In this document: positions 1-64,000 of the stretch, one piece after another
Layout: the number at the start of each line of letters is the position of its first letter
Position numbering within the stretch: the first letter of the stretch is position 1
Assembly (NCBI GenBank): GCA_964556365.1
Contig: CAZKVT010000006.1
Span: forward strand, 25,114 to 89,113
Source: an uncultured bacterium
GTDB taxonomy: Bacteria; Hydrothermota; UBA3072
DNA length: 64,000 bases
Direction of reading: 5' to 3'
Notes under the pieces: generated by a model
Seen by the model: the letters and a program-made list of their open reading frames with translations, nothing else
The model's database searches: none
What the model was told of the DNA's origin: nothing
Position numbers and translations under genes: made by a program

Positions 1-698
1 AGATCTTCGAATTTTGCGGGAAGCCTTAAATTGTATTTAATTCCTCCCTGTTCTAACTCACCAAGAGGGAAATTTAAATTATTAGCTTGCAGAATCTGCG
101 TGACCTGCATTAGAGAAACTCCAAGCTGCTCAAGTCTTACCTGAGAAATATCTATGTTTATTTGTCTCTCATAGCCTCCTCCCCAGTAATCCGCATTGCC
201 CACTCCCGGTATCCTGGAAAGTTCCTCTAAAACCCTATCCTCTAGGACACTCTTCAAATCTATTCCTGGATTTTCGGTTGAAGCTGTAAAAGCGATAACA
301 GGAGCCATCGAACCGGATATCTTAAACAGCATAGGATCTCCCGCATCATCAGGTAACATAGCAAAACCCAAAGCATCCCTTAAATCATTGGCAGCTTCAT
401 CGAGATTAGTACTATATTCAAATTGAAGAGAAATAATAGATACATTTTCTCTCGAATCCGACTTAATTGTTTTAAGGTTTGCTACATTACCAAGCGCACC
501 TTCCAATTCCTTTGAAATTTCCTCTTCAACATCCAGGGCCGAAGCACCTCTGTACTCAGTCATAATCAACAAAGTCGGAAGAGTAATATCCGGGTACATG
601 GATACAGGAAGATTAGACCAGCCGAACACTCCTAAAAGAACCAGTACAATAAAACCAACAGCAGTTAGAACAGGTCGACTTACTGCTCCTTGTATCAT
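1..698 (-). CDS. RND efflux transporter permease subunit (AcrB/AcrD/AcrF family), N-terminal part; runs off the window edge
   Basis: Not in ORF track. My translation from ATG at 698 gives MIQGAVSRPVLTAVGFIVLVLLGVFGWSNLPVSMYPDITLPTL...YRGASALDVEEEIS, a typical RND N-terminus. ATGA overlap with the MFP stop; SD AAGGAG upstream. Confidence 0.9.
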   Translation of the reverse strand, partial: MIQGAVSRPVLTAVGFIVLVLLGVFGWSNLPVSMYPDITLPTLLIMTEYRGASALDVEEEISKELEGALGNVANLKTIKSDSRENVSIISLQFEYSTNLDEAANDLRDALGFAMLPDDAGDPMLFKISGSMAPVIAFTASTENPGIDLKSVLEDRVLEELSRIPGVGNADYWGGGYERQINIDISQVRLEQLGVSLMQVTQILQANNLNFPLGELEQGGIKYNLRLPAKFED

Positions 699-1603
699 CT
701 TATCTCCTTTATATCTATTTTCGCGCTATCTTTGACAATATTCTGTCCTACAACAATAACAGTATCGCCAGCAGAAATGCCTTCCTTTATAATCAAACTA
801 TTACCGTTGGTAAAACCAACACTGACTGGCGAAAGTAATGCTCTGCCCTCTTTAGCTTTAAAAATATATTTATCAACCAAACCTATTACTGCGTCTATCG
901 GAAGAGAAATAGCATCATTTTCACGCGCGACTTCTACCCAAACCTTGGCAAACATTCCTGGTAGAATTTCCTTTTTGTTATTTGGGACAACTCCCACAAC
1001 ATCCTGAGTCCTGGTGCTTGAATTGTAAAAAACCGAAGCTTTATCGACTTTACCTTCAAACGTTTTAGAAAGAGAAGAAATCTCAACCTTTATCGGTAAC
1101 CCTTCCTTGATATAAAACTTCTCCGGAACATCGAACTCAACTTTAATCTTATCAATTCTCGCAACCTCAGCAAGGGGAGGTTCAGGAAACATTGGATCCT
1201 GCTGACGAATAAGTTGACCTTTATCTACAGAACGCAGTGACACCACACCCGATATTGTACTCTTAACCGCAATTGGTTTCCTTACAACCCCGGGCACATC
1301 CTGCTCTACATAAGCAATAATTTGGTCTTTTTTAACCCACTGACCGTTTTCGACTGTATATTTTAGAAATCTTCCCGGTATATCGGGAAAAATTTGAGCC
1401 TGTTCAATACCCTGCACCTGGGAAGAAAAACTCATAATCTTAATAGCATCTTTAACCTTAGCAGTGGTAACAACCACTGGAACCCCACTATCTTCTTTCT
1501 CAACTTTACCGGAATCTTTATATTTTCTTATAAACCATGGTACAACTATAATACTTATAACTACGACAATAAAAATTATGAGTCCTATATTTTTCTTTTT
1601 CAC
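695..1603 (-). CDS. RND efflux periplasmic adaptor (membrane fusion protein)
   Basis: N-terminal TM anchor, lipoyl-like halves, 'LPGMFAKV' and 'LPIDAV' motifs; lies between TolC and RND genes; GTG start. Confidence 0.9.
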   Translation of the reverse strand: MKKKNIGLIIFIVVVISIIVVPWFIRKYKDSGKVEKEDSGVPVVVTTAKVKDAIKIMSFSSQVQGIEQAQIFPDIPGRFLKYTVENGQWVKKDQIIAYVEQDVPGVVRKPIAVKSTISGVVSLRSVDKGQLIRQQDPMFPEPPLAEVARIDKIKVEFDVPEKFYIKEGLPIKVEISSLSKTFEGKVDKASVFYNSSTRTQDVVGVVPNNKKEILPGMFAKVWVEVARENDAISLPIDAVIGLVDKYIFKAKEGRALLSPVSVGFTNGNSLIIKEGISAGDTVIVVGQNIVKDSAKIDIKEIR

Positions 1604-2898
1604 AATTCCTCCTTATCCATCATTGTGGCAATTTTAATTTGTTTTTGTGAAACAATTAGATTATATTGAGCATTAAGATAAGAAAATTCTGCGCTTTTGT
1701 ATCCCAATTCAATATCTTTATATTGAAGCGCGGATATATAACCGGCTCTGTACTGCTTATCTGCCATTTCATACGATTCCTTAGCCCTTTTTAACTGCTC
1801 TTCGGAAAGCTCTAATTTCTGCTTGTTTAAACGGTAAGCAAGAAGTTGATTTTTCACATCCATCTTTATACCTTCTCTAACAATCTTTTCTCTTATAACC
1901 AACTGCTCGATTGAAAGCCTGTACTTACTAATCTTATTTGTTCTCGAAAAACCCTGGAAAATCGGCAGCGAAACAGCTATTGTCGCTGCCATATCGTTGT
2001 CCCATTCATTCGCGAAACCCACTGGCTTATCATAAGAAAAACTCCCGATAAATACTATATCAGGCAAAAAAGCAAGGTATTGTAAAGATTTACCAAGCTT
2101 CGCAACTTCATTTAATTTTTCCATACTTTTAACCTCTGGTCTCCCGCTTAACGCGAGACTATTCAATGAATCTAAATTAAAAGTATCGATATCGATTTTA
2201 ATTTCTCCTGAAACATCAACAACTGTATCCAAAGGAAATCCTAACATCATGTTCAAAGCGGATTTAGCTTGATCAACTCCATTACTGACATTTAGTAATT
2301 CTGTTTTACTCCTGTTAAACTCAGTTTCCGCGGAGAGTAAATCTAGCTTAGTTATTCTACCCTGATTATACTGAATGCGCGCGGTTCTCAAGTGGTCTTC
2401 AGACCGTTCAAGCGCGCCTTCCGCTATTTTTAATGCCTCCTCTGCGGTAACAACTCCATAGAATACAGTCACCAGATCTTTTACTAAATTAATTTTATCA
2501 GTTTCATGCTGAAAAACCTGAATGTCTTTACTCCTCTCCCCAATTTCTTTGGCTACAAATCTTTTACCGAAAGTAAAGATAGGAAAACTAACCTGAAGAG
2601 AATTACTATAATTATTAGCATAACCGAGAGAAATATACTCCGTACCTCCGTCTCCGGTCGGCATCTCGAACTGGGGCACACTCAAAAGCCTTGTGTAACT
2701 CGACTGCAAACTTACTGTCGGATAAAAAGACGCCCATGATTCCCTCATCGCAATCTCAGCTTTTCTTACTTCGAGTTCCGATATCTCCATATACCTATTT
2801 TTATCCAAGGCTATCTTTTTCGCTTCTTCAAAAGTTAAAGAAAAAGAAAATAAAGAAAACATAAAGAGAAGAAAAAACCCAATCCTAAATTTTAACAT
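1600..2898 (-). CDS. TolC family outer membrane efflux protein
   Basis: Signal peptide, duplicated OEP repeats (FYPTVSL / FLPDIVF; YNQGRIT / YRAGYIS); operon context. Confidence 0.9.
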   Translation of the reverse strand: MLKFRIGFFLLFMFSLFSFSLTFEEAKKIALDKNRYMEISELEVRKAEIAMRESWASFYPTVSLQSSYTRLLSVPQFEMPTGDGGTEYISLGYANNYSNSLQVSFPIFTFGKRFVAKEIGERSKDIQVFQHETDKINLVKDLVTVFYGVVTAEEALKIAEGALERSEDHLRTARIQYNQGRITKLDLLSAETEFNRSKTELLNVSNGVDQAKSALNMMLGFPLDTVVDVSGEIKIDIDTFNLDSLNSLALSGRPEVKSMEKLNEVAKLGKSLQYLAFLPDIVFIGSFSYDKPVGFANEWDNDMAATIAVSLPIFQGFSRTNKISKYRLSIEQLVIREKIVREGIKMDVKNQLLAYRLNKQKLELSEEQLKRAKESYEMADKQYRAGYISALQYKDIELGYKSAEFSYLNAQYNLIVSQKQIKIATMMDKEEL

Positions 2899-3473
2899 TT
2901 AACCTCCTTCCTCACTCCATCCAACAGAACAGAAAGAGCAGTATTTTTTATTGTTCCAGATTCAGATTCTTCAACAGCCATAATCAAGGAAACAATTATT
3001 TCATAAACATCATGCAAATTTAAGCTACTATCAGGCAAATATCTCTTAATAACACTTACCGCCTCATCCTCAAGAGAATCAATCATTTCGGCAATTGATT
3101 CATTAATTTTTTTTAAACATTCAATAGGAATGTTTGCCCCCCTCATACCTTTCTGAACTTTACCAAACCTACTGAAGAATTCATCCCCACGTATAAATTC
3201 CTCAAAATAATTTAAAATCTCTGAAATAATAACTTCAAAACTCTTACCTGAACAAATTACTTTCCTGACCTGTTCAAAAATCTCCCTATGAGCTTTTACG
3301 AAAATTTCAACAAAAAGGTCAGCCTTAGATTTAAAATACAGATATAACGTACCCTTTGCGACACCACAAGCTTCCGCAACTTCATCTACAGTAACAGAAT
3401 GATACCCCTTCTCGGCAAAGAGCTTTTTCGCTTCTTCCATTATTCGATTCTTTCTAACTGACTGGTCAGTCAT
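2892..3473 (-). CDS. TetR/AcrR family transcriptional regulator
   Basis: HTH 'LFAEKGYHSVTVDEVAEACGVAKGTLYLYFKSK'. Start moved to ATG 3473 because a promoter lies inside the longer ORF-track extension. Confidence 0.9.
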   Translation of the reverse strand: MTDQSVRKNRIMEEAKKLFAEKGYHSVTVDEVAEACGVAKGTLYLYFKSKADLFVEIFVKAHREIFEQVRKVICSGKSFEVIISEILNYFEEFIRGDEFFSRFGKVQKGMRGANIPIECLKKINESIAEMIDSLEDEAVSVIKRYLPDSSLNLHDVYEIIVSLIMAVEESESGTIKNTALSVLLDGVRKEVKC

Positions 3474-3483
3474 AACGTTGGTT

Positions 3484-3511
3484 AATATATTCGGGTTATA
3501 TTGTTTGTCAA
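3484..3511 (-). promoter_or_regulatory. sigma70-type promoter TTGACA-16-TATATT for the tetR-tolC-RND operon
   Basis: Hexamers read directly from the minus strand. Confidence 0.6.
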
Positions 3512-3571
3512 GGGGTAAAGTAAAAATTAGCGATAAAGCCATAAATTTTCAACCTTTTTTTATTATATTTT

Positions 3572-4150
3572 TCATGTTTCAAAATTCCACCATAGAAAAT
3601 TGCTTGAAAAAGTACCATTTCTAAGTTCCGAATTGCCTATTATTTCTTTTGCCTGCGCATAAGTCAAAGCATTATTTATCTCTTTTTCAAAAACACCTAA
3701 CCAGGATTTTCTTAGATCTTTTATAAAAAGATGCCCTTCGGGTTTTAAAATCCTTTCGATTTCGTTCAACATAGAAACTGGATCGTCCACCCAATGAACC
3801 ATGCTTACATTAAAAACCACATCAAACGAATCGTTTTCAAAAGACATTTTTTCAACATTTTCTTTCTTAAATTTCAACCGGTTTCCAGTAAACTCTCCAG
3901 AGATATTACTCTCAGCGTAATCCAATAAAAGAATAGATAAATCCACACCTACCACCTCACAATTTGAAAATTCTTTAGCTAGAACCAAACACATCGCGCC
4001 AAAACCACAACCGACATCTAAAATCTTACCTTCAGAAAAACCCAGCCGCTTTAATTTTTGAGCATACAAATATCCTAATTTTTCTAAAATCTTTTTATGT
4101 TTTTTAATATAAAGCTCCGCGAAACTCTTATCGTTAAAATCTTTTTTCAT
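3572..4150 (-). CDS. Class I SAM-dependent methyltransferase
   Basis: Motif I 'ILDVGCGFG', 'VVGVDLS', 'FENDSFDVV', 'ILKPEGHL'. Confidence 0.85.
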   Translation of the reverse strand: MKKDFNDKSFAELYIKKHKKILEKLGYLYAQKLKRLGFSEGKILDVGCGFGAMCLVLAKEFSNCEVVGVDLSILLLDYAESNISGEFTGNRLKFKKENVEKMSFENDSFDVVFNVSMVHWVDDPVSMLNEIERILKPEGHLFIKDLRKSWLGVFEKEINNALTYAQAKEIIGNSELRNGTFSSNFLWWNFET

Positions 4151-4335
4151 CCTTTTTTTTACCTCAGCTCAAAATGCCACAATTAACCAGTTTTATACCG
4201 CCGAAAAAATAACTTAAACATCTACAAATACAATCATTATTCCGCCTAACGGCTGAATTTCTTCGATAAACGGAAAAATCAAATCTATAATTACAATCTC
4301 TTTTAAACATAATTATAATCTCACCCTCTAAAAGC

Positions 4336-4770
4336 CTATAACTTCTTTTGACAATCTTTACAATAGCCCTTGATGCCAAATCTAAACCCTGCAGGTTTAA
4401 AACCGTATTTTTTGCACGCCTTTCTCTTAATATCTTCCAACTTTTCATTTTCGAATTCTATTATTTTACCGCATCCCATACAAATTATATGACCATGTGA
4501 CCGATGCCCATAAATGTGCTCATAGCATACTCTCTCCCCACACCTCATCGCCTCCTGAACGAGACCACTTTCTACAAGTAAAGGCAAAGTACGATAAATT
4601 GTAGCCCGCGAAATATTCTCTCCCTTATCATGAAAAACCTGAAAAAGAGCCTCAGCGTCAAAATGGTCATGTCTCGAAAAAATTTCCTTCAGAATCTGTT
4701 CTCTTTCCGAGGTGAGTTTTAACCCCCTTTCAACCAAATATTTTTTAAATATTTCTTTTTCTTTTTTCAT
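4336..4770 (-). CDS. fur: Fur family transcriptional regulator
   Basis: 'LKLTSEREQIL', 'HDHFDAE', 'ISRATIYRTL', 'HGHIICMGCG', C-terminal CKDC. Confidence 0.9.
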   Translation of the reverse strand: MKKEKEIFKKYLVERGLKLTSEREQILKEIFSRHDHFDAEALFQVFHDKGENISRATIYRTLPLLVESGLVQEAMRCGERVCYEHIYGHRSHGHIICMGCGKIIEFENEKLEDIKRKACKKYGFKPAGFRFGIKGYCKDCQKKL

Positions 4771-4791
4771 AATTGAGAATGAATCTCAATT
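4771..4791. promoter_or_regulatory. Fur-box-like palindrome AATTGAGAATGAATCTCAATT directly upstream of the fur start codon
   Basis: Near-perfect inverted repeat resembling the 7-1-7 TGA(T/G)AAT-N-ATT(A/C)TCA box; overlaps the predicted TSS of TTGACA(4817-4822)-16-TACAAT(4795-4800). Confidence 0.7.
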
Positions 4792-4939
4792 TCAATTGTA
4801 TATAAAAACCGGAATTTGTCAAGGGGTGACTTTTCTCAAAAAAAATATTATAATGCAAGGGCACTAAGAACACAAAGAAAAAAATACTAAAAAGCTTATT
4901 CCCAAACAGAATCACCATACTTCTAATATTGCAAAAAGC

Positions 4940-4968
4940 TTGACAACAATAATAAAATATAATATAAT
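4940..4968 (+). promoter_or_regulatory. Consensus sigma70 promoter TTGACA-17-TATAAT
   Basis: Perfect hexamers; SD AAGGAG precedes ATG 5001. Confidence 0.75.
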
Positions 4969-5000
4969 TATCTTATTAATCCGGATAATAAGGAGAAAAA

Positions 5001-7391
5001 ATGAAAAATATCATAGCTATTTGTTTTTTGACTTTGCTAACGAGCATTAGTCTTTTCTCAGCAGGGGACTCAGAAATAATTGAAAAGAAATATGGACTTA
5101 ATCGTTCACCCATTCTTCTCGAGAAAGAAATAGATCAATTAAATTTGAATAACTTCAAAGCTTCTAATTCAATTAGAGGAACAACCTGGAAATCCTATCC
5201 CCTATACGGCGGTGAGATGACGTCCATCGCAATCGACCCGAACAATCCCGAGATAGTATATGTCGGTACGCGTGACGCGGGAGTATATAAAACCAGAGAT
5301 GGAGGCACGTCCTGGAACCCTTCTCGCATTGGGCTTACTTTTTATCCGATAAGGAGCCTTGCGGTCAATCCTCAGAATTCCGGCATCATATATGCCGCCA
5401 CAGACTACGATGGCATCTGGAAATCGACTGATAGCGGCGCTACGTGGCTTAAATCGAGCAATGGACTTGATGAGAGTCTGATAATATTTAATTTAATTAT
5501 TGATCCGCAAAATACAAATACACTTTACGCGGGCCTGGCAGGTGGAATCGGCTTCGTAATCGGGAATATCTACAAATCAATAGATGGAGGAGTAATCTGG
5601 GAAGTAAGTGATAGTGGACTGACACCACAATCTGCAACCCGTAAGAATGCGATTTTCTCTTTAGCCGTTGACTCGGATAACTCAGCAGTAATTTATGCCG
5701 GAACAAATTTTGACGGTGTTTTTGTGTCAACCGATAGCGGGAAAATCTGGAACGGAATTAGTGACAGCCTACCATTTATGGGTGAAATCACCGATCCATA
5801 CTACGCAACTATCAATGCTTTAGCTGTTGACCTACATCATGGCGGCAGAGCTTCCGCTATAATTGAAGGACATTACTATATCTTTAATGGTTCTTACTGG
5901 CAATTAAAATGTAGCGATTTTATCAATGAATCAATCGATTGCGCACATCTTTATTTTTATCCTACAGATACATCTATAATATACAGTTCAGGAGATTGCT
6001 TTGCAAAAAGCATAGACGGCGGAGATAACTGGAATGACTATTTAGGTTGGAACTCATGCAGCCAAGTTCCTGATATTGCTTTCAATTCTTTAACTCCCGC
6101 CACAATCTATGCCGCAACTAATATTTTGTTCAATTTCGACGGAGGTGTATTCAAATCCACAGACCAGGGAGAAAACTGGAATGAGTGCTCAGATGGTATT
6201 ACGGCAACAGTAATAAGCAGTGTTGCGATAGACCCTCAAAATATTAATAGAATCTACGCCGGAGAGGGAAACGGGCACTTCTACAGGTCAGAGGACGGGG
6301 GTATGAATTGGTATCACGAATATTTTGATGCTGATGAGTTTACCGGCATCAAAGTGGATCCCGCAAATTCGGCTAATATCTATTTAGCGTCTTTTACAGG
6401 TTTATATAAATCCTCAGACTTCGGAGACAATTTCGATATAATAAGTGAGGTCGGGCATCCGCAATGTATTGCAATAAATCCTTTTTCAACAAATACAATA
6501 TACGTAGGAAGTTCTCTCAACGGAATATACAAAACTACAAATGGCGGAACAACATGGGAACAGAAAAACGAAGGGCTTCCCGAATTTATCGGCGGAATAA
6601 TTAAGTCTATTTTATCAATCGCCATTAACCCTAACGATACTTCCACCGTCTGGGCGGGAACTCAATACAATGGAGGTATATTCAAATCAACAAACAACGG
6701 GGATGATTGGGTTAGTAAAGGTTTAACTGGTGAAGACATGGTCGATTGTATAGCTATTAATCCCAATAACAGCAACGAAATTCTAGTCGGAAGCGAAGGT
6801 TACTCCGGCGGGAATATCTACAAATCTACAGACGGGGGAGAAAACTGGGTTAAAAAAGATTCCGAGATTGCCTGCGTTTTTGACATTAAATATGATCCCA
6901 GAGACCCTCAGTTCGTCTATGCCGCTACAGAGGGCTACGGAGTATTACGTTCTACAGATGGCGGCGAAACATGGCATGACTACAGCGATGGGATTTTTTA
7001 CCCTCTTGTTTATTCACTGGATATCGCCCTAGGCGATAGTGTTTTGCTTGTTGCGGGAACCTATGGCTCAGGGGTTTATTATATCCATCCTGAACTTTCA
7101 GGAATTACCGAACAGAAGAAAGAAGATGAGTTCTCATTTTTACAGAAATCCTCTTTTGAACTCTCCGGTACGTCAACTCTTATTCACTTCAATCTACCAA
7201 AAGCCGGTATGGTATCTTTGAATTTGTATGATATCATGGGAAGACAAGTGGCAGAGATATTAAATGGACAAAGACCCTCAGGAAGAAATGAGGTAACATG
7301 GAACACCGAAAAAATACCTGCCGGTATATATTTCTATAATTTAGAATTAGATGGGATAAACGAAAGCAGTAAAGTTACTTTTATAAAATAG
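5001..7391 (+). CDS. Secreted BNR/Asp-box beta-propeller protein (VPS10/GH74-like fold) with T9SS type A C-terminal sorting domain
   Basis: Signal peptide; about 12 S/T-x-D-x-G-x-x-W Asp-boxes; C-terminus 'VSLNLYDIMGRQV...IPAGIYFYNL...SKVTFIK'. Confidence 0.8.
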   Translation: MKNIIAICFLTLLTSISLFSAGDSEIIEKKYGLNRSPILLEKEIDQLNLNNFKASNSIRGTTWKSYPLYGGEMTSIAIDPNNPEIVYVGTRDAGVYKTRDGGTSWNPSRIGLTFYPIRSLAVNPQNSGIIYAATDYDGIWKSTDSGATWLKSSNGLDESLIIFNLIIDPQNTNTLYAGLAGGIGFVIGNIYKSIDGGVIWEVSDSGLTPQSATRKNAIFSLAVDSDNSAVIYAGTNFDGVFVSTDSGKIWNGISDSLPFMGEITDPYYATINALAVDLHHGGRASAIIEGHYYIFNGSYWQLKCSDFINESIDCAHLYFYPTDTSIIYSSGDCFAKSIDGGDNWNDYLGWNSCSQVPDIAFNSLTPATIYAATNILFNFDGGVFKSTDQGENWNECSDGITATVISSVAIDPQNINRIYAGEGNGHFYRSEDGGMNWYHEYFDADEFTGIKVDPANSANIYLASFTGLYKSSDFGDNFDIISEVGHPQCIAINPFSTNTIYVGSSLNGIYKTTNGGTTWEQKNEGLPEFIGGIIKSILSIAINPNDTSTVWAGTQYNGGIFKSTNNGDDWVSKGLTGEDMVDCIAINPNNSNEILVGSEGYSGGNIYKSTDGGENWVKKDSEIACVFDIKYDPRDPQFVYAATEGYGVLRSTDGGETWHDYSDGIFYPLVYSLDIALGDSVLLVAGTYGSGVYYIHPELSGITEQKKEDEFSFLQKSSFELSGTSTLIHFNLPKAGMVSLNLYDIMGRQVAEILNGQRPSGRNEVTWNTEKIPAGIYFYNLELDGINESSKVTFIK

Positions 7392-7398
7392 ACCCTTT

Positions 7399-7602
7399 TA
7401 GGATTAGTAGCAAAGAAGTAAAATGAGCAGGGATTAAGGATTAGTATTATAGCTATGAAGAACAGCAAGGATTAAGAAGAAACACTTACCGCTTTATCCC
7501 TAATCCTTGAACGACTAACTTGCCCTACTTCTAATCCTACTATTATCTCTGTGACTCTGTGTGAGAAATTTGTTTTGTTAATCTTGTGTAATCTCGTGGT
7601 TT
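7399..7602. repeat. Intergenic mosaic of short repeats with nested inverted arms (GGATTAG/CTAATCC family plus CTCTGTG family)
   Basis: taggattag 7399-7407 / ctaatccta 7531-7539; aaggattag 7436-7444 / ctaatcctt 7500-7508; ctctgtgactctgtgtgag 7547-7565. Confidence 0.6.
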
Positions 7603-7617
7603 CTATATATTTAATTC

Positions 7618-7872
7618 ATGTCCAAATTAAAAATAAAAGTAAAACCATCATCGAATAAAAACAAAATCTTAAAAATGGGAAACGGCACTTTTAAAATCTG
7701 GATAAAGAGCGCGCCCGAAAAGGGTAAAGCCAATAAAGAACTACAAAAATACTTGAAGAAAATTACAGGAATTAAGGTTAAAATAGTTTCGGGACTTACC
7801 TCGGAAAACAAAACAATCGAATTTGATATCGAAAAAAAGAAATTTATCAAAAAACTGGAAAAACAACTATAA
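7618..7872 (+). CDS. DUF167 (YggU/UPF0235) family protein
   Basis: 'IKVKPSSNK', 'APEKGKANKEL', 'IVSGLTSENKTI'. Confidence 0.85.
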   Translation: MSKLKIKVKPSSNKNKILKMGNGTFKIWIKSAPEKGKANKELQKYLKKITGIKVKIVSGLTSENKTIEFDIEKKKFIKKLEKQL

Positions 7873-7884
7873 ACTAAAAAGTTG

Positions 7885-7990
7885 AACCACAGAGAACACA
7901 GAAATTTTTAATGTTGTTTTTACCAAATCCCAACCCCCAAATCCAAAATCCCAAAATATGGACGCGGATAAACGCAGATTTCAAGGATTT
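7885..7990. repeat. Intergenic repeat mosaic containing a 34-nt element also present at 52548-52581
   Basis: ccaaatcccaacccccaaatccaaaatcccaaaa (7923-7956) vs ccaaatcccaacccctaaatccaaaatcctaaaa, 2 mismatches; flanked by ccacagagaacacaga and acgcggataaacgcagat units. Confidence 0.65.
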
Positions 7991-8117
7991 TATTTTTGTT
8001 TTTTTAACTCAAAACGCTGCACTCTAAACACAAAACCTCGCCAAAAACCTTGACAAGCTTAAAGTTTTCGTTAATTTTTAACATATAATTTAAACATAAA
8101 AAATCAGGGAAATATTT

Positions 8118-10706
8118 ATGGAAAAGTTTTATAAATTTTTAATTGTTATTCTAATAATTTCTATTGCTATACCTAACTGCCATAAAAACAGCTGGCCCAG
8201 AACACCATCTCCTCCTTCTGGTACTTCCCTCGGCACCATCAAGGATACACTACTCTTCATAGCCTCAACGACTGATCCGGACGGAGATGATATTGCTTAC
8301 CAATTTGACTGGGGAACAGAAATCGATTCAAACTGGAGTGATTTCCTTAATTCAGGAGATTCAATCACTGTAACGCACTGCTGGCAGGATACAGGGCACT
8401 ATAATCTACGCGTCAGAGCCATAGATATAAAAGAAAAAGTGTCGAGGTGGTCTGACCCACATTTGTTGACTATCGTAATCAGTATTGCTCCGAATATTCC
8501 CTCAATCTTTTCAGGACCTAACAGCGGATATGTTAATTATTTTTATACTTTTAGTGCAACAGCGACTGACCCGGATGGAGATAGTATATCTTACCAGTTC
8601 GACTGGGGAGACGGCAGTTTATCTGACTGGACTTCTTATGTCCCAAGTGGGGATTCAGTTCGAATGGATCATTCCTGGTCATCCGAAGGGACATATGAAG
8701 TGAAAGTGAAAGCAAAGGATAAGTATGGATTAGAATCGGGCTGGTCCCCCGAACACTCAATAACCATATCGATCGCACCAAATTTACCTCCAGAGGTACC
8801 AGATACTCCTTCAGGACCATCGAATGGTTACGTAGCAAGCATTTATATGTTCACAACAGCAACAACTGACCCGAATGAGGATAGCATATCTTACCAGTTC
8901 GACTGGGGGAACAGTTTTAGTTCGGGATGGAGTAGTTATGTATCAAACGGACAATCTGTTTCCATAGGCCATGCTTATTCATCCCCGGGTATATATTCCG
9001 TTACTGCAAAGGCAAAAGATGTAGATGGTGCGGAATCAGATTGGTCGGACGGGTATCAAATCACAATATCGAACATCCCCAATAATCCTCCCAACATACC
9101 CGTGATACCCTCCGGACCATCAAATGGATATGAAGACAGTACCTATAATTTTTCTGCTGTTACCACTGATCCGGATGGAGACAGTATATCCTATCAGTTC
9201 GACTGGGGGGATACTAATTTATCTGCATGGAGTAATTATGTATCAAGTGGGCAATCTGTTTCTTTGAATCATTCCTATTTGTCCGCAGGAATATATTCTC
9301 TCAAAGCAAGGGCAAAAGATAAGGATGATGCGGAATCAGATTGGTCGGACGGACATCAAATCACAATATCGATTAACAACAACCCTCCCAATATACCAGC
9401 GGAACCAACTGGACCCTCAATGGGACATGAAGACAGCACATACACTTTCTTCACCTCTACGACTGACCCGGATGGAGATAGCATATCTTACCAGTTCGAC
9501 TGGGGGGATGATAGTTTATCACCGTGGAGCCCTTACATACCAAGTGGTGATTCGGTTCAAATGAATTATTCCTGGTCTTCAGAAGGAAGATACGAAGTAA
9601 GAGTAAAGGCAAAGGATAAGTATGAGATAGAACCGGGTTGGTCAACCGAACACTCTATAACAATCATAAGGATGAAATGGGCTTTCGCAACCGGAGACCA
9701 GGTGCAATCTTCCCCGGCTATAGGCTCAGATGGAACAATCTATGTAGGATCTAAAGACAACAATTTATATGCAACATACCCAAATGGAATAGAAAAATGG
9801 AGTTTTGCAACCGGAGGTGATGTGGTCTCCTCTCCTGCAATAGGCAGCGATGGCACCATTTACGTGGGCTCCGATGACAAAAACCTCTATGCAATAAACC
9901 CGGATGGAACCCAGAAATGGGCTTTTTTAACCGACGATGAAGTGTGGTCTTCTCCTGCTATAGGCTACGATGGAACCATCTATGTAGGTTCAACAGATGG
10001 CAATCTCTACGCTATAAACCCGGACGGAACCCAGAAATGGGCTTTTTTAACCGACGGCTCTTTGAGCCACTCCTCTCCCGCAATAGGTTCAGATAGCACC
10101 ATCTATGTGGGTTCCCAGGATAACAATCTCTACGCTATAAACCCGGACGGAACCCAGAAATGGGCTTTTTTAACTAACGGTAGTGTTATTTCGTCCCCTG
10201 CTATCGGAAATGACAGCACTATCTATGTGGGATCCTGGGATCATAATCTCTATGCAATAAATTTGGACGGAACCGAGAGATGGACGTTTCCAACAGGAAA
10301 TCGCATAAACTCCTCTCCTGCTATAGGCTACGATGGAACAATCTACGTAGGTTGCTGGGATCACGGGTTATACGCGATAAACCCGGATGGAACCGAGAAA
10401 TGGATATTCTCTGCCGGAAGTTCTGTACTTTCGTCCCCTGCCATCGGAAATGACGGCACCATCTATGTGGGTTCCTATGATTATAATCTTCACGCGATAA
10501 ATCCAGATGGAACACAAAAGAAGATATTCCTAACAAATGGTGTTATAATATCAGCTCCCACTATAGAAAATGATGGGACTATATATGTGGGATCCTGGGA
10601 TAATTATATATATGCCTTTTTGGGTTCTTCAGGAAGTCTCGCCAATACTCCCTGGCCAATGTTCCATCACGATTTAAAACACACAGGAAGAGCAGGAGAA
10701 CCCTGA
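8118..10706 (+). CDS. Surface lipoprotein with five PKD/Ig-like repeats and an 8-bladed PQQ-like (BamB-type) beta-propeller
   Basis: Hydrophobic signal ending IAIPNC; five 'TDP(D/N)(G/E)DxIxYQFDWG' modules; eight 40-aa 'S(S/A)PxIxxDxTIYVG' repeats. Confidence 0.8.
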   Translation: MEKFYKFLIVILIISIAIPNCHKNSWPRTPSPPSGTSLGTIKDTLLFIASTTDPDGDDIAYQFDWGTEIDSNWSDFLNSGDSITVTHCWQDTGHYNLRVRAIDIKEKVSRWSDPHLLTIVISIAPNIPSIFSGPNSGYVNYFYTFSATATDPDGDSISYQFDWGDGSLSDWTSYVPSGDSVRMDHSWSSEGTYEVKVKAKDKYGLESGWSPEHSITISIAPNLPPEVPDTPSGPSNGYVASIYMFTTATTDPNEDSISYQFDWGNSFSSGWSSYVSNGQSVSIGHAYSSPGIYSVTAKAKDVDGAESDWSDGYQITISNIPNNPPNIPVIPSGPSNGYEDSTYNFSAVTTDPDGDSISYQFDWGDTNLSAWSNYVSSGQSVSLNHSYLSAGIYSLKARAKDKDDAESDWSDGHQITISINNNPPNIPAEPTGPSMGHEDSTYTFFTSTTDPDGDSISYQFDWGDDSLSPWSPYIPSGDSVQMNYSWSSEGRYEVRVKAKDKYEIEPGWSTEHSITIIRMKWAFATGDQVQSSPAIGSDGTIYVGSKDNNLYATYPNGIEKWSFATGGDVVSSPAIGSDGTIYVGSDDKNLYAINPDGTQKWAFLTDDEVWSSPAIGYDGTIYVGSTDGNLYAINPDGTQKWAFLTDGSLSHSSPAIGSDSTIYVGSQDNNLYAINPDGTQKWAFLTNGSVISSPAIGNDSTIYVGSWDHNLYAINLDGTERWTFPTGNRINSSPAIGYDGTIYVGCWDHGLYAINPDGTEKWIFSAGSSVLSSPAIGNDGTIYVGSYDYNLHAINPDGTQKKIFLTNGVIISAPTIENDGTIYVGSWDNYIYAFLGSSGSLANTPWPMFHHDLKHTGRAGEP

Positions 10707-10784
10707 GAGAAACAATAAACAACACAAAAAACAACGAGGACTATGAAAAAGGAGAAGTTTTAATAATATATATTTAATAGAGAA

Positions 10785-11663
10785 TTATTTCTCTAAAAAT
10801 TCTCTTATACGTCGATTGAATATATCCGGAGAAATTAGAGCAATCGAATGAGCACCCAAACCTTTTTCAAAAATATGATATTCGGCATCCGGGTATAATT
10901 TTTTCATTCCGTTAAAATACTTCATCATAATATCATCTTCGGCAACAGTAAGGAGTATATCCCCTTTCCAGCCAGATAAATCATTTGATTTGAAATCATA
11001 ATTTCTCACAAAGTCTATCATAAGATCTATGTGCGTTATTATCTTTCCTTTTGTAAGCCTTGCTTTTAACTCTTTAAAATAGCCCTTATACCATTCAAGC
11101 CATTCAGTTGAATTGTGATGCAATTCTTCTTTATCCGGTTTAGCCAATAATTTGAATATTAGCTCGGTTAAGAAGGAAGGCAAAATTCTGAATAATGTGA
11201 AATCATTATGGTAATAAGAAATCTCACGCGAAGGGTAAAAGGTGTGAGCCAGTATTGCTTTATCGATAATAGTAAAATAATCCCTTAAGAAACACTGCGC
11301 AATCAATCCACCTTCGCTGTATCCCATGACATTTACTCTGTCTATATTTTCCGTTGTTAATATTTTGTAAAGCGCATCTGAAGATTTTTTCATTTCCGGA
11401 ATATTCAAAACCGGGCACGTGGGCGCTATTACCCGATAATCTTTTTCAAATTCCACAATTTGATGTATCCACATATCGAAATCAGCATAACCACCGTGAA
11501 GCAACAACAAAACTTCCTTGCCTTTTTCCGAGTCAAAATACTTCCATTTAGTATTATTTATAAGTACACTTTTTTGAGAATGATATTTTTCAAAATTTTC
11601 TATAAACTTTTTTTGCGTATCTGGTATTTTTGAGTAAAACCGCCTTATTCTTGAATTAAACAT
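10785..11663 (-). CDS. Alpha/beta fold hydrolase
   Basis: 'LLLLHGG' oxyanion region, nucleophile elbow 'GYSEGG', C-terminal His 'GAHS'. Confidence 0.8.
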   Translation of the reverse strand: MFNSRIRRFYSKIPDTQKKFIENFEKYHSQKSVLINNTKWKYFDSEKGKEVLLLLHGGYADFDMWIHQIVEFEKDYRVIAPTCPVLNIPEMKKSSDALYKILTTENIDRVNVMGYSEGGLIAQCFLRDYFTIIDKAILAHTFYPSREISYYHNDFTLFRILPSFLTELIFKLLAKPDKEELHHNSTEWLEWYKGYFKELKARLTKGKIITHIDLMIDFVRNYDFKSNDLSGWKGDILLTVAEDDIMMKYFNGMKKLYPDAEYHIFEKGLGAHSIALISPDIFNRRIREFLEK

Positions 11664-11728
11664 TTATATTATCCTTATCGTCATTTATTATTTAATTCTT
11701 TTAAAATACCTCTTAAATTTATAACTTA

Positions 11729-12415
11729 TTATAAACTATAAACGGTCGGGTCTTCTACCCCTGCCTCCTCAAAACCTTTCTTCCGCAAAATACAACTATC
11801 ACACTCACCGCAGGCTCGTCCTTCTTGATCCGGGTCATAACAACTGTGAGTTAGACTGTAATCAACACCTAACTTTATTCCCTTCTTTATTATTTCAGCT
11901 TTCGACAACGATATAAGCGGAGTATGAATTTTTATTCTATTCCCCTCTACCCCACTCTTCGTTCCCAGATTAACCGCTTTTTCGAAAGCTTCTATAAATT
12001 CGGGCCTGCAATCAGGATAACCCGAATAGTCGATTGCGTTAACACCAATAAATATATCGATTGCACTCAAAACCTCAGCCCAACCGAGAGCAAGACTCAA
12101 AAAAATAATATTACGGGCAGGAACGTAGGTAACGGGAATTTCTTCTCCTATATCTTCTACTTTTCCCCTTTTTGGAACAGGAATATCATCGGTCAATGCC
12201 GAACCCCCAAAAGAAGATAGATCAATATCTAAAATAAGGTGTTCTTTTACACCCATCTTGCCAGCGATCTTCTTTGCCGCATCAATCTCAAAATGATGCC
12301 TTTGCCCATACCGAAAGCTAATCGCGTAAACCTCATATCCTAAATCTTTTGCAATCGCGAGAGTAGTTGAAGAATCAATGCCACCACTCAACAAAACTAC
12401 TGCTTTCTTACTCAA
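11729..12415 (-). CDS. queC: 7-cyano-7-deazaguanine synthase QueC
   Basis: 'SGGIDS', 'YGQRH', 'TYVPARN', 'YPDCRPEF', 'SCY...CGECDSC'. Confidence 0.95.
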
Positions 12416-12416
12416 C

Positions 12417-13055
12417 TTACTTCCCCCGTATAGCCAGAGGCCATAGAATCTTATGCAGTTGAAGTTGAAGACGAACCTTTAATTTGTCTTTTAAAATCCA
12501 CTGCGCCAGTTCTGCCGGATTCATTTTTTCTTTAACCGGAGACATAAGCATTTTGACTTTATCTTTTAACTTTTTATCAGTTATAACACTCTTCGCCCAA
12601 TCATAATCCGACTTTTCAGCAATTACAAATTTAACCTCGTCCTTTGGCTCTAACCTGTTTAGATTGTCCCAATCAATTTTACCGCTTTCACCGCTTGATG
12701 GACATTTTATATCCATAATTATTGTAGCTTTATTTGATATGACACTTATATCTTTAGTTCCATTTGTCTCGAGCAGAACGCTAAAACCTTTATTAACAAG
12801 GAAATCAACAAGAAAAGGGGTCTTATTTTGAATAAGAGGTTCTCCTCCTGTAATTTCAACGTAAGGGCATTTATATTTTTTTACTCCCTTAAGGATTTGT
12901 TCAACAGATATTTCTCTACCTTCTTCGTAAGCGTACTTAGTATCGCAATAAGTACATCTAAGGTTGCAACCTGTTAATCTTACAAAAACGAAAGGAATCC
13001 CGGAAAAAGAAGATTCGCCCTGAATGGAATAAAAGATTTCATTAACTTTAAGCAA
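12417..13055 (-). CDS. queE: 7-carboxy-7-deazaguanine synthase QueE (radical SAM)
   Basis: 'SIQGES', CxxxCxxC '[11 protein letters not shown]', 'TGGEPL', 'LETNGT', 'LQLQLHK'. Confidence 0.93.
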
Positions 13056-13056
13056 T

Positions 13057-13443
13057 TCATCTCTCCGAATACTTTACACCGTAATTTGCGGATTCCCATA
13101 CTATTACCTCGATCATATCAATTTTATCAGGCAAAAGTTCTTTCATTTCAACATAAACGTATTTGGCGATATTTTCCGCGGTCGGATTTTCCTTATCAAA
13201 AGGGCTTATCTGATTAAGACATCGGTGATCGAACCTCCCTATCACGGAATCTGCTTTTTTCTTTAAGTCCTTAAAGTCTATAGTCATACCTATTTCATCG
13301 AGCCAGTCAGTTTCGACTTCCACCCTCACCTTCCAGGTATGTCCATGTAACTCTCCGCATAAACCCTTATAATTTCTTAATTGATGAGCCGCCGAGAAGT
13401 TCGTATCTACAAACGTTTTATACATTGATTTTTTATTTCCCAT
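13057..13443 (-). CDS. queD: 6-carboxy-5,6,7,8-tetrahydropterin synthase QueD
   Basis: 'FSAAH', 'CGELHGHTW', 'FDHRCLN', 'NPTAENIA', 'VWES'. Confidence 0.93.
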   Translation of the reverse strand: MGNKKSMYKTFVDTNFSAAHQLRNYKGLCGELHGHTWKVRVEVETDWLDEIGMTIDFKDLKKKADSVIGRFDHRCLNQISPFDKENPTAENIAKYVYVEMKELLPDKIDMIEVIVWESANYGVKYSER

Positions 13444-13459
13444 ATTTTAACCTCAGTTT

Positions 13460-13487
13460 AGTATAAATCTGCCTGTAGATTTGTCAA
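13460..13487 (-). promoter_or_regulatory. Promoter TTGACA-16-TATACT for queDEC
   Basis: Read directly; the spacer region is itself a palindrome aaatct-N6-agattt. Confidence 0.65.
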
Positions 13488-13535
13488 GCTCCTCGTTTAA
13501 CCATGAAACAAACGAAAGACCCAAAAAAACATTTA

Positions 13536-13827
13536 CCACAGAGCACACAGAGAAAAGATAAAACACAGAGGACACAGAGAAAAAATATAGTGTTGTCTAA
13601 AATCCACCAACACACCCAGCCACTAAAAAATCAACTAAATTATTAACAACAAATAGCACGAATAACACAAATAAATTAAAAGAATTATTTGTTAATTTAA
13701 AAAATGAAATATTCTCTTATAGCATTCGTGTAATTTGTGTGATTCGTTGTTGAACTTAGATTCTACTTCTTCGCCTTTAGCTGTTATTAAAAAAACAAAA
13801 AAAAATGCGCCCTTTGTGTCTTTGTGG
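13536..13827. repeat. Intergenic nested inverted-repeat mosaic between the divergent queD and nadE genes
   Basis: Outer arms ccacagagcacacagag 13536-13552 / ctttgtgtctttgtgg 13812-13827; inner 28-nt arms 13645-13672 / 13724-13751 (22/28 complementary). Confidence 0.7.
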
Positions 13828-13857
13828 CAAAAAACAGGTATTGACAAATAACAAATA

Positions 13858-14667
13858 ATGACAAAATTAAAAATAATGAATATGGAAAAGATATACAACA
13901 AAATCATTGAAGAAATAAAAAAATATTTCAAAGAAAATAATCTTACGCGGGCGGTAATAGGGATGAGCGGAGGTATAGACTCGAGTCTTACAGCTTTACT
14001 TACAAGTCAAGCAATAGAAAAAGAAAACATCGATTGTATTTCTATGCCGACGGAATTCACCTCAGAAGCCAGCAAAAAAGATGCTCAAAAACTCTGTAAG
14101 AATCTTTCTATTATTCTTAGTGAATTCGACATAACTAAGATTTTCGATATTTATATGGAAACACTCGCCAAAAAATTTATTATTAAAGGAATTAATATCC
14201 CCGAAGAAAATCTCCAGGCAAGAATCAGAGCAAACCTGCTGATGTACGTAGCGAACAAAAAAAACGCCCTCGTGATTGCGACCGGGAATCGTTCGGAAAT
14301 CTTGACCGGTTATTGTACTCTCTATGGTGATACAGTAGGCGCTATTGCCCCGATTGGAAATCTTTACAAAACAGAAGTATATGAACTCGCAAAATGGATA
14401 AATAAAAATAAAGGCAATTTAATACTCCAATCGATAATAGAAAAAGCTCCTTCGGCGGAATTAAATAGAAACCAAAAAGACGAAGAAGAACTCTTACCTT
14501 ATAAAATACTCGATCCTATTCTAAAACTTTATGTCGATGAGAGTAAAAGCAAAGAAGAAATTATAAACGCGGGTTTTAAAGAAGAAAACGTAGAAAAAAC
14601 AATTAATCTTATTAAATCAACATATTTCAAACGTATCAAACTCCCGGTAATTATTGAAATCGAATAA
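13858..14667 (+). CDS. nadE: NH3-dependent NAD+ synthetase (no glutaminase domain)
   Basis: 'GMSGGIDSS', 'ENLQARIR', 'TGNRSE..TGYCTLYGD', 'APSAEL'. True start may be 13876 or 13882. Confidence 0.92.
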   Translation: MTKLKIMNMEKIYNKIIEEIKKYFKENNLTRAVIGMSGGIDSSLTALLTSQAIEKENIDCISMPTEFTSEASKKDAQKLCKNLSIILSEFDITKIFDIYMETLAKKFIIKGINIPEENLQARIRANLLMYVANKKNALVIATGNRSEILTGYCTLYGDTVGAIAPIGNLYKTEVYELAKWINKNKGNLILQSIIEKAPSAELNRNQKDEEELLPYKILDPILKLYVDESKSKEEIINAGFKEENVEKTINLIKSTYFKRIKLPVIIEIE

Positions 14668-14673
14668 ATAATT

Positions 14674-14790
14674 AATGAGTATATGGGAATATGGGTGTAT
14701 GAGTTACAAATTAAAACCGTTATATAACATATTATTTTTAACTATTTCCCTTAAAAACACATAATCTCATTTACTCATCTACTCATTTAC
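14674..14790. repeat. 8-nt-period tandem repeats in inverted orientation between convergent genes
   Basis: aatgagta-tatgggaa-tatgggtg-tatgagt (14674-14704) vs atctcatt-tactcatc-tactcatt (14764-14787). Confidence 0.6.
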
Positions 14791-15523
14791 ACAAACCCTT
14801 AATGATTCCCGTTGCGTTTGAGACCCAATTTATCCCTTTACACTTAAGCCTTTCAAATCCTCCGAATCTATTCAGTCCAATTTTAGCAGAAAGATTAAAA
14901 AGTCCATCTATAGTATATACAGCCCAACGCCCTATACAGTAAGGATTATCTGTCTCACGAGGAGTCGATATAAAAGCTTTTTCATAACCTACCTGTCCTG
15001 CAAATTCTCTTTCCTCTTTTCTTATTCTGCCAAAAGGATAAGAAAGATATTTAACTCTCTCCCCTATTTTATCGGATATTGTTTCTAAAGATACTTTCAT
15101 GTCCTCTTTTACCAAATCAACTGGACTGCGTGAATAATCGGGATGAAGATGAGAGTGAGAACCAATCGTTATGCCATATCTATACATTTCCTGTATCTTA
15201 CTCCAGGAAAGATGTGTGAATGATTTACCTAACGTAATTTCCCATTCATTTTTCTTTCCGGCGTAACCGGAAACCACAAAAATAATAGCCGGAACATTCT
15301 CCTCTATAAGAATAGGAAAAGCAAACTTATATAAATCGACAAATCCATCATCGAAAGTCAGTAAAACCCCAGAATCCGCTTTAAAAAATTCATCAGGACT
15401 GAGAAATTTTATACCCTTACTTTTTATAAATTTTAAGTGTTTTCTGAAAGCATCAGGAAAAACAATCGACCCGTAAGGAGAGAAAGTCTTAGATATATTA
15501 TGGTAGAGAAGGATCGACTTCAT
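14783..15523 (-). CDS. Polysaccharide deacetylase (NodB homology)
   Basis: 'LLTFDDG', 'GSHSHLH', 'LSYPFG'. Confidence 0.85.
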   Translation of the reverse strand: MKSILLYHNISKTFSPYGSIVFPDAFRKHLKFIKSKGIKFLSPDEFFKADSGVLLTFDDGFVDLYKFAFPILIEENVPAIIFVVSGYAGKKNEWEITLGKSFTHLSWSKIQEMYRYGITIGSHSHLHPDYSRSPVDLVKEDMKVSLETISDKIGERVKYLSYPFGRIRKEEREFAGQVGYEKAFISTPRETDNPYCIGRWAVYTIDGLFNLSAKIGLNRFGGFERLKCKGINWVSNATGIIKGLCK

Positions 15524-16586
15524 AATAAAAATTCAAAATTTCCTTCGCGACTTTATCCCAGGAGTATTTCTGAACTGTTTTAAGGCCTCCCTCGACCAAA
15601 TTGTGACACAGATTTTTATCTCCAAAGAGCCGAATAACTTTTTCGGCGATTTCCTTTGAATTCGCTGGGGTTACAAGAATACCATTCTTACCATCTTCAA
15701 CTACACATCTATAACCGGGAATATTTGAAGCAATTACGGGAGTCTCCGTTGCCATAGCTTCTAACAAAACAATACCAAAACTTTCCCCGCTAATAGCCGG
15801 AGAAACAAATATGGAAGCCTTACTGAAAATATCAGGTAAAGCAGAGGGTTCAACAAACCCTAAAAAATCAATCGAATCTTTAACCTCCAAAGGAACATTC
15901 ATCTTCATCTCTTTATAACCCCCACCCGCAACAGTAAGTTTTGCTTTTGGGAACTCTTTTTTAATACGAGATAAAGCGTTGATCAAAAATTGCAATCCTT
16001 TTCGCGGTTCTATCCTTCCAACAAACAATATTTCAAAAGGATTTTTTTTCTTTCCTGAATTTTTAAATCTATTGGGATCTACTCCGTTAGGAATTATTCT
16101 ATAATCACCCGGAAAATATTTAGCAATAGAATCCCTCGCGGTTACCGAAACAGCAATTTTCCCGTGAATTCTTTTAAAATAATGCTTTAAATATTGTTTG
16201 GAAATTTGATACAAATTAGAAGATTCAAAAGTCGGATGGAAAGTAAATATATTTGTCTTCCTGGATACTTTAAGCGAAAGAAGAGGTAGGGTCGGAGCAA
16301 TTATACCATGAATATGAATAACATCATAATCGTTTACGACATTTGAAAGCTTTGAAAGATCGACCCATCCCGTAACCCTGGCATTAGACTGATTCATAGG
16401 AATTACCATAGATTTACCCAGACGAATAACCCTTCTCTCGTCGGGCTTCAACTCTCCCTCTATATCCGCTGTAAGTATCGAAACTTTATGACCCATGTTC
16501 TCAAATTCGTTCGCAAGATGGTATATATGTTCTGTAATACCTCCAATATGGGGATAATAAAAATCCGAGACGAAAAGAATTTTCAT
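15498..16586 (-). CDS. GT4 glycosyltransferase, PimA (phosphatidyl-myo-inositol alpha-mannosyltransferase)-like
   Basis: 'GG..EHI..LA', 'IRLGKSMVIPMNQSNARV', 'IHIH...APTLP', 'TFH', 'EPRKG', 'GESFGIVLLEAMA'. Start moved to ATG 16586, overlapping the upstream stop. Confidence 0.75.
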   Translation of the reverse strand: MKILFVSDFYYPHIGGITEHIYHLANEFENMGHKVSILTADIEGELKPDERRVIRLGKSMVIPMNQSNARVTGWVDLSKLSNVVNDYDVIHIHGIIAPTLPLLSLKVSRKTNIFTFHPTFESSNLYQISKQYLKHYFKRIHGKIAVSVTARDSIAKYFPGDYRIIPNGVDPNRFKNSGKKKNPFEILFVGRIEPRKGLQFLINALSRIKKEFPKAKLTVAGGGYKEMKMNVPLEVKDSIDFLGFVEPSALPDIFSKASIFVSPAISGESFGIVLLEAMATETPVIASNIPGYRCVVEDGKNGILVTPANSKEIAEKVIRLFGDKNLCHNLVEGGLKTVQKYSWDKVAKEILNFYYEVDPSLP

Positions 16587-17422
16587 TTCCAAATTCTCTG
16601 AAAAACAAACCATTGAAAAGGATACATTCTTATACCCTTTTCCATTAGATTAATAACTTCCTTTAATATTTCATCGGGCGAATCAAAATCCTCCGGATAA
16701 ATAGGAGGAAAAACTATACCCGAATAACGCTTTACGCTTTTCCCGAGCGCTGAAACCCCTACTAAAATGGGCGCGCCTGTTTTTTTAGAAAGCAAAGCGG
16801 TTCCTCTCGGAATTGAAGCCTTACGATTAAAAAATTCACTCGTTGAACCTGAATCCGTGATATCCCTGTCTCCAACCAAAACAACTATTTCATTATTCTT
16901 TAAAACTCTCATCAATCGAAAAGGCAATTTCTTGCTCTCAAGGGGCAACAATTTACTTCCAAAACGCCCTCTATAACGTTTATAGAACTTAAAGAAATCA
17001 ACACCAGGACCTTTAGTTTCCGCAACGGAATTAATAGGAAAACCCAGGCTCGCAAGATATATGCCTGCCAATTCCATCCCCCCCACATGGCAGGAAACAA
17101 TAATTACACCTTTTTTCTTCTTTAATTCTTTTTCAATAAAATGTTCTCCCTCGATATCTATAATCGACTTCATATATGTTCTACTCATATTGGGTACATT
17201 GAGAATATCGCCATACACTTTCATAAAATTGATAAAAACTTTCTTTACGTCTTTTTTTTCAGCCTTACCTAAAACTGCTACTAAATTTTCTTCTATGATT
17301 TTCCTTCTATCCGAAGAGAAATAAAACCATAAAGTCCCAGCTGCTTTTGCCAAAAACTCCCGCAAGAAACCGGGAGTGAACCTCAAAAACTGAGTCATGA
17401 AAAGCATAAAGATTTTCATCAT
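16583..17422 (-). CDS. Lipid acyltransferase, LpxL/PatA family (PatA-like)
   Basis: 'SCHVGGMELAG' (HxGxxE), 'VGDRD', 'FF...ASIPRGTA', 'YPFQWFVFQRIW'. Confidence 0.75.
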   Translation of the reverse strand: MMKIFMLFMTQFLRFTPGFLREFLAKAAGTLWFYFSSDRRKIIEENLVAVLGKAEKKDVKKVFINFMKVYGDILNVPNMSRTYMKSIIDIEGEHFIEKELKKKKGVIIVSCHVGGMELAGIYLASLGFPINSVAETKGPGVDFFKFYKRYRGRFGSKLLPLESKKLPFRLMRVLKNNEIVVLVGDRDITDSGSTSEFFNRKASIPRGTALLSKKTGAPILVGVSALGKSVKRYSGIVFPPIYPEDFDSPDEILKEVINLMEKGIRMYPFQWFVFQRIWK

Positions 17423-17424
17423 AA

Positions 17425-17859
17425 TCAATAATCTGTGGAGCCGAATCCACCATCCTCTCTCTTAGTATTCTTTAAATCTTCCACCTCAACTAAATCGATC
17501 CTCTCCACCTTGGAAATAATTAACTGAGCTATTCTGTCTCCTTTTTTAATCTCAAAATCTTTTTTACCAAAATTAAAAAGAATAACTTTGATTTCACCCC
17601 TATAGTCAGAATCTATAGTTCCGGGTGAATTTAATACTCCGATACCCAATTTTGAAGCAAGACCGCTCCTCGCCCTAACTTGTCCTTCATATTCAAAAGG
17701 TATTTCTAAGGATATTCCCGTAGGAATCATTCTAAAATCACCAGGAGCTAAAAAGCAATCCTCCGAAGCATGTAAATCCAGACCTGAACTACCTTCAGTC
17801 TGATAAGTGGGAAGCGGCAGGTTTTCATTTAGTTTTTTTATTTTTATTTTTAAAGACAC
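17425..17859 (-). CDS. dut: dUTP diphosphatase
   Basis: 'GSSGLDL', 'RARSGL', 'NSPGTIDSDYRGEI', 'GDRIAQL', 'RxxGGFGST'; GTG start at 17859 after GGAAGG. Confidence 0.93.
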   Translation of the reverse strand: MSLKIKIKKLNENLPLPTYQTEGSSGLDLHASEDCFLAPGDFRMIPTGISLEIPFEYEGQVRARSGLASKLGIGVLNSPGTIDSDYRGEIKVILFNFGKKDFEIKKGDRIAQLIISKVERIDLVEVEDLKNTKREDGGFGSTDY

Positions 17860-17929
17860 ACAAACCTTCCATTGAAACATCCATAATTCCCCGTCAGGAA
17901 CCCGAAGATATTATTTCTTTTTTCCGATA

Positions 17930-19099
17930 TCATTGTTCAGCTACATTAACCCCATTTAATCCCACATACTGATCAAGCGCGTCCTGTAATATATCCAATC
18001 CTTCTTCCAAAATTTCAGGATTAAGATAGCGAAAATCAATCAAAACTTCCCCTTCGTCCTCATATGCATCAGAGTGAAAAAAAACTGAAGGCGCCAGGAA
18101 AACCGTTCGTTTATCACGATTATATTCGCATAATAACCATTCCACAAAGGTGTTTGCGTTCGGCACGGGCAACTTCAGAAAAACTGAAGAAATATTTTTA
18201 GAATAAGTCGCCAAAACATCCTTTCTGTTATCAAGAAAATTATTTATTATAGTTCTATTCTGTTTTAGCTGTGCTAATCGATTCTTCAATATACTGGAAT
18301 AATTTCCAAGAAAATAGTCAATCAAAGAGAGGTCATATGGCGTTACAGGAAATAGATCTTTCGCTATAACTTCAATTTTCGAAGGTAAGGTCGCATGAAA
18401 AGCAATTATAGTCAAATCCCCCAGAGAAAGGTCTCGTAAAAAACTATTGATTCTTACTACTCTTTCATTATTAAGAGAAATATCTTTCAAGAAAATTAAA
18501 TTTCCTGTATCAGGAATTAAATGGTTAAGAGTCTCATCAACAGCCAGAAATAACTGATAATTACGAGATAAGAAAAGCATTCTCTCCAGACTCTCTCTTG
18601 GATACATAATACTTCCTGAAAAACCGGGCTCAGAAAAATAAAACAACTTGGATCTTGGGGTTAACACATCTTCCACATCTCTTCTCAAAGGTAAATCAAA
18701 ATCTTCCGCGGAACTTGTTTCTATAAATTTAGTATTCAAGGAAAGAACATCCGCATATTGTTTTATAAAATAAGGAACCGGAGCCGGAGTTAATATTTCA
18801 TCCCCAATATCAGTCATAGCAAAAAGAACCAGATAGTAAGCGGAAAATCTGTTAGGAAGAATCAATAGTTTATAATCATCCGTCAGCCCAAAGTACAATT
18901 TTAATCTTCTTATAATTTCTTCTTCGGTAACAAATTTGATATCACTTAAATGATGTTTATTAATAGAGTCTACAGAAAACAGATTTATAATCTGAACATT
19001 ACGATTCATAAAATAGAAAAATCTATCTTTGTAAAAATTAAAAAGAAATGAATCGTACAAAGAAAACCTTCTTGAATTGTAAGTTTCACCAAGAGACAT
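17930..19099 (-). CDS. Class I/II aminotransferase-fold protein with degenerate PLP-binding motifs (probable pseudoenzyme)
   Basis: Fold-type-I spacing recognisable (GDEILTPAP; FLAVDE), but NPxNPTG is EPGFSGS, SxSK is SFLR, and GxRxG is GDLTI. Confidence 0.7.
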   Translation of the reverse strand: MSLGETYNSRRFSLYDSFLFNFYKDRFFYFMNRNVQIINLFSVDSINKHHLSDIKFVTEEEIIRRLKLYFGLTDDYKLLILPNRFSAYYLVLFAMTDIGDEILTPAPVPYFIKQYADVLSLNTKFIETSSAEDFDLPLRRDVEDVLTPRSKLFYFSEPGFSGSIMYPRESLERMLFLSRNYQLFLAVDETLNHLIPDTGNLIFLKDISLNNERVVRINSFLRDLSLGDLTIIAFHATLPSKIEVIAKDLFPVTPYDLSLIDYFLGNYSSILKNRLAQLKQNRTIINNFLDNRKDVLATYSKNISSVFLKLPVPNANTFVEWLLCEYNRDKRTVFLAPSVFFHSDAYEDEGEVLIDFRYLNPEILEEGLDILQDALDQYVGLNGVNVAEQ

Positions 19100-20324
19100 T
19101 ATCTTCCTCTCCCAATACTGTAAGATTAAATCTATCCGGCTTCAAGTACTCCCGATTAATAAGCTTAATTTCTTCCATAGTAACACTATCTATCCTTTTT
19201 AGAAGAGAATCTATTGAAGAACGCTTTCCTTTATATATCTCTTCTTTCACATTCCTTTCCATTCTGTTTCCGCTGTTTTCTAAAGATATCATAATGTTAC
19301 CTCTCAATCTTTCTTTCGCGCTTTCAACTTCTTCTTTGGTAAAATTGAGTTTCTCCAATAAATCCCGCGTTGCTTTCAAAGCACGAGGCAATTTATCTCC
19401 ATCAGTAGAAAAATAAATACCGAAAATTCCGGTATCACTAAAAAATTCATTAAAAGCCGAAACTTCATATACATAACTCAATTCTTGACGTAACTTCTGA
19501 AACAAACGAGAACTCATACCGGAACCCAGAATGGTTCCTGAAATCAAAAAAGCAAAACGCAAATCATGATTATAGTGCAAAGAAGGAAAAGAAAGAGCTA
19601 CATATTTATGGTTTAATTCTGGTTTTGGTATAGTATTTACCTTCTTGCTTTTTATGGAAAAAGATTTTCTCTTAAAAGAATTACCTTCCTTTTTGCTTAT
19701 TTTTTTGCCAACCAAATCACATAAATTATCATGATCGACTTTACCGGCTGCAGATACAAAAATCCTATCTGATGTCCAATTTTTATCGCAAAATTCGATG
19801 ATATCTTCACGTTTTATACTTTGCACGGTTTCAAGATCGCCCAAAATCAATCTGGACAATGGATGTTTTTCCCCGAAAGTACTCTTAAAAGCATAATCGA
19901 AAAGCAAACTTTCGGGAGAATCTTTAAACATCTTAATTTCCTGTAAAATAACTGACCGTTCTTTATCCAATCCATCTTTGGGAAATTGAGGGTTTTCTAT
20001 CAAATCGGCAAGTATATCGAATGCCAGATCAACTTCTTCCGGAAGAATATGAGAATAAAAAGAAGTCCACTCCCTGGAAGTTGAAGCATTTAAATATCCG
20101 CCCTTTGATTCTATAGCAAGAGAAATTTCCTTTTCGCTGCGATTTTCTGTACCTTTAAAGACCGAATGTTCGATAAAATGAGATATCCCAATTTTTTCTT
20201 CCTCTTCATCCCGGGAACCAACAGATATATAAATTCCAAGCACAGTAGAAAGCGCTGAAGGAATAAATTCAGAACATACCGTAACCCCCGAAGGCAAAAC
20301 ATTTTTTTTATAATTATCCATCAC
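19086..20324 (-). CDS. M16 (pitrilysin) family zinc peptidase
   Basis: Inverted zincin HFIEH, 'LNASTS', downstream 'QEI', 'MSSRLFQKLR'. Confidence 0.9.
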   Translation of the reverse strand: MMDNYKKNVLPSGVTVCSEFIPSALSTVLGIYISVGSRDEEEEKIGISHFIEHSVFKGTENRSEKEISLAIESKGGYLNASTSREWTSFYSHILPEEVDLAFDILADLIENPQFPKDGLDKERSVILQEIKMFKDSPESLLFDYAFKSTFGEKHPLSRLILGDLETVQSIKREDIIEFCDKNWTSDRIFVSAAGKVDHDNLCDLVGKKISKKEGNSFKRKSFSIKSKKVNTIPKPELNHKYVALSFPSLHYNHDLRFAFLISGTILGSGMSSRLFQKLRQELSYVYEVSAFNEFFSDTGIFGIYFSTDGDKLPRALKATRDLLEKLNFTKEEVESAKERLRGNIMISLENSGNRMERNVKEEIYKGKRSSIDSLLKRIDSVTMEEIKLINREYLKPDRFNLTVLGEEDNVSW

Positions 20325-20541
20325 ACCTAACCTATTTTTAAAAATCTTAAACTTATAAACACTTTACAAACAAAACCCTCTAAACATTTATTCTTCCTCA
20401 TAATAACGCGCTTGACAATATATGTCAATGGAAAAAACATCATATCCGGGAAAATCCGTGCTTCCTTTTAGTATTTATGTATACAACTCCATAAAAATAA
20501 AAGAATAAATATTGAAGAAAACTTTTATTGTTAATTCATTC

Positions 20542-22962
20542 TCAGTTCTTAATTCTCAAAATTTTCTTTATACCTAACAATAGACAAAAACAAACAGATA
20601 TTATCAAACCGATCGAATATAACAAAAGAGATAAATTAAATATTCTTGATTCATAAACAAAATGGACTTCATGCTTGCCCTCAGGCATAAAAACACCATA
20701 AAAGATATAGTTAGCCCTGTATATTTTCTCTTTTTTACCGTCTATATAACATTTCCAATCTGAATGATAATTCTCCCTGACAATAAGAAAAGCCGCTTTA
20801 TCGGTTTTAACATTTAGAACCTTCTCATTTGCTATAATTTTATTAATATTCACCTCACCACTACCCTGCGACAGAATGATTTCAGGCTTTTCCTCCAGAA
20901 AAACAATATTTCCCGGTATAAACGCCGGAGATAAAATTTGACTTAATATTTCTTCAGCGCTGTCGATTACAATATAATCGTATATAAGAGAAGCCCGCGG
21001 TAAAAAATCTTTGTTTTCCAAAACCTGGTATTCCCTACCCGTAAACGCAACATTAAAATTCGAATAGAATCTGTTAAATTCTGCCACAGCCGCTTTAACT
21101 CTCTCATCATAACGAGTCAAATCCTCTGGCAGCCTCGGGCCTACTATGTATTTAACGTTCAGCATAGATAACAAGTGAGGATATTTCATTAGATTTCCGG
21201 GAGTAAATATAACACTTTCACCGGCTCCGATAAATTCCTGATATCTTTTTGGAGGATTCGGACTCATTCCCGATATATTTTGGATTTCATGATATTGGAA
21301 ATATCCGGATTTTCCGTTTTCGTAATTAAGAGGAAAAACGCGGAAAAAACCATTATCTTTCTTTATATAATTAGTTACATCGTCGGCGGAATAATAACGC
21401 GTGGGAGCAGGAACGGAAGAAAGATACTTACGGTCTACTGCCCACTGATCAAGAATTAAAACTACAGCAAGAATAGGAATTGCAACGCCGAAACTCAATT
21501 TACGTTTTATAATTGCTATAATTAGCCCTCCGTTTATTATAAAAAGAAGAGAACTAATCCATAAACTCTTTTTAAAATTTCCGAAATTCTGCTGCATAAG
21601 AAAGATTTTCTGCTGCAAGCTTCCTCTACCCATAATCCCCATCCACGCATTTCCGAAATGGCTTTTCATTGCCTGTAAAACGCTTACATCTCCAAGACTC
21701 ACAATAATAGCCACGAGCAAAATTACTCCCGCCGCAGAAACCAAAAATATAAAAGCTTTTCTTTCCGTTTCATCATCCTTCTTCCTTACAAGATCCATCA
21801 CAACCTGAGCGCCAAAACCTGAAAGTACGGCAACGCCAAAAGTCGTAAGGAAGAAAAACATCGAAGGACCTCTGAATTTATTTGCCATTGGGAGTAAGTA
21901 ATACAATCTAAATAAGGGAGTGTTTTTACCGAGCGCGAGCAGCAAAGTTATTCCGGTAAAACACGCAAAATATAGTATTATATTTTTTTTCTTTCTATAC
22001 AGAAATGCCAGACCAAAAAGCATTAAAGGAAGTATACCAAGATACCTGGAATCGAGTTTGAAAAAATTTTCTCCCCAGTAATTCTCTAAAATACCGGAGA
22101 AATGAGGAACAATAAGGTTGAAAAGTTCAGAGGTGGGAAGAGACCAGGAAGTCGAATATTCATAACCTCTTGCAACCCCTCTGGCTCCATAATCAAGAGA
22201 AAGAAAAGCAGGAAGAAGCTTTACGGAAAGAATCAGTGCAATTAAAATCCCACCTATTGCAAAAAAACCGGACGATTTCAAAACTCCGTTTAACTTAATC
22301 TCTTTTCTCCTACTAAAAATCTCATAAATAAAATATACGCATACGCTTATCATAGACCAATAGTCGATCTGGACCTGTCCGGCAAGCAGCATCAATCCGG
22401 TAATTCCGCCGAACAAAATAAAATAAAAAGGTTTTTTCCTGTCTAATGCCCTATGTATAAATAAAAAAGAAAAAGGAAGAACTATTACTCCTATCGACCT
22501 GCCGAGGTGCCCACCATGAGTCGTGGTAATCAGCTGTCCTGCAAACATAAAGGTAACCGCCCCGAGCATCGAAGCAAGATGAGATAATTTGTATTCCCGC
22601 AGTAACAACCACATTCCCAGCCCTGCTAGAAAAATATGAATTATAAAGAGTACAGTATGCACCAAGTGGTAGGGCAAAATAAAGTAAATTAAATTCAAAG
22701 GATACAGAATACCGCCCGCTCCTTTTGAAACCATCGCGGGATAACCGCTGAAATTATACAAATCCCACATCGGAATCCTATGATTTAGTTTTATGTAATC
22801 AAAATTCGTTTTCAGATTGGGATATCCCGATACCAACCAGTCCGACCCATGAATCATTTTCCGTGGTGTTAAAAAACCGCCGAAATAAATAAGGGCCAAT
22901 GCAAAAAATAAAAATATTATTATTTTATCTTTTTTTTCTTCCCATAAAACATTAAGATCCAT
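20542..22962 (-). CDS. YfhO family (GT-C fold) membrane glycosyltransferase
   Basis: About 12 TM segments, 'IPMWDLYNFSGYP', 'ENYWG', 'FRGPS', C-terminal 'RENYHSDWKCYIDG...RANYIFYGV'. Confidence 0.75.
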   Translation of the reverse strand: MDLNVLWEEKKDKIIIFLFFALALIYFGGFLTPRKMIHGSDWLVSGYPNLKTNFDYIKLNHRIPMWDLYNFSGYPAMVSKGAGGILYPLNLIYFILPYHLVHTVLFIIHIFLAGLGMWLLLREYKLSHLASMLGAVTFMFAGQLITTTHGGHLGRSIGVIVLPFSFLFIHRALDRKKPFYFILFGGITGLMLLAGQVQIDYWSMISVCVYFIYEIFSRRKEIKLNGVLKSSGFFAIGGILIALILSVKLLPAFLSLDYGARGVARGYEYSTSWSLPTSELFNLIVPHFSGILENYWGENFFKLDSRYLGILPLMLFGLAFLYRKKKNIILYFACFTGITLLLALGKNTPLFRLYYLLPMANKFRGPSMFFFLTTFGVAVLSGFGAQVVMDLVRKKDDETERKAFIFLVSAAGVILLVAIIVSLGDVSVLQAMKSHFGNAWMGIMGRGSLQQKIFLMQQNFGNFKKSLWISSLLFIINGGLIIAIIKRKLSFGVAIPILAVVLILDQWAVDRKYLSSVPAPTRYYSADDVTNYIKKDNGFFRVFPLNYENGKSGYFQYHEIQNISGMSPNPPKRYQEFIGAGESVIFTPGNLMKYPHLLSMLNVKYIVGPRLPEDLTRYDERVKAAVAEFNRFYSNFNVAFTGREYQVLENKDFLPRASLIYDYIVIDSAEEILSQILSPAFIPGNIVFLEEKPEIILSQGSGEVNINKIIANEKVLNVKTDKAAFLIVRENYHSDWKCYIDGKKEKIYRANYIFYGVFMPEGKHEVHFVYESRIFNLSLLLYSIGLIISVCFCLLLGIKKILRIKN

Positions 22963-23142
22963 TAAAACCCTCCCTCTATTATAATTTTATTATATTGACT
23001 CCCCGGATTTTCCATATAATTATGTTTAAATATAATAAATAATCAACCCTTTTTAGAGAAAAGTCTTACGAGAAACACCCGGAGAGGGCTTCAATAATTC
23101 GGTATAGTTTTTTCCCGTGTTTTAAAAAAATACGCAAAAGCC

Positions 23143-23170
23143 TTGACATACAGTATAAAAAGCTTATTTT
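23143..23170 (+). promoter_or_regulatory. Promoter TTGACA-16-TATTTT for the flippase gene
   Basis: Read directly. Confidence 0.5.
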
Positions 23171-23247
23171 TTAAATGCCTGGTAAAAAACCCATGCTTTA
23201 AGTTAAAAAAATATGTATCAAATAACTAAAATTCTATATTTTGCAAA

Positions 23248-24516
23248 ATGAGTCAGGGAGTCAGAAAAGGTTCATTTTTTTCTTTAATCGGATATGGTCT
23301 CGCGGGCGTGTTCCTCGCTCTATTTCACGCGTTTTCCGGAAGATGGCTCGGAGTCGAAAATTACGGATTGTTGAATGTACTCCTTTCTTATATAAATATC
23401 GCGACCGCTTTTGTGGCTGCCGGTATAATGGAATGCGTCACTCGTTATATTTCCTTTTACAGGGCAAGAACCGAGGAAGAAAAAGAAACAGAAGTAATAC
23501 AAACATCTTCGATGCTTTTTCTGCTTTTATTCTCTATAGTTATTATAATATCTTTCCTTACTAAAGAACTAATTCTTAAAAATCACTTCAACAATAATAT
23601 TATGATATTTTACCAATTCCTGCTGGGAACGGTTTGTTTATCTGTCTTTCGTTACTATAACGGACTTTTAAAAGGTTACAGGAAATTTGAATTATTTTCT
23701 ACAGGCAACGCAATCCAAGCTTTCTTAATGTTTCTCACTCTCTATTTTTTTATAAAATTTTTAAGACTAAACGAAATGACAGCCGGATGGAGCATAGCCA
23801 TAGCCTCATTATTAGTCATTATTTTTTATCAACTCTCTTTGAAAGTCAATTTTTTCCCGAATTTAAAAAATATTAAAACTCTCAATTGGGATATAATTAA
23901 GTTTATTCTTGCGGCTACCTTTATATCACTTATGAATATCTGGCTTTTCCGAGCCGGACCTATTTTGTTGAAAACATTTGGGGAAAGTGAAGCTGATAAA
24001 CTCGCCGGGCTTTTCGGCGCAATAGTTATGCCGTTAAATCTCCTGAGAATTGTCGTAATGTCCTTACAGGCAGGCCTTTACCCAAACTTGAGTAGAGCAT
24101 ACTCGATTAAAAATAAAAATTTAATAAATAGATATATATTAAAGAGCTTTGCAATCATCATAGGAATCATATCTTTTGTATTAATCGCTTATTATTTCTA
24201 TGGACCCCAGATAGTTTTATTAATATACAAAAAACAAGAATTCATGGTATCAAGGTTAGACACTACTTTATTAGCTCTTGTTTATTCTTTTTATTTTCTC
24301 GGTCTCCATCTTACTAAAATACTGATGGCAAGGAAAACTCCGGGATATTCATCTCTCTCTTTAGCGATAGGAATTACCGGAATGTTTGTCGTACTCTCAA
24401 CTATCGACCTTCCTCCTTTTAAATTGGTAGGAGTAAGCCTGCTGGTATGCAATTTTCTATATTCTGTAATTCAAGGAATTTTCTTTCTGATTATTAAAAC
24501 TAAAAAGGTGAAATAA
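23248..24516 (+). CDS. Oligosaccharide flippase (Wzx/MATE-like)
   Basis: About 12 TM segments, 'GRWLGVENYG', 'AGLYPNLS'; glycan cluster context. Confidence 0.75.
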   Translation: MSQGVRKGSFFSLIGYGLAGVFLALFHAFSGRWLGVENYGLLNVLLSYINIATAFVAAGIMECVTRYISFYRARTEEEKETEVIQTSSMLFLLLFSIVIIISFLTKELILKNHFNNNIMIFYQFLLGTVCLSVFRYYNGLLKGYRKFELFSTGNAIQAFLMFLTLYFFIKFLRLNEMTAGWSIAIASLLVIIFYQLSLKVNFFPNLKNIKTLNWDIIKFILAATFISLMNIWLFRAGPILLKTFGESEADKLAGLFGAIVMPLNLLRIVVMSLQAGLYPNLSRAYSIKNKNLINRYILKSFAIIIGIISFVLIAYYFYGPQIVLLIYKKQEFMVSRLDTTLLALVYSFYFLGLHLTKILMARKTPGYSSLSLAIGITGMFVVLSTIDLPPFKLVGVSLLVCNFLYSVIQGIFFLIIKTKKVK

Positions 24517-24549
24517 AACCGTATAATTTGGACCAAATATTTTTATCTA

Positions 24550-25662
24550 TTATTCTTTGTTTTTTATAATTTTTTTATAAATTTCACGATGCTTTATAAC
24601 AAGCTTTCGTGCAGACCAATTATTAACAACTCTTTCCCGTGCAAATTTTCCTTTTTTCTTCAACAAATTAATATCCTTAAGAGCTAAATTGATTTTTTGG
24701 GCTATATCATCCGGATTCCCCGGATCCATTAAAAAACCAACATCTTCATCGATTATCTCCGGTAATCCTCCTACCCTGCTGGCTGCGATAGCCTTTCCGC
24801 ATGCCATCGATTCGAGAGCAGCAATGGAAGTAGCTTCCATAAGTGAGGGTATAACGATTAAATCCGCGGAAATAAGCACTCCAGGCATCTTCTCATTGGG
24901 AACAGAACCTAAAAAGGTTACTTTCTCATCCATATTGAGTTCTTTAAGTCTTTTTTCTATCTTTTGCCGCAGGGGACCGTCTCCCGCAATCACCAATCTA
25001 ATATTTTTCTCCGAAGAAATTTTTGGCATTGCTTCTATTAAGAAATGTACACCATTTTTCTCCACAAGACGCCTGGGACAAACCAACAGGTATTCATCCT
25101 TATTTTTGTCAATAGCAGGTTTCCTTTCCGGGGAAAATAATTCAGTGTCTACCGGATTAGTAAGAGCTTCTATCTTTTTACCGGGAACTAAACCTTGCGC
25201 AATATCTTTAATTTCTTTACTCGCGGCAAAAACATAATCCGCTCTTTTTATTCCCCATCTAAGATATTGCTTGAACAAAATTTTCTTTGAGACTTTTATA
25301 AAATGAGAACTATGTAAAGTTAGAACAAAAGGTTTATTTTGAAAAAGTTTTGCAAACATACAGGGCAATATCGAAGCAATATCATGTCCGTGAACAAGAT
25401 CCGTTTTTTTTGAACTTTTTAAAAAAACTATAAGGGAAAAGATAGTAGTCAAAACCCAGCCAATTAAGTTTTTCCCGAAAAAAGGCGTTCTTCTTATTAA
25501 AATATCATCATAAATTTCAGTTTTAAAAGTTTTAAGAGAATTAGAAGTAACGACTTCGACCTTATCTCCCAATCTTGTAAATCCACGCGCAAGATTCAAA
25601 ATATGCACTTCCATCCCCCCCACCTCCGGATAAAAATACATTCCGTTAAATAGAATCTTCAT
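24550..25662 (-). CDS. GT4 family glycosyltransferase
   Basis: 'YPEVGGME', 'RLVEKNG', 'EATSIAALESMACG'; start moved to ATG 25662. Confidence 0.88.
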   Translation of the reverse strand: MKILFNGMYFYPEVGGMEVHILNLARGFTRLGDKVEVVTSNSLKTFKTEIYDDILIRRTPFFGKNLIGWVLTTIFSLIVFLKSSKKTDLVHGHDIASILPCMFAKLFQNKPFVLTLHSSHFIKVSKKILFKQYLRWGIKRADYVFAASKEIKDIAQGLVPGKKIEALTNPVDTELFSPERKPAIDKNKDEYLLVCPRRLVEKNGVHFLIEAMPKISSEKNIRLVIAGDGPLRQKIEKRLKELNMDEKVTFLGSVPNEKMPGVLISADLIVIPSLMEATSIAALESMACGKAIAASRVGGLPEIIDEDVGFLMDPGNPDDIAQKINLALKDINLLKKKGKFARERVVNNWSARKLVIKHREIYKKIIKNKE

Positions 25663-25666
25663 CAAG

Positions 25667-26779
25667 CTATATTGCCTTTGTAAAGAATTCTCCAATTGCT
25701 TTTAGAATTCTATCACTCGCTTTGCCATCACCATAAGGATTTTTATCTTTTATCATTTTCTTGCGTTTGCTTTTATTTTCGAGTAGCGATGTAACTTCTT
25801 CTACTATTTTATTTTCATCTGTTCCGAGAAGTTTAGAAACCCCAGCTTCGACTCCTTCCGGACGTTCGGTCTTATTTCTCAAAATAAGTACCGGAGCATT
25901 AAAAGAAGGCGCTTCTTCCTGAATGCCGCCGGAATCCGTCAAAACGATATAAGATTTTGACAAAAGAAAAACCATATCTTTATAGCGAACCGGACCAATC
26001 AATTTCACGTTCGTCAAATTACCAAGAATTCGGTCAGCCGGTTTTTTAACATTTGGATTAGGGTGTACAGGATAAACAATGACAACATCTTGCCTCTCAG
26101 CTATTTTCTTGACAGCTTTAAATATATTTTCAACCTGTTCCCCGAAACTTTCTCTTCTATGACAGGTAAAAAGAATTAATTTTTTATCCTCCGGTACTAA
26201 TTTCTTTATATTTTTTTCCGGTTTCGTATTATTTATAATCCATTTCAGAGAATCTATTCCGGTATTACCGGTCACATATATTCTTTCTTTAGGCACACCA
26301 CATTCAATTAAATTATTTTTTGACCACTCTGTCGGAGAAAAAAGCAAATCGCTAATATCATCGATAAAAACTCTATTTAATTCCTCCGGAAAAGGCTGAT
26401 ACTTATCAAACGTTCTAAGCCCCGCTTCAACGTGACCAACAGGAATCTTTTTATAAAAAGCGCACAAAGCAGCAACAAAACTGGTGGTGGTATCACCTTG
26501 AACCAACAAAAGATCGAAATCCTGTGCCTCCAAAATATTTTTCATATTCTTGATCAAATTCTCAGTTATATAAAATAGATCTTGATTTTTCCGCATTATG
26601 TTAAAATCGACATCTACTTTTAAATTAAAGGAATTAATAACCTGATCCATCAATTCTCTGTGTTGCGCACTTGCAATAATAAACGGTTTAAAATAATTTG
26701 ATTTCTTTAAGGCCAACGCAACAGGAGCCATTTTTATCGCATCCGGTCTGGTACCCATTAACAAAGCTATTTTTTTCAT
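25667..26779 (-). CDS. wecB: UDP-N-acetylglucosamine 2-epimerase (non-hydrolysing)
   Basis: 'GTRPDAIKMAP', 'VQGDT', 'HVEAGLR', 'PFPEE', 'TGNT', 'HRRES', 'TDSGGIQEEA', 'ERPEG'. Confidence 0.95.
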   Translation of the reverse strand: MKKIALLMGTRPDAIKMAPVALALKKSNYFKPFIIASAQHRELMDQVINSFNLKVDVDFNIMRKNQDLFYITENLIKNMKNILEAQDFDLLLVQGDTTTSFVAALCAFYKKIPVGHVEAGLRTFDKYQPFPEELNRVFIDDISDLLFSPTEWSKNNLIECGVPKERIYVTGNTGIDSLKWIINNTKPEKNIKKLVPEDKKLILFTCHRRESFGEQVENIFKAVKKIAERQDVVIVYPVHPNPNVKKPADRILGNLTNVKLIGPVRYKDMVFLLSKSYIVLTDSGGIQEEAPSFNAPVLILRNKTERPEGVEAGVSKLLGTDENKIVEEVTSLLENKSKRKKMIKDKNPYGDGKASDRILKAIGEFFTKAI

Positions 26780-26786
26780 TTGAACG

Positions 26787-26874
26787 AATATAGATAAAGC
26801 AAAAAAATTGTCAAGTTAAAAATCCCAATATATCTCTATAATACCCTTGACTATGGAATTTCTAATACTATAAT
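26787..26874. promoter_or_regulatory. Divergent promoters: wecB TTGACA-16-TATATT (minus) and csaB TTGACT-16-TATAAT (plus)
   Basis: Hexamers at 26809-26814/26787-26792 and 26847-26852/26869-26874. Confidence 0.65.
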
Positions 26875-26936
26875 CAATAAAAATTAAAATATGTAAAACA
26901 ATACTCTTTTACATATTTTCTCAGAATAGGAAAAGA

Positions 26937-28142
26937 ATGATAACAAGCAAAATTTGTATATTGGCATTTATCGGATCCGATAATACGGGCGATGAAGCGA
27001 TATTATATTCTGTTATATCCGCAATCAAAAATATTGATAATCTTATAAATATCTTCTCATTTAATACAGAAAAAACCAAGGCATTACTAAAGGATATACC
27101 CAATGAAAATATTGAAGTAATAAATATTAAAAATCATAGAAAAGTAATAAAGAAAATTATAGAATCGGATATTTTACTCTGCGGCGGCGGAGGCATTATT
27201 CAGGATCAGACAAGCTTTTACAATTTACCTTTCTTTCTATCCAGGGTTCTGTTCGCAAAAATACTAAAGAAAAAAATCGTTTTCTATGGAATCGGCGTGG
27301 GACCTCTTTATTCCAGATTCAGTAAAATATTGACAAAATTTGTTTTGAACCGATCGGAAGTCATAACAGTAAGGGACAAAAAGTCAAAGGAAACTCTTAT
27401 AGATTGCGGAATTAAAAGTAGCCTTGTTAAAGTAACCGCCGATCCGGCAGTTTCTTTAGGTAAAATCTCAAAAAAAGAAGCTCAAATTTTGCTCCGTGAG
27501 CAGGGTATAAATGTTAATAAGAAAATAATGATCATATGCTTAAGACAATGGTTCGCTATTTACAGACTAATTCCGGTAAAACTTGTTAAAAAATTTAACA
27601 TTCAGACAAAAAAAGATAAACAAAAATACGAATACTTTATAAAAGAAATATCAAAATTCTTAGAATATTGTGAAAACAAACTAGATTTCCAACTCGTCTT
27701 TTTACCCTTCTGGAAAGAAAGAGACAATAAAGTTCATAAAGAAATCAGTAAACTAATTAAAAACAAGGATAATATTTTTATTCTGGAAAAGTATTATAAT
27801 CCTTTGCAAATTAAAGGTATAATAAGTGCTTCGAATTTTGTATTGGGGATGAGACTACATTCGATAATTTTCGCAAGTACAGATAAAAGAAATTTCCTTG
27901 CTATAAATTACTCTCCAAAAGTTAAAAATTATTTAGATTTATTAGTAACCAAAAGTTCCACTATCGAAAACATACATGTTAACCCCGAAGATTTCTCTTC
28001 AGAAGAATTAATAAAGAAACTTGATTTTATAATAAAAAACAAACCTTACCACTCGTCGAGCTTTATAAATAAAATATCCGAGATTATAAGCCAGGAGAAG
28101 AAAAATAGGTATTATTTACAAAAAGTCTTTAAAGAAAAATAG
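26937..28142 (+). CDS. csaB: Polysaccharide pyruvyl transferase, CsaB-like
   Basis: 'NTGDEAIL', 'GGGGIIQDQTS', 'GIGVGP', 'ITVRD', 'TADPA', 'GMRLHS'. Confidence 0.82.
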   Translation: MITSKICILAFIGSDNTGDEAILYSVISAIKNIDNLINIFSFNTEKTKALLKDIPNENIEVINIKNHRKVIKKIIESDILLCGGGGIIQDQTSFYNLPFFLSRVLFAKILKKKIVFYGIGVGPLYSRFSKILTKFVLNRSEVITVRDKKSKETLIDCGIKSSLVKVTADPAVSLGKISKKEAQILLREQGINVNKKIMIICLRQWFAIYRLIPVKLVKKFNIQTKKDKQKYEYFIKEISKFLEYCENKLDFQLVFLPFWKERDNKVHKEISKLIKNKDNIFILEKYYNPLQIKGIISASNFVLGMRLHSIIFASTDKRNFLAINYSPKVKNYLDLLVTKSSTIENIHVNPEDFSSEELIKKLDFIIKNKPYHSSSFINKISEIISQEKKNRYYLQKVFKEK

Positions 28143-28145
28143 AAT

Positions 28146-29543
28146 TTAATCCAGATATCCCAGATTTTTTAAACGCTCTTCTATTTCCTTATTAATTTCG
28201 ACTTCTCCATCATTATGATAACAGGCTTTGTTTTCGACAAACTGCTTCAATTTTCCAAACAATTCTTCTTCTTTTTCCTTTTTTAAACCGGAAAGGTTTT
28301 TCTTTTCCCCCGGGTCTGAAGAAAGTTCAAACAATTCAATATTATTTGTTTTAATAGTTTTATCTTTTTCTTTCTGAAAGATTTTTTTAACTTTTTTTCT
28401 AAAATAACTTTTCCCCGCTTTCATTAAACCTCTAAGCATCTTGAATTCTCCTTTTCTTAGAAAGGTTATCAGTGCAGAGAACCCCTGTTTAAGCATACTA
28501 CCTTCTTTTTCATACAATATTATTTTCCACGAATCTTCTATCAGAGTTCGTAGCTTTAACTGTTCGTGCGTTCTATCCCTTTCAGAATAAGCAGGAAAAT
28601 CACAATGAACTACCGTTTCATCCTCTACATATTTCTTTAAACTAATTCCCTGAACTGTATCCGGCACTGTTAAATTTGAATATTCAAGCAGGGTCGGGAA
28701 CAAATCTACAGCTCTAACTCTACCGCTAATAAATTTCCCCTTTTTTATGCCCGGACCCACAATTATTAAAGGAACAGATATCATTTCATTATATAATTTA
28801 GCACTATGATACAAACCACCGTGCTCAAGTAATTCAATACCGTGATCAGCAGTTAATACAACAATAGTTTTTTCCAGGAGATTTTTTCCTTCAAGATGCT
28901 TCACTAAATTCCCAATAACACCGTCCGAATATCTAACCTCTCCCGCATACAGTTCTTTAAGTATTTTTAACTCATCGGGTAAAATATCAACCTTGCCTGT
29001 AGATCTTAGCCCAGCCTGAAATTTGCGCATAACCTTTTCTTTTTCTTCTCTGCCTTCAGCAGTATGAACAGTATACGGCTGATGGGTATCCATGTACTGC
29101 ACGTAGAAGAAAAAAGGCTTGTCAGCGTTCTCATTTATCCCTTTAATAATTTCCTCATTTAACAAATTACCATCATCGTTATTTATAAAACCACTAATAT
29201 TAAATCCCTTTTCATAGCCTGTTCCGGAACTTAAATACGGATTAGAAGTAAAATGACCTGTTTCATAACCGGCGTCTCTATAAACTTCCGCAATAGTCGG
29301 TAACTCATTGGGTATTTTGTGTAATATCTTAGTAACATTATGCGTAAAAGGATATGTACCGGTAATAATAGAAGCAACAGAAGTTTTTGTCCATGATGAT
29401 TGCGTTATCATTTTCTCAAAACATACACCTTTTTTTGAGAAATCTTTCAAAAAAGGTGTCAAACCCTTAGCATCATTTTTGTTTACATCGACATAATCTG
29501 CTCTAAGACAATCTACAACCAGAAATAAAACATTATTTTTCAT
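28146..29543 (-). CDS. Sulfatase-like hydrolase/transferase (AlkP superfamily, Thr nucleophile, no CxPxR)
   Basis: 'LVVDCLRAD', 'SSWTKTSVASIITG', 'YMDTHQPY', 'TADHG', 'VPLII', tail RLKNLGYLD; no signal peptide. Confidence 0.8.
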   Translation of the reverse strand: MKNNVLFLVVDCLRADYVDVNKNDAKGLTPFLKDFSKKGVCFEKMITQSSWTKTSVASIITGTYPFTHNVTKILHKIPNELPTIAEVYRDAGYETGHFTSNPYLSSGTGYEKGFNISGFINNDDGNLLNEEIIKGINENADKPFFFYVQYMDTHQPYTVHTAEGREEKEKVMRKFQAGLRSTGKVDILPDELKILKELYAGEVRYSDGVIGNLVKHLEGKNLLEKTIVVLTADHGIELLEHGGLYHSAKLYNEMISVPLIIVGPGIKKGKFISGRVRAVDLFPTLLEYSNLTVPDTVQGISLKKYVEDETVVHCDFPAYSERDRTHEQLKLRTLIEDSWKIILYEKEGSMLKQGFSALITFLRKGEFKMLRGLMKAGKSYFRKKVKKIFQKEKDKTIKTNNIELFELSSDPGEKKNLSGLKKEKEEELFGKLKQFVENKACYHNDGEVEINKEIEERLKNLGYLD

Positions 29544-29555
29544 TCAACCTCCAAA

Positions 29556-30398
29556 TCAAGGGACTATCTCTCTCAAAGTTAAAATTTCATAACCACTATT
29601 TAACGCAGATTTTATTATATTTTCTAAGATAGTCAAGGCACGAATCCCTTCTACAGAAGGATGGCCGTAAAAAACGGCTATTTCTCTTTCTTCTACTTTA
29701 CTTAATACTTCTTTCACAATCTCCTTTTCATTCATCCCCATATAAAACAGTTTATTTATTAAAGAAGCTCTGGGGGTAGTGACAATATTAACAGGAATTT
29801 GATAATGATTAAGTTCTTTATCTCCTAAAATAGGCTTAAAGGGGACTTCCCCTTCCATATCACTCGAATATTTGAACCCAAAATCATCTATAAGATTCAA
29901 AACATCTTCATTATAAGAAAATCCCGGACAACAAAAACCATATGGTCTCCCAAAAAATTCCGTAAATCTATTATAAGCAGGTGTTAACAAATCTCTAATT
30001 TCTTCATAATTCATGCTGTTCAGTTTATACTGCCACAACATGTGATCCATACCTCCGTGTAAGCCCAACTCATGTCCGGATGATGCTGCTTTGGATAAAA
30101 TATCTTTGTATTTAATTCCAATATAGGGATTTTCAATCACGGTTTGCAAAATACCCATTAATCCATGTTTTTTTAACAAATCCTTTCTTTTTAATGCGCT
30201 ATTAACTTTAGAATTAACTTGTTCTGTTTTCGCGGAACCCCTCCTTGCAGAAAATACTTTCCAGTTGAAAGATCTTCCCATGTTAACATAAAAAGAAAAT
30301 CTTACTCCAAGCGAATTGGCTAAAGAAAGAAGTTTTGGTACTCCCACTTTAATATCTCCAATTCCATCAATATCGAATCTAAAAGAAAGAGTTTTCAA
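29556..30398 (-). CDS. ArnD-like polysaccharide deacetylase/deformylase
   Basis: 'FRFDID...GVPKLL...FSFYVNMG', 'LHGGMDHMLWQ', 'PG', 'YSSD', 'GHP', matching the ArnD motif order. Confidence 0.72.
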   Translation of the reverse strand: MKTLSFRFDIDGIGDIKVGVPKLLSLANSLGVRFSFYVNMGRSFNWKVFSARRGSAKTEQVNSKVNSALKRKDLLKKHGLMGILQTVIENPYIGIKYKDILSKAASSGHELGLHGGMDHMLWQYKLNSMNYEEIRDLLTPAYNRFTEFFGRPYGFCCPGFSYNEDVLNLIDDFGFKYSSDMEGEVPFKPILGDKELNHYQIPVNIVTTPRASLINKLFYMGMNEKEIVKEVLSKVEEREIAVFYGHPSVEGIRALTILENIIKSALNSGYEILTLREIVP

Positions 30399-30466
30399 TA
30401 TAATTCCCTTTGCCTTTTCATTAATATAAACCTATATATAAAAACATAAGAAATTTACAAGGAAAA

Positions 30467-31759
30467 TCAATTGGACAATTTTTCAAGTATTATTCTTAAG
30501 GGATCTTGAATCGAATTCACCAAACTCAAATCAAACCCTTTACCAAAAATAACCGCATCTTCATATGTATGCATTCCATCTATTGCTCCGGGTTTCTGGC
30601 AAAGTTCACCCGTATTTACATTACCCTTTAAATCAAAACCCCATCTTGGATGAACTATTATGTCCGCCGCATTCTTGATATAATCCCCTGAATATATCTC
30701 TTCGCGCAAAAAAGCTTTCTCTATTATCTGCTCACCTTCAGGAGATTTTAAACCTAATAATTTATCTTTGAGTTCCGCTCTTAATTTATCATACTCGTCA
30801 GTCGAAACGGAACCCCTCGCTTCTCTTCCCTCGAGATTTATAAAAACCCTGCCCGGAATAAGGGAAAAAGCTTTTGAGTCACGTGAGAGTTCTGTAACAT
30901 TACGGGGATTATCAACCTCCCAGAGAAGATAACCTTCATCCTCTAAAAATTGGTTTAACTGAACATTATATTTAACTCTACAGAAACCGTGATCGGATAA
31001 AACGATAAATATATCTTCATCATTGAGTAATTCATACGTCTTCCCTATCCATTCATCCAATTTAGTGTAAAATCTGTCAAAATCTTCCTTAAACTCACCA
31101 TTATCCTCATAATCTCCCCAGAAGAAATGATTAATTCTATCTGTTTCCATTATATGACACTGGGCAAGAAAATAATCGTCCTTTGACAACAGATCAAAAA
31201 AAACTTCCATTCTTATATCGAGCGCCCTATGTAACTCGTCCATAAATTTTCTTCTATTTGTATGACCAAAACGCGGATCAACATCTATTACGTAACCTTT
31301 TTCTTTTAAATAATCAACATAAGAAGAAGGTTTAACTACTTTTTCTATAACCGGAGTAAGAAAACCGGACACCAAAATCCCATTAACTTCTTCGGGAGGA
31401 AAAGTAACGGGAACATTCATAACAAGAACTTTCTTCCCTTCCTCGGAAAGTTTTTTCCAGAACGTTTTGGCTGTTCTATCCATAGCCAGAGGAATCTTTA
31501 AGCCGAAAGGGCTGGTAGTTCGATCAACAAAACCAAAAATAGAATGTTCTGCGGGATTTTTACCTGTCATATATGAAGTCCACGCTACAGAAGAAACAGT
31601 AGGATAAACCGAATTATACTTTTTCAAATCTTCGTTTTCTTTAGTTATTTTTTCTATGTTTTCAAATCTTCCCAGATCCAACCCTTTTTTCAAAAAACTA
31701 TAAGGTACACCATCAATACCTAAAACAACTATTTTTTTCTTCCTTTTCTTAAAAAACAT
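30467..31759 (-). CDS. Alkaline phosphatase superfamily protein (type I phosphodiesterase/nucleotide pyrophosphatase-like)
   Basis: 'LGIDG', 'YPTVSSVAWTSYMTG' (Ser nucleophile), 'ETDRINH', 'SDHGF', 'GMH'. Confidence 0.82.
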   Translation of the reverse strand: MFFKKRKKKIVVLGIDGVPYSFLKKGLDLGRFENIEKITKENEDLKKYNSVYPTVSSVAWTSYMTGKNPAEHSIFGFVDRTTSPFGLKIPLAMDRTAKTFWKKLSEEGKKVLVMNVPVTFPPEEVNGILVSGFLTPVIEKVVKPSSYVDYLKEKGYVIDVDPRFGHTNRRKFMDELHRALDIRMEVFFDLLSKDDYFLAQCHIMETDRINHFFWGDYEDNGEFKEDFDRFYTKLDEWIGKTYELLNDEDIFIVLSDHGFCRVKYNVQLNQFLEDEGYLLWEVDNPRNVTELSRDSKAFSLIPGRVFINLEGREARGSVSTDEYDKLRAELKDKLLGLKSPEGEQIIEKAFLREEIYSGDYIKNAADIIVHPRWGFDLKGNVNTGELCQKPGAIDGMHTYEDAVIFGKGFDLSLVNSIQDPLRIILEKLSN

Positions 31760-31774
31760 TAAATTCTCCCTTAT

Positions 31775-32536
31775 TTATAAAACTTTGATCAAAGTAGCCA
31801 ATCCAAGAAAAACGGTTATCACTCCAATCGCAATAACATGCTTCTTTCCATCGCTCCTCTGCACCATACGAACCGCAAAAGGTATAGCAAGAATACTGCC
31901 AAAGAGTAATGGCAGGACAGGCATAAAATCTATAACTTGCACCTTTAAAAGATAAACCAAAAGCGCCACAAGACAGGTTATTGCTTCAGTAAATGAACTT
32001 ATGCTAACCGAACTCTTAGAATCCAAACCGGATAAAATTTGTCCGCTTGTAATAATCGGACCATAACCACCTCCGCTAATCCCTTTATTAAAAGAAGCAA
32101 AAAAACCTAAAAAATTTATCTTTAACCAGCTAAAACCAATCCTTTTCTCCTTAAATACAAGAACAAGTATACCCATCAAAAAAGCTATTAACCCAACATA
32201 AATTTTTACAAAAAACTGAGAAATATTAACTGCAAGAAATGCGGCGCTACCGCCACCTACTATACTAAAAAAAGTTAAAACCAAAGCAACTTTAAACGAC
32301 TCACCATCTATGGAGAAATCGACATTACCACATCGCTGATGAAATATAGCAGAAAGAATTCCAGTAAAAACCTGCACAAATAGAAGGGAAGGCACAATTT
32401 GAATAGGATTGAAACCAAGTAAAATAAAAACAGGTACAACGATAGTACCAAAACCTTCTCCGAGGGCAGTATTTAAAAACTGTGCGATAAAAGATACAAA
32501 AATTATGAGAATTATAACGGAAACACTAAATTCCAC
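31775..32536 (-). CDS. TauE/SafE (TSUP, DUF81) family permease, probable sulfate uptake
   Basis: About 8 TM segments with duplicated 'LGEGFG' / 'SGGGYGP' motifs; directly downstream of cysN. Confidence 0.78.
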   Translation of the reverse strand: MEFSVSVIILIIFVSFIAQFLNTALGEGFGTIVVPVFILLGFNPIQIVPSLLFVQVFTGILSAIFHQRCGNVDFSIDGESFKVALVLTFFSIVGGGSAAFLAVNISQFFVKIYVGLIAFLMGILVLVFKEKRIGFSWLKINFLGFFASFNKGISGGGYGPIITSGQILSGLDSKSSVSISSFTEAITCLVALLVYLLKVQVIDFMPVLPLLFGSILAIPFAVRMVQRSDGKKHVIAIGVITVFLGLATLIKVL

Positions 32537-32545
32537 AGAATTCTC

Positions 32546-33778
32546 TCAAAGGATAATACCACCGGCTACTACGTCGTTGCCTCTAACCAGAACAAACCTT
32601 CCCATTTCTTTAACATCTACGAACTTCGTAAAAGCGAGTGGTTTTTTTGTTTTTATCTCTACCTCTCCTATTTCAAGATTGTTAATTGAAGAAGCTTTCT
32701 CCTCTAAAACCTCAAGAGAAGAAGAATCTACTCTTTCTCTAATCTCCGTAATATTTGCTTTAGTCTCCTGTGTTGCCAACCTAAAACCAATTTTCTCATC
32801 TTTATTGAAAGCTTCTTTTGACAACCAGATAAGACTGGAACTAATCTTATCATCTATAGTAAGTTCTTTTTCTTCTACACAAAGTACATTTCCTCTTTCC
32901 AGAAACACAGGATCATTAGTAATAATACCGATAGATTCTCCCGCCACCGCTTCATCCGTTGATTCATTAAATTTCTCTATAGATTTTACAGACGTTTCAC
33001 CAGTACCGGGAAGTATTTTTACTTTCATCCCGGTACGAAGTACTCCTGATTCTATTCTACCTACCGCAATTCTTTTACCTGATATTTTATAGACATCCTG
33101 TATCGGAAAAATCAAACCTTTATTTTCAAGCGAAACATCATTTTCAAGCGAATCGAGGGACTCGAGAACAGTCATCCCTTTATACCATTTCATTTTTTCT
33201 GAATGCTTCGCTACATTATCTCCCTTTAAAGCCGAAATGGGAATATAATAATCCGGGTCCAAATTTATCGAATTTAAAAATTCATGGACTTTATCTTTAA
33301 GAATATTAAAATGCGTTTCTTCATAATTGACAATATCCATTTTGTTTATAACAACAATTATTTGCTCTAAACCAAGCATTGATACCAGATTAGCATGTCT
33401 CTTTGTTTGTTCTCCCACACCTTCTTCTGCGTCAACAATCAACAACGCCGCTTCCGCCTGTGAAGCGCCTGTAAGCATATTTTTAACAAATTCGATATGG
33501 CCCGGCGCGTCGATAATTACATATTCTCTTTTGTCAGTGTGGAAAAAAGTATGCGCGGTATCTATTGTTATACCCTGTTCTCGTTCTTCCCGAAGATGAT
33601 CCATGATAAAAGCAAACTCCATTTCTCCATCCATTCTTTCCTCTGATGCTTTTTTAAGTTCGGCTATCTTATCTGGCGGGAGAGAATTCGTATCATAAAA
33701 AAGACGCCCTATCAAAGTTGACTTTCCGTGATCGATATGTCCTACTAAAACAAAATTTAAAGGATTTTTGTCATTCAT
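32546..33778 (-). CDS. cysN: Sulfate adenylyltransferase subunit 1 (GTPase), no fused APS kinase
   Basis: 'GHIDHGKSTLIGRL', 'REQGITID', 'DAPGH', 'NKMD', 'SALKGDNV'; ends after domain III. Confidence 0.88.
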   Translation of the reverse strand: MNDKNPLNFVLVGHIDHGKSTLIGRLFYDTNSLPPDKIAELKKASEERMDGEMEFAFIMDHLREEREQGITIDTAHTFFHTDKREYVIIDAPGHIEFVKNMLTGASQAEAALLIVDAEEGVGEQTKRHANLVSMLGLEQIIVVINKMDIVNYEETHFNILKDKVHEFLNSINLDPDYYIPISALKGDNVAKHSEKMKWYKGMTVLESLDSLENDVSLENKGLIFPIQDVYKISGKRIAVGRIESGVLRTGMKVKILPGTGETSVKSIEKFNESTDEAVAGESIGIITNDPVFLERGNVLCVEEKELTIDDKISSSLIWLSKEAFNKDEKIGFRLATQETKANITEIRERVDSSSLEVLEEKASSINNLEIGEVEIKTKKPLAFTKFVDVKEMGRFVLVRGNDVVAGGIIL

Positions 33779-33785
33779 AATTATT

Positions 33786-34586
33786 CTACATATATCCGAG
33801 CGCTCGTAATTTTTGCATCATATAATCCGATTCTTTATCCTGTGACCTGCCACTTCTCTCGGAAATATCTGTTTCTTCAAGTTCTCGAATCATTTTATCA
33901 AGCGTATCGGCATCAGAATCAATAGGATCAACACAGGGTTCACAACCAATACTCCTGAAACGTTTACCATTCTTAGCGAAATAAAGACTCACTACCGGAA
34001 TTTCTTCTTTTTTAATATATCTCCATATATCCACTTCCGTCCATCCAAGCAGGGGGTGAACCCTCAAGTGTTCTTCCTCTTTAGCTTTTGATTTATATTG
34101 ATCCCAGAGTTCCGGGGGTTGATTCTTATAATCCCATTCAAAATCCTCATCCCTCGGAGAGAAAACTCTTTCCTTTGCCCTTATTCCATGCTCATCCCTT
34201 CTTATTCCAAGATAAAGAGCCCGAAAACCGTACTTATTTATGGCATCTTTTAATGCATTGGTCTTTAACTGGGTACAGCATTCTAATTTAGACTTATGCG
34301 GTCCCATACCACAACGAATAGCTTCTTCGTTACGATGTACAATAAGTTTAAGATTCCACTTTTTCGTGTATTCATCTCTAAAATCGTAAATTTCCTTAAA
34401 TTTATAACCGGTATCTATATGTACCACCGGAAAAGGAACTTCTCCTAAGAAAGCTTTCCTTATAAGATGTAAAAGTGTTGTAGAATCCTTACCAATAGAC
34501 CACAAAGCAGCCACTTTTTGGAACTGATTGTAAGCTTCTCTTATAATATAAATACTGTTATTTTCTAATTTATCTAAATGATCCAT
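33786..34586 (-). CDS. cysD: Sulfate adenylyltransferase subunit 2
   Basis: 'WSIGKDS', 'HIDTG', 'GIRRDEH..RAKER', 'RVHPL', 'RSIGC'. Start at ATG 34586 (SD GGAGG); the ORF-track TTG at 34643 is the -35 box. Confidence 0.92.
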   Translation of the reverse strand: MDHLDKLENNSIYIIREAYNQFQKVAALWSIGKDSTTLLHLIRKAFLGEVPFPVVHIDTGYKFKEIYDFRDEYTKKWNLKLIVHRNEEAIRCGMGPHKSKLECCTQLKTNALKDAINKYGFRALYLGIRRDEHGIRAKERVFSPRDEDFEWDYKNQPPELWDQYKSKAKEEEHLRVHPLLGWTEVDIWRYIKKEEIPVVSLYFAKNGKRFRSIGCEPCVDPIDSDADTLDKMIRELEETDISERSGRSQDKESDYMMQKLRALGYM

Positions 34587-34615
34587 TATTCCTCCAAAGA
34601 AACAAATTCCGAAAT

Positions 34616-34766
34616 ATATTAATATTTTAAATTTTAATGTCAAGGTGCAAAAACTTCTATCAACTTAGCGCTATAGGTTTTTTACCCTTAAGAAAGTGAT
34701 TTTGGGCAACACTATGATTTTGTGGGGAAATTTTTCCCTTGACATATCTTTTTAAATAACTATAAT
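34616..34766. promoter_or_regulatory. Divergent promoters: cysD TTGACA-16-TAATAT (minus) and lipoprotein TTGACA-16-TATAAT (plus)
   Basis: Hexamers at 34638-34643/34616-34621 and 34739-34744/34761-34766. Confidence 0.65.
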
Positions 34767-34788
34767 TATAATACTAAAGGAGGAATTT

Positions 34789-36654
34789 ATGAAAAATTCG
34801 ACAAAAATAATATTCTTTTCGTTAGTTTTATTAACTCTATTTAATTGTTCCGAAAATAGTTCACCTGAAACATCTTCCGCTCCCTCTGGACCATCTACAG
34901 CCGAAGCCCATAGCTATCTATCTTATACATTTTCAACGACAGATCCTGACGGTGACGACATATCTTATCAATTCGACTGGGGAGACGGGAATCTATCAGA
35001 ATGGACTGATTTCATGGAAGCCGGACAAACTATTTCACAGAATTACGTATGGCGTGAAACAGGAACCTTTAGTATAAAGGTAAGAGCTATGGATACAAAA
35101 GAGAAGATATCCGACTGGTCAGAGGCTCTTGCTATAAACATTGTCACATGTACTAATTTCCCTCCAAATACCCCCTCTGCACCTTCAGGAATCGATAGTG
35201 GATTTGCGCACACTACCTATACTTTTTATACGGGTACAACTGACCCTGAAGGAGACAGTATATCTTATCAATTCGACTGGGGTGACGGAAATTTATCATA
35301 TTGGACTGATTTCATGGAATCCGGCGATACAGTATCCGTAAATCACGCATGGCAAGATACAGGGAATTACAATATAAATGTCAGAGCTATTGATACAAGA
35401 AATAAAATAAGCATTTGGTCAGAAGCTCATCCGATAAATATATATACTAACTTACCACCAAACCAGCCGCTTGCACCTTCAGGTGTGGACAGTGGATTTG
35501 GAGACACTACATATACATTTTATGCGAGCACAACCGATCCTGAAGGAGACAGTATATCGTATCAATTCGACTGGGGGGATGGCAATCTAACTTATTGGAC
35601 CGATTTTCATCCTGCAGGAGATATTGTATCAATGGAACATTTTTGGAGTTACAATGGAATATATTCCATTAAAGTTCACGCAAAAGATATAAATAATTTA
35701 GAATCAGATTGGTCCGCTGAACATCAAATACATATTCTCTCTAATGGGACACCACCCCCAGAAGATTCTTTTCCGGATAAAGTAATCACAGTTATCGACG
35801 TTGGAGACGGTCCTATGGGATTCGATTTTCTCCCAAACGGAGAATATGCATATATAACCAATTGCAATAGCAATGATATATACCTTATAAAAACTTCAGA
35901 TCACACAGTTGCCGATATATTTCCACTGGGTTCCGAACCGAACTATGCGGCAGCACTTCCAAACGGCGAGTATGTATATGTTACGGACCATCACGATTCC
36001 TGCGCTTATGTAATGCGGACCTCGGATAATGAAGTAATCGACACGATAAAATTAGGAGGCGGTCCTCATACCATCGTCTCACTTCCAAACGGAGAATATT
36101 TGTATGCGACAAATAGCTGGACCAACGAAGTAAGTGTTATAAGAACTTCCGACAACACAGTTGTCGCTACCATACCGGTTGGAGAAGATCCAAGAGGTAT
36201 AGAAGCACTCCCAAACGGAGAATATGTTTACGTCGCATGTATGGGTCCCAGTCGTGTTTACGTAATAAGGACATCCGATAATACGGTAGTTGATAATATA
36301 CAAGTAAATCACTGGCCTCACACGATTACAACACACCCTGACGGAGATTATGTTTATGCTACCTGGGATTTTGGTAGCGAGATTTATGTTATAGAAACCA
36401 GCACGAATACACTGGTTAAAAACATTACTGTGGGAAATACACCTAAAGGAATAGCCGTATTGCCAACCGGAGACTATATATACGTATCGAATCGAGCAAG
36501 CAGCAGTATATCCGTAATCAGGGAATCTGATAACACAATTGTAAAAACCATACCAGTACAATATGCACCTCTTTACATGAAATCCGCACCAAATGGAGAA
36601 TTTCTTTATGTAACACACGGGCGAAGTGATATAGTTACTGTAATAGGATATTAA
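34789..36654 (+). CDS. Surface lipoprotein with three PKD/Ig-like repeats and a YVTN-type beta-propeller
   Basis: Signal ending LFNC; three 'TDP(D/E)GDxISYQFDWGD' modules; seven or so 'PNGEYxYV...S' blades. Confidence 0.8.
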   Translation: MKNSTKIIFFSLVLLTLFNCSENSSPETSSAPSGPSTAEAHSYLSYTFSTTDPDGDDISYQFDWGDGNLSEWTDFMEAGQTISQNYVWRETGTFSIKVRAMDTKEKISDWSEALAINIVTCTNFPPNTPSAPSGIDSGFAHTTYTFYTGTTDPEGDSISYQFDWGDGNLSYWTDFMESGDTVSVNHAWQDTGNYNINVRAIDTRNKISIWSEAHPINIYTNLPPNQPLAPSGVDSGFGDTTYTFYASTTDPEGDSISYQFDWGDGNLTYWTDFHPAGDIVSMEHFWSYNGIYSIKVHAKDINNLESDWSAEHQIHILSNGTPPPEDSFPDKVITVIDVGDGPMGFDFLPNGEYAYITNCNSNDIYLIKTSDHTVADIFPLGSEPNYAAALPNGEYVYVTDHHDSCAYVMRTSDNEVIDTIKLGGGPHTIVSLPNGEYLYATNSWTNEVSVIRTSDNTVVATIPVGEDPRGIEALPNGEYVYVACMGPSRVYVIRTSDNTVVDNIQVNHWPHTITTHPDGDYVYATWDFGSEIYVIETSTNTLVKNITVGNTPKGIAVLPTGDYIYVSNRASSSISVIRESDNTIVKTIPVQYAPLYMKSAPNGEFLYVTHGRSDIVTVIGY

Positions 36655-36827
36655 CCAATATAAAACATCATTTTGTTTCTTTGAATTCCGGAAAGAACTC
36701 ATTCTTCGGAAACAACTTTTTGTTGATAATATTCAGGTTATTTTTAAATAATAAAAGTACGAATTCAGCTTAAAAAATAGAACTTACAAAATCTCTCTTT
36801 TCGTAGTATAGCAACTATCTTAACAGT

Positions 36828-38984
36828 TTACATTTCCTTATGTTTGCATTTAAGACAGTAAAGGTAAGTTTGTCTCGCTGTTATTTTCTCCACCATAAAG
36901 GGAGCATTACATTTCGGACATTCCTCCGCGACAGGTTTGTTCCATAGAACATTATCGCAATCCTCCTCTGAACAGGGATAAAAAATCCTTCCCTTTTTGG
37001 ATTTTCTTTCGATAAATTCACCTTTACCACACTTAGAACATTTCACACCTGTAGAAACCGGAGCACTCCAGTCACAGTCAGGATAATTGGCACAGGCTTT
37101 AAACCTTCCGAATCTTCCTTGCCTTAGTATTACTTTTCCCCCGCATTTCGGACATTTCTCATCTAGAATATCATCGGAATGAGGTTCGGTATAACCTTCG
37201 CAATCTTCAGGATAACCCGGACAGGCAAGAAACTTACCGTAACGTCCCCATTTCACGATTAAATACTTCCCGCATTTGGGACATTTTTTATCGGTTTTTT
37301 CACTTATGCTGTCTTTAATCTCTGGAATCTTTTTCTCAAGAGCTTCTATATCGTTCTTGAAAGAATCATAAAAGTCTTTAACGGATTTCTGCCAGTCTTC
37401 TTTACCCTGCTCAATACTATCCAGAGTTTCTTCCATTCTGGATGTAAAATCACTATTTATTATTGTAGAGCCGAAATTAGAAACAAGAACTTTATTTACA
37501 ATTTTACCAATTTCCTGCGGAACGAGAAAACTCTTTATCTTTTTTATATATGTTCTTACTAAAAGAGTCGAAATTGTCGGAGAGTAAGTACTTGGTCTGC
37601 CAATCCCCAGTTTCTCCATTTCTCTAACCATTGTAGCTTCAGAATATCTTGCGGGAGGTTCTGTCGTCTTTTTTTCGTCATCGAGCTTTTTAAGACTCAC
37701 CGGATCATCTACCTCCATTAAAGGTATCACATTTGGCTCTTTAGAAGGAGAAAGAATTTTATGAAAACCATCAAATTTTAAATTTCTCGAAGAACCGCTA
37801 AATTCATGAGAAGAAGATACTACAGTAACCTTCCGTGAATCAAAAACGGCACATTCAAACTGACTCGCAAGAGCTCTTTCCCAAATAAGCTTATACAGCT
37901 TATACTCATCCGGTTTTAAATGCTTTTTAATGGCTTCGGGTTCTTTATTTATATCCGTGGGCCTTATAGCTTCATGCGCTTCCTGCGCACCTTTCTTAGA
38001 TTTAAAAACATTGGGTTTTGACGGCAGATATTTATCTCCGTACTTATTCTTGATAAATTCTCTTATACTGTTTTCAGCGTCTTTAGAAAGCCTGAAAGAA
38101 TCTGTTCTCATATAAGTAATTAAACCCATCGTACCTTCAGGAAGTTCGATACCTTCATATAAACGCTGTGCGACATACATTGTCTTTTTTATCGGAAAAC
38201 CAAAATTATTGGAAGCAGCTCTCTGCAAAGTACTTGTTATTAAAGGCGGAAAAGTCGATTTTTTAACATCTTCTTTTTTAAATTCCTTTACTTTAAAATC
38301 CGCATTCTTTAAATCATTCTTAATTTTTTCCGCTTCTTTTTTACTTGAAACAATTGCTTTTTTGCCGTTTATTTTTTTAAGATCTGCCTCAAATTCGCCA
38401 TTCTTATGAATAAAAAAACCATTGAAAACCCAATAATCTTCAGGAACAAAATCGTCTATTTCTTTTTCTCTTTCACAAATAAGACGCAAAACTACACTCT
38501 GTACCCTTCCAGCAGATAAACCTCTTCTAATAACTTTCCAGAGTAAAGGGCTGATTTTATATCCAACCAGTCTATCTAAAATTCTTCTGGTTCTTTGAGA
38601 GAAAACCCTATTCATATCGACTTCGACAGGCTCGCTAATACCTTTATTTATGCCGTTTTTGGTCATCTCATAGAACATAACCCTTTTGGGTTTAACGGGC
38701 AATTCCTCCTGCAAGTGATAAGCAATTGCCTCTCCTTCTCTATCGGGATCGGTCGCGATAAAAACTGTGCCACTCTTTTTACTTGCTTTAACTATCTCTC
38801 TGACTATTTTACCTTTCCCTCTTATTATTTGATAATCAGGAGCGAACCCATTATCTATATCTATTCCCATCTTACTTTTGGGTAAATCTTTAATATGACC
38901 CACTGTTGCCATCACCTTTGTTTTTTTAAGGTAATTGGTTATTGTCCTGGCTTTTGCCGGAGATTCAACTATCACCAAATCCAT
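36828..38984 (-). CDS. topA: DNA topoisomerase I (type IA) with C-terminal zinc ribbons
   Basis: 'VESPAK', 'DPDREGE', 'SAGRVQS', catalytic 'ITYMRTDS', 'QEAHEAIRPT', 'GIGRPST'. Confidence 0.96.
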   Translation of the reverse strand: MDLVIVESPAKARTITNYLKKTKVMATVGHIKDLPKSKMGIDIDNGFAPDYQIIRGKGKIVREIVKASKKSGTVFIATDPDREGEAIAYHLQEELPVKPKRVMFYEMTKNGINKGISEPVEVDMNRVFSQRTRRILDRLVGYKISPLLWKVIRRGLSAGRVQSVVLRLICEREKEIDDFVPEDYWVFNGFFIHKNGEFEADLKKINGKKAIVSSKKEAEKIKNDLKNADFKVKEFKKEDVKKSTFPPLITSTLQRAASNNFGFPIKKTMYVAQRLYEGIELPEGTMGLITYMRTDSFRLSKDAENSIREFIKNKYGDKYLPSKPNVFKSKKGAQEAHEAIRPTDINKEPEAIKKHLKPDEYKLYKLIWERALASQFECAVFDSRKVTVVSSSHEFSGSSRNLKFDGFHKILSPSKEPNVIPLMEVDDPVSLKKLDDEKKTTEPPARYSEATMVREMEKLGIGRPSTYSPTISTLLVRTYIKKIKSFLVPQEIGKIVNKVLVSNFGSTIINSDFTSRMEETLDSIEQGKEDWQKSVKDFYDSFKNDIEALEKKIPEIKDSISEKTDKKCPKCGKYLIVKWGRYGKFLACPGYPEDCEGYTEPHSDDILDEKCPKCGGKVILRQGRFGRFKACANYPDCDWSAPVSTGVKCSKCGKGEFIERKSKKGRIFYPCSEEDCDNVLWNKPVAEECPKCNAPFMVEKITARQTYLYCLKCKHKEM

Positions 38985-38997
38985 TATACTAAACCCT

Positions 38998-39039
38998 CAA
39001 GCAATTTAGATTGCTTCGTCGCCTTGCTCCTCGCAATGG
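38998..39039. repeat. REP-like palindromic element remnant (GATTGCTTCG...CTCGCAATG type)
   Basis: aagcaat-ttag-attgctt hairpin followed by cgtcgccttgctcctcgcaatg. Confidence 0.55.
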
Positions 39040-39072
39040 TATATTCTTTTCTTAAATCAAATAAATAATCAA

Positions 39073-40089
39073 TCATCTAACATCCTTCCGTTTATCATTG
39101 GTTTCATTTAAAAATCTGATAAGCTTTCTCATATCATCATAAATAGGGGCAGTAAATTTCACTCTTTTATTTTTTACCGGATGAGTGAATTCCAGTGATG
39201 CTGCGTGAAGTGCCTGCCTATCTATAATCTCCATTATCTTATCAAAAGCATCGGCATAGTCAAGGCCTATTCTTCTTAAAACATTTTTATCTCTCCCCCC
39301 ATAATTCTCATCTCCGATTACAGGATAACCGAAATGGGATAAATGCACCCTGATCTGGTGAGTCCTTCCAGTCGCAAGCCGAATTTTTAGTATCGAAGCA
39401 AAACCATAAGAATAAATAACCTTAAACATGGTAAGAGAATCCCTCGCGTTTAAAGGTGTAACGGACATTAATTTTCTATCGAAAGAACTTCTTCCGATTG
39501 GCGCGTTTATTTTTCCTTCTTTCATAGGTGGTTTTCCCCAAACAACAGCCAGATAAATTTTCTCGACTTCTCTTCTTTGAAACTGCATCGCTATTTTAGC
39601 GTGGACTCTCTCACTTTTTGCGAATACTATGACACCTGTTGTGTCTTCGTCGAGTCTATGTATAACACCCGGTCTATCCATACCGGAGCCTTCAGAAAGA
39701 TCAGAACAATGTGAGAGAAGAGCGTTAACAAGTGTACCGTCGGAATTTCCCTTCGCGGGATGAACTACAATATCTTTCTGCTTATTTAAAACAATTATAT
39801 CCTGGTCTTCATATATAACAGAAATCGGTATTTTCTGAGGTTTTAACTCAAAAGGCTTCCATTCCTTATATAAAGCCCTAATAACATCACCTTTTTTAAC
39901 ATTGTAAGATGGTTTTGAAACTTCACCGTTGACGAGTATTTCTTTGTTCTCTATTTTTTTCTTTATTCTACTTCTACTAAACGGAAGACTGGTTTTAGAA
40001 AGATATGTATCAAGTCTTACATTCTCACTCCTAACCTCCTCCTCCCAAACCTTATTATTATCAAGATTGTCTCCATTCTCTTTCTTCAT
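39073..40089 (-). CDS. rluD: RluA family pseudouridine synthase (RluD-like)
   Basis: S4 domain 'RLDTYLS', 'VVHPA', catalytic 'HRLDEDTTG', 'TGRTHQIRVH', 'QALHA'. Confidence 0.88.
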   Translation of the reverse strand: MKKENGDNLDNNKVWEEEVRSENVRLDTYLSKTSLPFSRSRIKKKIENKEILVNGEVSKPSYNVKKGDVIRALYKEWKPFELKPQKIPISVIYEDQDIIVLNKQKDIVVHPAKGNSDGTLVNALLSHCSDLSEGSGMDRPGVIHRLDEDTTGVIVFAKSERVHAKIAMQFQRREVEKIYLAVVWGKPPMKEGKINAPIGRSSFDRKLMSVTPLNARDSLTMFKVIYSYGFASILKIRLATGRTHQIRVHLSHFGYPVIGDENYGGRDKNVLRRIGLDYADAFDKIMEIIDRQALHAASLEFTHPVKNKRVKFTAPIYDDMRKLIRFLNETNDKRKDVR

Positions 40090-40180
40090 AGTATATACCA
40101 AAACCAATTGGAAAACTGCCTTGATTTCATGATAAATAAAATATTAAAAGGTAAAAAGCAAAATTGCAAAACCGGAATAT

Positions 40181-40294
40181 AGGACTTGAGATTTAGGATT
40201 TTTCAAAAAAGAAAAAGACCTGCGATACTCGTGTAATTTGTTTTTACTGTTATTGGGGTTGGGATTGGATTCCGCCTTCTGGCTTCTGGCTTCT
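40181..40294. repeat. Intergenic repeat mosaic
   Basis: ggggttgggatt (40255-40266) is the reverse complement of the 34-nt repeat core; tcgtgtaatttg (40229-40240) is also at 13726-13737; ttctggcttctggcttct 7-nt tandem. Confidence 0.5.
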
Positions 40295-40307
40295 CTTTTA
40301 ACATTAT

Positions 40308-41021
40308 TCATTTAACCCCAAGTGCTTCTTTCTGCTTGGCAATAAGGTCCTTTACTCCCTTCTTTCCGGTATTTATCAATTCATTCAATTCTTCGGAACT
40401 AAAAGAATTTCTTTCCGCGGTACCCTGGATTTCTATCAAACCTCCACTTTCATCTATAACAAGATTAATGTCGACATCCGCATTTGAATCTTCCTCGTAA
40501 TTAAGATCAAGCAATAATTCATCGTTAACAATACCTCCTGAAACAGCAGCAATCCAACGCTTAAGAGGTATCTTTTTGATTTCTTTCATAGCAACCATTT
40601 GACGGAAAAGCTCATAAACCGATACAACTCCGGCTGTTACCGATGCCGTCCTCGTTCCTCCATCCGCTTGAATCACATCACAATCTACCATAATGGTTTT
40701 TTCCCCAAAAGAATCTAAATCAAACGCCTGTCTTAGGGATCTACCAATCAACCGCTGAATTTCATAATTTCTGCCGGATAAACCATTTCTTTCTCTATTT
40801 ATTCTTGAATTACAACTTTTAGGCAGCATACCATACTGAGCAGTTATCCAACCTCGCCCGGTACCTTTTAAAAACAGCGGAACTGAATCCTTAAGAGTAG
40901 AAGAAACAAGAACAATTGTATTACCCTGTTCTATTAAAACAGAAGCAGGAACCAATTTAAGATAATTGACTTTAATTCCTACCTTGCGTATTTTATTATT
41001 TGCTCTTTTCTTCCGGGACAT
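40308..41021 (-). CDS. rph: Ribonuclease PH
   Basis: 'GWITAQYGMLP', 'EIQRLIGRSLR', 'ADGGTRTAS', 'DLNYEEDS', 'EIQGTAE'. Confidence 0.95.
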   Translation of the reverse strand: MSRKKRANNKIRKVGIKVNYLKLVPASVLIEQGNTIVLVSSTLKDSVPLFLKGTGRGWITAQYGMLPKSCNSRINRERNGLSGRNYEIQRLIGRSLRQAFDLDSFGEKTIMVDCDVIQADGGTRTASVTAGVVSVYELFRQMVAMKEIKKIPLKRWIAAVSGGIVNDELLLDLNYEEDSNADVDINLVIDESGGLIEIQGTAERNSFSSEELNELINTGKKGVKDLIAKQKEALGVK

Positions 41022-41355
41022 TCTTGTTCTTATGTTTCATTGTTATATTACCATCAATTGTAACACCCTCATCCACCACCAATTTTTTACACATTATATC
41101 TCCGTCTATTTCAGCGGAAGCATGAAGAAGAACAGAATTTTCCGCGATTATACCACCGGTACACTTACCGGAAATATTTATTTCTTTAGATTTAATATCC
41201 CCTTCAATTATGCCGGTTTCACCTACAATAACAGCTTCCGTCGCTTCAACCTCTCCTTTAAGTTTTCCGTCTATTCTTACAGATCCGTTTATTCTTATTT
41301 TACCGTCAATCGTGGACCCCTTATGCAAAACATTCATTATTGCGTCTTGTCTCAT
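40996..41355 (-). CDS. Bactofilin (polymer-forming cytoskeletal protein)
   Basis: Beta-helix repeats 'IDGKI...VRIDG...VIVGETG.IEGDI...INISG...L...A.IDGDI...L.VDEG..IDG'. Confidence 0.92.
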   Translation of the reverse strand: MRQDAIMNVLHKGSTIDGKIRINGSVRIDGKLKGEVEATEAVIVGETGIIEGDIKSKEINISGKCTGGIIAENSVLLHASAEIDGDIMCKKLVVDEGVTIDGNITMKHKNKNVPEEKSK

Positions 41356-41357
41356 AC

Positions 41358-42131
41358 CTACCTCCTGATAAGTAAATAATTAATTGGGTTAACCCATTTC
41401 CCTTGCATTTGTACACCATAATGCAGATGAGGAGCATCACTCCTTCCGCTGTTACCTGATAAAGCGATTAATTGATTCTTTTCTACCAGTTGTCCATTCT
41501 CAACCAGGATTTTTTCTAAATGACTATAGAGTGTTACGAAACCCTCATCATTATGAATTTCTAATGTTTTTCCAAGATATTCTCTTTCTCCAATAAAAGC
41601 AACTGTACCATCCATTGTGGAATAAATGGAAGTTCCTTCTTTTAGAGAAATATCTATTGCCTTATGATCCGCCGAAAACCTCTTGCTTATCCAACCTTCC
41701 GCTGTGGGTAATATATTGGGAACAAAATCCTGCAGCCACTCTGCTTCATCTTTCAAACTTATATTTTCACTTATTTTATAAGGTTCTACAGAAGGTTTTT
41801 CTTCTTCGGTTTTATAGAATTCTTCTAGCGAAATTTCTAAACCGAGCGCCCCATTTAATTTGCCGGCAATATCGTAAAACTTTTTCATAGTACTATTTAA
41901 GTTCTCTATTTCTAATGCCCTACTCTCAAGATTAACTACTCTATTCTTCAATAAATTATATTCCGCTTTATTAACAACCATCTTACTGATATTAAAAGAG
42001 AAATATAAAATGGCACATATTATCAGAAGAACTATAACACTTACACTCACTATTATTTTCTTAGTTAAATGGATTTCTTTTACTTCCCCGTTTTCCGGAA
42101 TAATTTGTATTGTATACTTTTTAATGCCCAT
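41358..42131 (-). CDS. M23 family metallopeptidase with N-terminal TM and coiled coil
   Basis: HxxxD 'HKAID', 'LYSHL', 'GNSGRS', HxH 'PHLHY'. Confidence 0.9.
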   Translation of the reverse strand: MGIKKYTIQIIPENGEVKEIHLTKKIIVSVSVIVLLIICAILYFSFNISKMVVNKAEYNLLKNRVVNLESRALEIENLNSTMKKFYDIAGKLNGALGLEISLEEFYKTEEEKPSVEPYKISENISLKDEAEWLQDFVPNILPTAEGWISKRFSADHKAIDISLKEGTSIYSTMDGTVAFIGEREYLGKTLEIHNDEGFVTLYSHLEKILVENGQLVEKNQLIALSGNSGRSDAPHLHYGVQMQGKWVNPINYLLIRR

Positions 42132-42148
42132 TATCTAAATTGAAGTTA

Positions 42149-42958
42149 TTATCTTGTCCTTTTTATTAAATTATGAATTCTCTCCAAATCTTCATCTGAA
42201 TAGAATTCTATTATTAGTTGATTTTTTTTCTTCCCTGTTTTTATTTTTACTTCAGTATTGAAAAAATGCATTAGTTCCTCTCGTAGATCCTTATACTTTG
42301 CGGGTGTCTCTAACTTTTTCTTTTTTCTTCCTGAAGCTTTCTCAGCCTCTCTAACGGTTTTTTTGCCTTTTATTATATTATCGAATTCTTTTAAAATCTT
42401 ATCTTTATCTTTAAAACCCAAAAGTGCTCTCGCATGCCCTTCAGTTATCTCATTCTCCATTAAGGCTTTTTTAACTCTCTCGGGAAGAGAAAGTAATCTC
42501 ATTTTATTTGTTATTGTGGTCCTGGCCTTACCTACCCTCTCGGCTATTTCTTCCTGTGTAAGATTAAATTCCGCGTTCAAATTATAATAAGCTTCCGCTT
42601 CCTCCATAGGACTCAAATCTTCTCTCTGTACATTCTCGATTATGGCAATTTCGAGAACTTCTCTGTCTGAAAGCTTTCTGAAAATAGCGGGAATTTCTTT
42701 TAAACCGGCTTTTTTAGCTGCTTCAAAACGACGGTGTCCATAAACCAATTCGCTTTTACCATTCTGAAGTCTCCTGAGTAAAACAGGCTGCAGGACCCCA
42801 TTCTGTTTTATCGAATCGACAAGTTCTTTTAAATCATCCGCATTAATTCTTTTTCTGGGTTGCAGGGGTGAATGAACTATTTCCCCAATCGGTATCTTAT
42901 CTTCTTCCACATTGGGGATTAGAGCATCAAACCCCTTGCCAAGTGCCCGTCTTACCAT
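42149..42958 (-). CDS. parB: Chromosome partitioning protein ParB
   Basis: 'ALGKGFDALI', 'GVLQPV', 'YGHRR', 'IIENVQREDL', HTH 'TQEEIA...RTTITN'. Confidence 0.93.
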   Translation of the reverse strand: MVRRALGKGFDALIPNVEEDKIPIGEIVHSPLQPRKRINADDLKELVDSIKQNGVLQPVLLRRLQNGKSELVYGHRRFEAAKKAGLKEIPAIFRKLSDREVLEIAIIENVQREDLSPMEEAEAYYNLNAEFNLTQEEIAERVGKARTTITNKMRLLSLPERVKKALMENEITEGHARALLGFKDKDKILKEFDNIIKGKKTVREAEKASGRKKKKLETPAKYKDLREELMHFFNTEVKIKTGKKKNQLIIEFYSDEDLERIHNLIKRTR

Positions 42959-43709
42959 TCCTTCTCATTACCTCTTTTGCCAGAGCTTTATAAACCTCAG
43001 CTCCTCTTGATTTTAAATCATAATCAAAAATATGCTTTCCGTAACTTGGAGCCTCTGCCAATTTAACATTTCTCGGAATTATAACCTCATATACTTTATC
43101 TCCAAAATACTTACAAACTTCATTAGTAACATCGTGAGCAAGATTTAATCTTGTATCAAAAAGAGTAAGAAGAACTCCTTCAACAGTTAACCTGGAATTT
43201 AACTCTCGTTGTATGCTTCTAACAGTATTCAGCAATTTGCTTAAACCCTCCATCGCGTAGAATTCTGCTTGAATTGGGATTAAAACCGAATCAGCCGACA
43301 CTAAAGTATTTACAGTAAGTAATCCGAGAGAGGGGGGAGAATCGATTAAAATAAAATCATAATATCTTTTCAAAGGCATTATCTTTCGCTTTAACTGCAT
43401 TTCCCTTCCTCTGACATCAACAAGCTCGACTTCCGCACCCACAAGAGAAATATCCGAAGGAATAATATCAAGATAATCAATACTTGTTTTCTTTATAACA
43501 CTCTGTGGATTTCTCCCCTTCACAAGTACATCATATACTGTCGGCGTTACACCAGTAAAACCCAACCCACTCGTAGCATTCGCTTGAGGATCCATATCGA
43601 TTAAAAGAGCACGCTGTTTGTATAATGAAAGCCCCGCAGCCAAATTGACCGCGGTAGTAGTTTTTCCCACACCACCCTTCTGGTTGACAATCGAAATACT
43701 CTTTCCCAT
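42927..43709 (-). CDS. parA: Chromosome partitioning ATPase ParA/Soj
   Basis: Deviant Walker A 'NQKGGVGKTTT', 'DMDPQANAT', 'DSPPSLG', 'IPRNVKLAEAPS'. Confidence 0.95.
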   Translation of the reverse strand: MGKSISIVNQKGGVGKTTTAVNLAAGLSLYKQRALLIDMDPQANATSGLGFTGVTPTVYDVLVKGRNPQSVIKKTSIDYLDIIPSDISLVGAEVELVDVRGREMQLKRKIMPLKRYYDFILIDSPPSLGLLTVNTLVSADSVLIPIQAEFYAMEGLSKLLNTVRSIQRELNSRLTVEGVLLTLFDTRLNLAHDVTNEVCKYFGDKVYEVIIPRNVKLAEAPSYGKHIFDYDLKSRGAEVYKALAKEVMRRNGKTGTWQGV

Positions 43710-43715
43710 ACTATC

Positions 43716-46166
43716 TCAGAGGACTTCGGCAACAGAACGGGAGGAGAAAAAAATTAAATTATTGTCTTCTCTGGAAACAACAATTTTGTTTCCCTTTTCC
43801 CATTTCCCTTTTAAGAAACCTTCTGCTAAATTATCCTCTAAATGCCTCTGAATTAATCTTTTTAGTGGACGGGCTCCGTATTCGGGATCAAAGCCTTTCT
43901 CTATAAGAAAATCCTTTGCTTCTCCGGTAAGAGAAATCTCAAACCCTTTTTCCTCGACTCGCTCCCTTACATCCCGGAAAAATATATCCACTATCGAAGA
44001 CATTACCTCTATATCGAGAGATTTGAAAACAACACTCTCATCAATACGATTTAAAAATTCAGGACTAAATCTTTCTTTGATTTCCTCGAGAAGATATGAT
44101 TTCATCTCCTCGTATTTAACACCCTTACCAGGTTTTTTAAAACCAACATGAGAACCACGCATTATTTCTCTTGTTCCTATATTAGACGTCATAATAATAA
44201 CGGTATTTTGAAAAGAAACTTTTCTTCCGTATGCGTCAGTAAGAATCCCTTCATCAAAAACCTGAAGAAGAATATTATAAACATCAGGATGAGATTTTTC
44301 TATCTCATCTAAAAGAATAACAGAATAAGGTCTCCTTCTGACAGTTTCAGTTAATACCCCACCTTCATCATATCCAACATATCCGGGAGGAGCACCTATC
44401 AGTTTAGAGACGTTAAATCTCTCCATATATTCACTCATATCTATTCTAACCAGAGCATCTTCTGTGTTAAAAAGGAATTTAGCAAGCTGTTTCGCCAACT
44501 CTGTCTTACCAACTCCCGAGGGGCCAAGAAACAGAAAAGCTCCTAAAGGTCTTTTCATATCACGAAGACCAGCCCTGCTTCTCCGGATCGCACGAGAGAC
44601 CACTTTAATCGCTTCATCCTGTCCCACCAGTCTCCTTCTAATTTCATCTTCCATTGAAAGAAGCCGCTCTGTCTCTTCTTCTTTAAGCCTTTTAAGAGGA
44701 ACTCCCGTCCAAAGGGAAATAACTTCTCTTATATCATCTTCAGAAACGGCCACTTGCTTAAGACCCTCGTATTTTCCCCAATCTTCCAAGCTTTTCTCGA
44801 GTTTACCTTCGATTTCATCCCTTCTGTCACGCAGTTCAATTGCAATTTCATACTTTCCTTCTTCCCTTACTTTTATTAATTCCTCTTTTACCTCTCGCAA
44901 TTCTCCCTCGAGATTTACAATTTCATCGGGAACTTTAGTTTCCCTTAACCTGACTTTGGCTCCTGTTTCATCCAGGACATCGATTGCCTTATCAGGAAGA
45001 TTTCTATCTGCTATATATTGACAGGAAAGTTTTACAGCTACTTTAATTACTTCATCGGTATAAGTAACCTTATGAAAATCCTCATATTTACGTTTAATAC
45101 CGTTTAAAATGTCTATTGTTTCATTTACTGTAGGAGGATCTATAAGAATCATTTGCAATCTTCTTTCAAGAGCGCCATCTTTCTCTATATATTTCCTGTA
45201 TTCTTCAGTAGTAGTAGCTCCAATTGTTTGAATTTCACCCCTGGCAAGAATTGGTTTTAGCATATTAGAAGCATCGATCGCTCCTTCGGCAGCTCCGGCA
45301 CCTACAATTGTATGCATTTCATCGATAAAAAGAATATTATCGGAATCTTTCAATGATTCTAAGATCTGTTTTAACCTTTTTTCAAACTGTCCGCGGTATT
45401 TTGTTCCCGCTATAATAGAAGCGAGATCCATAGAAAGAATCCTCTTCCCCTGAAGCATCTTAGGAATTGAACCTGCAACAATCCTCTGAGCTAAACCCTC
45501 TACTATTGCGGTCTTACCAACACCTGGTTCACCAACAAGCACAGGATTATTCTTTTTTCTTCGACACAAAGTTTGGATTATCCTTTCCATCTCGTTTTCC
45601 CTACCTATTATGGGATCGATTTTCCCTTTCTTCGCGAGTTCGGTAAGGTCCCTCGTATAATAATCAAGCGTTCTGTCGACAGATTTTTTCGGTTTATCTG
45701 TACTTTGCTCACTTACTTTTTCTTTATTGAAAATCTCGAGAAGCATCTGTTTTGCTAAATAATAATCAATTTCCTCGGGTTTTAATATTTCAACGAAAGT
45801 TACTTCATTAGATTTCAGTAAAGATAAAAGTAGATGTTCCGTACCTATTATTTGTCTGCCAAGGACTAAGGCTTCTTCTTTTGCCTGCTCAATGATATTA
45901 ATTGAATCCCCCGATAAACCTATCGGTTCTTTTATAATTGAAACTCCACTAATACCCCTTACAAGCCTTAGAATACGATTCTCGAGCGCCTCAATATCGA
46001 CTCCAGCTTCTTCAATTATGGTAACCGCGATATTGTTTCCGTGTTTTAGTATCGCGAGTAAAAGAATAACCGGAGTAACTTCACTCAAACCAACTTCAAT
46101 GCTCAGATCTTTTGATATTTTCACAACATCTATAAGCTTTTTCGTAAATCTTTCATCCATAAACAT
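43716..46166 (-). CDS. clpC: ATP-dependent Clp protease ATP-binding subunit ClpC
   Basis: Clp N domain, two AAA+ modules (GEPGVGKT/IDEMH; GPSGVGKT/LDEIE), UVR middle domain, ClpP-docking VGF loop. Confidence 0.95.
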   Translation of the reverse strand: MFMDERFTKKLIDVVKISKDLSIEVGLSEVTPVILLLAILKHGNNIAVTIIEEAGVDIEALENRILRLVRGISGVSIIKEPIGLSGDSINIIEQAKEEALVLGRQIIGTEHLLLSLLKSNEVTFVEILKPEEIDYYLAKQMLLEIFNKEKVSEQSTDKPKKSVDRTLDYYTRDLTELAKKGKIDPIIGRENEMERIIQTLCRRKKNNPVLVGEPGVGKTAIVEGLAQRIVAGSIPKMLQGKRILSMDLASIIAGTKYRGQFEKRLKQILESLKDSDNILFIDEMHTIVGAGAAEGAIDASNMLKPILARGEIQTIGATTTEEYRKYIEKDGALERRLQMILIDPPTVNETIDILNGIKRKYEDFHKVTYTDEVIKVAVKLSCQYIADRNLPDKAIDVLDETGAKVRLRETKVPDEIVNLEGELREVKEELIKVREEGKYEIAIELRDRRDEIEGKLEKSLEDWGKYEGLKQVAVSEDDIREVISLWTGVPLKRLKEEETERLLSMEDEIRRRLVGQDEAIKVVSRAIRRSRAGLRDMKRPLGAFLFLGPSGVGKTELAKQLAKFLFNTEDALVRIDMSEYMERFNVSKLIGAPPGYVGYDEGGVLTETVRRRPYSVILLDEIEKSHPDVYNILLQVFDEGILTDAYGRKVSFQNTVIIMTSNIGTREIMRGSHVGFKKPGKGVKYEEMKSYLLEEIKERFSPEFLNRIDESVVFKSLDIEVMSSIVDIFFRDVRERVEEKGFEISLTGEAKDFLIEKGFDPEYGARPLKRLIQRHLEDNLAEGFLKGKWEKGNKIVVSREDNNLIFFSSRSVAEVL

Positions 46167-46170
46167 AGGA

Positions 46171-47211
46171 TTATCCTCCTAAATAATTCCTTATTATCTT
46201 TGCTCTGAGAATATTTTCCTCTTTTTCATTACTAACATCTTCATTATTAATCCTTATGTGTCCGGGAAGCACCTGGAAAAGCCATTTATTCAAATCCATT
46301 ATATTTACATCCTTGATAATACCCAAACTTGAACCAAGTCTCAGGGCTGATGTCAAGTTAAGAAAGTCTGTAACGGACAGAATCCTTGCGTTTTTTAAAA
46401 TCCCGTAGGATCTCCAAATTTTATCTTCCGTTTCATAACCAACTTTTTGAGTCAAGTATTCCCTGCTGTTAATTTCATCCTTAATTATGCTTTTAATTTT
46501 ATTTTTAAATAATTTTAATATTTCTTCTTCGGAAACACCAAGGGTAAACTTGCTGCTTATTTTAAAATAACTACCCTCAACACTCTCCCCCATATTAAAA
46601 ACACCTTCGATCGAAAAAAGTGACTCCTCGAGATCATCGATGATATCGACAAATTTACCGGTAATAACAAGAGCGGGGAGATGCGCTACAGCAGAAACAA
46701 TCATACCTGTTCCGACTTTATCTGTCGACGAAGTCAAAAAACCCAATTCATTATCATAAGCAAAACCAAATTCTTCATTCAATTCATCATCCAGTCCATC
46801 ACATTGAACAAACGCTTCTTTAGCAGACAATTCTGAACATATAGAAGAAATTTCAAGGTGTTCATCAGAGTTCAAAACAAGCATATTGCTCTGAGAATCG
46901 TTTAAAGCCAAACCAATAAACTCACAATTTTCATATTCTTTTCTTGATATAAAATGTCTTTCTACGAAAAATCGTTTGTCTCTATCTTCTAAATCTTTTA
47001 AAGTAATATAATTATCAAAATGAGGAAGCGTGGAAACACCTTCAAACAGTAAATTCAAAATTTGTGCTTTCTCTTTTTCGGTGTTTTTTTTATTAAACTT
47101 ATAACCTCCAAGATTACGATATAAAGAAACCTTGGAAAACAAAACCATTTCAGAATAAGGACCGGCTTCTTCCAACCATACAGGAAAATGTTCCACAAGT
47201 GAATTAATCAT
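46171..47211 (-). CDS. mcsB: McsB (protein arginine kinase) homolog with degenerate active site
   Basis: Position between mcsA and clpC; conserved 'GP.S..VL', 'HLPALV', 'TLG.SEEEI', 'EDKIWRSYGILKNAR', but catalytic NEED and CP-T-N motifs are substituted. Confidence 0.88.
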   Translation of the reverse strand: MINSLVEHFPVWLEEAGPYSEMVLFSKVSLYRNLGGYKFNKKNTEKEKAQILNLLFEGVSTLPHFDNYITLKDLEDRDKRFFVERHFISRKEYENCEFIGLALNDSQSNMLVLNSDEHLEISSICSELSAKEAFVQCDGLDDELNEEFGFAYDNELGFLTSSTDKVGTGMIVSAVAHLPALVITGKFVDIIDDLEESLFSIEGVFNMGESVEGSYFKISSKFTLGVSEEEILKLFKNKIKSIIKDEINSREYLTQKVGYETEDKIWRSYGILKNARILSVTDFLNLTSALRLGSSLGIIKDVNIMDLNKWLFQVLPGHIRINNEDVSNEKEENILRAKIIRNYLGG

Positions 47212-47671
47212 TTTTGCTCCTTATGGTTTTCAACTCTTTTTTCCTTTCCTCAATCCTATCTCTCAATTCAACAGCCTCTTCAAACTTTTCTTCTTCAACA
47301 AAATTTTCCAACTTTTGTTTCAATTCTAAAATCTCTTTTTTTACAGAAAGGACCTTGGTATTCGTAACCGGCTCTTTACCCTTATGTACAAGATCCAACT
47401 GTGAATCTTTTAGATAAATCTGAATCTGATCATAAAAAGTCTTATAACAATTAACACAACCTAATTGCTTAGAATTCTTGTACTCACTAAATGTCAAACC
47501 GCAGGTGGGACAAACTTTGTTCTTGCTTATACTCGAATCATCTTTATTTTTAACATCTACGCCCTTTTTCCTGGCACATTCTTCACAGATATTTATCTCC
47601 CGGACATTATCTGAGTATACTTCATAATATTTATATTTAGCACCATCAGCACCGCATAAATCACATTTCAT
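47204..47671 (-). CDS. mcsA: McsA (CxxC zinc-binding protein with UvrB/C motif)
   Basis: CDLC, CEEC, CPTC, GCVNC; 'HKGKEP'; 'EEKFEEAVELRDRI'. Confidence 0.92.
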   Translation of the reverse strand: MKCDLCGADGAKYKYYEVYSDNVREINICEECARKKGVDVKNKDDSSISKNKVCPTCGLTFSEYKNSKQLGCVNCYKTFYDQIQIYLKDSQLDLVHKGKEPVTNTKVLSVKKEILELKQKLENFVEEEKFEEAVELRDRIEERKKELKTIRSKND

Positions 47672-48347
47672 TTTTTTCTAATTTACCCTCAACTAAATTA
47701 TATGTTTTTTTTCCCATTTGTGCAACCCTTCGATTATGACTAACTAGTATAATCGTCATTCCACTTGTCCGATGAATCTCTTCTAACATCCGCAGAACCG
47801 CCTCCGCGTGAGCCCAATCCAAATCGCCTGTAGGTTCATCCGCCAGCAACAAGACAGGATTATTTATAATCGCTCGCAAGACTGCAACTCGTTGCCGTTC
47901 TCCTCCTGAAAGAGTTCTGGGTTTAGCATGCATTCTGCCGCTAAGATCTACTCGATGCAGCAATTTCTCCGCTTCCTTACAGGCTCTGTTAAAAGCAGTT
48001 CCCTTGATTAAAAGCGGTATAGCCAAATTTTCAACTACTGTAAAATCAAGCAAAAGATGATGAAACTGAAAGATAAATCCTATTCTCTCATTTCTAATTT
48101 GCGCGAGCGCTCTATCTTTATAGCCATACAAAGAGTTTCCATCAAGAATGACATCTCCTCCATCCGGATGCAAAAGACCACCGATAATGTTTAAGAGAGT
48201 GCTTTTGCCCGAACCGGAAGGACCGCTAATTGTTATAAAATCACCTTTTCCAACTTCTAAATCAACGCCGTCGAGCACCTTTATCTCTTCCTTACCTGAA
48301 ATAAAACCCTTACTTACATCTTTAAGTGTAATTATATTATCACTCAT
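47661..48347 (-). CDS. lolD: Lipoprotein-releasing ABC transporter ATP-binding protein LolD
   Basis: 'GPSGSGKS', 'GFIFQFHHLL', 'LSGGERQR', 'ADEPTG'. Confidence 0.88.
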   Translation of the reverse strand: MSDNIITLKDVSKGFISGKEEIKVLDGVDLEVGKGDFITISGPSGSGKSTLLNIIGGLLHPDGGDVILDGNSLYGYKDRALAQIRNERIGFIFQFHHLLLDFTVVENLAIPLLIKGTAFNRACKEAEKLLHRVDLSGRMHAKPRTLSGGERQRVAVLRAIINNPVLLLADEPTGDLDWAHAEAVLRMLEEIHRTSGMTIILVSHNRRVAQMGKKTYNLVEGKLEKNEM

Positions 48348-49566
48348 TTCTTATAGCCTCCACAGGATCGAGACTGGAAGCTTTCTTCGCGGGATACAAA
48401 GCCGCCAGTAAAGATAATATTATAGCTGAAAAAGCCACCAGGAGGAAATCAAATAATTGCATTTCTACCGGTAATTTTGTAAGAAAATAAACATCCGAAG
48501 GCAAATCTATAAATTGATACTTTCCAAGAAGAAAGCATAATATCCAGGCTAAACCGACGCCAAAAAGAGTACCCCCACCTCCGACAATAAGTCCATCTAA
48601 AATAAAGACTTTCGTAATAGAAGAAGCAGAAGATCCCAGAGCTTTAATAATACCTATTTCTCTCATTCTTCCCAAAACAATCAATACCAATGAAGAAATA
48701 ATATTAAAGGCGGCAACGATAATTATTAAAGTTAATATGATAAACATCACTTTTTTCTCTATCTCTAAAGCTCTAAGAAGCGTTCTATTCCTCTCCATCC
48801 AGTTAACAACCCTATACGGATACCCGAGTTCCGCCACAATATCGATTGCAAGTCCGGGAGCTTTATACGGATTATTTACAGTAAAATCTATTCCCGTAAC
48901 ACCATTAACACCAAAAAGCTTCCTCGCGTTTTCTACAGACATTATGGCAAGTGTCGCATTGTATTCATACATTCCCATATCAAAAAGTCCGGAGACAATA
49001 TAATCATCAGCCGAAAGCAAAAAACCAAACGGCGTCGGAGCGGAAGAAAAAGGAGCGGAAACAGTTATTGTGTCTCCGACATGAGCCCACAACCGATTAG
49101 CAAGAAATTTCCCGAGAACAATCCTTCTTTCCGAAAGATCAAATTCACCTATAACAATGTTTTCGGGAATATCAGAGACCAACGAGAAAGAAGCGGGATC
49201 CACACCTCTTATTATTGCTCCATCGGTCTTTTTATCAAATCTCAAGAGTGCCTTCTCATAAATATATGGTGCAGCATTCTTAATTTCAGGCACACTCTCC
49301 TTTACATTAGATGCAATCTCTTCCCAATCTGAAATCGCAATTTGGTCTACCCTCGAAAGTGTAAGAGGCGCACTGGCACCAAGAACCTTACTCTTTAAAT
49401 CAGTCTGCATTCCGTTCATTACGGAAAGAACCACTAAAAGAGTAGCGACCCCCAAACAAATTCCACCAGCCGCGAACAGGGTAATTAAAGATCTAAAACC
49501 TTCGCCCTTTTTAATTCTTATATATCTTTTAGCAAGAAAGAATTCGAAATTCGAGAATTTTTTCAT
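48340..49566 (-). CDS. lolE: Lipoprotein-releasing ABC transporter permease LolC/E
   Basis: 'VLSVMNG', MacB-like periplasmic domain, 'VAAFNI', 'REIGIIKALG', 'VYFLTKLP', 'LYPAKKAS.LDP'. Confidence 0.88.
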   Translation of the reverse strand: MKKFSNFEFFLAKRYIRIKKGEGFRSLITLFAAGGICLGVATLLVVLSVMNGMQTDLKSKVLGASAPLTLSRVDQIAISDWEEIASNVKESVPEIKNAAPYIYEKALLRFDKKTDGAIIRGVDPASFSLVSDIPENIVIGEFDLSERRIVLGKFLANRLWAHVGDTITVSAPFSSAPTPFGFLLSADDYIVSGLFDMGMYEYNATLAIMSVENARKLFGVNGVTGIDFTVNNPYKAPGLAIDIVAELGYPYRVVNWMERNRTLLRALEIEKKVMFIILTLIIIVAAFNIISSLVLIVLGRMREIGIIKALGSSASSITKVFILDGLIVGGGGTLFGVGLAWILCFLLGKYQFIDLPSDVYFLTKLPVEMQLFDFLLVAFSAIILSLLAALYPAKKASSLDPVEAIRNE

Positions 49567-49572
49567 GTAACC

Positions 49573-49600
49573 AGTATATTCCTTTTAACTCTTTGGGCAA
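49573..49600 (-). promoter_or_regulatory. Promoter TTGCCC-16-TATACT; predicted TSS at the lolE ATG
   Basis: Six nt between the -10 box and the A of ATG 49566; no SD. Confidence 0.5.
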
Positions 49601-49650
49601 GGGGGAAGTGGTGCCTTTTCGTCCCCTACTTGTGTCCATGAGATAATAAT

Positions 49651-49679
49651 AAAAAGCTCCCGGGGAATCTCGGGAGCTT
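49651..49679 (-). terminator. Rho-independent terminator
   Basis: 9-bp stem aagctcccg/cgggagctt, 8-nt loop, followed by a U-run on the minus strand, about 20 nt after the stop at 49699. Confidence 0.75.
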
Positions 49680-49698
49680 GAATCTTTTGGAGACTCGA

Positions 49699-51009
49699 TT
49701 ACTTCCCTAAGACATAAATGTAACCGTGAGACTCGACGACATAGGCTCGGGAGCCATCAGGATTGAAGACAAGTTCAGTGAACGAACCAGCGTCCGGGAA
49801 CTCGAGTTTCTCGACCATGGTCGGATTTGTTGGGTCGTTGACATCGTAGACACTAATATAATCAGAACCATCATCGCAGAGGAAAAGATAGTTCTCATCC
49901 GGGGTAAAAGCCATACCAAATTCTCCGATATCAGGATCAAATTGGGTAACTTTCGTAAAGCTTGAGAGATCAACAACATAGACATCGTCATTAAGATGCG
50001 AAATAAAGGCATATTCATCATCAGGGGTAATCAGAATAATCTCGGGTCCGTTGCCGACCGAAAGTTGTCGGTTGACAGTCATCGTCGTTGGATCGAGTTC
50101 ATAGAAGATGTCATCGCTCTGGTTGACCGCATAGAGTTTTGTCTCGGCGTGGTTCAGGTCGACATCCATTATCCAGGGCAAAAGAACGCTGTCGATCATT
50201 GCCCCGCTTGAGACATCGAACTTCGTGATACAGCCGTCCCCGGCCGTCGCCATATGCGTTGCATAGATGATGTCGTTCGCTTGGGTCAATGCCACCCCGT
50301 AGCCTTCCGGGCCAACCTTAACCGGTGGAGAGCCTTCTAGAAAACCGAGCATCCTGGTCTGGGTATAACTCGATGTAGAAATTTCGAGGATACCGGCACT
50401 GTCCATATTCCAGACACCACAGTAGTAGGCAAAACTACCATCACTGGTAATTCTCAACTCATTATCACCGACATTGGTAACCGGAATCGGGTGGGTCACC
50501 TGATTGGTCGCAGTCGATATCACATAGACAAGGGTATCGTACTGCCCCCAGTGGTTAACCCAGATCTCAGCGCCATTCGGGGTAATGTCAATTGACTGAG
50601 GATCTTCTAAGACCTGAATCCTTGTTAACAGATTCCTTGGATAGGCAGCGCCTGAGACCACAAAGGAATCGAGATCCGAGAAATCATTCATCCTACCATT
50701 CCCATCAAGCGCAAAGACCTGCCAATAGTATTTGAGCGTATTAAGACTCGAGATGGTATATGTGGTATCAGAAACCTCAACAGAAACCACTGGTGATGCA
50801 AAATTAGCAGTGGTATCAACTTCCACAGCATAACCAGAGGCATTCTCAACTTTTGTCCAGAAGAGTGATACAGGCAATAAAACCTGTTCGCCACCGGTCG
50901 GCTCAAGAAGATTAAGCCCACTAATAATTTCACCGCCACAGGAAGTAAAAAGTAGCACCGCACCAAGAATTGCTGTACAAAGTACCACGATTCTATGTTT
51001 AGCAATCAT
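49699..51009 (-). CDS. Lipoprotein with an N-terminal Ig/FN3-like domain and a YVTN-type beta-propeller; GC-rich
   Basis: Lipobox LFTSC; blades 'SIDITPNG.EIWV', 'ILITPDDEYAFIS', 'FNPDGSRAYV'; promoter TTGACA-17-TATAAT at 51082-51110. Confidence 0.75.
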   Translation of the reverse strand: MIAKHRIVVLCTAILGAVLLFTSCGGEIISGLNLLEPTGGEQVLLPVSLFWTKVENASGYAVEVDTTANFASPVVSVEVSDTTYTISSLNTLKYYWQVFALDGNGRMNDFSDLDSFVVSGAAYPRNLLTRIQVLEDPQSIDITPNGAEIWVNHWGQYDTLVYVISTATNQVTHPIPVTNVGDNELRITSDGSFAYYCGVWNMDSAGILEISTSSYTQTRMLGFLEGSPPVKVGPEGYGVALTQANDIIYATHMATAGDGCITKFDVSSGAMIDSVLLPWIMDVDLNHAETKLYAVNQSDDIFYELDPTTMTVNRQLSVGNGPEIILITPDDEYAFISHLNDDVYVVDLSSFTKVTQFDPDIGEFGMAFTPDENYLFLCDDGSDYISVYDVNDPTNPTMVEKLEFPDAGSFTELVFNPDGSRAYVVESHGYIYVLGK

Positions 51010-51317
51010 ACGAAACCTCCTTTCTGGTAATAGTTTTGTTTTTCCTAAGAACTTCTCATAGCAAGGAATCTCTTATGATAAATTATACTTATGAATTTTA
51101 TCTATGTCAACCCAAATATCTAAGGAAAGCTATAAAAGATTTAAGAATTTGGTTGAAAAAATCAAAGATAAATACCTGCATTATGATAAGTGTCGAGTTA
51201 ACATTGTTAATTATTTTCGTGTGTTTTTTTTAACACAAATTAAAAAGAGTGAGTGGCGTATCGTGTATTTAGTGTGTTTCGTGGTTTAATCACTTTTAAA
51301 TTTTGTTTTGCAATTTT

Positions 51318-52121
51318 TTATTCTCCGAGTTCCAGGCTATCCAAAAAATCCTTAATCCCCACCAAATAAACATCTTTAGACTCAGATATACAATTATTAT
51401 GCAATCCCCGGATTTTTAGAAATGTCTTAGGTTCCAATGCCTCGGCAAACAATTTTTCCCCATGATGAAAGGGTATCAAATCGTCATGTTCGCTATGTAC
51501 AATCAATTTTGGTATTTTTATGTTTTTTATTCTTTTAATAGACTCAAAACGATTCGATATTGAAAATTTCGGTAGATAATAACCAAGTATATCGTAACCC
51601 AAATCCCTTGCAGATATAAAAGTACTATCGATTATCATCCCCCTTAAACCCCCAACAAAACTTGCAAGAAAAATAGCAACAGCCCCGCCTAAAGACCTAC
51701 CAAAAACAATCATATCTTCATCTTTAAATCCTTTATCTTTAAGATAATCGTATGCTCCCAAAACGTCTAAGTACAAACCCTTTTCACTTGGAACACCGTT
51801 ACTTCTGCCGTAACCTCTATAATCAAAAATAAACACATTATATCCAAGTAAATTTAAATCTTTAATAATATCCACTCTCGATGAAATATTCCCGAAATTC
51901 CCATGACAGAAAAGGATAACTCTATGTAAAGAACCTTCTATAAACCAACCATTAAGTAACACCTGATCCCGCGAGGTAAAATTTATATCTTCGAATTGAA
52001 CATCTAAATCACTTGGAAAAGAAAATAATTCTTCCCGGGGTCTATAAACTTTAATATGTTCGTAAAACTTAAATAATAGATAGGAAAAAAGAAGAAAAAA
52101 AAGAAAAAATACTAAAAACAT
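51318..52121 (-). CDS. Alpha/beta hydrolase (ABHD13/BEM46-like)
   Basis: 'FCHGNFGN', 'DYRGYG.S.G.PSE', 'GRSLGG', 'HSEHDDLIP', 'GLHN'. Confidence 0.85.
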   Translation of the reverse strand: MFLVFFLFFLLFSYLLFKFYEHIKVYRPREELFSFPSDLDVQFEDINFTSRDQVLLNGWFIEGSLHRVILFCHGNFGNISSRVDIIKDLNLLGYNVFIFDYRGYGRSNGVPSEKGLYLDVLGAYDYLKDKGFKDEDMIVFGRSLGGAVAIFLASFVGGLRGMIIDSTFISARDLGYDILGYYLPKFSISNRFESIKRIKNIKIPKLIVHSEHDDLIPFHHGEKLFAEALEPKTFLKIRGLHNNCISESKDVYLVGIKDFLDSLELGE

Positions 52122-52145
52122 TAAAAGGTGTTAAGAAAATTTCTA

Positions 52146-52397
52146 CTAATCGTTTTTTTTCGCAGTTTTATCTTTACTACTCTCTGATTTCTTCGTCGCA
52201 GAATTAGCACCATCGGACTTCTTATAATCGGTATGATAAAAACCATTACCTTTAAATATAATACCAACACCCGCACCAATCAACTTTCTCAATTTCCCGC
52301 CACAACGCGGACACTTTTTCAAAGGTTCGTCTTTAATTCCCTGGAATTTTTCAAATCTATATTTACATTTTAAGCACTCATATTCATAAGTCGGCAT
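52146..52397 (-). CDS. FmdB family zinc-ribbon protein
   Basis: 'MPTYEYECLKC', 'CPRCGG', 'FKGNGFYHTD'; promoter TTGACA-16-TATATT at 52416-52443. Confidence 0.88.
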   Translation of the reverse strand: MPTYEYECLKCKYRFEKFQGIKDEPLKKCPRCGGKLRKLIGAGVGIIFKGNGFYHTDYKKSDGANSATKKSESSKDKTAKKND

Positions 52398-52472
52398 AAA
52401 TCCTCCGTTTGACGAAATATAGCTACTAAAAACTGCTTGTCAAGCCCATTTACCCTACCCCAAAACAATAAT

Positions 52473-52616
52473 CTCACACAGAGTGCGCAAAGAACACAAA
52501 GAATTAATCGTTAGGTCGTTAGAAAGTTAGGGGGTTAGGAGAGTTTCCCAAATCCCAACCCCTAAATCCAAAATCCTAAAAAACCATTTAACTATTTCTC
52601 AATTTGACCATTTGAC
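52473..52616. repeat. Intergenic repeat mosaic (second copy of the 34-nt element)
   Basis: ctcacacagag is the reverse complement of 7555-7565; aagaacacaaagaa is also at 4866-4879; gttag x4; 34-nt element at 52548-52581; atttgaccatttgac. Confidence 0.6.
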
Positions 52617-52710
52617 TTAAATTCGAAGAATTTATTCATCGGAATAGCTTGACATAAAAAAATATTCTATTAAACTTAAAGGTTAATTGGGTTTATTTGG
52701 AGGATAAAAA

Positions 52711-53043
52711 ATGTCTATTCGCAATTCAAAATGGTCTAAAAGAGAAAAAAAGATAGCTCGTAAAGCATTTGACAAAGCTTATCAAAGAGAAATGGAAATA
52801 ATAAAAAAGGAAATATTAAATCGTTTAAATAAAATGAAGTCTGTTGATCAAATATGGGATTTACATGATTTTTTAAGTGCTAAAAGAAACAATATGGCTG
52901 ATAAATACGATTATAGATATTCTATGTTAATAACTGTTTTTGGCAGGTTATTAGCTGAAGGATATATATCAGAAGAAGATTTATGTGGACTTGATGATGA
53001 GAAACTAACTTCAATCAAAAATATATCAAGATTCAAGAAATAA
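52711..53043 (+). CDS. Fluorescence recovery protein (FRP)-like protein
   Basis: 'WSKREK.IARKAFDKAYQRE', 'QIWDLHDFLSAKR', 'KYDYRYS.LI.VF..LL.EG', matching cyanobacterial FRP; promoter TTGACA-16-TAAACT at 52649-52676. Confidence 0.8.
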   Translation: MSIRNSKWSKREKKIARKAFDKAYQREMEIIKKEILNRLNKMKSVDQIWDLHDFLSAKRNNMADKYDYRYSMLITVFGRLLAEGYISEEDLCGLDDEKLTSIKNISRFKK

Positions 53044-53052
53044 AGGAAGAAT

Positions 53053-53334
53053 ATGGATATATTAGAAAAAGAAATACAAAAAATATTAATTGAATGGGAC
53101 CCACTTGGAGATGACAAATGGGAAATTAAAGATTTAGATAATTATAAAATCGAAGCAATGGATATATCTTCCGACTTATATATTATGAATATCAATTCGG
53201 AAAAATCTTGCATAAGATTAGTACGAAATACTATAAGTCAAGCATTTGATATAGATGTACCTACCGAAGAAGCAGAGAAATATGGTAAAACAATATGGAA
53301 AATCTTTTCTAAGAATAAGAAAATTAAAAAATAG
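53053..53334 (+). CDS. Small hypothetical protein, DUF1871/YugE-like
   Basis: 'ILIEWDPLG...DNY..EA..I' pattern; SD AAGGA. Confidence 0.5.
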   Translation: MDILEKEIQKILIEWDPLGDDKWEIKDLDNYKIEAMDISSDLYIMNINSEKSCIRLVRNTISQAFDIDVPTEEAEKYGKTIWKIFSKNKKIKK

Positions 53335-53367
53335 AAACTGTCAACATTTTAACTTCGGACTAATGGC

Positions 53368-54138
53368 ATGAACAAAAAAGATATCAAGAAAATTATTAAA
53401 AATCCAGCCTTTATTCCAGGTATTTACAATTATTGCGATTACTGGTGCGAGCGTTGCCCTTTCACTTCCCGTTGCATGAATTTCGCATTAAGCGAGAAAC
53501 AGTTTCCAGATAATGAATCTCGTGACATAAACAACAAGCTTTTTTGGCAAAAACTATCTGAAATTCTTCAATTAACGCTTGATATGCTGGAAGAAACTTC
53601 AATGAAAAAGGGCATTGACTTGAATTCTCTCGATCTTAAGACCGAAACCGAAGAAAAAATGACAAGAAAGGAAAACATAGAGGAAGATAAATGCTGCACC
53701 TCCGCGAAAGCGTACGGGGAAATGGTCGAAAACTGGTTCAATTCATCCAGTCAACTATTTAACCAAAAGCAGGATGAGCTGAATCTAAAAGCGGAACTCG
53801 AAATACCCAATGGTAATCCTATCGAAGAAGCAAACGGCATCAAAGACGCAATAGACATCATTCGCTGGTATCAATACCAAATATATAGCAAGTTAATAAG
53901 AGCAGTAAAAGGAGATTCAAACGAACTACAGGAAGACAGTGATGGTTCAGCAAAAGTTGCATTAATTGCAATAAACCGCTCCATAGCCGCATGGGGAGAA
54001 ATACATCGTCACTTCCCGGAATGTGAGGATGAAACACTTGACCTTCTTGTACATCTTGATCGATTACGCATAAAAGTTGAAAAGATATGCCCAAAAGCAA
54101 GAGGATTTATACGCCCGGGATTCGACGAAAACCACTAA
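53368..54138 (+). CDS. Conserved hypothetical protein with an N-terminal Cys cluster
   Basis: 'IYNYCDYWCERCPFTSRC'; 'DSDGSAKVAL'; C-terminal 'FIRPGFDE'. Confidence 0.7.
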   Translation: MNKKDIKKIIKNPAFIPGIYNYCDYWCERCPFTSRCMNFALSEKQFPDNESRDINNKLFWQKLSEILQLTLDMLEETSMKKGIDLNSLDLKTETEEKMTRKENIEEDKCCTSAKAYGEMVENWFNSSSQLFNQKQDELNLKAELEIPNGNPIEEANGIKDAIDIIRWYQYQIYSKLIRAVKGDSNELQEDSDGSAKVALIAINRSIAAWGEIHRHFPECEDETLDLLVHLDRLRIKVEKICPKARGFIRPGFDENH

Positions 54139-54158
54139 CCGGAAGGAGAAAAAAACAA

Positions 54159-54956
54159 ATGAAAAATTGGTCCATAATTATATTACTATTACCCATTTTA
54201 CTTTTAGCTAAAGCCTCCCCTGAAACTGAAGTTATCATATTCGGAATCGTCCATCAAGCAACGGAAAACTTTGACGGAGAAGACATGTTAAAGATATTAG
54301 ATCGGGTGAAACCTGACGTAATTTTATTTGAACACCCTATTTCCTGGCCTGTTGAAAGGTTTTCTGAAATCGTAAAAAAAAACAAAAATCCAACTCTCGA
54401 GACAATAATAGTAAAAAAATATCTGGATGAAAACCCATCAGTACTTCTTAGATATTATGATATCGAGAACCGAAACAAATATTACATTGAAACCCGGTAC
54501 TTCGAACAAGAGAAAGCCTTTAACGAAAAATTAGAGAATTTAATCAGCAAAAGCGAATCAGATGATTCCGTCTCGCTTCCGGCGGAGCAGATCACCATGT
54601 TATTAAATTTCGACAATCTCAATCATTCTCTTTTAAAGGAGTATCCCAGAGTAATCAACTCGGCAGCAGCCGATTCCATATGCGCTATAAATGTCAGATA
54701 TCTTCTCTATAGTAGTCTTAAGTTTACAGAAACCGTTCCAGATTTGAAGCAATTTAAAGAATATATCATCTCACGGCAAGAGTTCTGGGATAAAAGGAAT
54801 GAAGCTATGGCGAAAAATATTATTAACTATGTAGAAGAATTTCAAGGTAAGAGAATTGTTGTCACAAATGGATTTGAGCATCGCTATTACTTACGTATGG
54901 AACTACAACAATCACAGAAGCAAAACTTTATATTAAAAGAATACTGGGAATACTAA
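54159..54956 (+). CDS. Secreted hypothetical protein, possibly TraB/GumN-like metalloenzyme fold
   Basis: Signal peptide from ATG 54159 (SD GGAG); 'G..H', 'KPDVILFE', 'RN..M..NI', 'G.EH'. Confidence 0.5.
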   Translation: MKNWSIIILLLPILLLAKASPETEVIIFGIVHQATENFDGEDMLKILDRVKPDVILFEHPISWPVERFSEIVKKNKNPTLETIIVKKYLDENPSVLLRYYDIENRNKYYIETRYFEQEKAFNEKLENLISKSESDDSVSLPAEQITMLLNFDNLNHSLLKEYPRVINSAAADSICAINVRYLLYSSLKFTETVPDLKQFKEYIISRQEFWDKRNEAMAKNIINYVEEFQGKRIVVTNGFEHRYYLRMELQQSQKQNFILKEYWEY

Positions 54957-54988
54957 TTAAAGAAACAATTTATCAAGGGAGGTAAAAG

Positions 54989-56527
54989 TTGAAATTCATA
55001 TTAAAGAGCTTTTTTATATTCTTTGTAATATTGCTATGTATGTGTTCTTCACCGTCTTTAGAAACCAATGAAAGTTATGAACCGGTAACGCCAAACGCGT
55101 CGAGGGAAGCTAAAGCTCTTCTGGAATTTTTATACAGCATTTCAGGAAAGTACACTCTAACAGGACAACATAACTATCCAAACATAAAAGACAGGAATAC
55201 GCGTTTCGCAGCAAAATATATAGGTAAAACACCAGCAGTTTTTAGTACGGACATGGGCTTTGCAAAGGCTGGAGATACGGATTCTTACCTGGCAAGACCG
55301 GACATTGTCGAAGAATGTATAAGACAGCATAAACTTGGGTCTATCATCACTATATGCTGGCACGCGGTACCGCCTACCACCGATGAACCGGTTACTTTCA
55401 GAGGTCTGCCTGGAGCAAAACCGGACTCTCTGGCAAGTGTTCAGGGTCAATTGACAGACCAACAATTCAAAGATATCCTAACACCGGAAACAAAACTTTA
55501 TAAACACTGGTGCAAACAGGTCGATAATATCGCGTTTTACCTCAAAAAACTCCAAAAAGCCGGAGTACCGATACTATGGAGACCATATCATGAAATGAAT
55601 GGTGACTGGTTCTGGTGGGGAGGTCGTCATGGAGAATACAGCACAAAAGAACTTTATATCCAATTATTCGATAGGCTTGTAAACCATCACAAACTAAATA
55701 ATCTAATCTGGGTCTGGAACGTCGATAGACCAAGTAGACCCGGAATGGAGTTCTCTAACTTCTATCCGGGAAACGAATACCTCGATGTTCTATCTCTGGA
55801 TGTTTATAGAAGTGATTTCAACCAGTCCTACTACGATGGTTTGTTAATTTTATCAAAAGGCAAACCACTTGTACTAGGAGAAGTCGGCAATCCTCCATCA
55901 CTTGAAATTCTAGAGCAACAACCAAAATGGTGTTTGTATGTCATCTGGGCGGGAATGGTCCGGAATACGTTAAAAAAACAACACAAAAAACTGGTAAATC
56001 ATCCGCGAATACTGAGTTTAGAAGATTCCGCCTATATAGAAGCCATCAATCCCTTCAGGAGTACATGCGGATTAGCTACATTAAACTTAAAAGAGAAACA
56101 ACCACATGATTTTTCGGGAAAATGGATTTTTAACGAAGAAAAAAGCATTCTGGATAATTACGGGGCAAGTCAGATACCCTATAAGTTGAATGTTATCCAA
56201 AAAGGAAATAACATTACTATAGAAAGAACTCGAATTTTAGAATATGCTGATGATGAAATTACGAAAGAGAAGATGACTCTCGATGGTAAAGAATATGAAT
56301 CGGAATTCTGGAATTCCTCCCGTATAACGACAGCAAACTGGTCGAAAAACGGCAAAACTTTAATATTTGAATCTAAAATCGAATTTAATATGGGCGGGAA
56401 GGCTACTGAAATGGTATCAAATGAAATCTGGAGTTTAATGGAATATGGAGAAATCCTATCGATTAAGCAGTCTTCCACTTCACCCTGGGGAAAAAGAAAA
56501 ATGACAATGATTTACGATAAACGGTAA
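54989..56527 (+). CDS. GH26 beta-mannanase-like lipoprotein with an extra C-terminal beta-rich domain
   Basis: Acid/base 'WRPYHEMNGDWFWWG', 'FYPG..Y.DV..LDVY', nucleophile 'LGEVG'; lipobox LLCMC. Confidence 0.85.
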   Translation: MKFILKSFFIFFVILLCMCSSPSLETNESYEPVTPNASREAKALLEFLYSISGKYTLTGQHNYPNIKDRNTRFAAKYIGKTPAVFSTDMGFAKAGDTDSYLARPDIVEECIRQHKLGSIITICWHAVPPTTDEPVTFRGLPGAKPDSLASVQGQLTDQQFKDILTPETKLYKHWCKQVDNIAFYLKKLQKAGVPILWRPYHEMNGDWFWWGGRHGEYSTKELYIQLFDRLVNHHKLNNLIWVWNVDRPSRPGMEFSNFYPGNEYLDVLSLDVYRSDFNQSYYDGLLILSKGKPLVLGEVGNPPSLEILEQQPKWCLYVIWAGMVRNTLKKQHKKLVNHPRILSLEDSAYIEAINPFRSTCGLATLNLKEKQPHDFSGKWIFNEEKSILDNYGASQIPYKLNVIQKGNNITIERTRILEYADDEITKEKMTLDGKEYESEFWNSSRITTANWSKNGKTLIFESKIEFNMGGKATEMVSNEIWSLMEYGEILSIKQSSTSPWGKRKMTMIYDKR

Positions 56528-56565
56528 TTATATACAAAAACAGTCTTTTTTATTAGCTTAATATT

Positions 56566-57114
56566 ATGAACAAAAAACCCCTCGTAGGAATAAGTACTTG
56601 TTTACTCGGAGAAAAGGTAAGGTATGATGGTGGGCATAAACTTAACCATTATCTTCGTGATACATTTGGAAAATACGTGGAATATCTACCAGTTTGTCCC
56701 GAAGTAGAATTCGGCATGAGTGTTCCCAGAGAAGCGATTAATCTTTTCGAAAACAAAAGAAAGATTCGACTTATTACAAAACAAACAAATATAGACATAA
56801 CTGACAAAATGAATTCATGGATAAAAAAACGTTTGAAAGATTTATCAAATAAAAAACTCTGCGGTTTTATTTTTAAATCAAAATCTCCAAGCTGTGGATT
56901 ATTTGACGCGGAAGTTCACAGAAAAAAGGTCATAGAAGATAACGGTACAGGATTATTTGCTAAAGCCTTCACAGAATCATTTCCCCTGATTCCTGTGGTT
57001 GATGAAAAGCGTCTAAATGATCCAAAACATAGAGAAAATTTTATAGAACAAATATTTCTTATATACAACAAACCAATAAGCCAAAAAATAAAATCTGAAA
57101 CTGAAAATCTATGA
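56566..57114 (+). CDS. DUF523 (TudS/2-thiouracil desulfidase-like) domain protein
   Basis: 'GISTCLLG..VRYDG', 'VCPEVE.G...PRE', 'KSKSPSCG'. Confidence 0.8.
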   Translation: MNKKPLVGISTCLLGEKVRYDGGHKLNHYLRDTFGKYVEYLPVCPEVEFGMSVPREAINLFENKRKIRLITKQTNIDITDKMNSWIKKRLKDLSNKKLCGFIFKSKSPSCGLFDAEVHRKKVIEDNGTGLFAKAFTESFPLIPVVDEKRLNDPKHRENFIEQIFLIYNKPISQKIKSETENL

Positions 57115-57160
57115 ACTAAAATCTATTGACATAAAAAAAAATTCTATTATTTTGAAAGAA

Positions 57161-58105
57161 ATGAATATTTTTTTAACCGGCGGAACAGGATTCATTGGAT
57201 CATACGTTACATTAGAATTGCTGAAACACAATCATAAAATAACTATATTAGCTCGAAATCCAAATAAAATCCCAAAATTCAAAGAAATAAAAGAGCTCGA
57301 AATCATAGAAGGAGACCTCTCCGATACCAAACTACTCGAAGAATTAATTAAGGGTAAAGACGCGTGTATTCATATCGCATTAAATTATTCCGAACAAAAA
57401 GAAGGGTGGGAAACCCTTCAGGACGACACTTTACCAACGGTATTTATGTCTAATATAGCCGCAAGGGAGAACGTAAAACATTTTATTTATACATCATCGA
57501 CTTCGGTCAATGATAGTCTCTATATGGGAGGCGCAGATCCGTTAGAAGAACAAATAAAAATTGCAACCGTAAAAACCAAACAGCATCCGGCTACTTTTTA
57601 CGGCGCAACCAAAGCGGCGAGTGAAAACTTTTTAATTGCACAATCGCATCTCTCACCAATTCGAATTATCATTATTCGTCCTGGTTACACTTTTGGAAAT
57701 CCAATAGCAGAAGGTGCCCATCCCCAGAGCGATGCCCGTTTTCTTAATATTGTGAAGAACGCCTTTAATAATAAACCTATACCCATCACTAAAAATGACG
57801 GCACGCAATTCATCTGGGCCGGAGATCTTGCTAAACTATATATCAAAATTCTACACAGTAATGTGAATAGAAAAACATATTATGGACTTTCTAAAAATTT
57901 TACATCATGGTATGAGATCGCGCAAGAAGCAGTAAAAAAATGTAATTCAGAAAGCCAAATATTATTGGAAGATAAAGGCTGGAGTGATGAACCATTAATG
58001 TGGGATGTTTCAGACATGAAAAAAGATTTTGGACTGGAGTTTGACCCCTGGCAAAAGATCAAGGAACATCTGGATTATTATATACACTTAGAAAAAAATG
58101 CCTAA
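57161..58105 (+). CDS. NAD-dependent epimerase/dehydratase (extended SDR)
   Basis: 'TGGTGFIGS', 'YTSS', YxxxK 'FYGATKAASE'; start moved to ATG 57161. Confidence 0.87.
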   Translation: MNIFLTGGTGFIGSYVTLELLKHNHKITILARNPNKIPKFKEIKELEIIEGDLSDTKLLEELIKGKDACIHIALNYSEQKEGWETLQDDTLPTVFMSNIAARENVKHFIYTSSTSVNDSLYMGGADPLEEQIKIATVKTKQHPATFYGATKAASENFLIAQSHLSPIRIIIIRPGYTFGNPIAEGAHPQSDARFLNIVKNAFNNKPIPITKNDGTQFIWAGDLAKLYIKILHSNVNRKTYYGLSKNFTSWYEIAQEAVKKCNSESQILLEDKGWSDEPLMWDVSDMKKDFGLEFDPWQKIKEHLDYYIHLEKNA

Positions 58106-58400
58106 AAAAAGAATAGGCTTTGATAAATTAGAATCAATTCCAAATGTCGGACCGGCTATAGCTGCAAAATTACGCCTTCTTGGATTTCAAGAACCTACTG
58201 AACTAGCCGGAGTAGATCCTTACATTATATATAGAAAGCTATGCCAATTAACCGGAAAACGTCACGACCCCTGTCTGCTCGATGTTTTTATCTCGGCTGT
58301 TTCATTCTGCAACGGAAATCCCCCGGAATATTGGTGGAAATTTACCGCTGATAGAAAAGCTAAATTTAAAAAAAATACTAATAATGATAAAAAAACATAG
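58098..58400 (+). CDS. Helix-hairpin-helix protein (Cdd1/mitomycin-resistance McrB-like)
   Basis: 'L..IPNVGPA.A..L', 'DP...Y..LC..TG.RHDPCLLDVF.SAV', 'WWKFT..RK'. Confidence 0.75.
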   Translation: MPKKRIGFDKLESIPNVGPAIAAKLRLLGFQEPTELAGVDPYIIYRKLCQLTGKRHDPCLLDVFISAVSFCNGNPPEYWWKFTADRKAKFKKNTNNDKKT

Positions 58401-59112
58401 TTTAATAATCTTATTCGTTTTTTTCGTTATCAGTCGTGTATCATTCGCCGAAAGCAAAATTCCTGCAAGCCCTAGATCCAGAAGGGCCATTCAACGAGTC
58501 AAACCGGAGCTCGAAAAAGTGTTTAAAGAAAAAAACTTAAACTATGGGTCCCCCATATTCATAAGGATTTTCAAAGAATCGATGGAACTTGAAATATGGG
58601 TCAAATCAGAAAATACATTTACTCTTTTTAAAACTTACGAAATCTGTACTTACGGTTCAGGTACACTGGGACCAAAAACAATACAAGGAGATGGTAAAGC
58701 TCCCGAGGGTTTTTATTTTGTTACCCCACAAAGACTAAATCCCGTAAGCAATTTTCATTTATCATTTAATCTCGGTTATCCAAACAAGTATGACAGAACA
58801 CATAAAAGAACCGGAGGCGCTTTAATGGTACACGGAAGTTGCGTTTCAATAGGTTGCTATGCGATGACCAACACAGGCATCGAAGAAATATACGCAATTG
58901 CCTATGCAGCATTCCGTAATGGACAAAGCTTTTTCAGAGTACATATTTTCCCTTTTAAAATGAATAAATCAAATATGGAAAAACACAAACAATCAAAATG
59001 GATAGAATTTTGGAACAATTTAAAAGAAGGTTATGACTTTTTCGAAAAAAATAAAATTCCTCCAAATGTAGAAGTAGTAAATAGAAAATACATATTTGAA
59101 ACTTCAGAATAA
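58384..59112 (+). CDS. YkuD-superfamily L,D-transpeptidase-like protein (YafK/DpaA-like)
   Basis: 'IFIRIFKES..LEIW', 'GD.KAPEGFY', 'NLGYPN.YD', catalytic 'HGSCVSIGC'. Confidence 0.85.
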   Translation: MIKKHSLIILFVFFVISRVSFAESKIPASPRSRRAIQRVKPELEKVFKEKNLNYGSPIFIRIFKESMELEIWVKSENTFTLFKTYEICTYGSGTLGPKTIQGDGKAPEGFYFVTPQRLNPVSNFHLSFNLGYPNKYDRTHKRTGGALMVHGSCVSIGCYAMTNTGIEEIYAIAYAAFRNGQSFFRVHIFPFKMNKSNMEKHKQSKWIEFWNNLKEGYDFFEKNKIPPNVEVVNRKYIFETSE

Positions 59113-59273
59113 TAAAAAACAATAAAAAATCTCTAGTTAAAACCAATTTTAAAACTCTTGACAGAATAATTGATTTCTGTTATTTTGTCATCGAAAAAAT
59201 GATACAAAACTATAAATAAGATTTTTATCAAAACAATTTAAGAGTTTTAATTCCTAATATTTAGGGAGGCTAA

Positions 59274-60728
59274 ATGGAAGAAAAAACTATTACTAATAAA
59301 GAGTATAAACCTATTCGTGACCGTGTCCCTATTCCAACTAAAATATCTTACGGCCTGGGAACCGGGCTCAACATGTGGGGACTCTGGCTGTACCCGGGTG
59401 TCGCTTTTGCAGTATTTAATATCTACCTGGGGGTTGATCCGCGCCTGGTTGGATTAGCATTAACACTAATTCGTGTATATGACGCGATTGTGGATCCTTT
59501 GGTTGGCTGGATATCGGATAACCTGCGTTCTAAACATGGCCGACGACGTCCTTTCATTTTAATCGCCGGCATTTTAAGCGGACTTGGTCTACCGTTGTTA
59601 TTTGCCGTATCACCCGAATGGGCGACGATAAAATTTCTGGGAGTCTCGGTTATTTTCTGGTATATGGCGGCATCATGCCTCATTTATATTCCGATTATAA
59701 GCGCTTTCGCCGTACCTTTTGACAGCCTGGGCGCGGAGATGACACCGGATTACGACGAACGTACTTCTATTATGACATATAAAAGTGTAATGCAGAAAAT
59801 TTTTGAGGTAGGTAACTTTTATGCTCTGCGTTTCACAAATTTAGCCTGGTTCCTTCTTCCCGGGGGAGGTAAAAACACATTAAAGGGCATCCAGGTTTAT
59901 ACAGGAATCCTTGGCACAATTATGGCAATATTTGCCATAGTTATGTTTTTCAGACTAAAAGAGCGATATTACGATAAAGTAGTTGTAAAAACTAAAGAAA
60001 GCATTTCAATTAAAAGCTCATTTTATGAAACACTAAAAGTACAACCATTCCGAATGATAATGGGTTTCGGTTTCGCTTTCAATTTTAGCACAAGTATGAT
60101 AGGCTCACTCGGTTATTACACGACAGTCTATTATGTATGTCGGGGTAGCACTATACTGGGAGATAACTGGAACTTCTGGATGGGAATCTCTTTTATGCTC
60201 GGAGGACTTCTGGGAGCTCCGATATTAAGCAGAATCGCGAACCAAATAGGTAAACGCAAAGCGGTTATTACCGCGGCATGTATCGGCATAGTGGGATACG
60301 GAGGTTCCTGGTACCTGTATACCCCCCTTATTCCCTGGCTCCAAACTGTCGCTTCCGGAATGATGGGATTTGCAGCATCCGCACTATGGATGTTACACGG
60401 CTCTATAGGAGCGGATATTATGGATTACGATGAACTTAACACGGGTAAAAGAAGAGAGGGTTCTTTTACCGCCTGTGGTTCATATATACTTAAGTTAGGC
60501 AATTCAGTAGGTTATATCATCTTTGGTTTTATTTTGTCCTTGATAGGCTTCGATTCTACTCTCAAAACGCAAACACCCGAAACAATTCTCTGGATACGCA
60601 AAACACTCGCGGGAATACCGATTTTGGGCTTTATATTGGTAATCCTGTTTATTCTACGTATGGGACTGACACGAGAAAAATGCGAAGAGATACGTAGAAA
60701 ACTCGAAGAACGCAGAGGAACTGTTTAG
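59274..60728 (+). CDS. MFS glycoside-pentoside-hexuronide (MelB-like) transporter
   Basis: 'D.IVDP.VG.ISD..RS.HGRRRPF', 'LGAEMT.DY.ERT', 'AD.MDYDE...G.RREG.F'. Confidence 0.88.
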   Translation: MEEKTITNKEYKPIRDRVPIPTKISYGLGTGLNMWGLWLYPGVAFAVFNIYLGVDPRLVGLALTLIRVYDAIVDPLVGWISDNLRSKHGRRRPFILIAGILSGLGLPLLFAVSPEWATIKFLGVSVIFWYMAASCLIYIPIISAFAVPFDSLGAEMTPDYDERTSIMTYKSVMQKIFEVGNFYALRFTNLAWFLLPGGGKNTLKGIQVYTGILGTIMAIFAIVMFFRLKERYYDKVVVKTKESISIKSSFYETLKVQPFRMIMGFGFAFNFSTSMIGSLGYYTTVYYVCRGSTILGDNWNFWMGISFMLGGLLGAPILSRIANQIGKRKAVITAACIGIVGYGGSWYLYTPLIPWLQTVASGMMGFAASALWMLHGSIGADIMDYDELNTGKRREGSFTACGSYILKLGNSVGYIIFGFILSLIGFDSTLKTQTPETILWIRKTLAGIPILGFILVILFILRMGLTREKCEEIRRKLEERRGTV

Positions 60729-60795
60729 AGTTCAAAAAACATCTAAAAGAACCCTCTTTAGATTACATTTTAATCCAGAAAATAAGGAGGAAATT

Positions 60796-61143
60796 ATGCT
60801 TAAAAGTAAATCTAAGTTAAGCAGTATATTAATACTTATAGTTATTATCGGCTGCTCCGCGAACGTTAATTACGTCGGAAAAGAATTTGAGCCAACGACT
60901 ACAGTCGATGTGTATTTCCAGGCAGCGGAAATAGAAAAAGAATATACGATTATAGGGCACGCGATCGGCAGCGGCTGCGATTTTGTTTCCAACGATAAAG
61001 TCCAAAAGAAATTGATTGAAGAGGCAAAAAGTAAAGGAGCAGACGCTATTTTGATAACAGGTATCGGAAAATCAAATATTCCGGCTGGTGTGGGCAGCGA
61101 AACAGAAAAACAAATAAACGCGTCATTTTTGAAATACAAATAG
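60796..61143 (+). CDS. Small lipoprotein, hypothetical (possible YbjQ-like fold)
   Basis: Lipobox IIGC; 'EY..IG', 'EAKSKGADAILI'; SD AAGGAGG. Confidence 0.6.
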   Translation: MLKSKSKLSSILILIVIIGCSANVNYVGKEFEPTTTVDVYFQAAEIEKEYTIIGHAIGSGCDFVSNDKVQKKLIEEAKSKGADAILITGIGKSNIPAGVGSETEKQINASFLKYK

Positions 61144-61296
61144 CGCAACTGACAACTCGCAATCAATCAACACGAATGCATTACAGTCTGATCAAGCAAA
61201 GGACACGCGCCCTTCATCGTTAAGCTGTATACTATCCTATAGTTAATTTATAGTAACATTTTATAAAAAGACTTAAAAAAAAATGACTTCACCCCC

Positions 61297-61379
61297 TTGA
61301 CTAATCACGATTTCTTATTAAGATTAGTTACAAGGTTTACAGTTGCCGGGGTTGACTTTAAAAATCGTTCTAATAAATT
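61297..61379 (+). promoter_or_regulatory. Tandem promoters for grpE-dnaK: TTGACT-16-TAAGAT and TTGACT-16-TAAATT
   Basis: Hexamers at 61297-61302/61319-61324 and 61352-61357/61374-61379. Confidence 0.5.
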
Positions 61380-61408
61380 ACTGCATATAAAATTTAGGAG
61401 GAAAAAAG

Positions 61409-62041
61409 ATGGCGGAAGCCGATCAATTTAACGAATTAGAAAAAACAGAAAATATAGAAGAAGAAGAAAAAGAAGAAAATAAAAAAAACAAAATACAGGG
61501 TGAATTTGAAGGTATGGAAGTAATAATCGACAACTTAGAAGAAGAAAAAGAAGAACTCAAGGATAAATATCTTCGAGCTTTAGCTAACTACGAAAACCTT
61601 AGAAAACGAGCTATTCAAGAAAAAGAAAAAATTTATAATTTTACCCTTGAAGAAGTATTTAGGAAAATTCTTCCTATTCTCGACGATTTCGAGAGGGCGT
61701 TTAAATCCCTCGAAGAAAGCAAAGAACACAAAGATGATTATAAATCTTTCAGCGATGGGATTCGTCTGGTTTACTCCAATCTAAACAACTTACTAAAAAG
61801 TTATAATATTGAATCGTTTGAATCCATAGGAGAGAAATTCGACCCCGCAAAACATGACGCAATCCACGTAATTGAAAAAGAGGATGAAGAAAATGATATT
61901 ATATTAAAAGAGACGGAAATTGGATATAAAATCAAAGATAAAATTCTTCGTCCCGCAAAAGTTATAGTAGTGAAAAATAGCGAAGAGAACCGTAATAAAA
62001 ATCAAAATAATAGTAACAATCAAGGAGGAGAAGCAGAATGA
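61409..62041 (+). CDS. grpE: Nucleotide exchange factor GrpE
   Basis: '[14 protein letters not shown]', '[10 protein letters not shown]', 'FDPAKHDAI', '[13 protein letters not shown]'. Confidence 0.95.
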
Positions 62042-63996
62042 AAGAACCAGTAATCGGTATCGATCTCGGAACAACTAACTCGGTTGTCGCGATTGTCGAA
62101 CAATCAGAACCGGAAGTAATTACAAATTCTGAAGGACAAAGAACCACTCCTTCGGTAGTAGGATTCAAAGAAGGAGAGGAGTTAGTTGGATTACAAGCAA
62201 AAAGGCAACAGCTTACCAATCCTCAGAATACAATCTTTTCAGTAAAAAGATTTATGGGCAGAAGGTACGAGGAAATAGAAAATGAAAAGAAAAAAGTTCC
62301 TTTTGACGTAATAAAAGGTCCTCATGACGACGCGAGAATAAAGGTGGAAGATAAAGTCTATTCTCCACCGGAAGTTTCCGCGAAAGTTCTTCAATACCTA
62401 AAGAAAGCTGCTGAAGAACACGTAGGTAGGGAAGTTAAAAGAGCCGTCATAACTGTCCCGGCGTATTTTAACGATGCCCAGAGGAAAGCCACAAAAGATG
62501 CGGGCGAAATAGCAGGGTTGGAAGTCTTAAGGATAATAAATGAACCCACGGCGGCTTCTCTTGCCTACGGTTTATCAGAGAAAAAAGAAGAAAAAATAGC
62601 CGTTTTTGACCTTGGCGGAGGAACTTTCGATGTATCCATTCTTGAAATAAGTGAAGGGGTATTCGAAGTTCTGTCAACAAACGGAGATACACACCTTGGC
62701 GGAGATGACTTTGACCATACAATAATGGAATGGTTAATAGAAGAATTCAAAAATGAAACGGGAATAGATATTTCTGACGACAGAAGCGCTGTCCAGAGAG
62801 TAAGAGACGCGGCGGAAAAAGCAAAAACCGAACTTTCCACAATGAAAGAAACTACAATAAATTTGCCTTATCTGGCGGGAGACAAAACAGGGGCAAAACA
62901 CCTTGAAAAGAAACTAACAAGGGCTAAACTTGAATCTTTATGCGAAGAACTCCTTAAGAGAATAGAAGGACCAGTTAAAAACGCTCTTAAAGACGCGAAT
63001 TTAACTACAGATGAAATCGATGAAGTTCTTCTCGTAGGTGGTATGACAAGAATGCCTTCTGTTCAAGAAAAAGTTAAAGAACTTTTCAATAAAGAACCCA
63101 ATAAAGGGATTAACCCCGACGAAGTTGTGGCTGTTGGCGCGGCTATCCAGGGAGGAGTACTGGCAGGAGATGTAAAAGATGTTCTACTTCTCGATGTAAC
63201 CCCTCTGTCCCTCGGAATAGAAACCCTCGGCGGAATGATGACAACAATAATACCCAGAAATACCACTATACCCGCCGAAAAAAGCAAGGTCTTTACAACC
63301 GCTGAAGATAACCAACCCGCGGTTTCAATTCATGTTCTTCAGGGAGAAAGACCTACGGCGGCTGATAACAGAACACTGGGAAGATTCGAGTTAACAGGTA
63401 TACCTACCGCACCAAGAGGTGTTCCGCAAATAGAAGTCAGTTTCGATATAGACGCAAATGGCATACTTAATGTTTCGGCAAAAGACCTTGGAACAAAGAA
63501 AGAACAATCAATCAAAATCGAATCTTCTTCCGGTCTAACCGAAGATGAAATCGAGAAAATGAGAACCGAGGCAGAAACATACGCGGAAGAAGATAAAAAG
63601 AAGCAGGAATTAATAAACGCAAGAAACTTTGCCGATACGCTTATCTATAATACAACAAAAACACTAAAAGAGCACGGCGATCTCGTTTCAAGTGAAGAAC
63701 GCGGCGCTATTGAAAACGCGATATCCGATCTTAAAGAAGCTCTCGAAACAGAAGATCCTGTTAATATAAGAAATAAATCGGAAAGTCTTCAGACAGCTTC
63801 TTATTCAATCTCAGAGAAATTATACGAACAGAAAAAGAAAGAAGAGGCTCAAAAGGAGGGCGCGACTGCTTCCGGAACCTCAGAGCAAAAACCGCAGGAA
63901 GAAAAGAAAGAAGAAGAAAAAGGAGCAGAAGAAGTCGAGGCAGATTTTGAGGTAATCGATGAGGAAGAGGATAAAAATGAAGAGGAGAAAGAATAA
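62038..63996 (+). CDS. dnaK: Molecular chaperone DnaK
   Basis: 'GIDLGTTNS', '[10 protein letters not shown]', 'DLGGGTFD', 'GDTHLGG', 'GINPDE', '[10 protein letters not shown]'. Confidence 0.98.
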
Positions 63997-64000
63997 CCGG

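Follow-up and report, generated by a model that had tools for sequence, protein, structure and literature searches.

The window, by which we mean the whole 64,000-nucleotide stretch of DNA that was analysed, contains on its reverse strand a cluster of genes that includes a homolog of the protein arginine kinase gene mcsB, referred to here as mcsB*. From its upstream boundary to its last conserved member the features are as follows:

49654..49679, no single strand: G+C-rich hairpin, terminator-like on both strands, with an 11-pair stem containing 7 GC pairs
49573..49600, reverse strand: sigma-70-like promoter match, TTGCCC-16-TATACT, directly 5' of the lolC start; a consensus match only
48340..49566, reverse strand: lolC/E-like permease (MacB_PCD and FtsX), the first gene of the cluster
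47661..48347, reverse strand: lolD-like ABC ATPase, overlapping lolC by 8 nt and mcsA by 11 nt
47204..47671, reverse strand: mcsA (155 aa), with two zinc modules, a Z2-L3 'H.GK' segment and a UVR-like coiled coil
46171..47211, reverse strand: mcsB* (346 aa), a full-length McsB ortholog without the catalytic, ATP-phosphate-binding and pArg-receptor residues
43716..46166, reverse strand: clpC (816 aa), with Clp_N, two AAA+ modules, a short M-domain and a ClpP-docking HVGF loop
42927..43709, reverse strand: parA, 6 nt 3' of clpC, a conserved cluster member
42149..42958, reverse strand: parB, overlapping parA, a conserved cluster member
41358..42131, reverse strand: M23-type peptidase-like gene, the last conserved cluster member, named from its HxH motif alone

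The hairpin separates the operon from the upstream beta-propeller gene (49699..51009), and the Walker A motifs of the two ClpC modules are GEPGVGKT and GPSGVGKT. As the first-pass annotation had reported, mcsB* is an intact, full-length frame coupled to its neighbours: its ATG overlaps the stop codon of mcsA in ATGATTAA, and the ATG of clpC lies 4 nt 3' of its own stop codon. The overlapping or abutting arrangement of the genes, with their ribosome-binding sites, indicates that mcsA, mcsB* and clpC are co-transcribed and translationally coupled. No CIRCE element was found in the window. The order lolC-lolD-mcsA-mcsB*-clpC-parA-parB is the same in all loci of sufficient length to include it (14 of 18), and the slot taken by mcsB* is that of canonical mcsB in related phyla (lolC-lolD-mcsA-mcsB-clpC), with canonical McsB encoded there in the WOR-3 locus L118, in Gemmatimonadota and in Fibrobacterota. 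The gene is the positional ortholog of mcsB. Unlike the mcsB loci of Bacillus subtilis, Geobacillus stearothermophilus and Staphylococcus aureus, this one is preceded by lolCD rather than ctsR. The earlier remark that lolD replaces ctsR upstream is correct as to the gene, but the arrangement is not special, since lolCD also precedes the canonical mcsAB-clpC loci of WOR-3, Gemmatimonadota and Fibrobacterota; a locus without ctsR is what one expects in this region of the tree and is uninformative about the pseudokinase.

The product, McsB*, matches Pfam PF00217 (E 4.5e-36), and among solved structures it is closest to McsB from G. stearothermophilus and from B. subtilis (E 1.5e-50 for 6fh1). A precomputed PF27454 (McsB_C) match is available for P0001, which is 99% identical to McsB*. 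The AF2 model has a pLDDT of 93.1 and a pTM of 0.90, and its comparison with 6fh1 using Foldseek gave a TM score of 0.90 over 344 columns. The two-domain McsB fold is thus predicted to be retained:

46471..47211, reverse strand: phosphotransferase-like domain, residues 1-247, median omega 0.117
46174..46470, reverse strand: dimerisation domain, residues 248-346, median omega 0.065, the most constrained part

Many residues of the dimerisation domain are clade-specific and invariant, and E251, Y252, E260, T261, F283, L284, N285, E332 and N333 belong to its clade-specific conserved surface. The motif EDKIWRSYGIL, singled out earlier as well conserved, is present at residues 262-272 and is identical in the canonical WOR-3 McsB P0046. 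On the NCBIfam McsB model (NF002194/NF053707) McsB* scores 266.5 bits and does not reach the cut-off of 385. Among the canonical controls, L118 scored 410 bits on NF002194, and P0046 and L131 scored 374 and 373, also below 385. Because these two fall short as well, the cut-off alone is weak evidence; the informative figure is the deficit of McsB* relative to its canonical relatives, which amounts to 100-140 bits.

The substitutions were analysed in HMMER and MAFFT alignments using the numbering of B. subtilis McsB, which is valid since C167, E121, R194, R337 and D338 fall on the expected residues. Cys167, the catalytic cysteine, and E121 within the NEEDH motif have been defined for McsB (PMC11046695), and its R29, R31, R125 and R176 are equivalent to R124, R126, R229 and R280 of arginine kinase (PMC12467219). 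All of the motif substitutions quoted in the first-pass annotation are present in the alignments:

47113..47136, reverse strand: SKVSLYRN for SRIRLARN (R29K, R31S; R34 and N35 kept)
46846..46872, reverse strand: NSDEHLEIS for NEEDHIRIQ (E120S, E121D, D122E, R125E)
46699..46731, reverse strand: SSTDKVGTGMI for SCPTNVGTGLR (C167S, N170K, R176I)
46588..46611, reverse strand: IEGVFNMG for VRGxYGEG (R207E, G211N, E212M)
46189..46221, reverse strand: EENILRAKIIR, former pArg receptor site (R337 and D338 replaced, R341 kept)

Eight core positions (R29K, R31S, E121D, R125E, C167S, R176I, R207E and E212M) are replaced in McsB*. Chance is not an issue, as these positions are invariant in 77/77 canonical sequences. 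Of the five ATP-phosphate arginines (R29, R31, R125, R176 and R207), four are replaced non-conservatively, and R29 has mostly become Lys. The alignments revealed no catalytic Glu/Cys/Arg set at shifted positions, and no compensating conserved Arg or Glu occurs among the clade-specific conserved positions; the description of McsB* as apparently kinase-dead is supported. What is left of the pocket comprises R34, N35, H123, the VGTG loop and H182. The old pocket of McsB* also contains two conserved basic residues, K27 and K/R165; pseudoenzymes are sometimes active via migrated residues.

The allosteric pArg receptor site of McsB, R337/D338, lies in the dimerisation domain and has been altered in a published R337A/D338A mutant (PMC8370763). 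In the clade of McsB* position 337 is Glu in all 46 proteins and position 338 is Asn in 44. The loss of R337, which had escaped the first-pass annotation, strengthens the case that McsB* has left pArg chemistry. This site is not universal even in canonical McsB: among the 129 sequences with an intact set of eight core residues (127 representatives and two reference McsBs), 96 carry R337.

The substitutions are clade-wide, being common to 46/46 proteins of the WOR-3/TA06/"Stahlbacteria" clade over a range of 99% to 45% identity, and in the wider group, found in the same operon, conservation extends down to 32-35% identity. Position 29 is Lys in 36 of the 46 clade proteins, C167 has become Ser in 44 and Thr in the remaining two, and position 121 may be D, E, K, Q, N or R. 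Among the replaced positions that are conserved within the clade are S31 (91%), E122 (98%), S167 (96%) and K/R170 (100%), while five of the eight core positions rank very high in variability (82nd-93rd percentile of the clade's columns). In a neighbour-joining (NJ) tree the clade was monophyletic in 40/40 bootstrap replicates; its placement as sister to canonical WOR-3 McsB has little support (13/40, NJ only). All 19 genomic copies are intact, with 346-347 codons, and the whole-gene omega (dN/dS) is 0.046-0.119, compared with 0.07-0.19 for lolD, 0.03-0.07 for clpC and 0.12-0.21 for mcsA. The gene is under strong purifying selection across the clade and is not decaying, as had been proposed from its intact frame; the clade-wide losses, the 19 intact copies, the low omega (0.05-0.12) and the ancestral slot together show that it is not a strain-level pseudogene. 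Operationally, a protein with the fold of its family, without the catalytic motifs and under purifying selection is a pseudokinase, and this is what McsB* is.

A second mcsB was found neither in the 64-kb window nor in the flanks. Probes shared by both McsB types gave 42 loci in 42 assemblies, and no assembly among these incomplete MAGs carried both. An McsA-based probe located a canonical mcsA-mcsB pair in three other assemblies only; such pairs, unlinked to clpC and beside mutS, occur in other WOR-3/'Stahlbacteria' MAGs (L099, L119 and L120). A tblastn search with B. subtilis CtsR (from L076) gave no match in the window or in 18 flanks of ca. 10 kb, and neither did tblastn with a YwlE sequence, combined with a scan for the LMW-PTP motif, over the same DNA. 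The suggested search for ctsR, ywlE and a second mcsB was thus negative for the window and flanks, which is too little sequence to establish absence from the genome.

Two pArg pockets have been defined in the N-domain of ClpC, of which pocket 1 matters most to activation by pArg in S. aureus; K85 is the main resting-state anchor, and R9A, K85A and E435A derepress the protein (PMC12583610). Repeat 1 of the window ClpC was mapped from full-length and N-domain alignments (one-residue offset). The relevant segments are:

46065..46079, reverse strand: VTPVI for canonical IGTEH in repeat 1 (G30T, T31P, E32V, H33I); pArg pocket 2, disrupted
45903..45920, reverse strand: GLSGDS..I for canonical YTPRAK; K85 replaced
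45834..45845, reverse strand: GTEH in repeat 2 (E106 equivalent); pArg pocket 1, retained

R9K, G30T/I, T31P, the loss of H33 and K85L/I are found in 19/19 copies of mcsB*-linked ClpC, E435K/R in 15/15 and E32V/I in 14/19, the deeper branches keeping E32. By comparison, R9, G30, E32 and H33 are present in 17/17 ClpC proteins linked to canonical McsB. T31P and K85Q already occur in the ClpC of L118, a locus with canonical McsB. Pocket 1 (T7 and T105-E106-H107) is kept in all 19 mcsB*-linked copies, so that pArg recognition may persist. A general coupling between degeneration of the ClpC N-domain and that of McsB was considered and rejected, since L147 and L149, two independent loci with degenerate McsB, possess canonical N-domains. 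For the same reason the rewiring of ClpC is specific to this lineage, and the changes represent one evolutionary event in one lineage.

The McsA partner retains the features previously ascribed to it: CxxC occurs four times, at residues 3, 29, 54 and 72, and there is a UVR domain (E 2.7e-6). Its eight Cys zinc ligands and G98, Y103, H124 and K127 are kept, but it differs from Firmicutes McsA in having no long Z1-Z2 linker. The residues of McsB that contact McsA have been defined (PMC11046695), and F41, D146, T165 and E233 are kept in McsB*.

Compared with McsB of B. subtilis, G. stearothermophilus and S. aureus (6FH1, 6TV6 and 8GQD), McsB* has the same fold, length and dimerisation motif, mcsA upstream and clpC downstream, and several of the McsA-contact residues, but none of the eight core residues and neither R337 nor D338. 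The engineered B. subtilis McsB C167S provides a second comparison. It binds the ClpC N-domain and stimulates the ATPase to ca. 50%; it also recognises aggregates and sustains their disaggregation, with improved refolding (bioRxiv 10.1101/2022.09.15.508104). Ser167 is common to both proteins, and the engineered one is without kinase chemistry, as McsB* is predicted to be; C167S, however, is a single substitution that leaves ATP binding and the pArg receptor in place, whereas McsB* has lost the whole site as well as the receptor and is accompanied by an altered ClpC. Adaptors of the MecA/YpbH type are non-enzymatic proteins which bind the ClpC N-domain, release the resting state and deliver clients (PMC5506225, PMC12583610). 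The mode proposed here for McsB* is the same, though it has no sequence or fold relationship to them.

Taken together, McsB* is probably a naturally occurring pseudokinase which, jointly with McsA, serves ClpC as an adaptor or regulator independent of phosphorylation, much as the first-pass annotation had suggested. Indirect support for this comes from the conserved operon, the McsA-contact residues that are kept, the N-domain changes specific to ClpC of this lineage and the precedent of C167S. It would still bind McsA via the retained lambda1-3 surface and dimerise through its strongly conserved C-terminal domain, and the McsA/McsB* complex would dock on the ClpC N-domain without any need for phosphorylation. 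There it may recognise misfolded or aggregated clients and switch ClpC(P) on, as C167S does at reduced efficiency. Since the N-domain has lost R9, K85 and E435, on which the repressed state of S. aureus ClpC depends, together with pocket 2, gating probably no longer depends on release triggered by pArg but on direct protein-protein contact with McsA/McsB*. Classic work, in which the adaptor role of McsB needs its kinase activity (reviewed in PMC5506225), counts against this reading, as do the intact pocket 1 of ClpC, the basic residues K27 and K/R165 in the old pocket of McsB*, the single origin of the ClpC changes, the T31P and K85Q of L118 and the canonical ClpC N-domains of L147 and L149. 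A bolder proposal, which we advance tentatively and would sooner doubt than accept, is that the whole pArg logic of this lineage has been dismantled, McsB having given up its active site and pArg receptor and ClpC its pocket 2 and two resting-state anchors (R9-E435 and K85), and that direct protein-protein gating has taken its place, with McsA/pseudo-McsB as a constitutive or redox-controlled ClpC switch and client selector, and with pseudo-McsB as a recurrent class of AAA+ regulators. If true, such gating would be a natural separation of the adaptor function of McsB from its kinase function, and the class would be one that has so far gone unrecognised.

Among the alternatives, the remodelled site might bind a nucleotide, an arginine-like metabolite or a peptide without turnover, McsB* being a ligand-sensing pseudoenzyme that sets the activity of McsA/McsB*/ClpC. 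The conservation of S31, E122, S167 and K/R170, the remnants of the pocket and the purifying selection on the phosphotransferase-like domain (omega 0.117) are in keeping with this, but the variability of five of the eight core positions speaks against a precise new site there, and with a net loss of four arginines, two of them now acidic, triphosphate binding is unlikely; we regard this explanation as improbable. It is slightly less probable that McsB* serves as a non-catalytic regulatory subunit alongside another McsB, one that is active and whose gene lies at a different place in the genome, so that pArg signalling persists. Such a subunit might form heterodimers through its conserved dimerisation domain or be a competitor for McsA or ClpC. 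The intact pocket 1 of all 19 ClpC proteins, the canonical mcsA-mcsB pairs beside mutS in other MAGs, the EDKIWRSYGIL motif shared with canonical P0046 and the fully canonical ClpC N-domains adjoining two independent degenerate lineages would all suit this arrangement. It is opposed by the 0/42 assemblies with both types (shared-motif probes, incomplete MAGs), by the restriction of the canonical pair found with the McsA-based probe to three other assemblies, and by the lack of a second mcsB in the window or flanks. Moreover, mcsB* has taken no new position but sits where mcsB ancestrally lay, and its product is without a pArg receptor of its own, a feature that one would expect a partner regulated by pArg to retain.

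It is very unlikely that McsB* continues to act as a protein arginine kinase, or as another phosphotransferase, by means of non-canonical residues. Lys in place of R29 (36/46), K/R in place of N170 (46/46) and the acidic groups kept in the window protein by E121D and D122E could be read in this way, and 'pseudoenzymes' whose catalytic residues have migrated offer a general precedent (PMC10211241). Yet all the hallmarks of phosphagen kinases and McsB (R31, R125, R176, R207, E212 and C167) are missing at once, position 121 varies among six residues within the clade, no conserved Arg or Glu compensates among the clade-specific positions, and C167S alone inactivates B. subtilis McsB (bioRxiv 10.1101/2022.09.15.508104). 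The low NCBIfam score (266.5 against 385 bits) is what would favour the view of mcsB* as a pseudogene in decay, or as the outcome of faulty annotation or assembly; this has already been refuted by the selection and fold results, in view of the 19 intact copies of 346-347 codons with omega around 0.1, conservation to 45% identity (and, for the wider group sharing this operon, to 32-35%), the confident fold prediction and the translational coupling of the gene to its neighbours.

McsB is, to our knowledge, the only known protein arginine kinase. The pArg that it introduces plays the part of a degradation tag in bacteria, and arguments over whether McsB can be a ClpC adaptor without being a kinase have relied on point mutants. 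A clade that has neither the kinase chemistry nor the pArg receptor, but in which McsA, McsB and ClpC remain linked under selection, constitutes a natural experiment on this question, and it supplies concrete, expressible proteins with which kinase-independent activation of ClpC can be tested. Residues that are reported to be conserved and to regulate the resting state of ClpC are targets of anti-mycobacterial cyclic peptides; the altered N-domain described here is without them and is a useful comparator for other ways to build ClpC repression. The automated annotation of mcsB* genes as 'protein arginine kinase' (JGI names) is probably wrong.

We found no literature on natural McsB pseudokinases. 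Degenerate McsBs are, nonetheless, not rare in environmental lineages: at least one core residue is missing in 23 of the 150 nearest McsB representatives, and the NJ tree contains about ten clades among the nearest relatives in which every member is degenerate. Judging from this tree, degenerate McsBs appear to have arisen about ten times among these relatives, most of them probably by independent origins. The other metagenomic lineages include P0140/P0143/P0186, P0217, P0254/P0214/P0162, P0205/P0238 and L126/L128, among others. They resemble mcsB* in belonging to the same family and fold, in the loss of several core residues and frequently of R337, and in often having mcsA upstream. Unlike mcsB*, those of L147 and L149 adjoin a clpC encoding a canonical N-domain, and some of the other degenerate lineages are not beside clpC.

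mcsB* encodes an McsB ortholog of pseudokinase type, fixed in a WOR-3 lineage and kept there under selection. The gene belongs to a group of eight tightly packed genes on the minus strand (41.3-49.6 kb), the neighbours of which overlap or abut. Its ATG lies within ATGATTAA, where mcsA ends, and has AAGGAG ahead of it; clpC starts 4 nt past the mcsB* stop, its ATG preceded by AGGAGGA. The features are:

49654-49679, strong hairpin ahead of lolC
49573-49600, promoter-like site ahead of lolC
48340..49566, minus strand, lolC/E-like permease
47661..48347, minus strand, lolD-like ABC ATPase
47204..47671, minus strand, mcsA
46171..47211, minus strand, mcsB* (McsB homolog, 346 aa)
43716..46166, minus strand, clpC
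after clpC, minus strand, parA, parB and an M23-type peptidase-like gene, completing the eight-gene cluster

Upstream of the operon, a lipoprotein-like beta-propeller gene (49699..51009, minus strand) shows 89-93% identity to its counterparts in loci L010 (1-549) and L011 (5959-7266); it is unusually conserved compared with its neighbours, the adjacent LolC being only 80-82% identical. The grpE-dnaK genes (61409..63996, plus strand) are 14 kb away, and no match to CIRCE, the HrcA operator, was found across the whole window at ≤3 mismatches.

The McsB* protein matches PF00217 (E 4.5e-36), and its nearest solved structures are Geobacillus and Bacillus McsB (E 1.5e-50). Residues are numbered as in B. 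subtilis McsB, the check being that C167, E121, R194, R337 and D338 fall on the expected letters. The alignment bears out the first-pass annotation, in which the catalytic motifs were described as replaced: the window protein carries R29K, R31S, E120S, E121D, D122E, R125E, C167S, N170K, R176I, R207E, G211N and E212M. The catalytic elements of McsB are C167 and the NEEDH motif (PMC11046695), and in homologous arginine kinases an arginine cluster binds the nucleotide phosphates (PMC12467219). A further change, beyond those listed earlier, is that of R337/D338 to Glu/Asn. In the dimerisation domain these residues make up the phosphoarginine (pArg) receptor site, and an R337A/D338A mutant breaks pArg-dependent oligomerisation (PMC8370763). 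Among 61 positions that are ≥95% conserved in canonical McsB, the clade has kept 32 and lost 29, the losses clustering in the catalytic and ATP motifs and at R337. Positions 121, 125, 176, 207 and 212, five of the eight in the core, are invariant in canonical McsB but rank among the most variable columns of the clade (82nd-93rd percentile), which is the pattern expected of abandoned catalytic positions.

Among 5.8 billion proteins, a word-indexed search found 45 relatives, from 99% down to 45% identity, beyond which identity drops abruptly to ≤35%. Their sources are named candidate division WOR-3, TA06 and 'Candidatus Stahlbacteria'. The degenerate motifs are common to 45/45, so the substitutions are clade-wide and not strain-specific, a point the first-pass annotation had left to an ortholog comparison. 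From P0046 on, all matches possess the canonical SSRIRLARN, NEEDH[IL]R, CPTNVGTGxR and RGxYGEG. NJ bootstrapping recovered the clade as monophyletic in 40/40 replicates, and the internal branch that carries it ranks third in length; the best tree places the canonical WOR-3 pair P0046/P0047 as its sister, with weak support (13/40). Three more distant proteins (P0140, P0143 and P0186) group with it. The first two lie within a lolC-lolD-mcsA-mcsB*-clpC operon, and the short contig of P0186 has mcsB* then clpC. Since repeat 1 of the adjacent ClpC is disrupted alike in all three (ITSE, ISVE and ITPE), the lineage extends beyond the 45%-identity clade in both age and breadth.

The reading frame had been judged intact and not decaying, and the comparison of genomes agrees. 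Eighteen species-level genomes carry mcsB*, giving with the window 19 copies of 346-347 codons each, and dN/dS (pairwise NG86, unsaturated pairs) is 0.046-0.119 over the whole gene, with medians of 0.117 in the phosphotransferase-like domain and 0.065 in the dimerisation domain. The corresponding values are 0.12-0.21 for mcsA, 0.07-0.19 for lolD and 0.03-0.07 for clpC. The AlphaFold2 model is confident (pLDDT 93.1, pTM 0.90) and superposes on apo McsB 6fh1 with a TM of 0.90 over 344 columns. McsB* has the McsB fold and is held by selection, yet lacks McsB chemistry; pseudogene decay is excluded.

The order lolC-lolD-mcsA-mcsB*-clpC-parA-parB-M23 was found in 14/14 loci of sufficient length (of 18), and the four short contigs agree as far as they reach. 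Fully canonical McsB is encoded in the order lolC-lolD-mcsA-mcsB-clpC in a WOR-3 MAG (L118), Gemmatimonadota (L131-L135) and Chitinivibrionales/Fibrobacterota (L137, L129); mcsB* thus occupies the ancestral mcsB slot. The earlier remark that lolD and not ctsR lies upstream stands as an observation, but this is normal for these phyla, the canonical loci being alike. Genes lolC-lolD (window 47661..49566) directly precede mcsA-mcsB(-clpC) with canonical McsB in WOR-3, Gemmatimonadota, Fibrobacterota/Chitinivibrionales, Edwardsbacteria and other MAGs. Loci with lolC-lolD upstream are L118, L122, L123, L126, L128, L129, L131-L135, L137, L139 and L047, with mcsA at ~5.5 kb in most. In these diderm phyla lolCD, a lipoprotein-release ABC transporter, takes the position held by ctsR in Firmicutes.

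Other WOR-3/'Stahlbacteria' MAGs possess a canonical mcsA-mcsB-mutS arrangement away from clpC, which raises the possibility of coexisting paralogs, with McsB* regulating beside an active kinase. A scan with shared-motif probes gave 42 loci, each from a separate assembly; 18 are degenerate, and most of the remaining 24 are fully canonical. None of the 42 (MAGs, with motif-dependent probes) holds both types, which argues for replacement of canonical mcsB rather than coexistence, and we regard the regulatory paralog as quite unlikely. The search for a second mcsB, ywlE or ctsR, confined to the window and flanks, found none.

The clade McsA keeps its eight zinc-ligand Cys throughout, as the first-pass annotation had it for the window, together with G98, Y103, L3-loop H124 and K127, and a UVR-like coiled coil. 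McsB* keeps F41, D146, T165 and E233, which are among the McsA contacts defined in PMC11046695. Since both sets of residues are conserved, McsA binding is likely retained. The linked ClpC has both Walker A motifs and the HVGF ClpP-docking loop, and an unusual N-domain, in which IGTEH (29-33) is VTPVI in the window.

ClpC residues beside mcsB* and beside canonical mcsB
R9: K 19/19; R 17/17
G30: T/I 19/19; G 17/17
T31: P 19/19; T 16/17
E32: V/I 14/19, E kept in the five deepest; E 17/17
H33: lost 19/19; H 17/17
K85: L/I 19/19; K/R 16/17
E435: K/R 15/15; E/D/N
T7, T105-E106-H107: retained 19/19; retained

The sole exception among the canonical-linked proteins is that of L118 (WFRC01000349.1, ~7028-9442), where T31P and K85Q are already present despite a fully canonical McsB; it may be an intermediate toward the remodelled N-domain. 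ClpC E32 defines pArg pocket 2 and E106 pocket 1, the latter being more relevant for activation; the repressed resting state is anchored by K85-D356/E359, R9-E435 and T7-E426, and K85A, R9A and E435A are adaptor-independent (PMC12583610). With the substitutions mapped on these roles, pocket 2 and two of the three anchors have probably disappeared from the clade ClpC, pocket 1 remaining.

The association of this ClpC with McsB* is a single evolutionary event, the clade being monophyletic, and is consistent with co-adaptation. Replicates were sought exhaustively among 1.84 billion 50%-identity representatives, in which the whole clade collapses to one (P0040). Among the nearest 150, the eight core residues are complete in 127; at least one is missing from the other 23, and three or more from 16 of these. 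With the catalytic columns left out of the tree, they fall into ~10 all-degenerate clades. R337 is missing more often where catalytic residues are lost (12/17 vs 33/129, Fisher p = 4e-4). The remodelling of ClpC is lineage-specific and no general rule, because the N-domain is essentially canonical in two truly independent degenerate lineages, L147 (beside P0254) and L149 (beside P0205). In L147 ClpC is called as two ORFs (5020-7444; 651 + 159 aa), which a frameshift, sequencing error or real decay could explain. McsB-like metagenome proteins without several of the core catalytic residues are many; they include P0217, P0254/P0214/P0162, P0281, P0221, P0216, P0205/P0238, P0171, P0151 and P0139, and such proteins occur at loci L126/L128, L124/L125 and L140; some adjoin mcsA and clpC, others DUF58 or DHQ synthase genes.

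On balance we favour a role for McsB*, with McsA, as an adaptor or regulator that would act on ClpC without arginine phosphorylation. For such a role the engineered B. subtilis McsB C167S offers the best precedent: this mutant retains binding to the ClpC N-domain, stimulates the ATPase roughly half as much as wild type, co-localises with aggregates and supports disaggregation, refolding being better than with the active kinase (bioRxiv 10.1101/2022.09.15.508104). Against this, older work held that adaptor function requires kinase activity (review PMC5506225), and the ClpC beside mcsB* still has pocket 1. A ligand-sensing pseudoenzyme is an unlikely reading, and residual non-canonical activity a very improbable one.

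The McsB family and its operon are already known. What is new is a member that has lost the defining activity, with an altered partner ClpC, as one of several unrecognised degenerate lineages. Full-text literature searching turned up no account of an McsB pseudokinase in nature, and in a 2025 review of bacterial pseudokinases McsB appears in the reference list only. The mcsB* genes are named 'protein arginine kinase' by JGI and mostly hypothetical protein by NCBI.

Several large proteins of secreted type, carrying PKD, BNR/Sortilin-like and beta-propeller (PQQ/lactonase-like) domains, are encoded at 5001..7391, 8118..10706 and 34789..36654; these are typical surface or degradative proteins with no link to mcsB*. 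Fluorescence recovery protein (FRP) belongs to orange-carotenoid-protein photoprotection in cyanobacteria; an ORF of 110 aa (52711..53043, plus strand) matches its Pfam family, PF18032 (E 8e-28), which is unexpected in a WOR-3 genome.

What the first reader, a model, noticed from the sequence alone, without database searches (positions are those of the whole stretch)
52711..53043. Close homolog of the cyanobacterial Fluorescence Recovery Protein with no photosynthesis genes in view
Seen: a 110-aa ORF with its own promoter and SD carries 'KAYQRE', 'WDLHDFLSAKR' and 'KYD...LI.VF..LL.EG', which follow Synechocystis FRP nearly residue for residue as I recall it. The Trp/His/Asp/Arg dimer-interface cluster and the Phe/Lys used to contact OCP are included. 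Known: FRP resets the orange carotenoid protein; FRP-like proteins of unknown function have been reported in non-photosynthetic Proteobacteria. Inference: this copy has an unknown native client and may bear on where FRP came from.
Basis: partly seen in the sequence, partly recalled or inferred. Interest (0 to 1): 0.7.

Follow-up and report, generated by a model that had tools for sequence, protein, structure and literature searches.

The report
FRP-like protein in a non-phototrophic bacterium
The ORF is a real member of the FRP-like (FRPL) family, which has been described outside cyanobacteria, in a salt-marsh bacterium whose nearest named relatives are WOR-3; it lacks the residues cyanobacterial FRP uses to touch its carotenoid-protein partner, and it sits in a small strain-variable gene cassette.

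Summary
Window 52711..53043 (+) encodes a 110-aa protein that matches Pfam PF18032 (FRP) end to end (E 8e-28). It is 40-42% identical to solved FRPs. Its AlphaFold model (pLDDT 92) superposes on FRP and FRPL crystal structures (TM 0.85-0.91).

It is not a cyanobacterial-type FRP:
- The core W9/W50/H53/D54/R60 cluster is kept, but the three OCP-contact states F76/K102/L106 are T/S/I. Every cyanobacterial FRP compared has F/K/[L,M].
- It falls outside the cyanobacterial clade (179/200 bootstraps).
- No OCP is nearby. OCP lies within 6 kb of FRP in 51/56 cyanobacterial loci and 0/24 non-cyanobacterial ones.

The contig comes from a salt-marsh metagenome. Its nearest named relatives are candidate division WOR-3 MAGs. 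FRPLs outside cyanobacteria were described by Steube et al. 2023, and the family is large (1067 clusters at 50% identity), so this is a new member of a known kind.

New here:
- FRPL and a 93-aa ORF form an AT-rich (26% GC) two-gene cassette between a conserved promoter and a 4-Cys gene.
- The cassette is present or absent among close relatives.
- FRPL is 98-99% identical in nucleotides between lineages whose flanks are about 80% identical.
- No partner gene is conserved across phyla.

The function remains unknown. A dimeric protein-binding adaptor is the best guess.

The parts
52649..52676 (+). Promoter-like site TTGACA-16 nt-TAAACT that heads the FRPL-orf93-orf256 gene string
   Evidence: 10 of 12 matches. 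It is conserved in L193, L197 and L199. In L193, which lacks FRPL, the same promoter sits directly in front of the orf256 homolog. A 24-nt near-copy lies at 57126-57149.
52699..52704 (+). Shine-Dalgarno GGAGGA, 6 nt upstream of the ATG
   Evidence: Read directly from the sequence. Conserved in L197 and L199.
52711..53043 (+). FRP-like protein (FRPL), 110 aa, PF18032; 26.4% GC
   Evidence: It is the only FRP-like ORF in the window.
53053..53334 (+). orf93, a 93-aa protein of unknown family (26.2% GC). It accompanies FRPL in every related contig that carries FRPL.
   Evidence: No hit in Pfam, NCBIfam, PADLOC or PHROGs. Absent next to FRPLs of other phyla. The single-sequence AF2 model has pLDDT 62 and is unusable.
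53368..54138 (+). orf256, a conserved uncharacterised protein with an N-terminal CX3CX2CX5C motif (C23, C27, C30, C36); 38.8% GC
   Evidence: Homologs in 59 metagenome loci. Conserved columns. No Pfam or PDB sequence match. Occurs with and without FRPL upstream.
54159..54956 (+). orf265, a predicted secreted or membrane-anchored protein of unknown family (an alternative upstream start at 54087 gives 289 aa)
   Evidence: The hydrophobic N-terminus MKNWSIIILLLPILLLAKA is read from the translation. Present in L197, L198 and L253; absent in L196 and L199.
55040..56527 (+). GH26 glycoside hydrolase, the last gene of the segment missing from the closest genome
   Evidence: PF02156.
52461..56562 (.). 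4.1-kb strain-variable segment (FRPL, orf93, orf256, orf265, GH26), replaced by about 300 bp in the closest GTDB genome
   Evidence: L136 (CAYWUC010000218) aligns at 97.7% up to 52460 and resumes at 56563 at 88.9%. No flanking repeats.
52681..53367 (+). FRPL-orf93 two-gene cassette (about 0.7 kb, 26% GC) that is present or absent between the promoter and orf256. Its ends are approximate.
   Evidence: L193 against the window and L199. GC. Identity peak.

Best explanation
The ORF encodes an FRP-like protein (FRPL). FRPLs are the non-cyanobacterial branch of the PF18032 family.

Shown here:
- It has the FRP fold: a long helical hairpin plus a small helical head.
- It keeps the family core (W9, W50, H53, D54, R60 in Synechocystis numbering, and the KYDYRYS motif).
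- It lacks the three head-domain states F76/K102/L106 that cyanobacterial FRPs use on OCP.
- It lies outside the cyanobacterial FRP clade.
- No OCP gene is near it.
- It belongs to a salt-marsh bacterium whose nearest named relatives are WOR-3 MAGs.
- The gene is first in a tightly spaced string (promoter, FRPL, orf93, orf256). FRPL and orf93 form an AT-rich cassette that is present or absent among close relatives. FRPL itself is almost identical between lineages whose flanks are about 20% diverged, which indicates recent recombinational exchange.

Inferred:
- Like FRP and P. borbori FRPL, it is a cytoplasmic, non-enzymatic homodimer. It would work by binding another protein and changing that client's conformation or assembly state.
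- The client is not OCP. It is probably lineage-specific, because no partner gene is conserved across phyla.
- In this lineage orf93 is the only candidate partner suggested by linkage.
For: Family membership: Pfam FRP E 8e-28 over the full length; PDB FRP and FRPL hits at 1e-24 to 6e-18.

Fold: AF2 pLDDT 92.1 and pTM 0.80. Foldseek gives 5tz0 TM 0.85/0.91 at rmsd 1.5, and 8ag8 TM 0.87/0.91 at rmsd 1.3.

Signature sites: the window has WWHDR|T,S,I. All 58 cyanobacterial-type sequences have WWH[DN]R|F,K,[L/M]. Non-cyanobacterial sequences vary at these three sites. Only 7 of the 150 best family representatives carry F-K-[L/M].

Tree: cyanobacteria are monophyletic in 179/200 bootstraps, with the window outside them.

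OCP adjacency: 51/56 cyanobacterial loci, 0/24 non-cyanobacterial loci, and none in the window or in about 380 kb of loci held from contigs matching the window's genes.

Taxonomy: gene order znr83-hydrolase-FtsX-ABC-McsA-McsB-ClpC is shared at 70-86% aa with a WOR-3 MAG.

Literature: FRPL genomes lack OCP, HCP and CTDH. The FCB-group, Pseudomonas and Methylocaldum FRPLs do not accelerate OCP1 recovery. F76/K102/L106 are the contact states (PMC10172135).

Cassette:
- Closest genome lacks 52461-56562.
- L193 has the promoter fused to orf256, while L199 is 95.4% identical over the 4.08 kb left flank and carries FRPL-orf93.
- GC is 26% against 36% for the window.
- FRPL is 98.8-99.4% nt identical against 81-93% for orf256. 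Against L253, 150-nt windows reach 98-99% on FRPL and 63-86% over most of the other genes of the segment.
Against: No experiment or expression data exist; no RNA run holds the stretch. Dimerisation and protein binding are inferred from homologs, not tested.

Only the contigs held here could be searched for OCP, not the whole genome of the organism.

The orf93 link holds only within this lineage. orf93 and orf256 are absent beside 80 other FRP(L) loci and beside the closest FRPL at 59% identity.

The NJ tree on about 107 columns resolves the FRPL groups poorly (support 24/200 for the FCB-type group).

The recent-exchange inference rests on four related contigs.
Confidence: 0.8

Rival explanations
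1. It is a working FRP that resets an orange carotenoid protein encoded elsewhere in the same genome.
For: 40-42% identity to FRPs of known function. The W50/H53/D54/R60 cluster is kept. One Desulfobacteraceae FRPL does accelerate OCP1 in vitro (PMC10172135).
Against: F76/K102/L106 are T/S/I. It lies outside the cyanobacterial clade. No OCP is in the window or in about 380 kb of held loci matching the window's genes, whereas OCP is adjacent in 51/56 cyanobacterial loci. The host groups with WOR-3 MAGs. A 181-MAG WOR-3 study mentions neither phototrophy nor carotenoids.
Confidence: 0.02
2. FRPL is a conflict-system component: an immunity- or antitoxin-like binder that neutralises a toxin domain. 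FRPL-orf93 would be a small mobile protective cassette inside a variable array of small co-directional genes.
For: FRP-domain fusions occur to DUF4279 and to PRiA4_ORF3. DUF4279 is the FdL-Imm5 immunity family (PMC9424270). The PRiA4_ORF3 fusion lies 2.2 kb from an RHS fragment.

The cassette is AT-rich, strain-variable and recently exchanged. The tight same-strand array of small unannotated genes resembles polyimmunity loci as described in PMC3482391. PemK, VapBC and HNH genes lie beside some FRPLs.
Against: No toxin gene is adjacent here. None of FRPL, orf93 or orf256 hits PADLOC, and none of the four cassette proteins hits a Pfam Imm family. Immediate neighbours of ten other FRPLs are ferritin, ArsR, TetR, SIMPL and lipoproteins, not Imm or Tox families. 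Only single fusion examples were seen. P. borbori FRPL is chromosomal and responds to starvation.
Confidence: 0.12
3. It is a decaying or non-functional remnant carried along by horizontal transfer.
For: Low GC, patchy presence, and no conserved partner.
Against: The ORF is intact and full length. All family-invariant residues are present. The model is confident. The promoter and SD are conserved. The same allele is kept in several lineages and in contigs assembled separately from several samples.
Confidence: 0.04

Closest known systems
FRPL (fluorescence recovery-like protein), e.g. Pseudomonas borbori PbFRPL, PDB 8AG8 (Steube et al. 2023, PMC10172135)
   Same: Same Pfam family and fold (TM 0.87/0.91, rmsd 1.3 A, 37% identity). 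Stand-alone protein of about 110 aa. Host is not a cyanobacterium and no OCP is nearby. OCP-contact triad is incomplete. Function is unknown.
   Different: The window protein keeps H53/D54/R60, where PbFRPL has Q/E/Q. It scores higher against cyanobacterial FRPs than against PbFRPL. Its host is a bacterium related to WOR-3 MAGs, which are not among the four source organisms Steube et al. assayed. Here the gene is part of a strain-variable two-gene cassette.
Cyanobacterial FRP (Synechocystis Slr1964, PDB 4JDX; Fremyella FRP, PDB 5TZ0)
   Same: 40-42% identity over the full length. Same fold. Conserved W9, W50, H53, D54, R60 and the KAYQRE and LHDFLSAKR motifs.
   Different: F76/K102/L106 are T/S/I. 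The protein lies outside the cyanobacterial clade. No adjacent OCP, against 51/56 cyanobacterial loci.
FCB-group and Desulfobacterales FRPLs (Ignavibacteriaceae, Melioribacteraceae, KSB1 and Bacteroidetes MAGs; P0002, P0003, P0026)
   Same: These are the closest sequences at 50-59% identity, in the same weakly supported tree group. Steube et al. tested an FCB-group 'Chlorobi sp.' FRPL and found it inactive on OCP1.
   Different: Their gene neighbourhoods share nothing with the window. Some carry F at position 76 or K at 102; the window has neither.

Membership tests
PF18032 FRP/FRPL superfamily | Full-length match to the family HMM above the curated cutoff | tested here: met
   97.2 bits against a cutoff of 26.6, profile positions 1-98 of 99, E 8e-28.
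PF18032 FRP/FRPL superfamily | All-helical fold: long antiparallel hairpin plus a C-terminal helical head | tested here: met
   AF2 pLDDT 92.1 with helices 10-41, 47-65, 70-83, 88-91 and 96-109. Foldseek TM 0.85-0.91 to 5tz0, 8ag8 and 4jdx.
PF18032 FRP/FRPL superfamily | Family-invariant residues (W9, W50, R60, KYDYRYS motif) | tested here: met
   W8, W49, R59 and K65-S71 are present. These columns are invariant or nearly so in 98 sequences.
PF18032 FRP/FRPL superfamily | Homodimer in solution | not testable with these tools
   Inferred from the crystal structures of homologs only.
Cyanobacterial FRP sensu stricto (OCP1 regulator) | OCP-contact states F76, K102, L106 together | tested here: not met
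   The window has T75, S101 and I105. All 58 cyanobacterial-type sequences have F, K, [L/M]. The states are defined in PMC10172135.
Cyanobacterial FRP sensu stricto (OCP1 regulator) | Placement inside the cyanobacterial FRP clade | tested here: not met
   In an NJ tree of 92 sequences the cyanobacterial clade has 179/200 support and excludes the window.
Cyanobacterial FRP sensu stricto (OCP1 regulator) | OCP gene adjacent or in the same genome | tested here: not met
   No OCP by tblastn in the window or in about 380 kb of held loci matching the window's genes. OCP lies within 6 kb in 51/56 cyanobacterial loci. The whole genome was not available.
Cyanobacterial FRP sensu stricto (OCP1 regulator) | Accelerates OCP red-to-orange recovery | not testable with these tools
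   Needs a biochemical assay.
Polymorphic-toxin immunity proteins / polyimmunity loci | Adjacent toxin gene, or recognised Imm families in the same array | tested here: not met
   No toxin or Imm family among the window neighbours or the FRPL neighbours scanned individually (the 86-neighbour scan printed only the first 25 of 82 families). The only links are rare fusions to DUF4279 and PRiA4_ORF3.

The most novel reading that the evidence does not exclude
FRPL-orf93 is a mobile two-gene module whose FRPL allele has recently swept by recombination through several co-existing salt-marsh lineages related to WOR-3 MAGs. On this reading, FRPLs in general are conflict-related binders (immunity- or antitoxin-like) rather than housekeeping stress proteins. 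FRP's role in cyanobacteria would then be an exaptation of a toxin- or partner-neutralising scaffold.
Probability: 0.1. Interest if true: 0.65.

Novelty: new member of a known kind. Interest (0 to 1): 0.3.

Why it matters
FRPLs are the pool from which cyanobacteria are thought to have recruited FRP, and their native function is unknown (PMC10172135).

This copy does not change that picture. It gives three usable leads:
- The family is far larger and taxonomically broader than published. It has about 1067 clusters at 50% identity, and hits include FCB candidate phyla, Bacillota, Chloroflexota and methanogen MAGs.
- No partner gene is conserved across phyla. The client is therefore either lineage-specific or encoded elsewhere in the genome.
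- In this population FRPL behaves as an accessory gene that has been exchanged recently, which argues against a housekeeping role.

The natural FRPL-plus and FRPL-minus strains offer a comparison for function.

Tried and rejected
- **Partner via window neighbours.** tblastn and phmmer of orf93, orf256 and orf265 against 80 FRP(L) loci found nothing. An HMM of 42 orf256 homologs hit only the window. The genes next to the 59%-identical FRPL P0002 are unrelated.
- **Partner via neighbour clustering.** Only an upstream lipoprotein is shared, by four Ignavibacteria-group loci (three Ignavibacteriaceae, one Chlorobiota MAG); I read this as synteny rather than partnership. A Pfam scan of 86 neighbours found no family shared across loci.
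- **Known Imm or Tox families beside FRPLs.** None found.
- **Libraries for FRPL and neighbours.** NCBIfam, PADLOC and PHROGs gave no informative hits.
- **Mobile-element marks.** No flanking direct or inverted repeats and no tRNA.
- **Expression.** No RNA run holds the stretch.
- The orf256 profile against PDB found nothing. The single-sequence model of orf93 has pLDDT 62 and is unusable.
- **Taxonomy.** TopA alone gave only unnamed MAGs. The hydrolase locus gave the WOR-3 and TA06 names.

Full report
**Observation.** Window 52711..53043 (+) is an intact ATG-to-TAA ORF of 110 aa. GGAGGA lies 6 nt upstream of the ATG. A TTGACA-16-TAAACT site lies at 52649-52676.

The protein matches Pfam PF18032 (FRP) over the whole profile (E 8e-28, 97 bits, cutoff 26.6). 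It also matches the solved FRPs 5TZ0 (1.3e-24) and 4JDX (2.5e-20), and the P. borbori FRP-like protein 8AG8 (5.8e-18). An AlphaFold2 model built on 98 homologs is confident (pLDDT 92.1, pTM 0.80). It superposes on 5TZ0, 8AG8 and 4JDX with TM 0.79-0.91 and rmsd 1.3-2.1 A, at 37-42% identity. It is the only FRP-like ORF in the window. So the homology is real and far beyond chance, but '40% identical' describes it better than 'nearly residue for residue'.

**Which kind of FRP.** Window residue i corresponds to Synechocystis residue i+1. W9, W50, H53, D54 and R60 are all kept. The three head-domain states that Steube et al. identified as the OCP1 contacts (F76, K102, L106; PMC10172135) are Thr75, Ser101 and Ile105.

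In an alignment of 92 sequences, all 58 cyanobacterial-type FRPs have F, K, [L/M] at these sites. Non-cyanobacterial homologs vary there. A neighbour-joining tree rooted on PbFRPL recovers the cyanobacterial FRPs as a clade in 179 of 200 bootstraps. The window protein lies outside it. Its sister is an unnamed metagenomic protein of 59% identity, within a weakly supported group of Ignavibacteria, Bacteroidetes and KSB1 FRPLs.

The gene upstream of a Calothrix FRP is OCP (Carot_N + NTF2). Using it as a query, OCP lies within 6 kb of FRP in 51 of 56 cyanobacterial loci and in 0 of 24 non-cyanobacterial loci. It is absent from the window and from about 380 kb of held loci matching the window's genes. 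The protein is therefore an FRPL, not an OCP-regulating FRP.

**Organism and surroundings.** The window is part of a 71-kb contig from a salt-marsh metagenome. It carries ordinary chromosomal genes: RND efflux, fur, queCDE, nadE, topA, rph, bactofilin, parAB, clpC-mcsAB, grpE-dnaK and polysaccharide genes. None relates to photosynthesis.

The closest named ones are a 'candidate division WOR-3' MAG and a TA06 MAG. The WOR-3 MAG shares the gene order znr83-hydrolase-FtsX-ABC-McsA-McsB-ClpC at 70-86% aa. WOR-3 is NCBI phylum Caldifarciminota. A 181-MAG study describes fermentative, hydrogenotrophic or aerobic lifestyles and never mentions phototrophy or carotenoids.

**How common the family is.** A profile search of 1.84 billion representatives finds 1067 clusters at E<=1e-3 and 634 at E<=1e-10. 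Only 7 of the best 150 carry the cyanobacterial F-K-[L/M] signature.

Among GTDB species representatives, homologs occur in MAGs of KSB1, Ignavibacteriota, Bacteroidota, Thermodesulfobacteriota, Bacillota, Anaerolineae, Methanotrichaceae and Methanosarcina.

Steube et al. reported FRPLs in proteobacteria, acidobacteria and an FCB-group 'Chlorobi sp.'. They solved PbFRPL. They showed that FRPL genomes lack OCP, HCP and CTDH, and that only a Desulfobacteraceae FRPL accelerates OCP1 recovery. They found that PbFRPL rises and moves to the poles on starvation. No later paper on FRPL function was found. The finding is a new member of a known kind.

**Local anatomy.** FRPL is followed after 10 nt by orf93, after 33 nt by orf256, and after 20 nt by orf265. 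orf256 belongs to a conserved family of about 260 aa with a CX3CX2CX5C motif. The closest GTDB genome (L136) is 97.7% identical up to 52460 and resumes at 56563. It lacks FRPL, orf93, orf256, orf265 and a GH26 gene. No repeats flank the segment.

In related contigs with a different left flank (rbfA, DHH, trkA, trkH), the same promoter precedes either FRPL-orf93-orf256 (L196, L197, L199, L253) or orf256 directly (L193). L199 and L193 are 95.4% identical over the 4.08-kb left flank and differ by the FRPL-orf93 indel.

FRPL and orf93 have 26% GC. orf256 has 39% and the window as a whole 36%.

FRPL is 98.8-99.4% identical in nucleotides between the window and L196, L197 and L199, while orf256 is 81-93%. 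Against L253, a separate GTDB species representative, 150-nt windows reach 98-99% on FRPL, 89-91% on orf93 and 63-86% in the windows downstream of orf93. Three of the four FRPL differences are non-synonymous. I read this as recent recombinational exchange of the FRPL allele, not codon-level purifying selection. It rests on only a handful of contigs.

**Search for a partner.** None of orf93, orf256 or orf265 occurs beside any of 80 other FRP(L) loci, or beside the closest FRPL. Neighbour clustering and a Pfam scan of 86 flanking proteins gave no shared family. Flanking genes are lipoproteins, ferritin, ArsR, TetR, SIMPL, one SnoaL-like protein, PemK and VapBC.

Rare fusions join the FRP domain to PRiA4_ORF3, DUF4279 (an immunity family, PMC9424270), an HsdS fragment and, weakly, CcbP. 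These fusions, together with the variable small-gene array, allow a conflict-system reading. No toxin or Imm family was found nearby, so I give it about 0.1.

**Mechanism.** The fold, the family core and the missing OCP contacts are shown. It is inferred that the protein is a cytoplasmic homodimeric adaptor acting by protein binding, as FRP does on the OCP C-terminal domain. Its client would be unknown and probably lineage-specific. orf93 is the only linked candidate.

**What could not be done.** The whole genome could not be searched for OCP. No RNA data exist. The orf93 model is unusable.

**Verdict.** Interest is low to moderate.

Noticed in passing
window 53368-54138 (+): orf256 belongs to a conserved, unannotated family of about 260 aa with a near-invariant N-terminal motif I-x-G-I-Y-N-Y-C-D-Y-W-C-x-R-C-x5-C. 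The four Cys suggest an Fe-S or zinc site. Homologs were found in 59 metagenome loci. There is no Pfam, NCBIfam or PDB sequence match.
   Followed up: partly
L087 (Methanosarcina MAG) 425-757; L069 (Methanotrichaceae MAG, 217-kb contig) 4346-4696: FRP-family genes occur in methanogen MAGs. In L087 the gene lies next to ack-pta. In L069 it lies just downstream of a VapB antitoxin gene and a second small ORF (read by eye as PIN/VapC-like). Archaeal FRPLs do not come up in the passages of the 2023 FRPL paper that I read.
   Followed up: partly
P0150 (L250 4001-5161), P0264 (L252 1001-1870), P0183, P0139: Rare fusion proteins join the FRP domain to PRiA4_ORF3, DUF4279 (FdL-Imm5 immunity family), a type I R-M specificity (HsdS) fragment, or a weak CcbP match. 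The PRiA4_ORF3 fusion lies 2.2 kb from an RHS-repeat fragment.
   Followed up: partly
window 52548-52581 and 7923-7956; also 52649-52672 and 57126-57149: A 34-nt intergenic motif (CCAAATCCCAACCCC[T/C]AAATCCAAAATCC...) recurs in two intergenic regions. Related stretches sit at the variable junctions of L136 and L193. The 24-nt promoter core of the FRPL operon recurs upstream of the epimerase gene.
   Followed up: no
L035 4769-5257: One Ignavibacteriaceae FRPL is followed 155 nt downstream by a SnoaL/DUF4440 (NTF2-fold) protein, the same fold as the OCP C-terminal domain that FRP binds. It is a single case out of 24 loci and may be chance.
   Followed up: no
window 43716-47671 (-): A clpC-mcsB-mcsA (arginine kinase and activator) cluster, best known from Firmicutes, is conserved in synteny across the relatives of this lineage, including the WOR-3 MAG (L137-L143).
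   Followed up: no
window 56563-57066 versus 51513-52460: The two flanks of the variable segment differ in identity to the closest genome L136: 88.9% on the right against 97.7% on the left. L136 diverges completely beyond window 57066. The whole znr83-to-grpE interval is therefore mosaic among relatives.
   Followed up: partly
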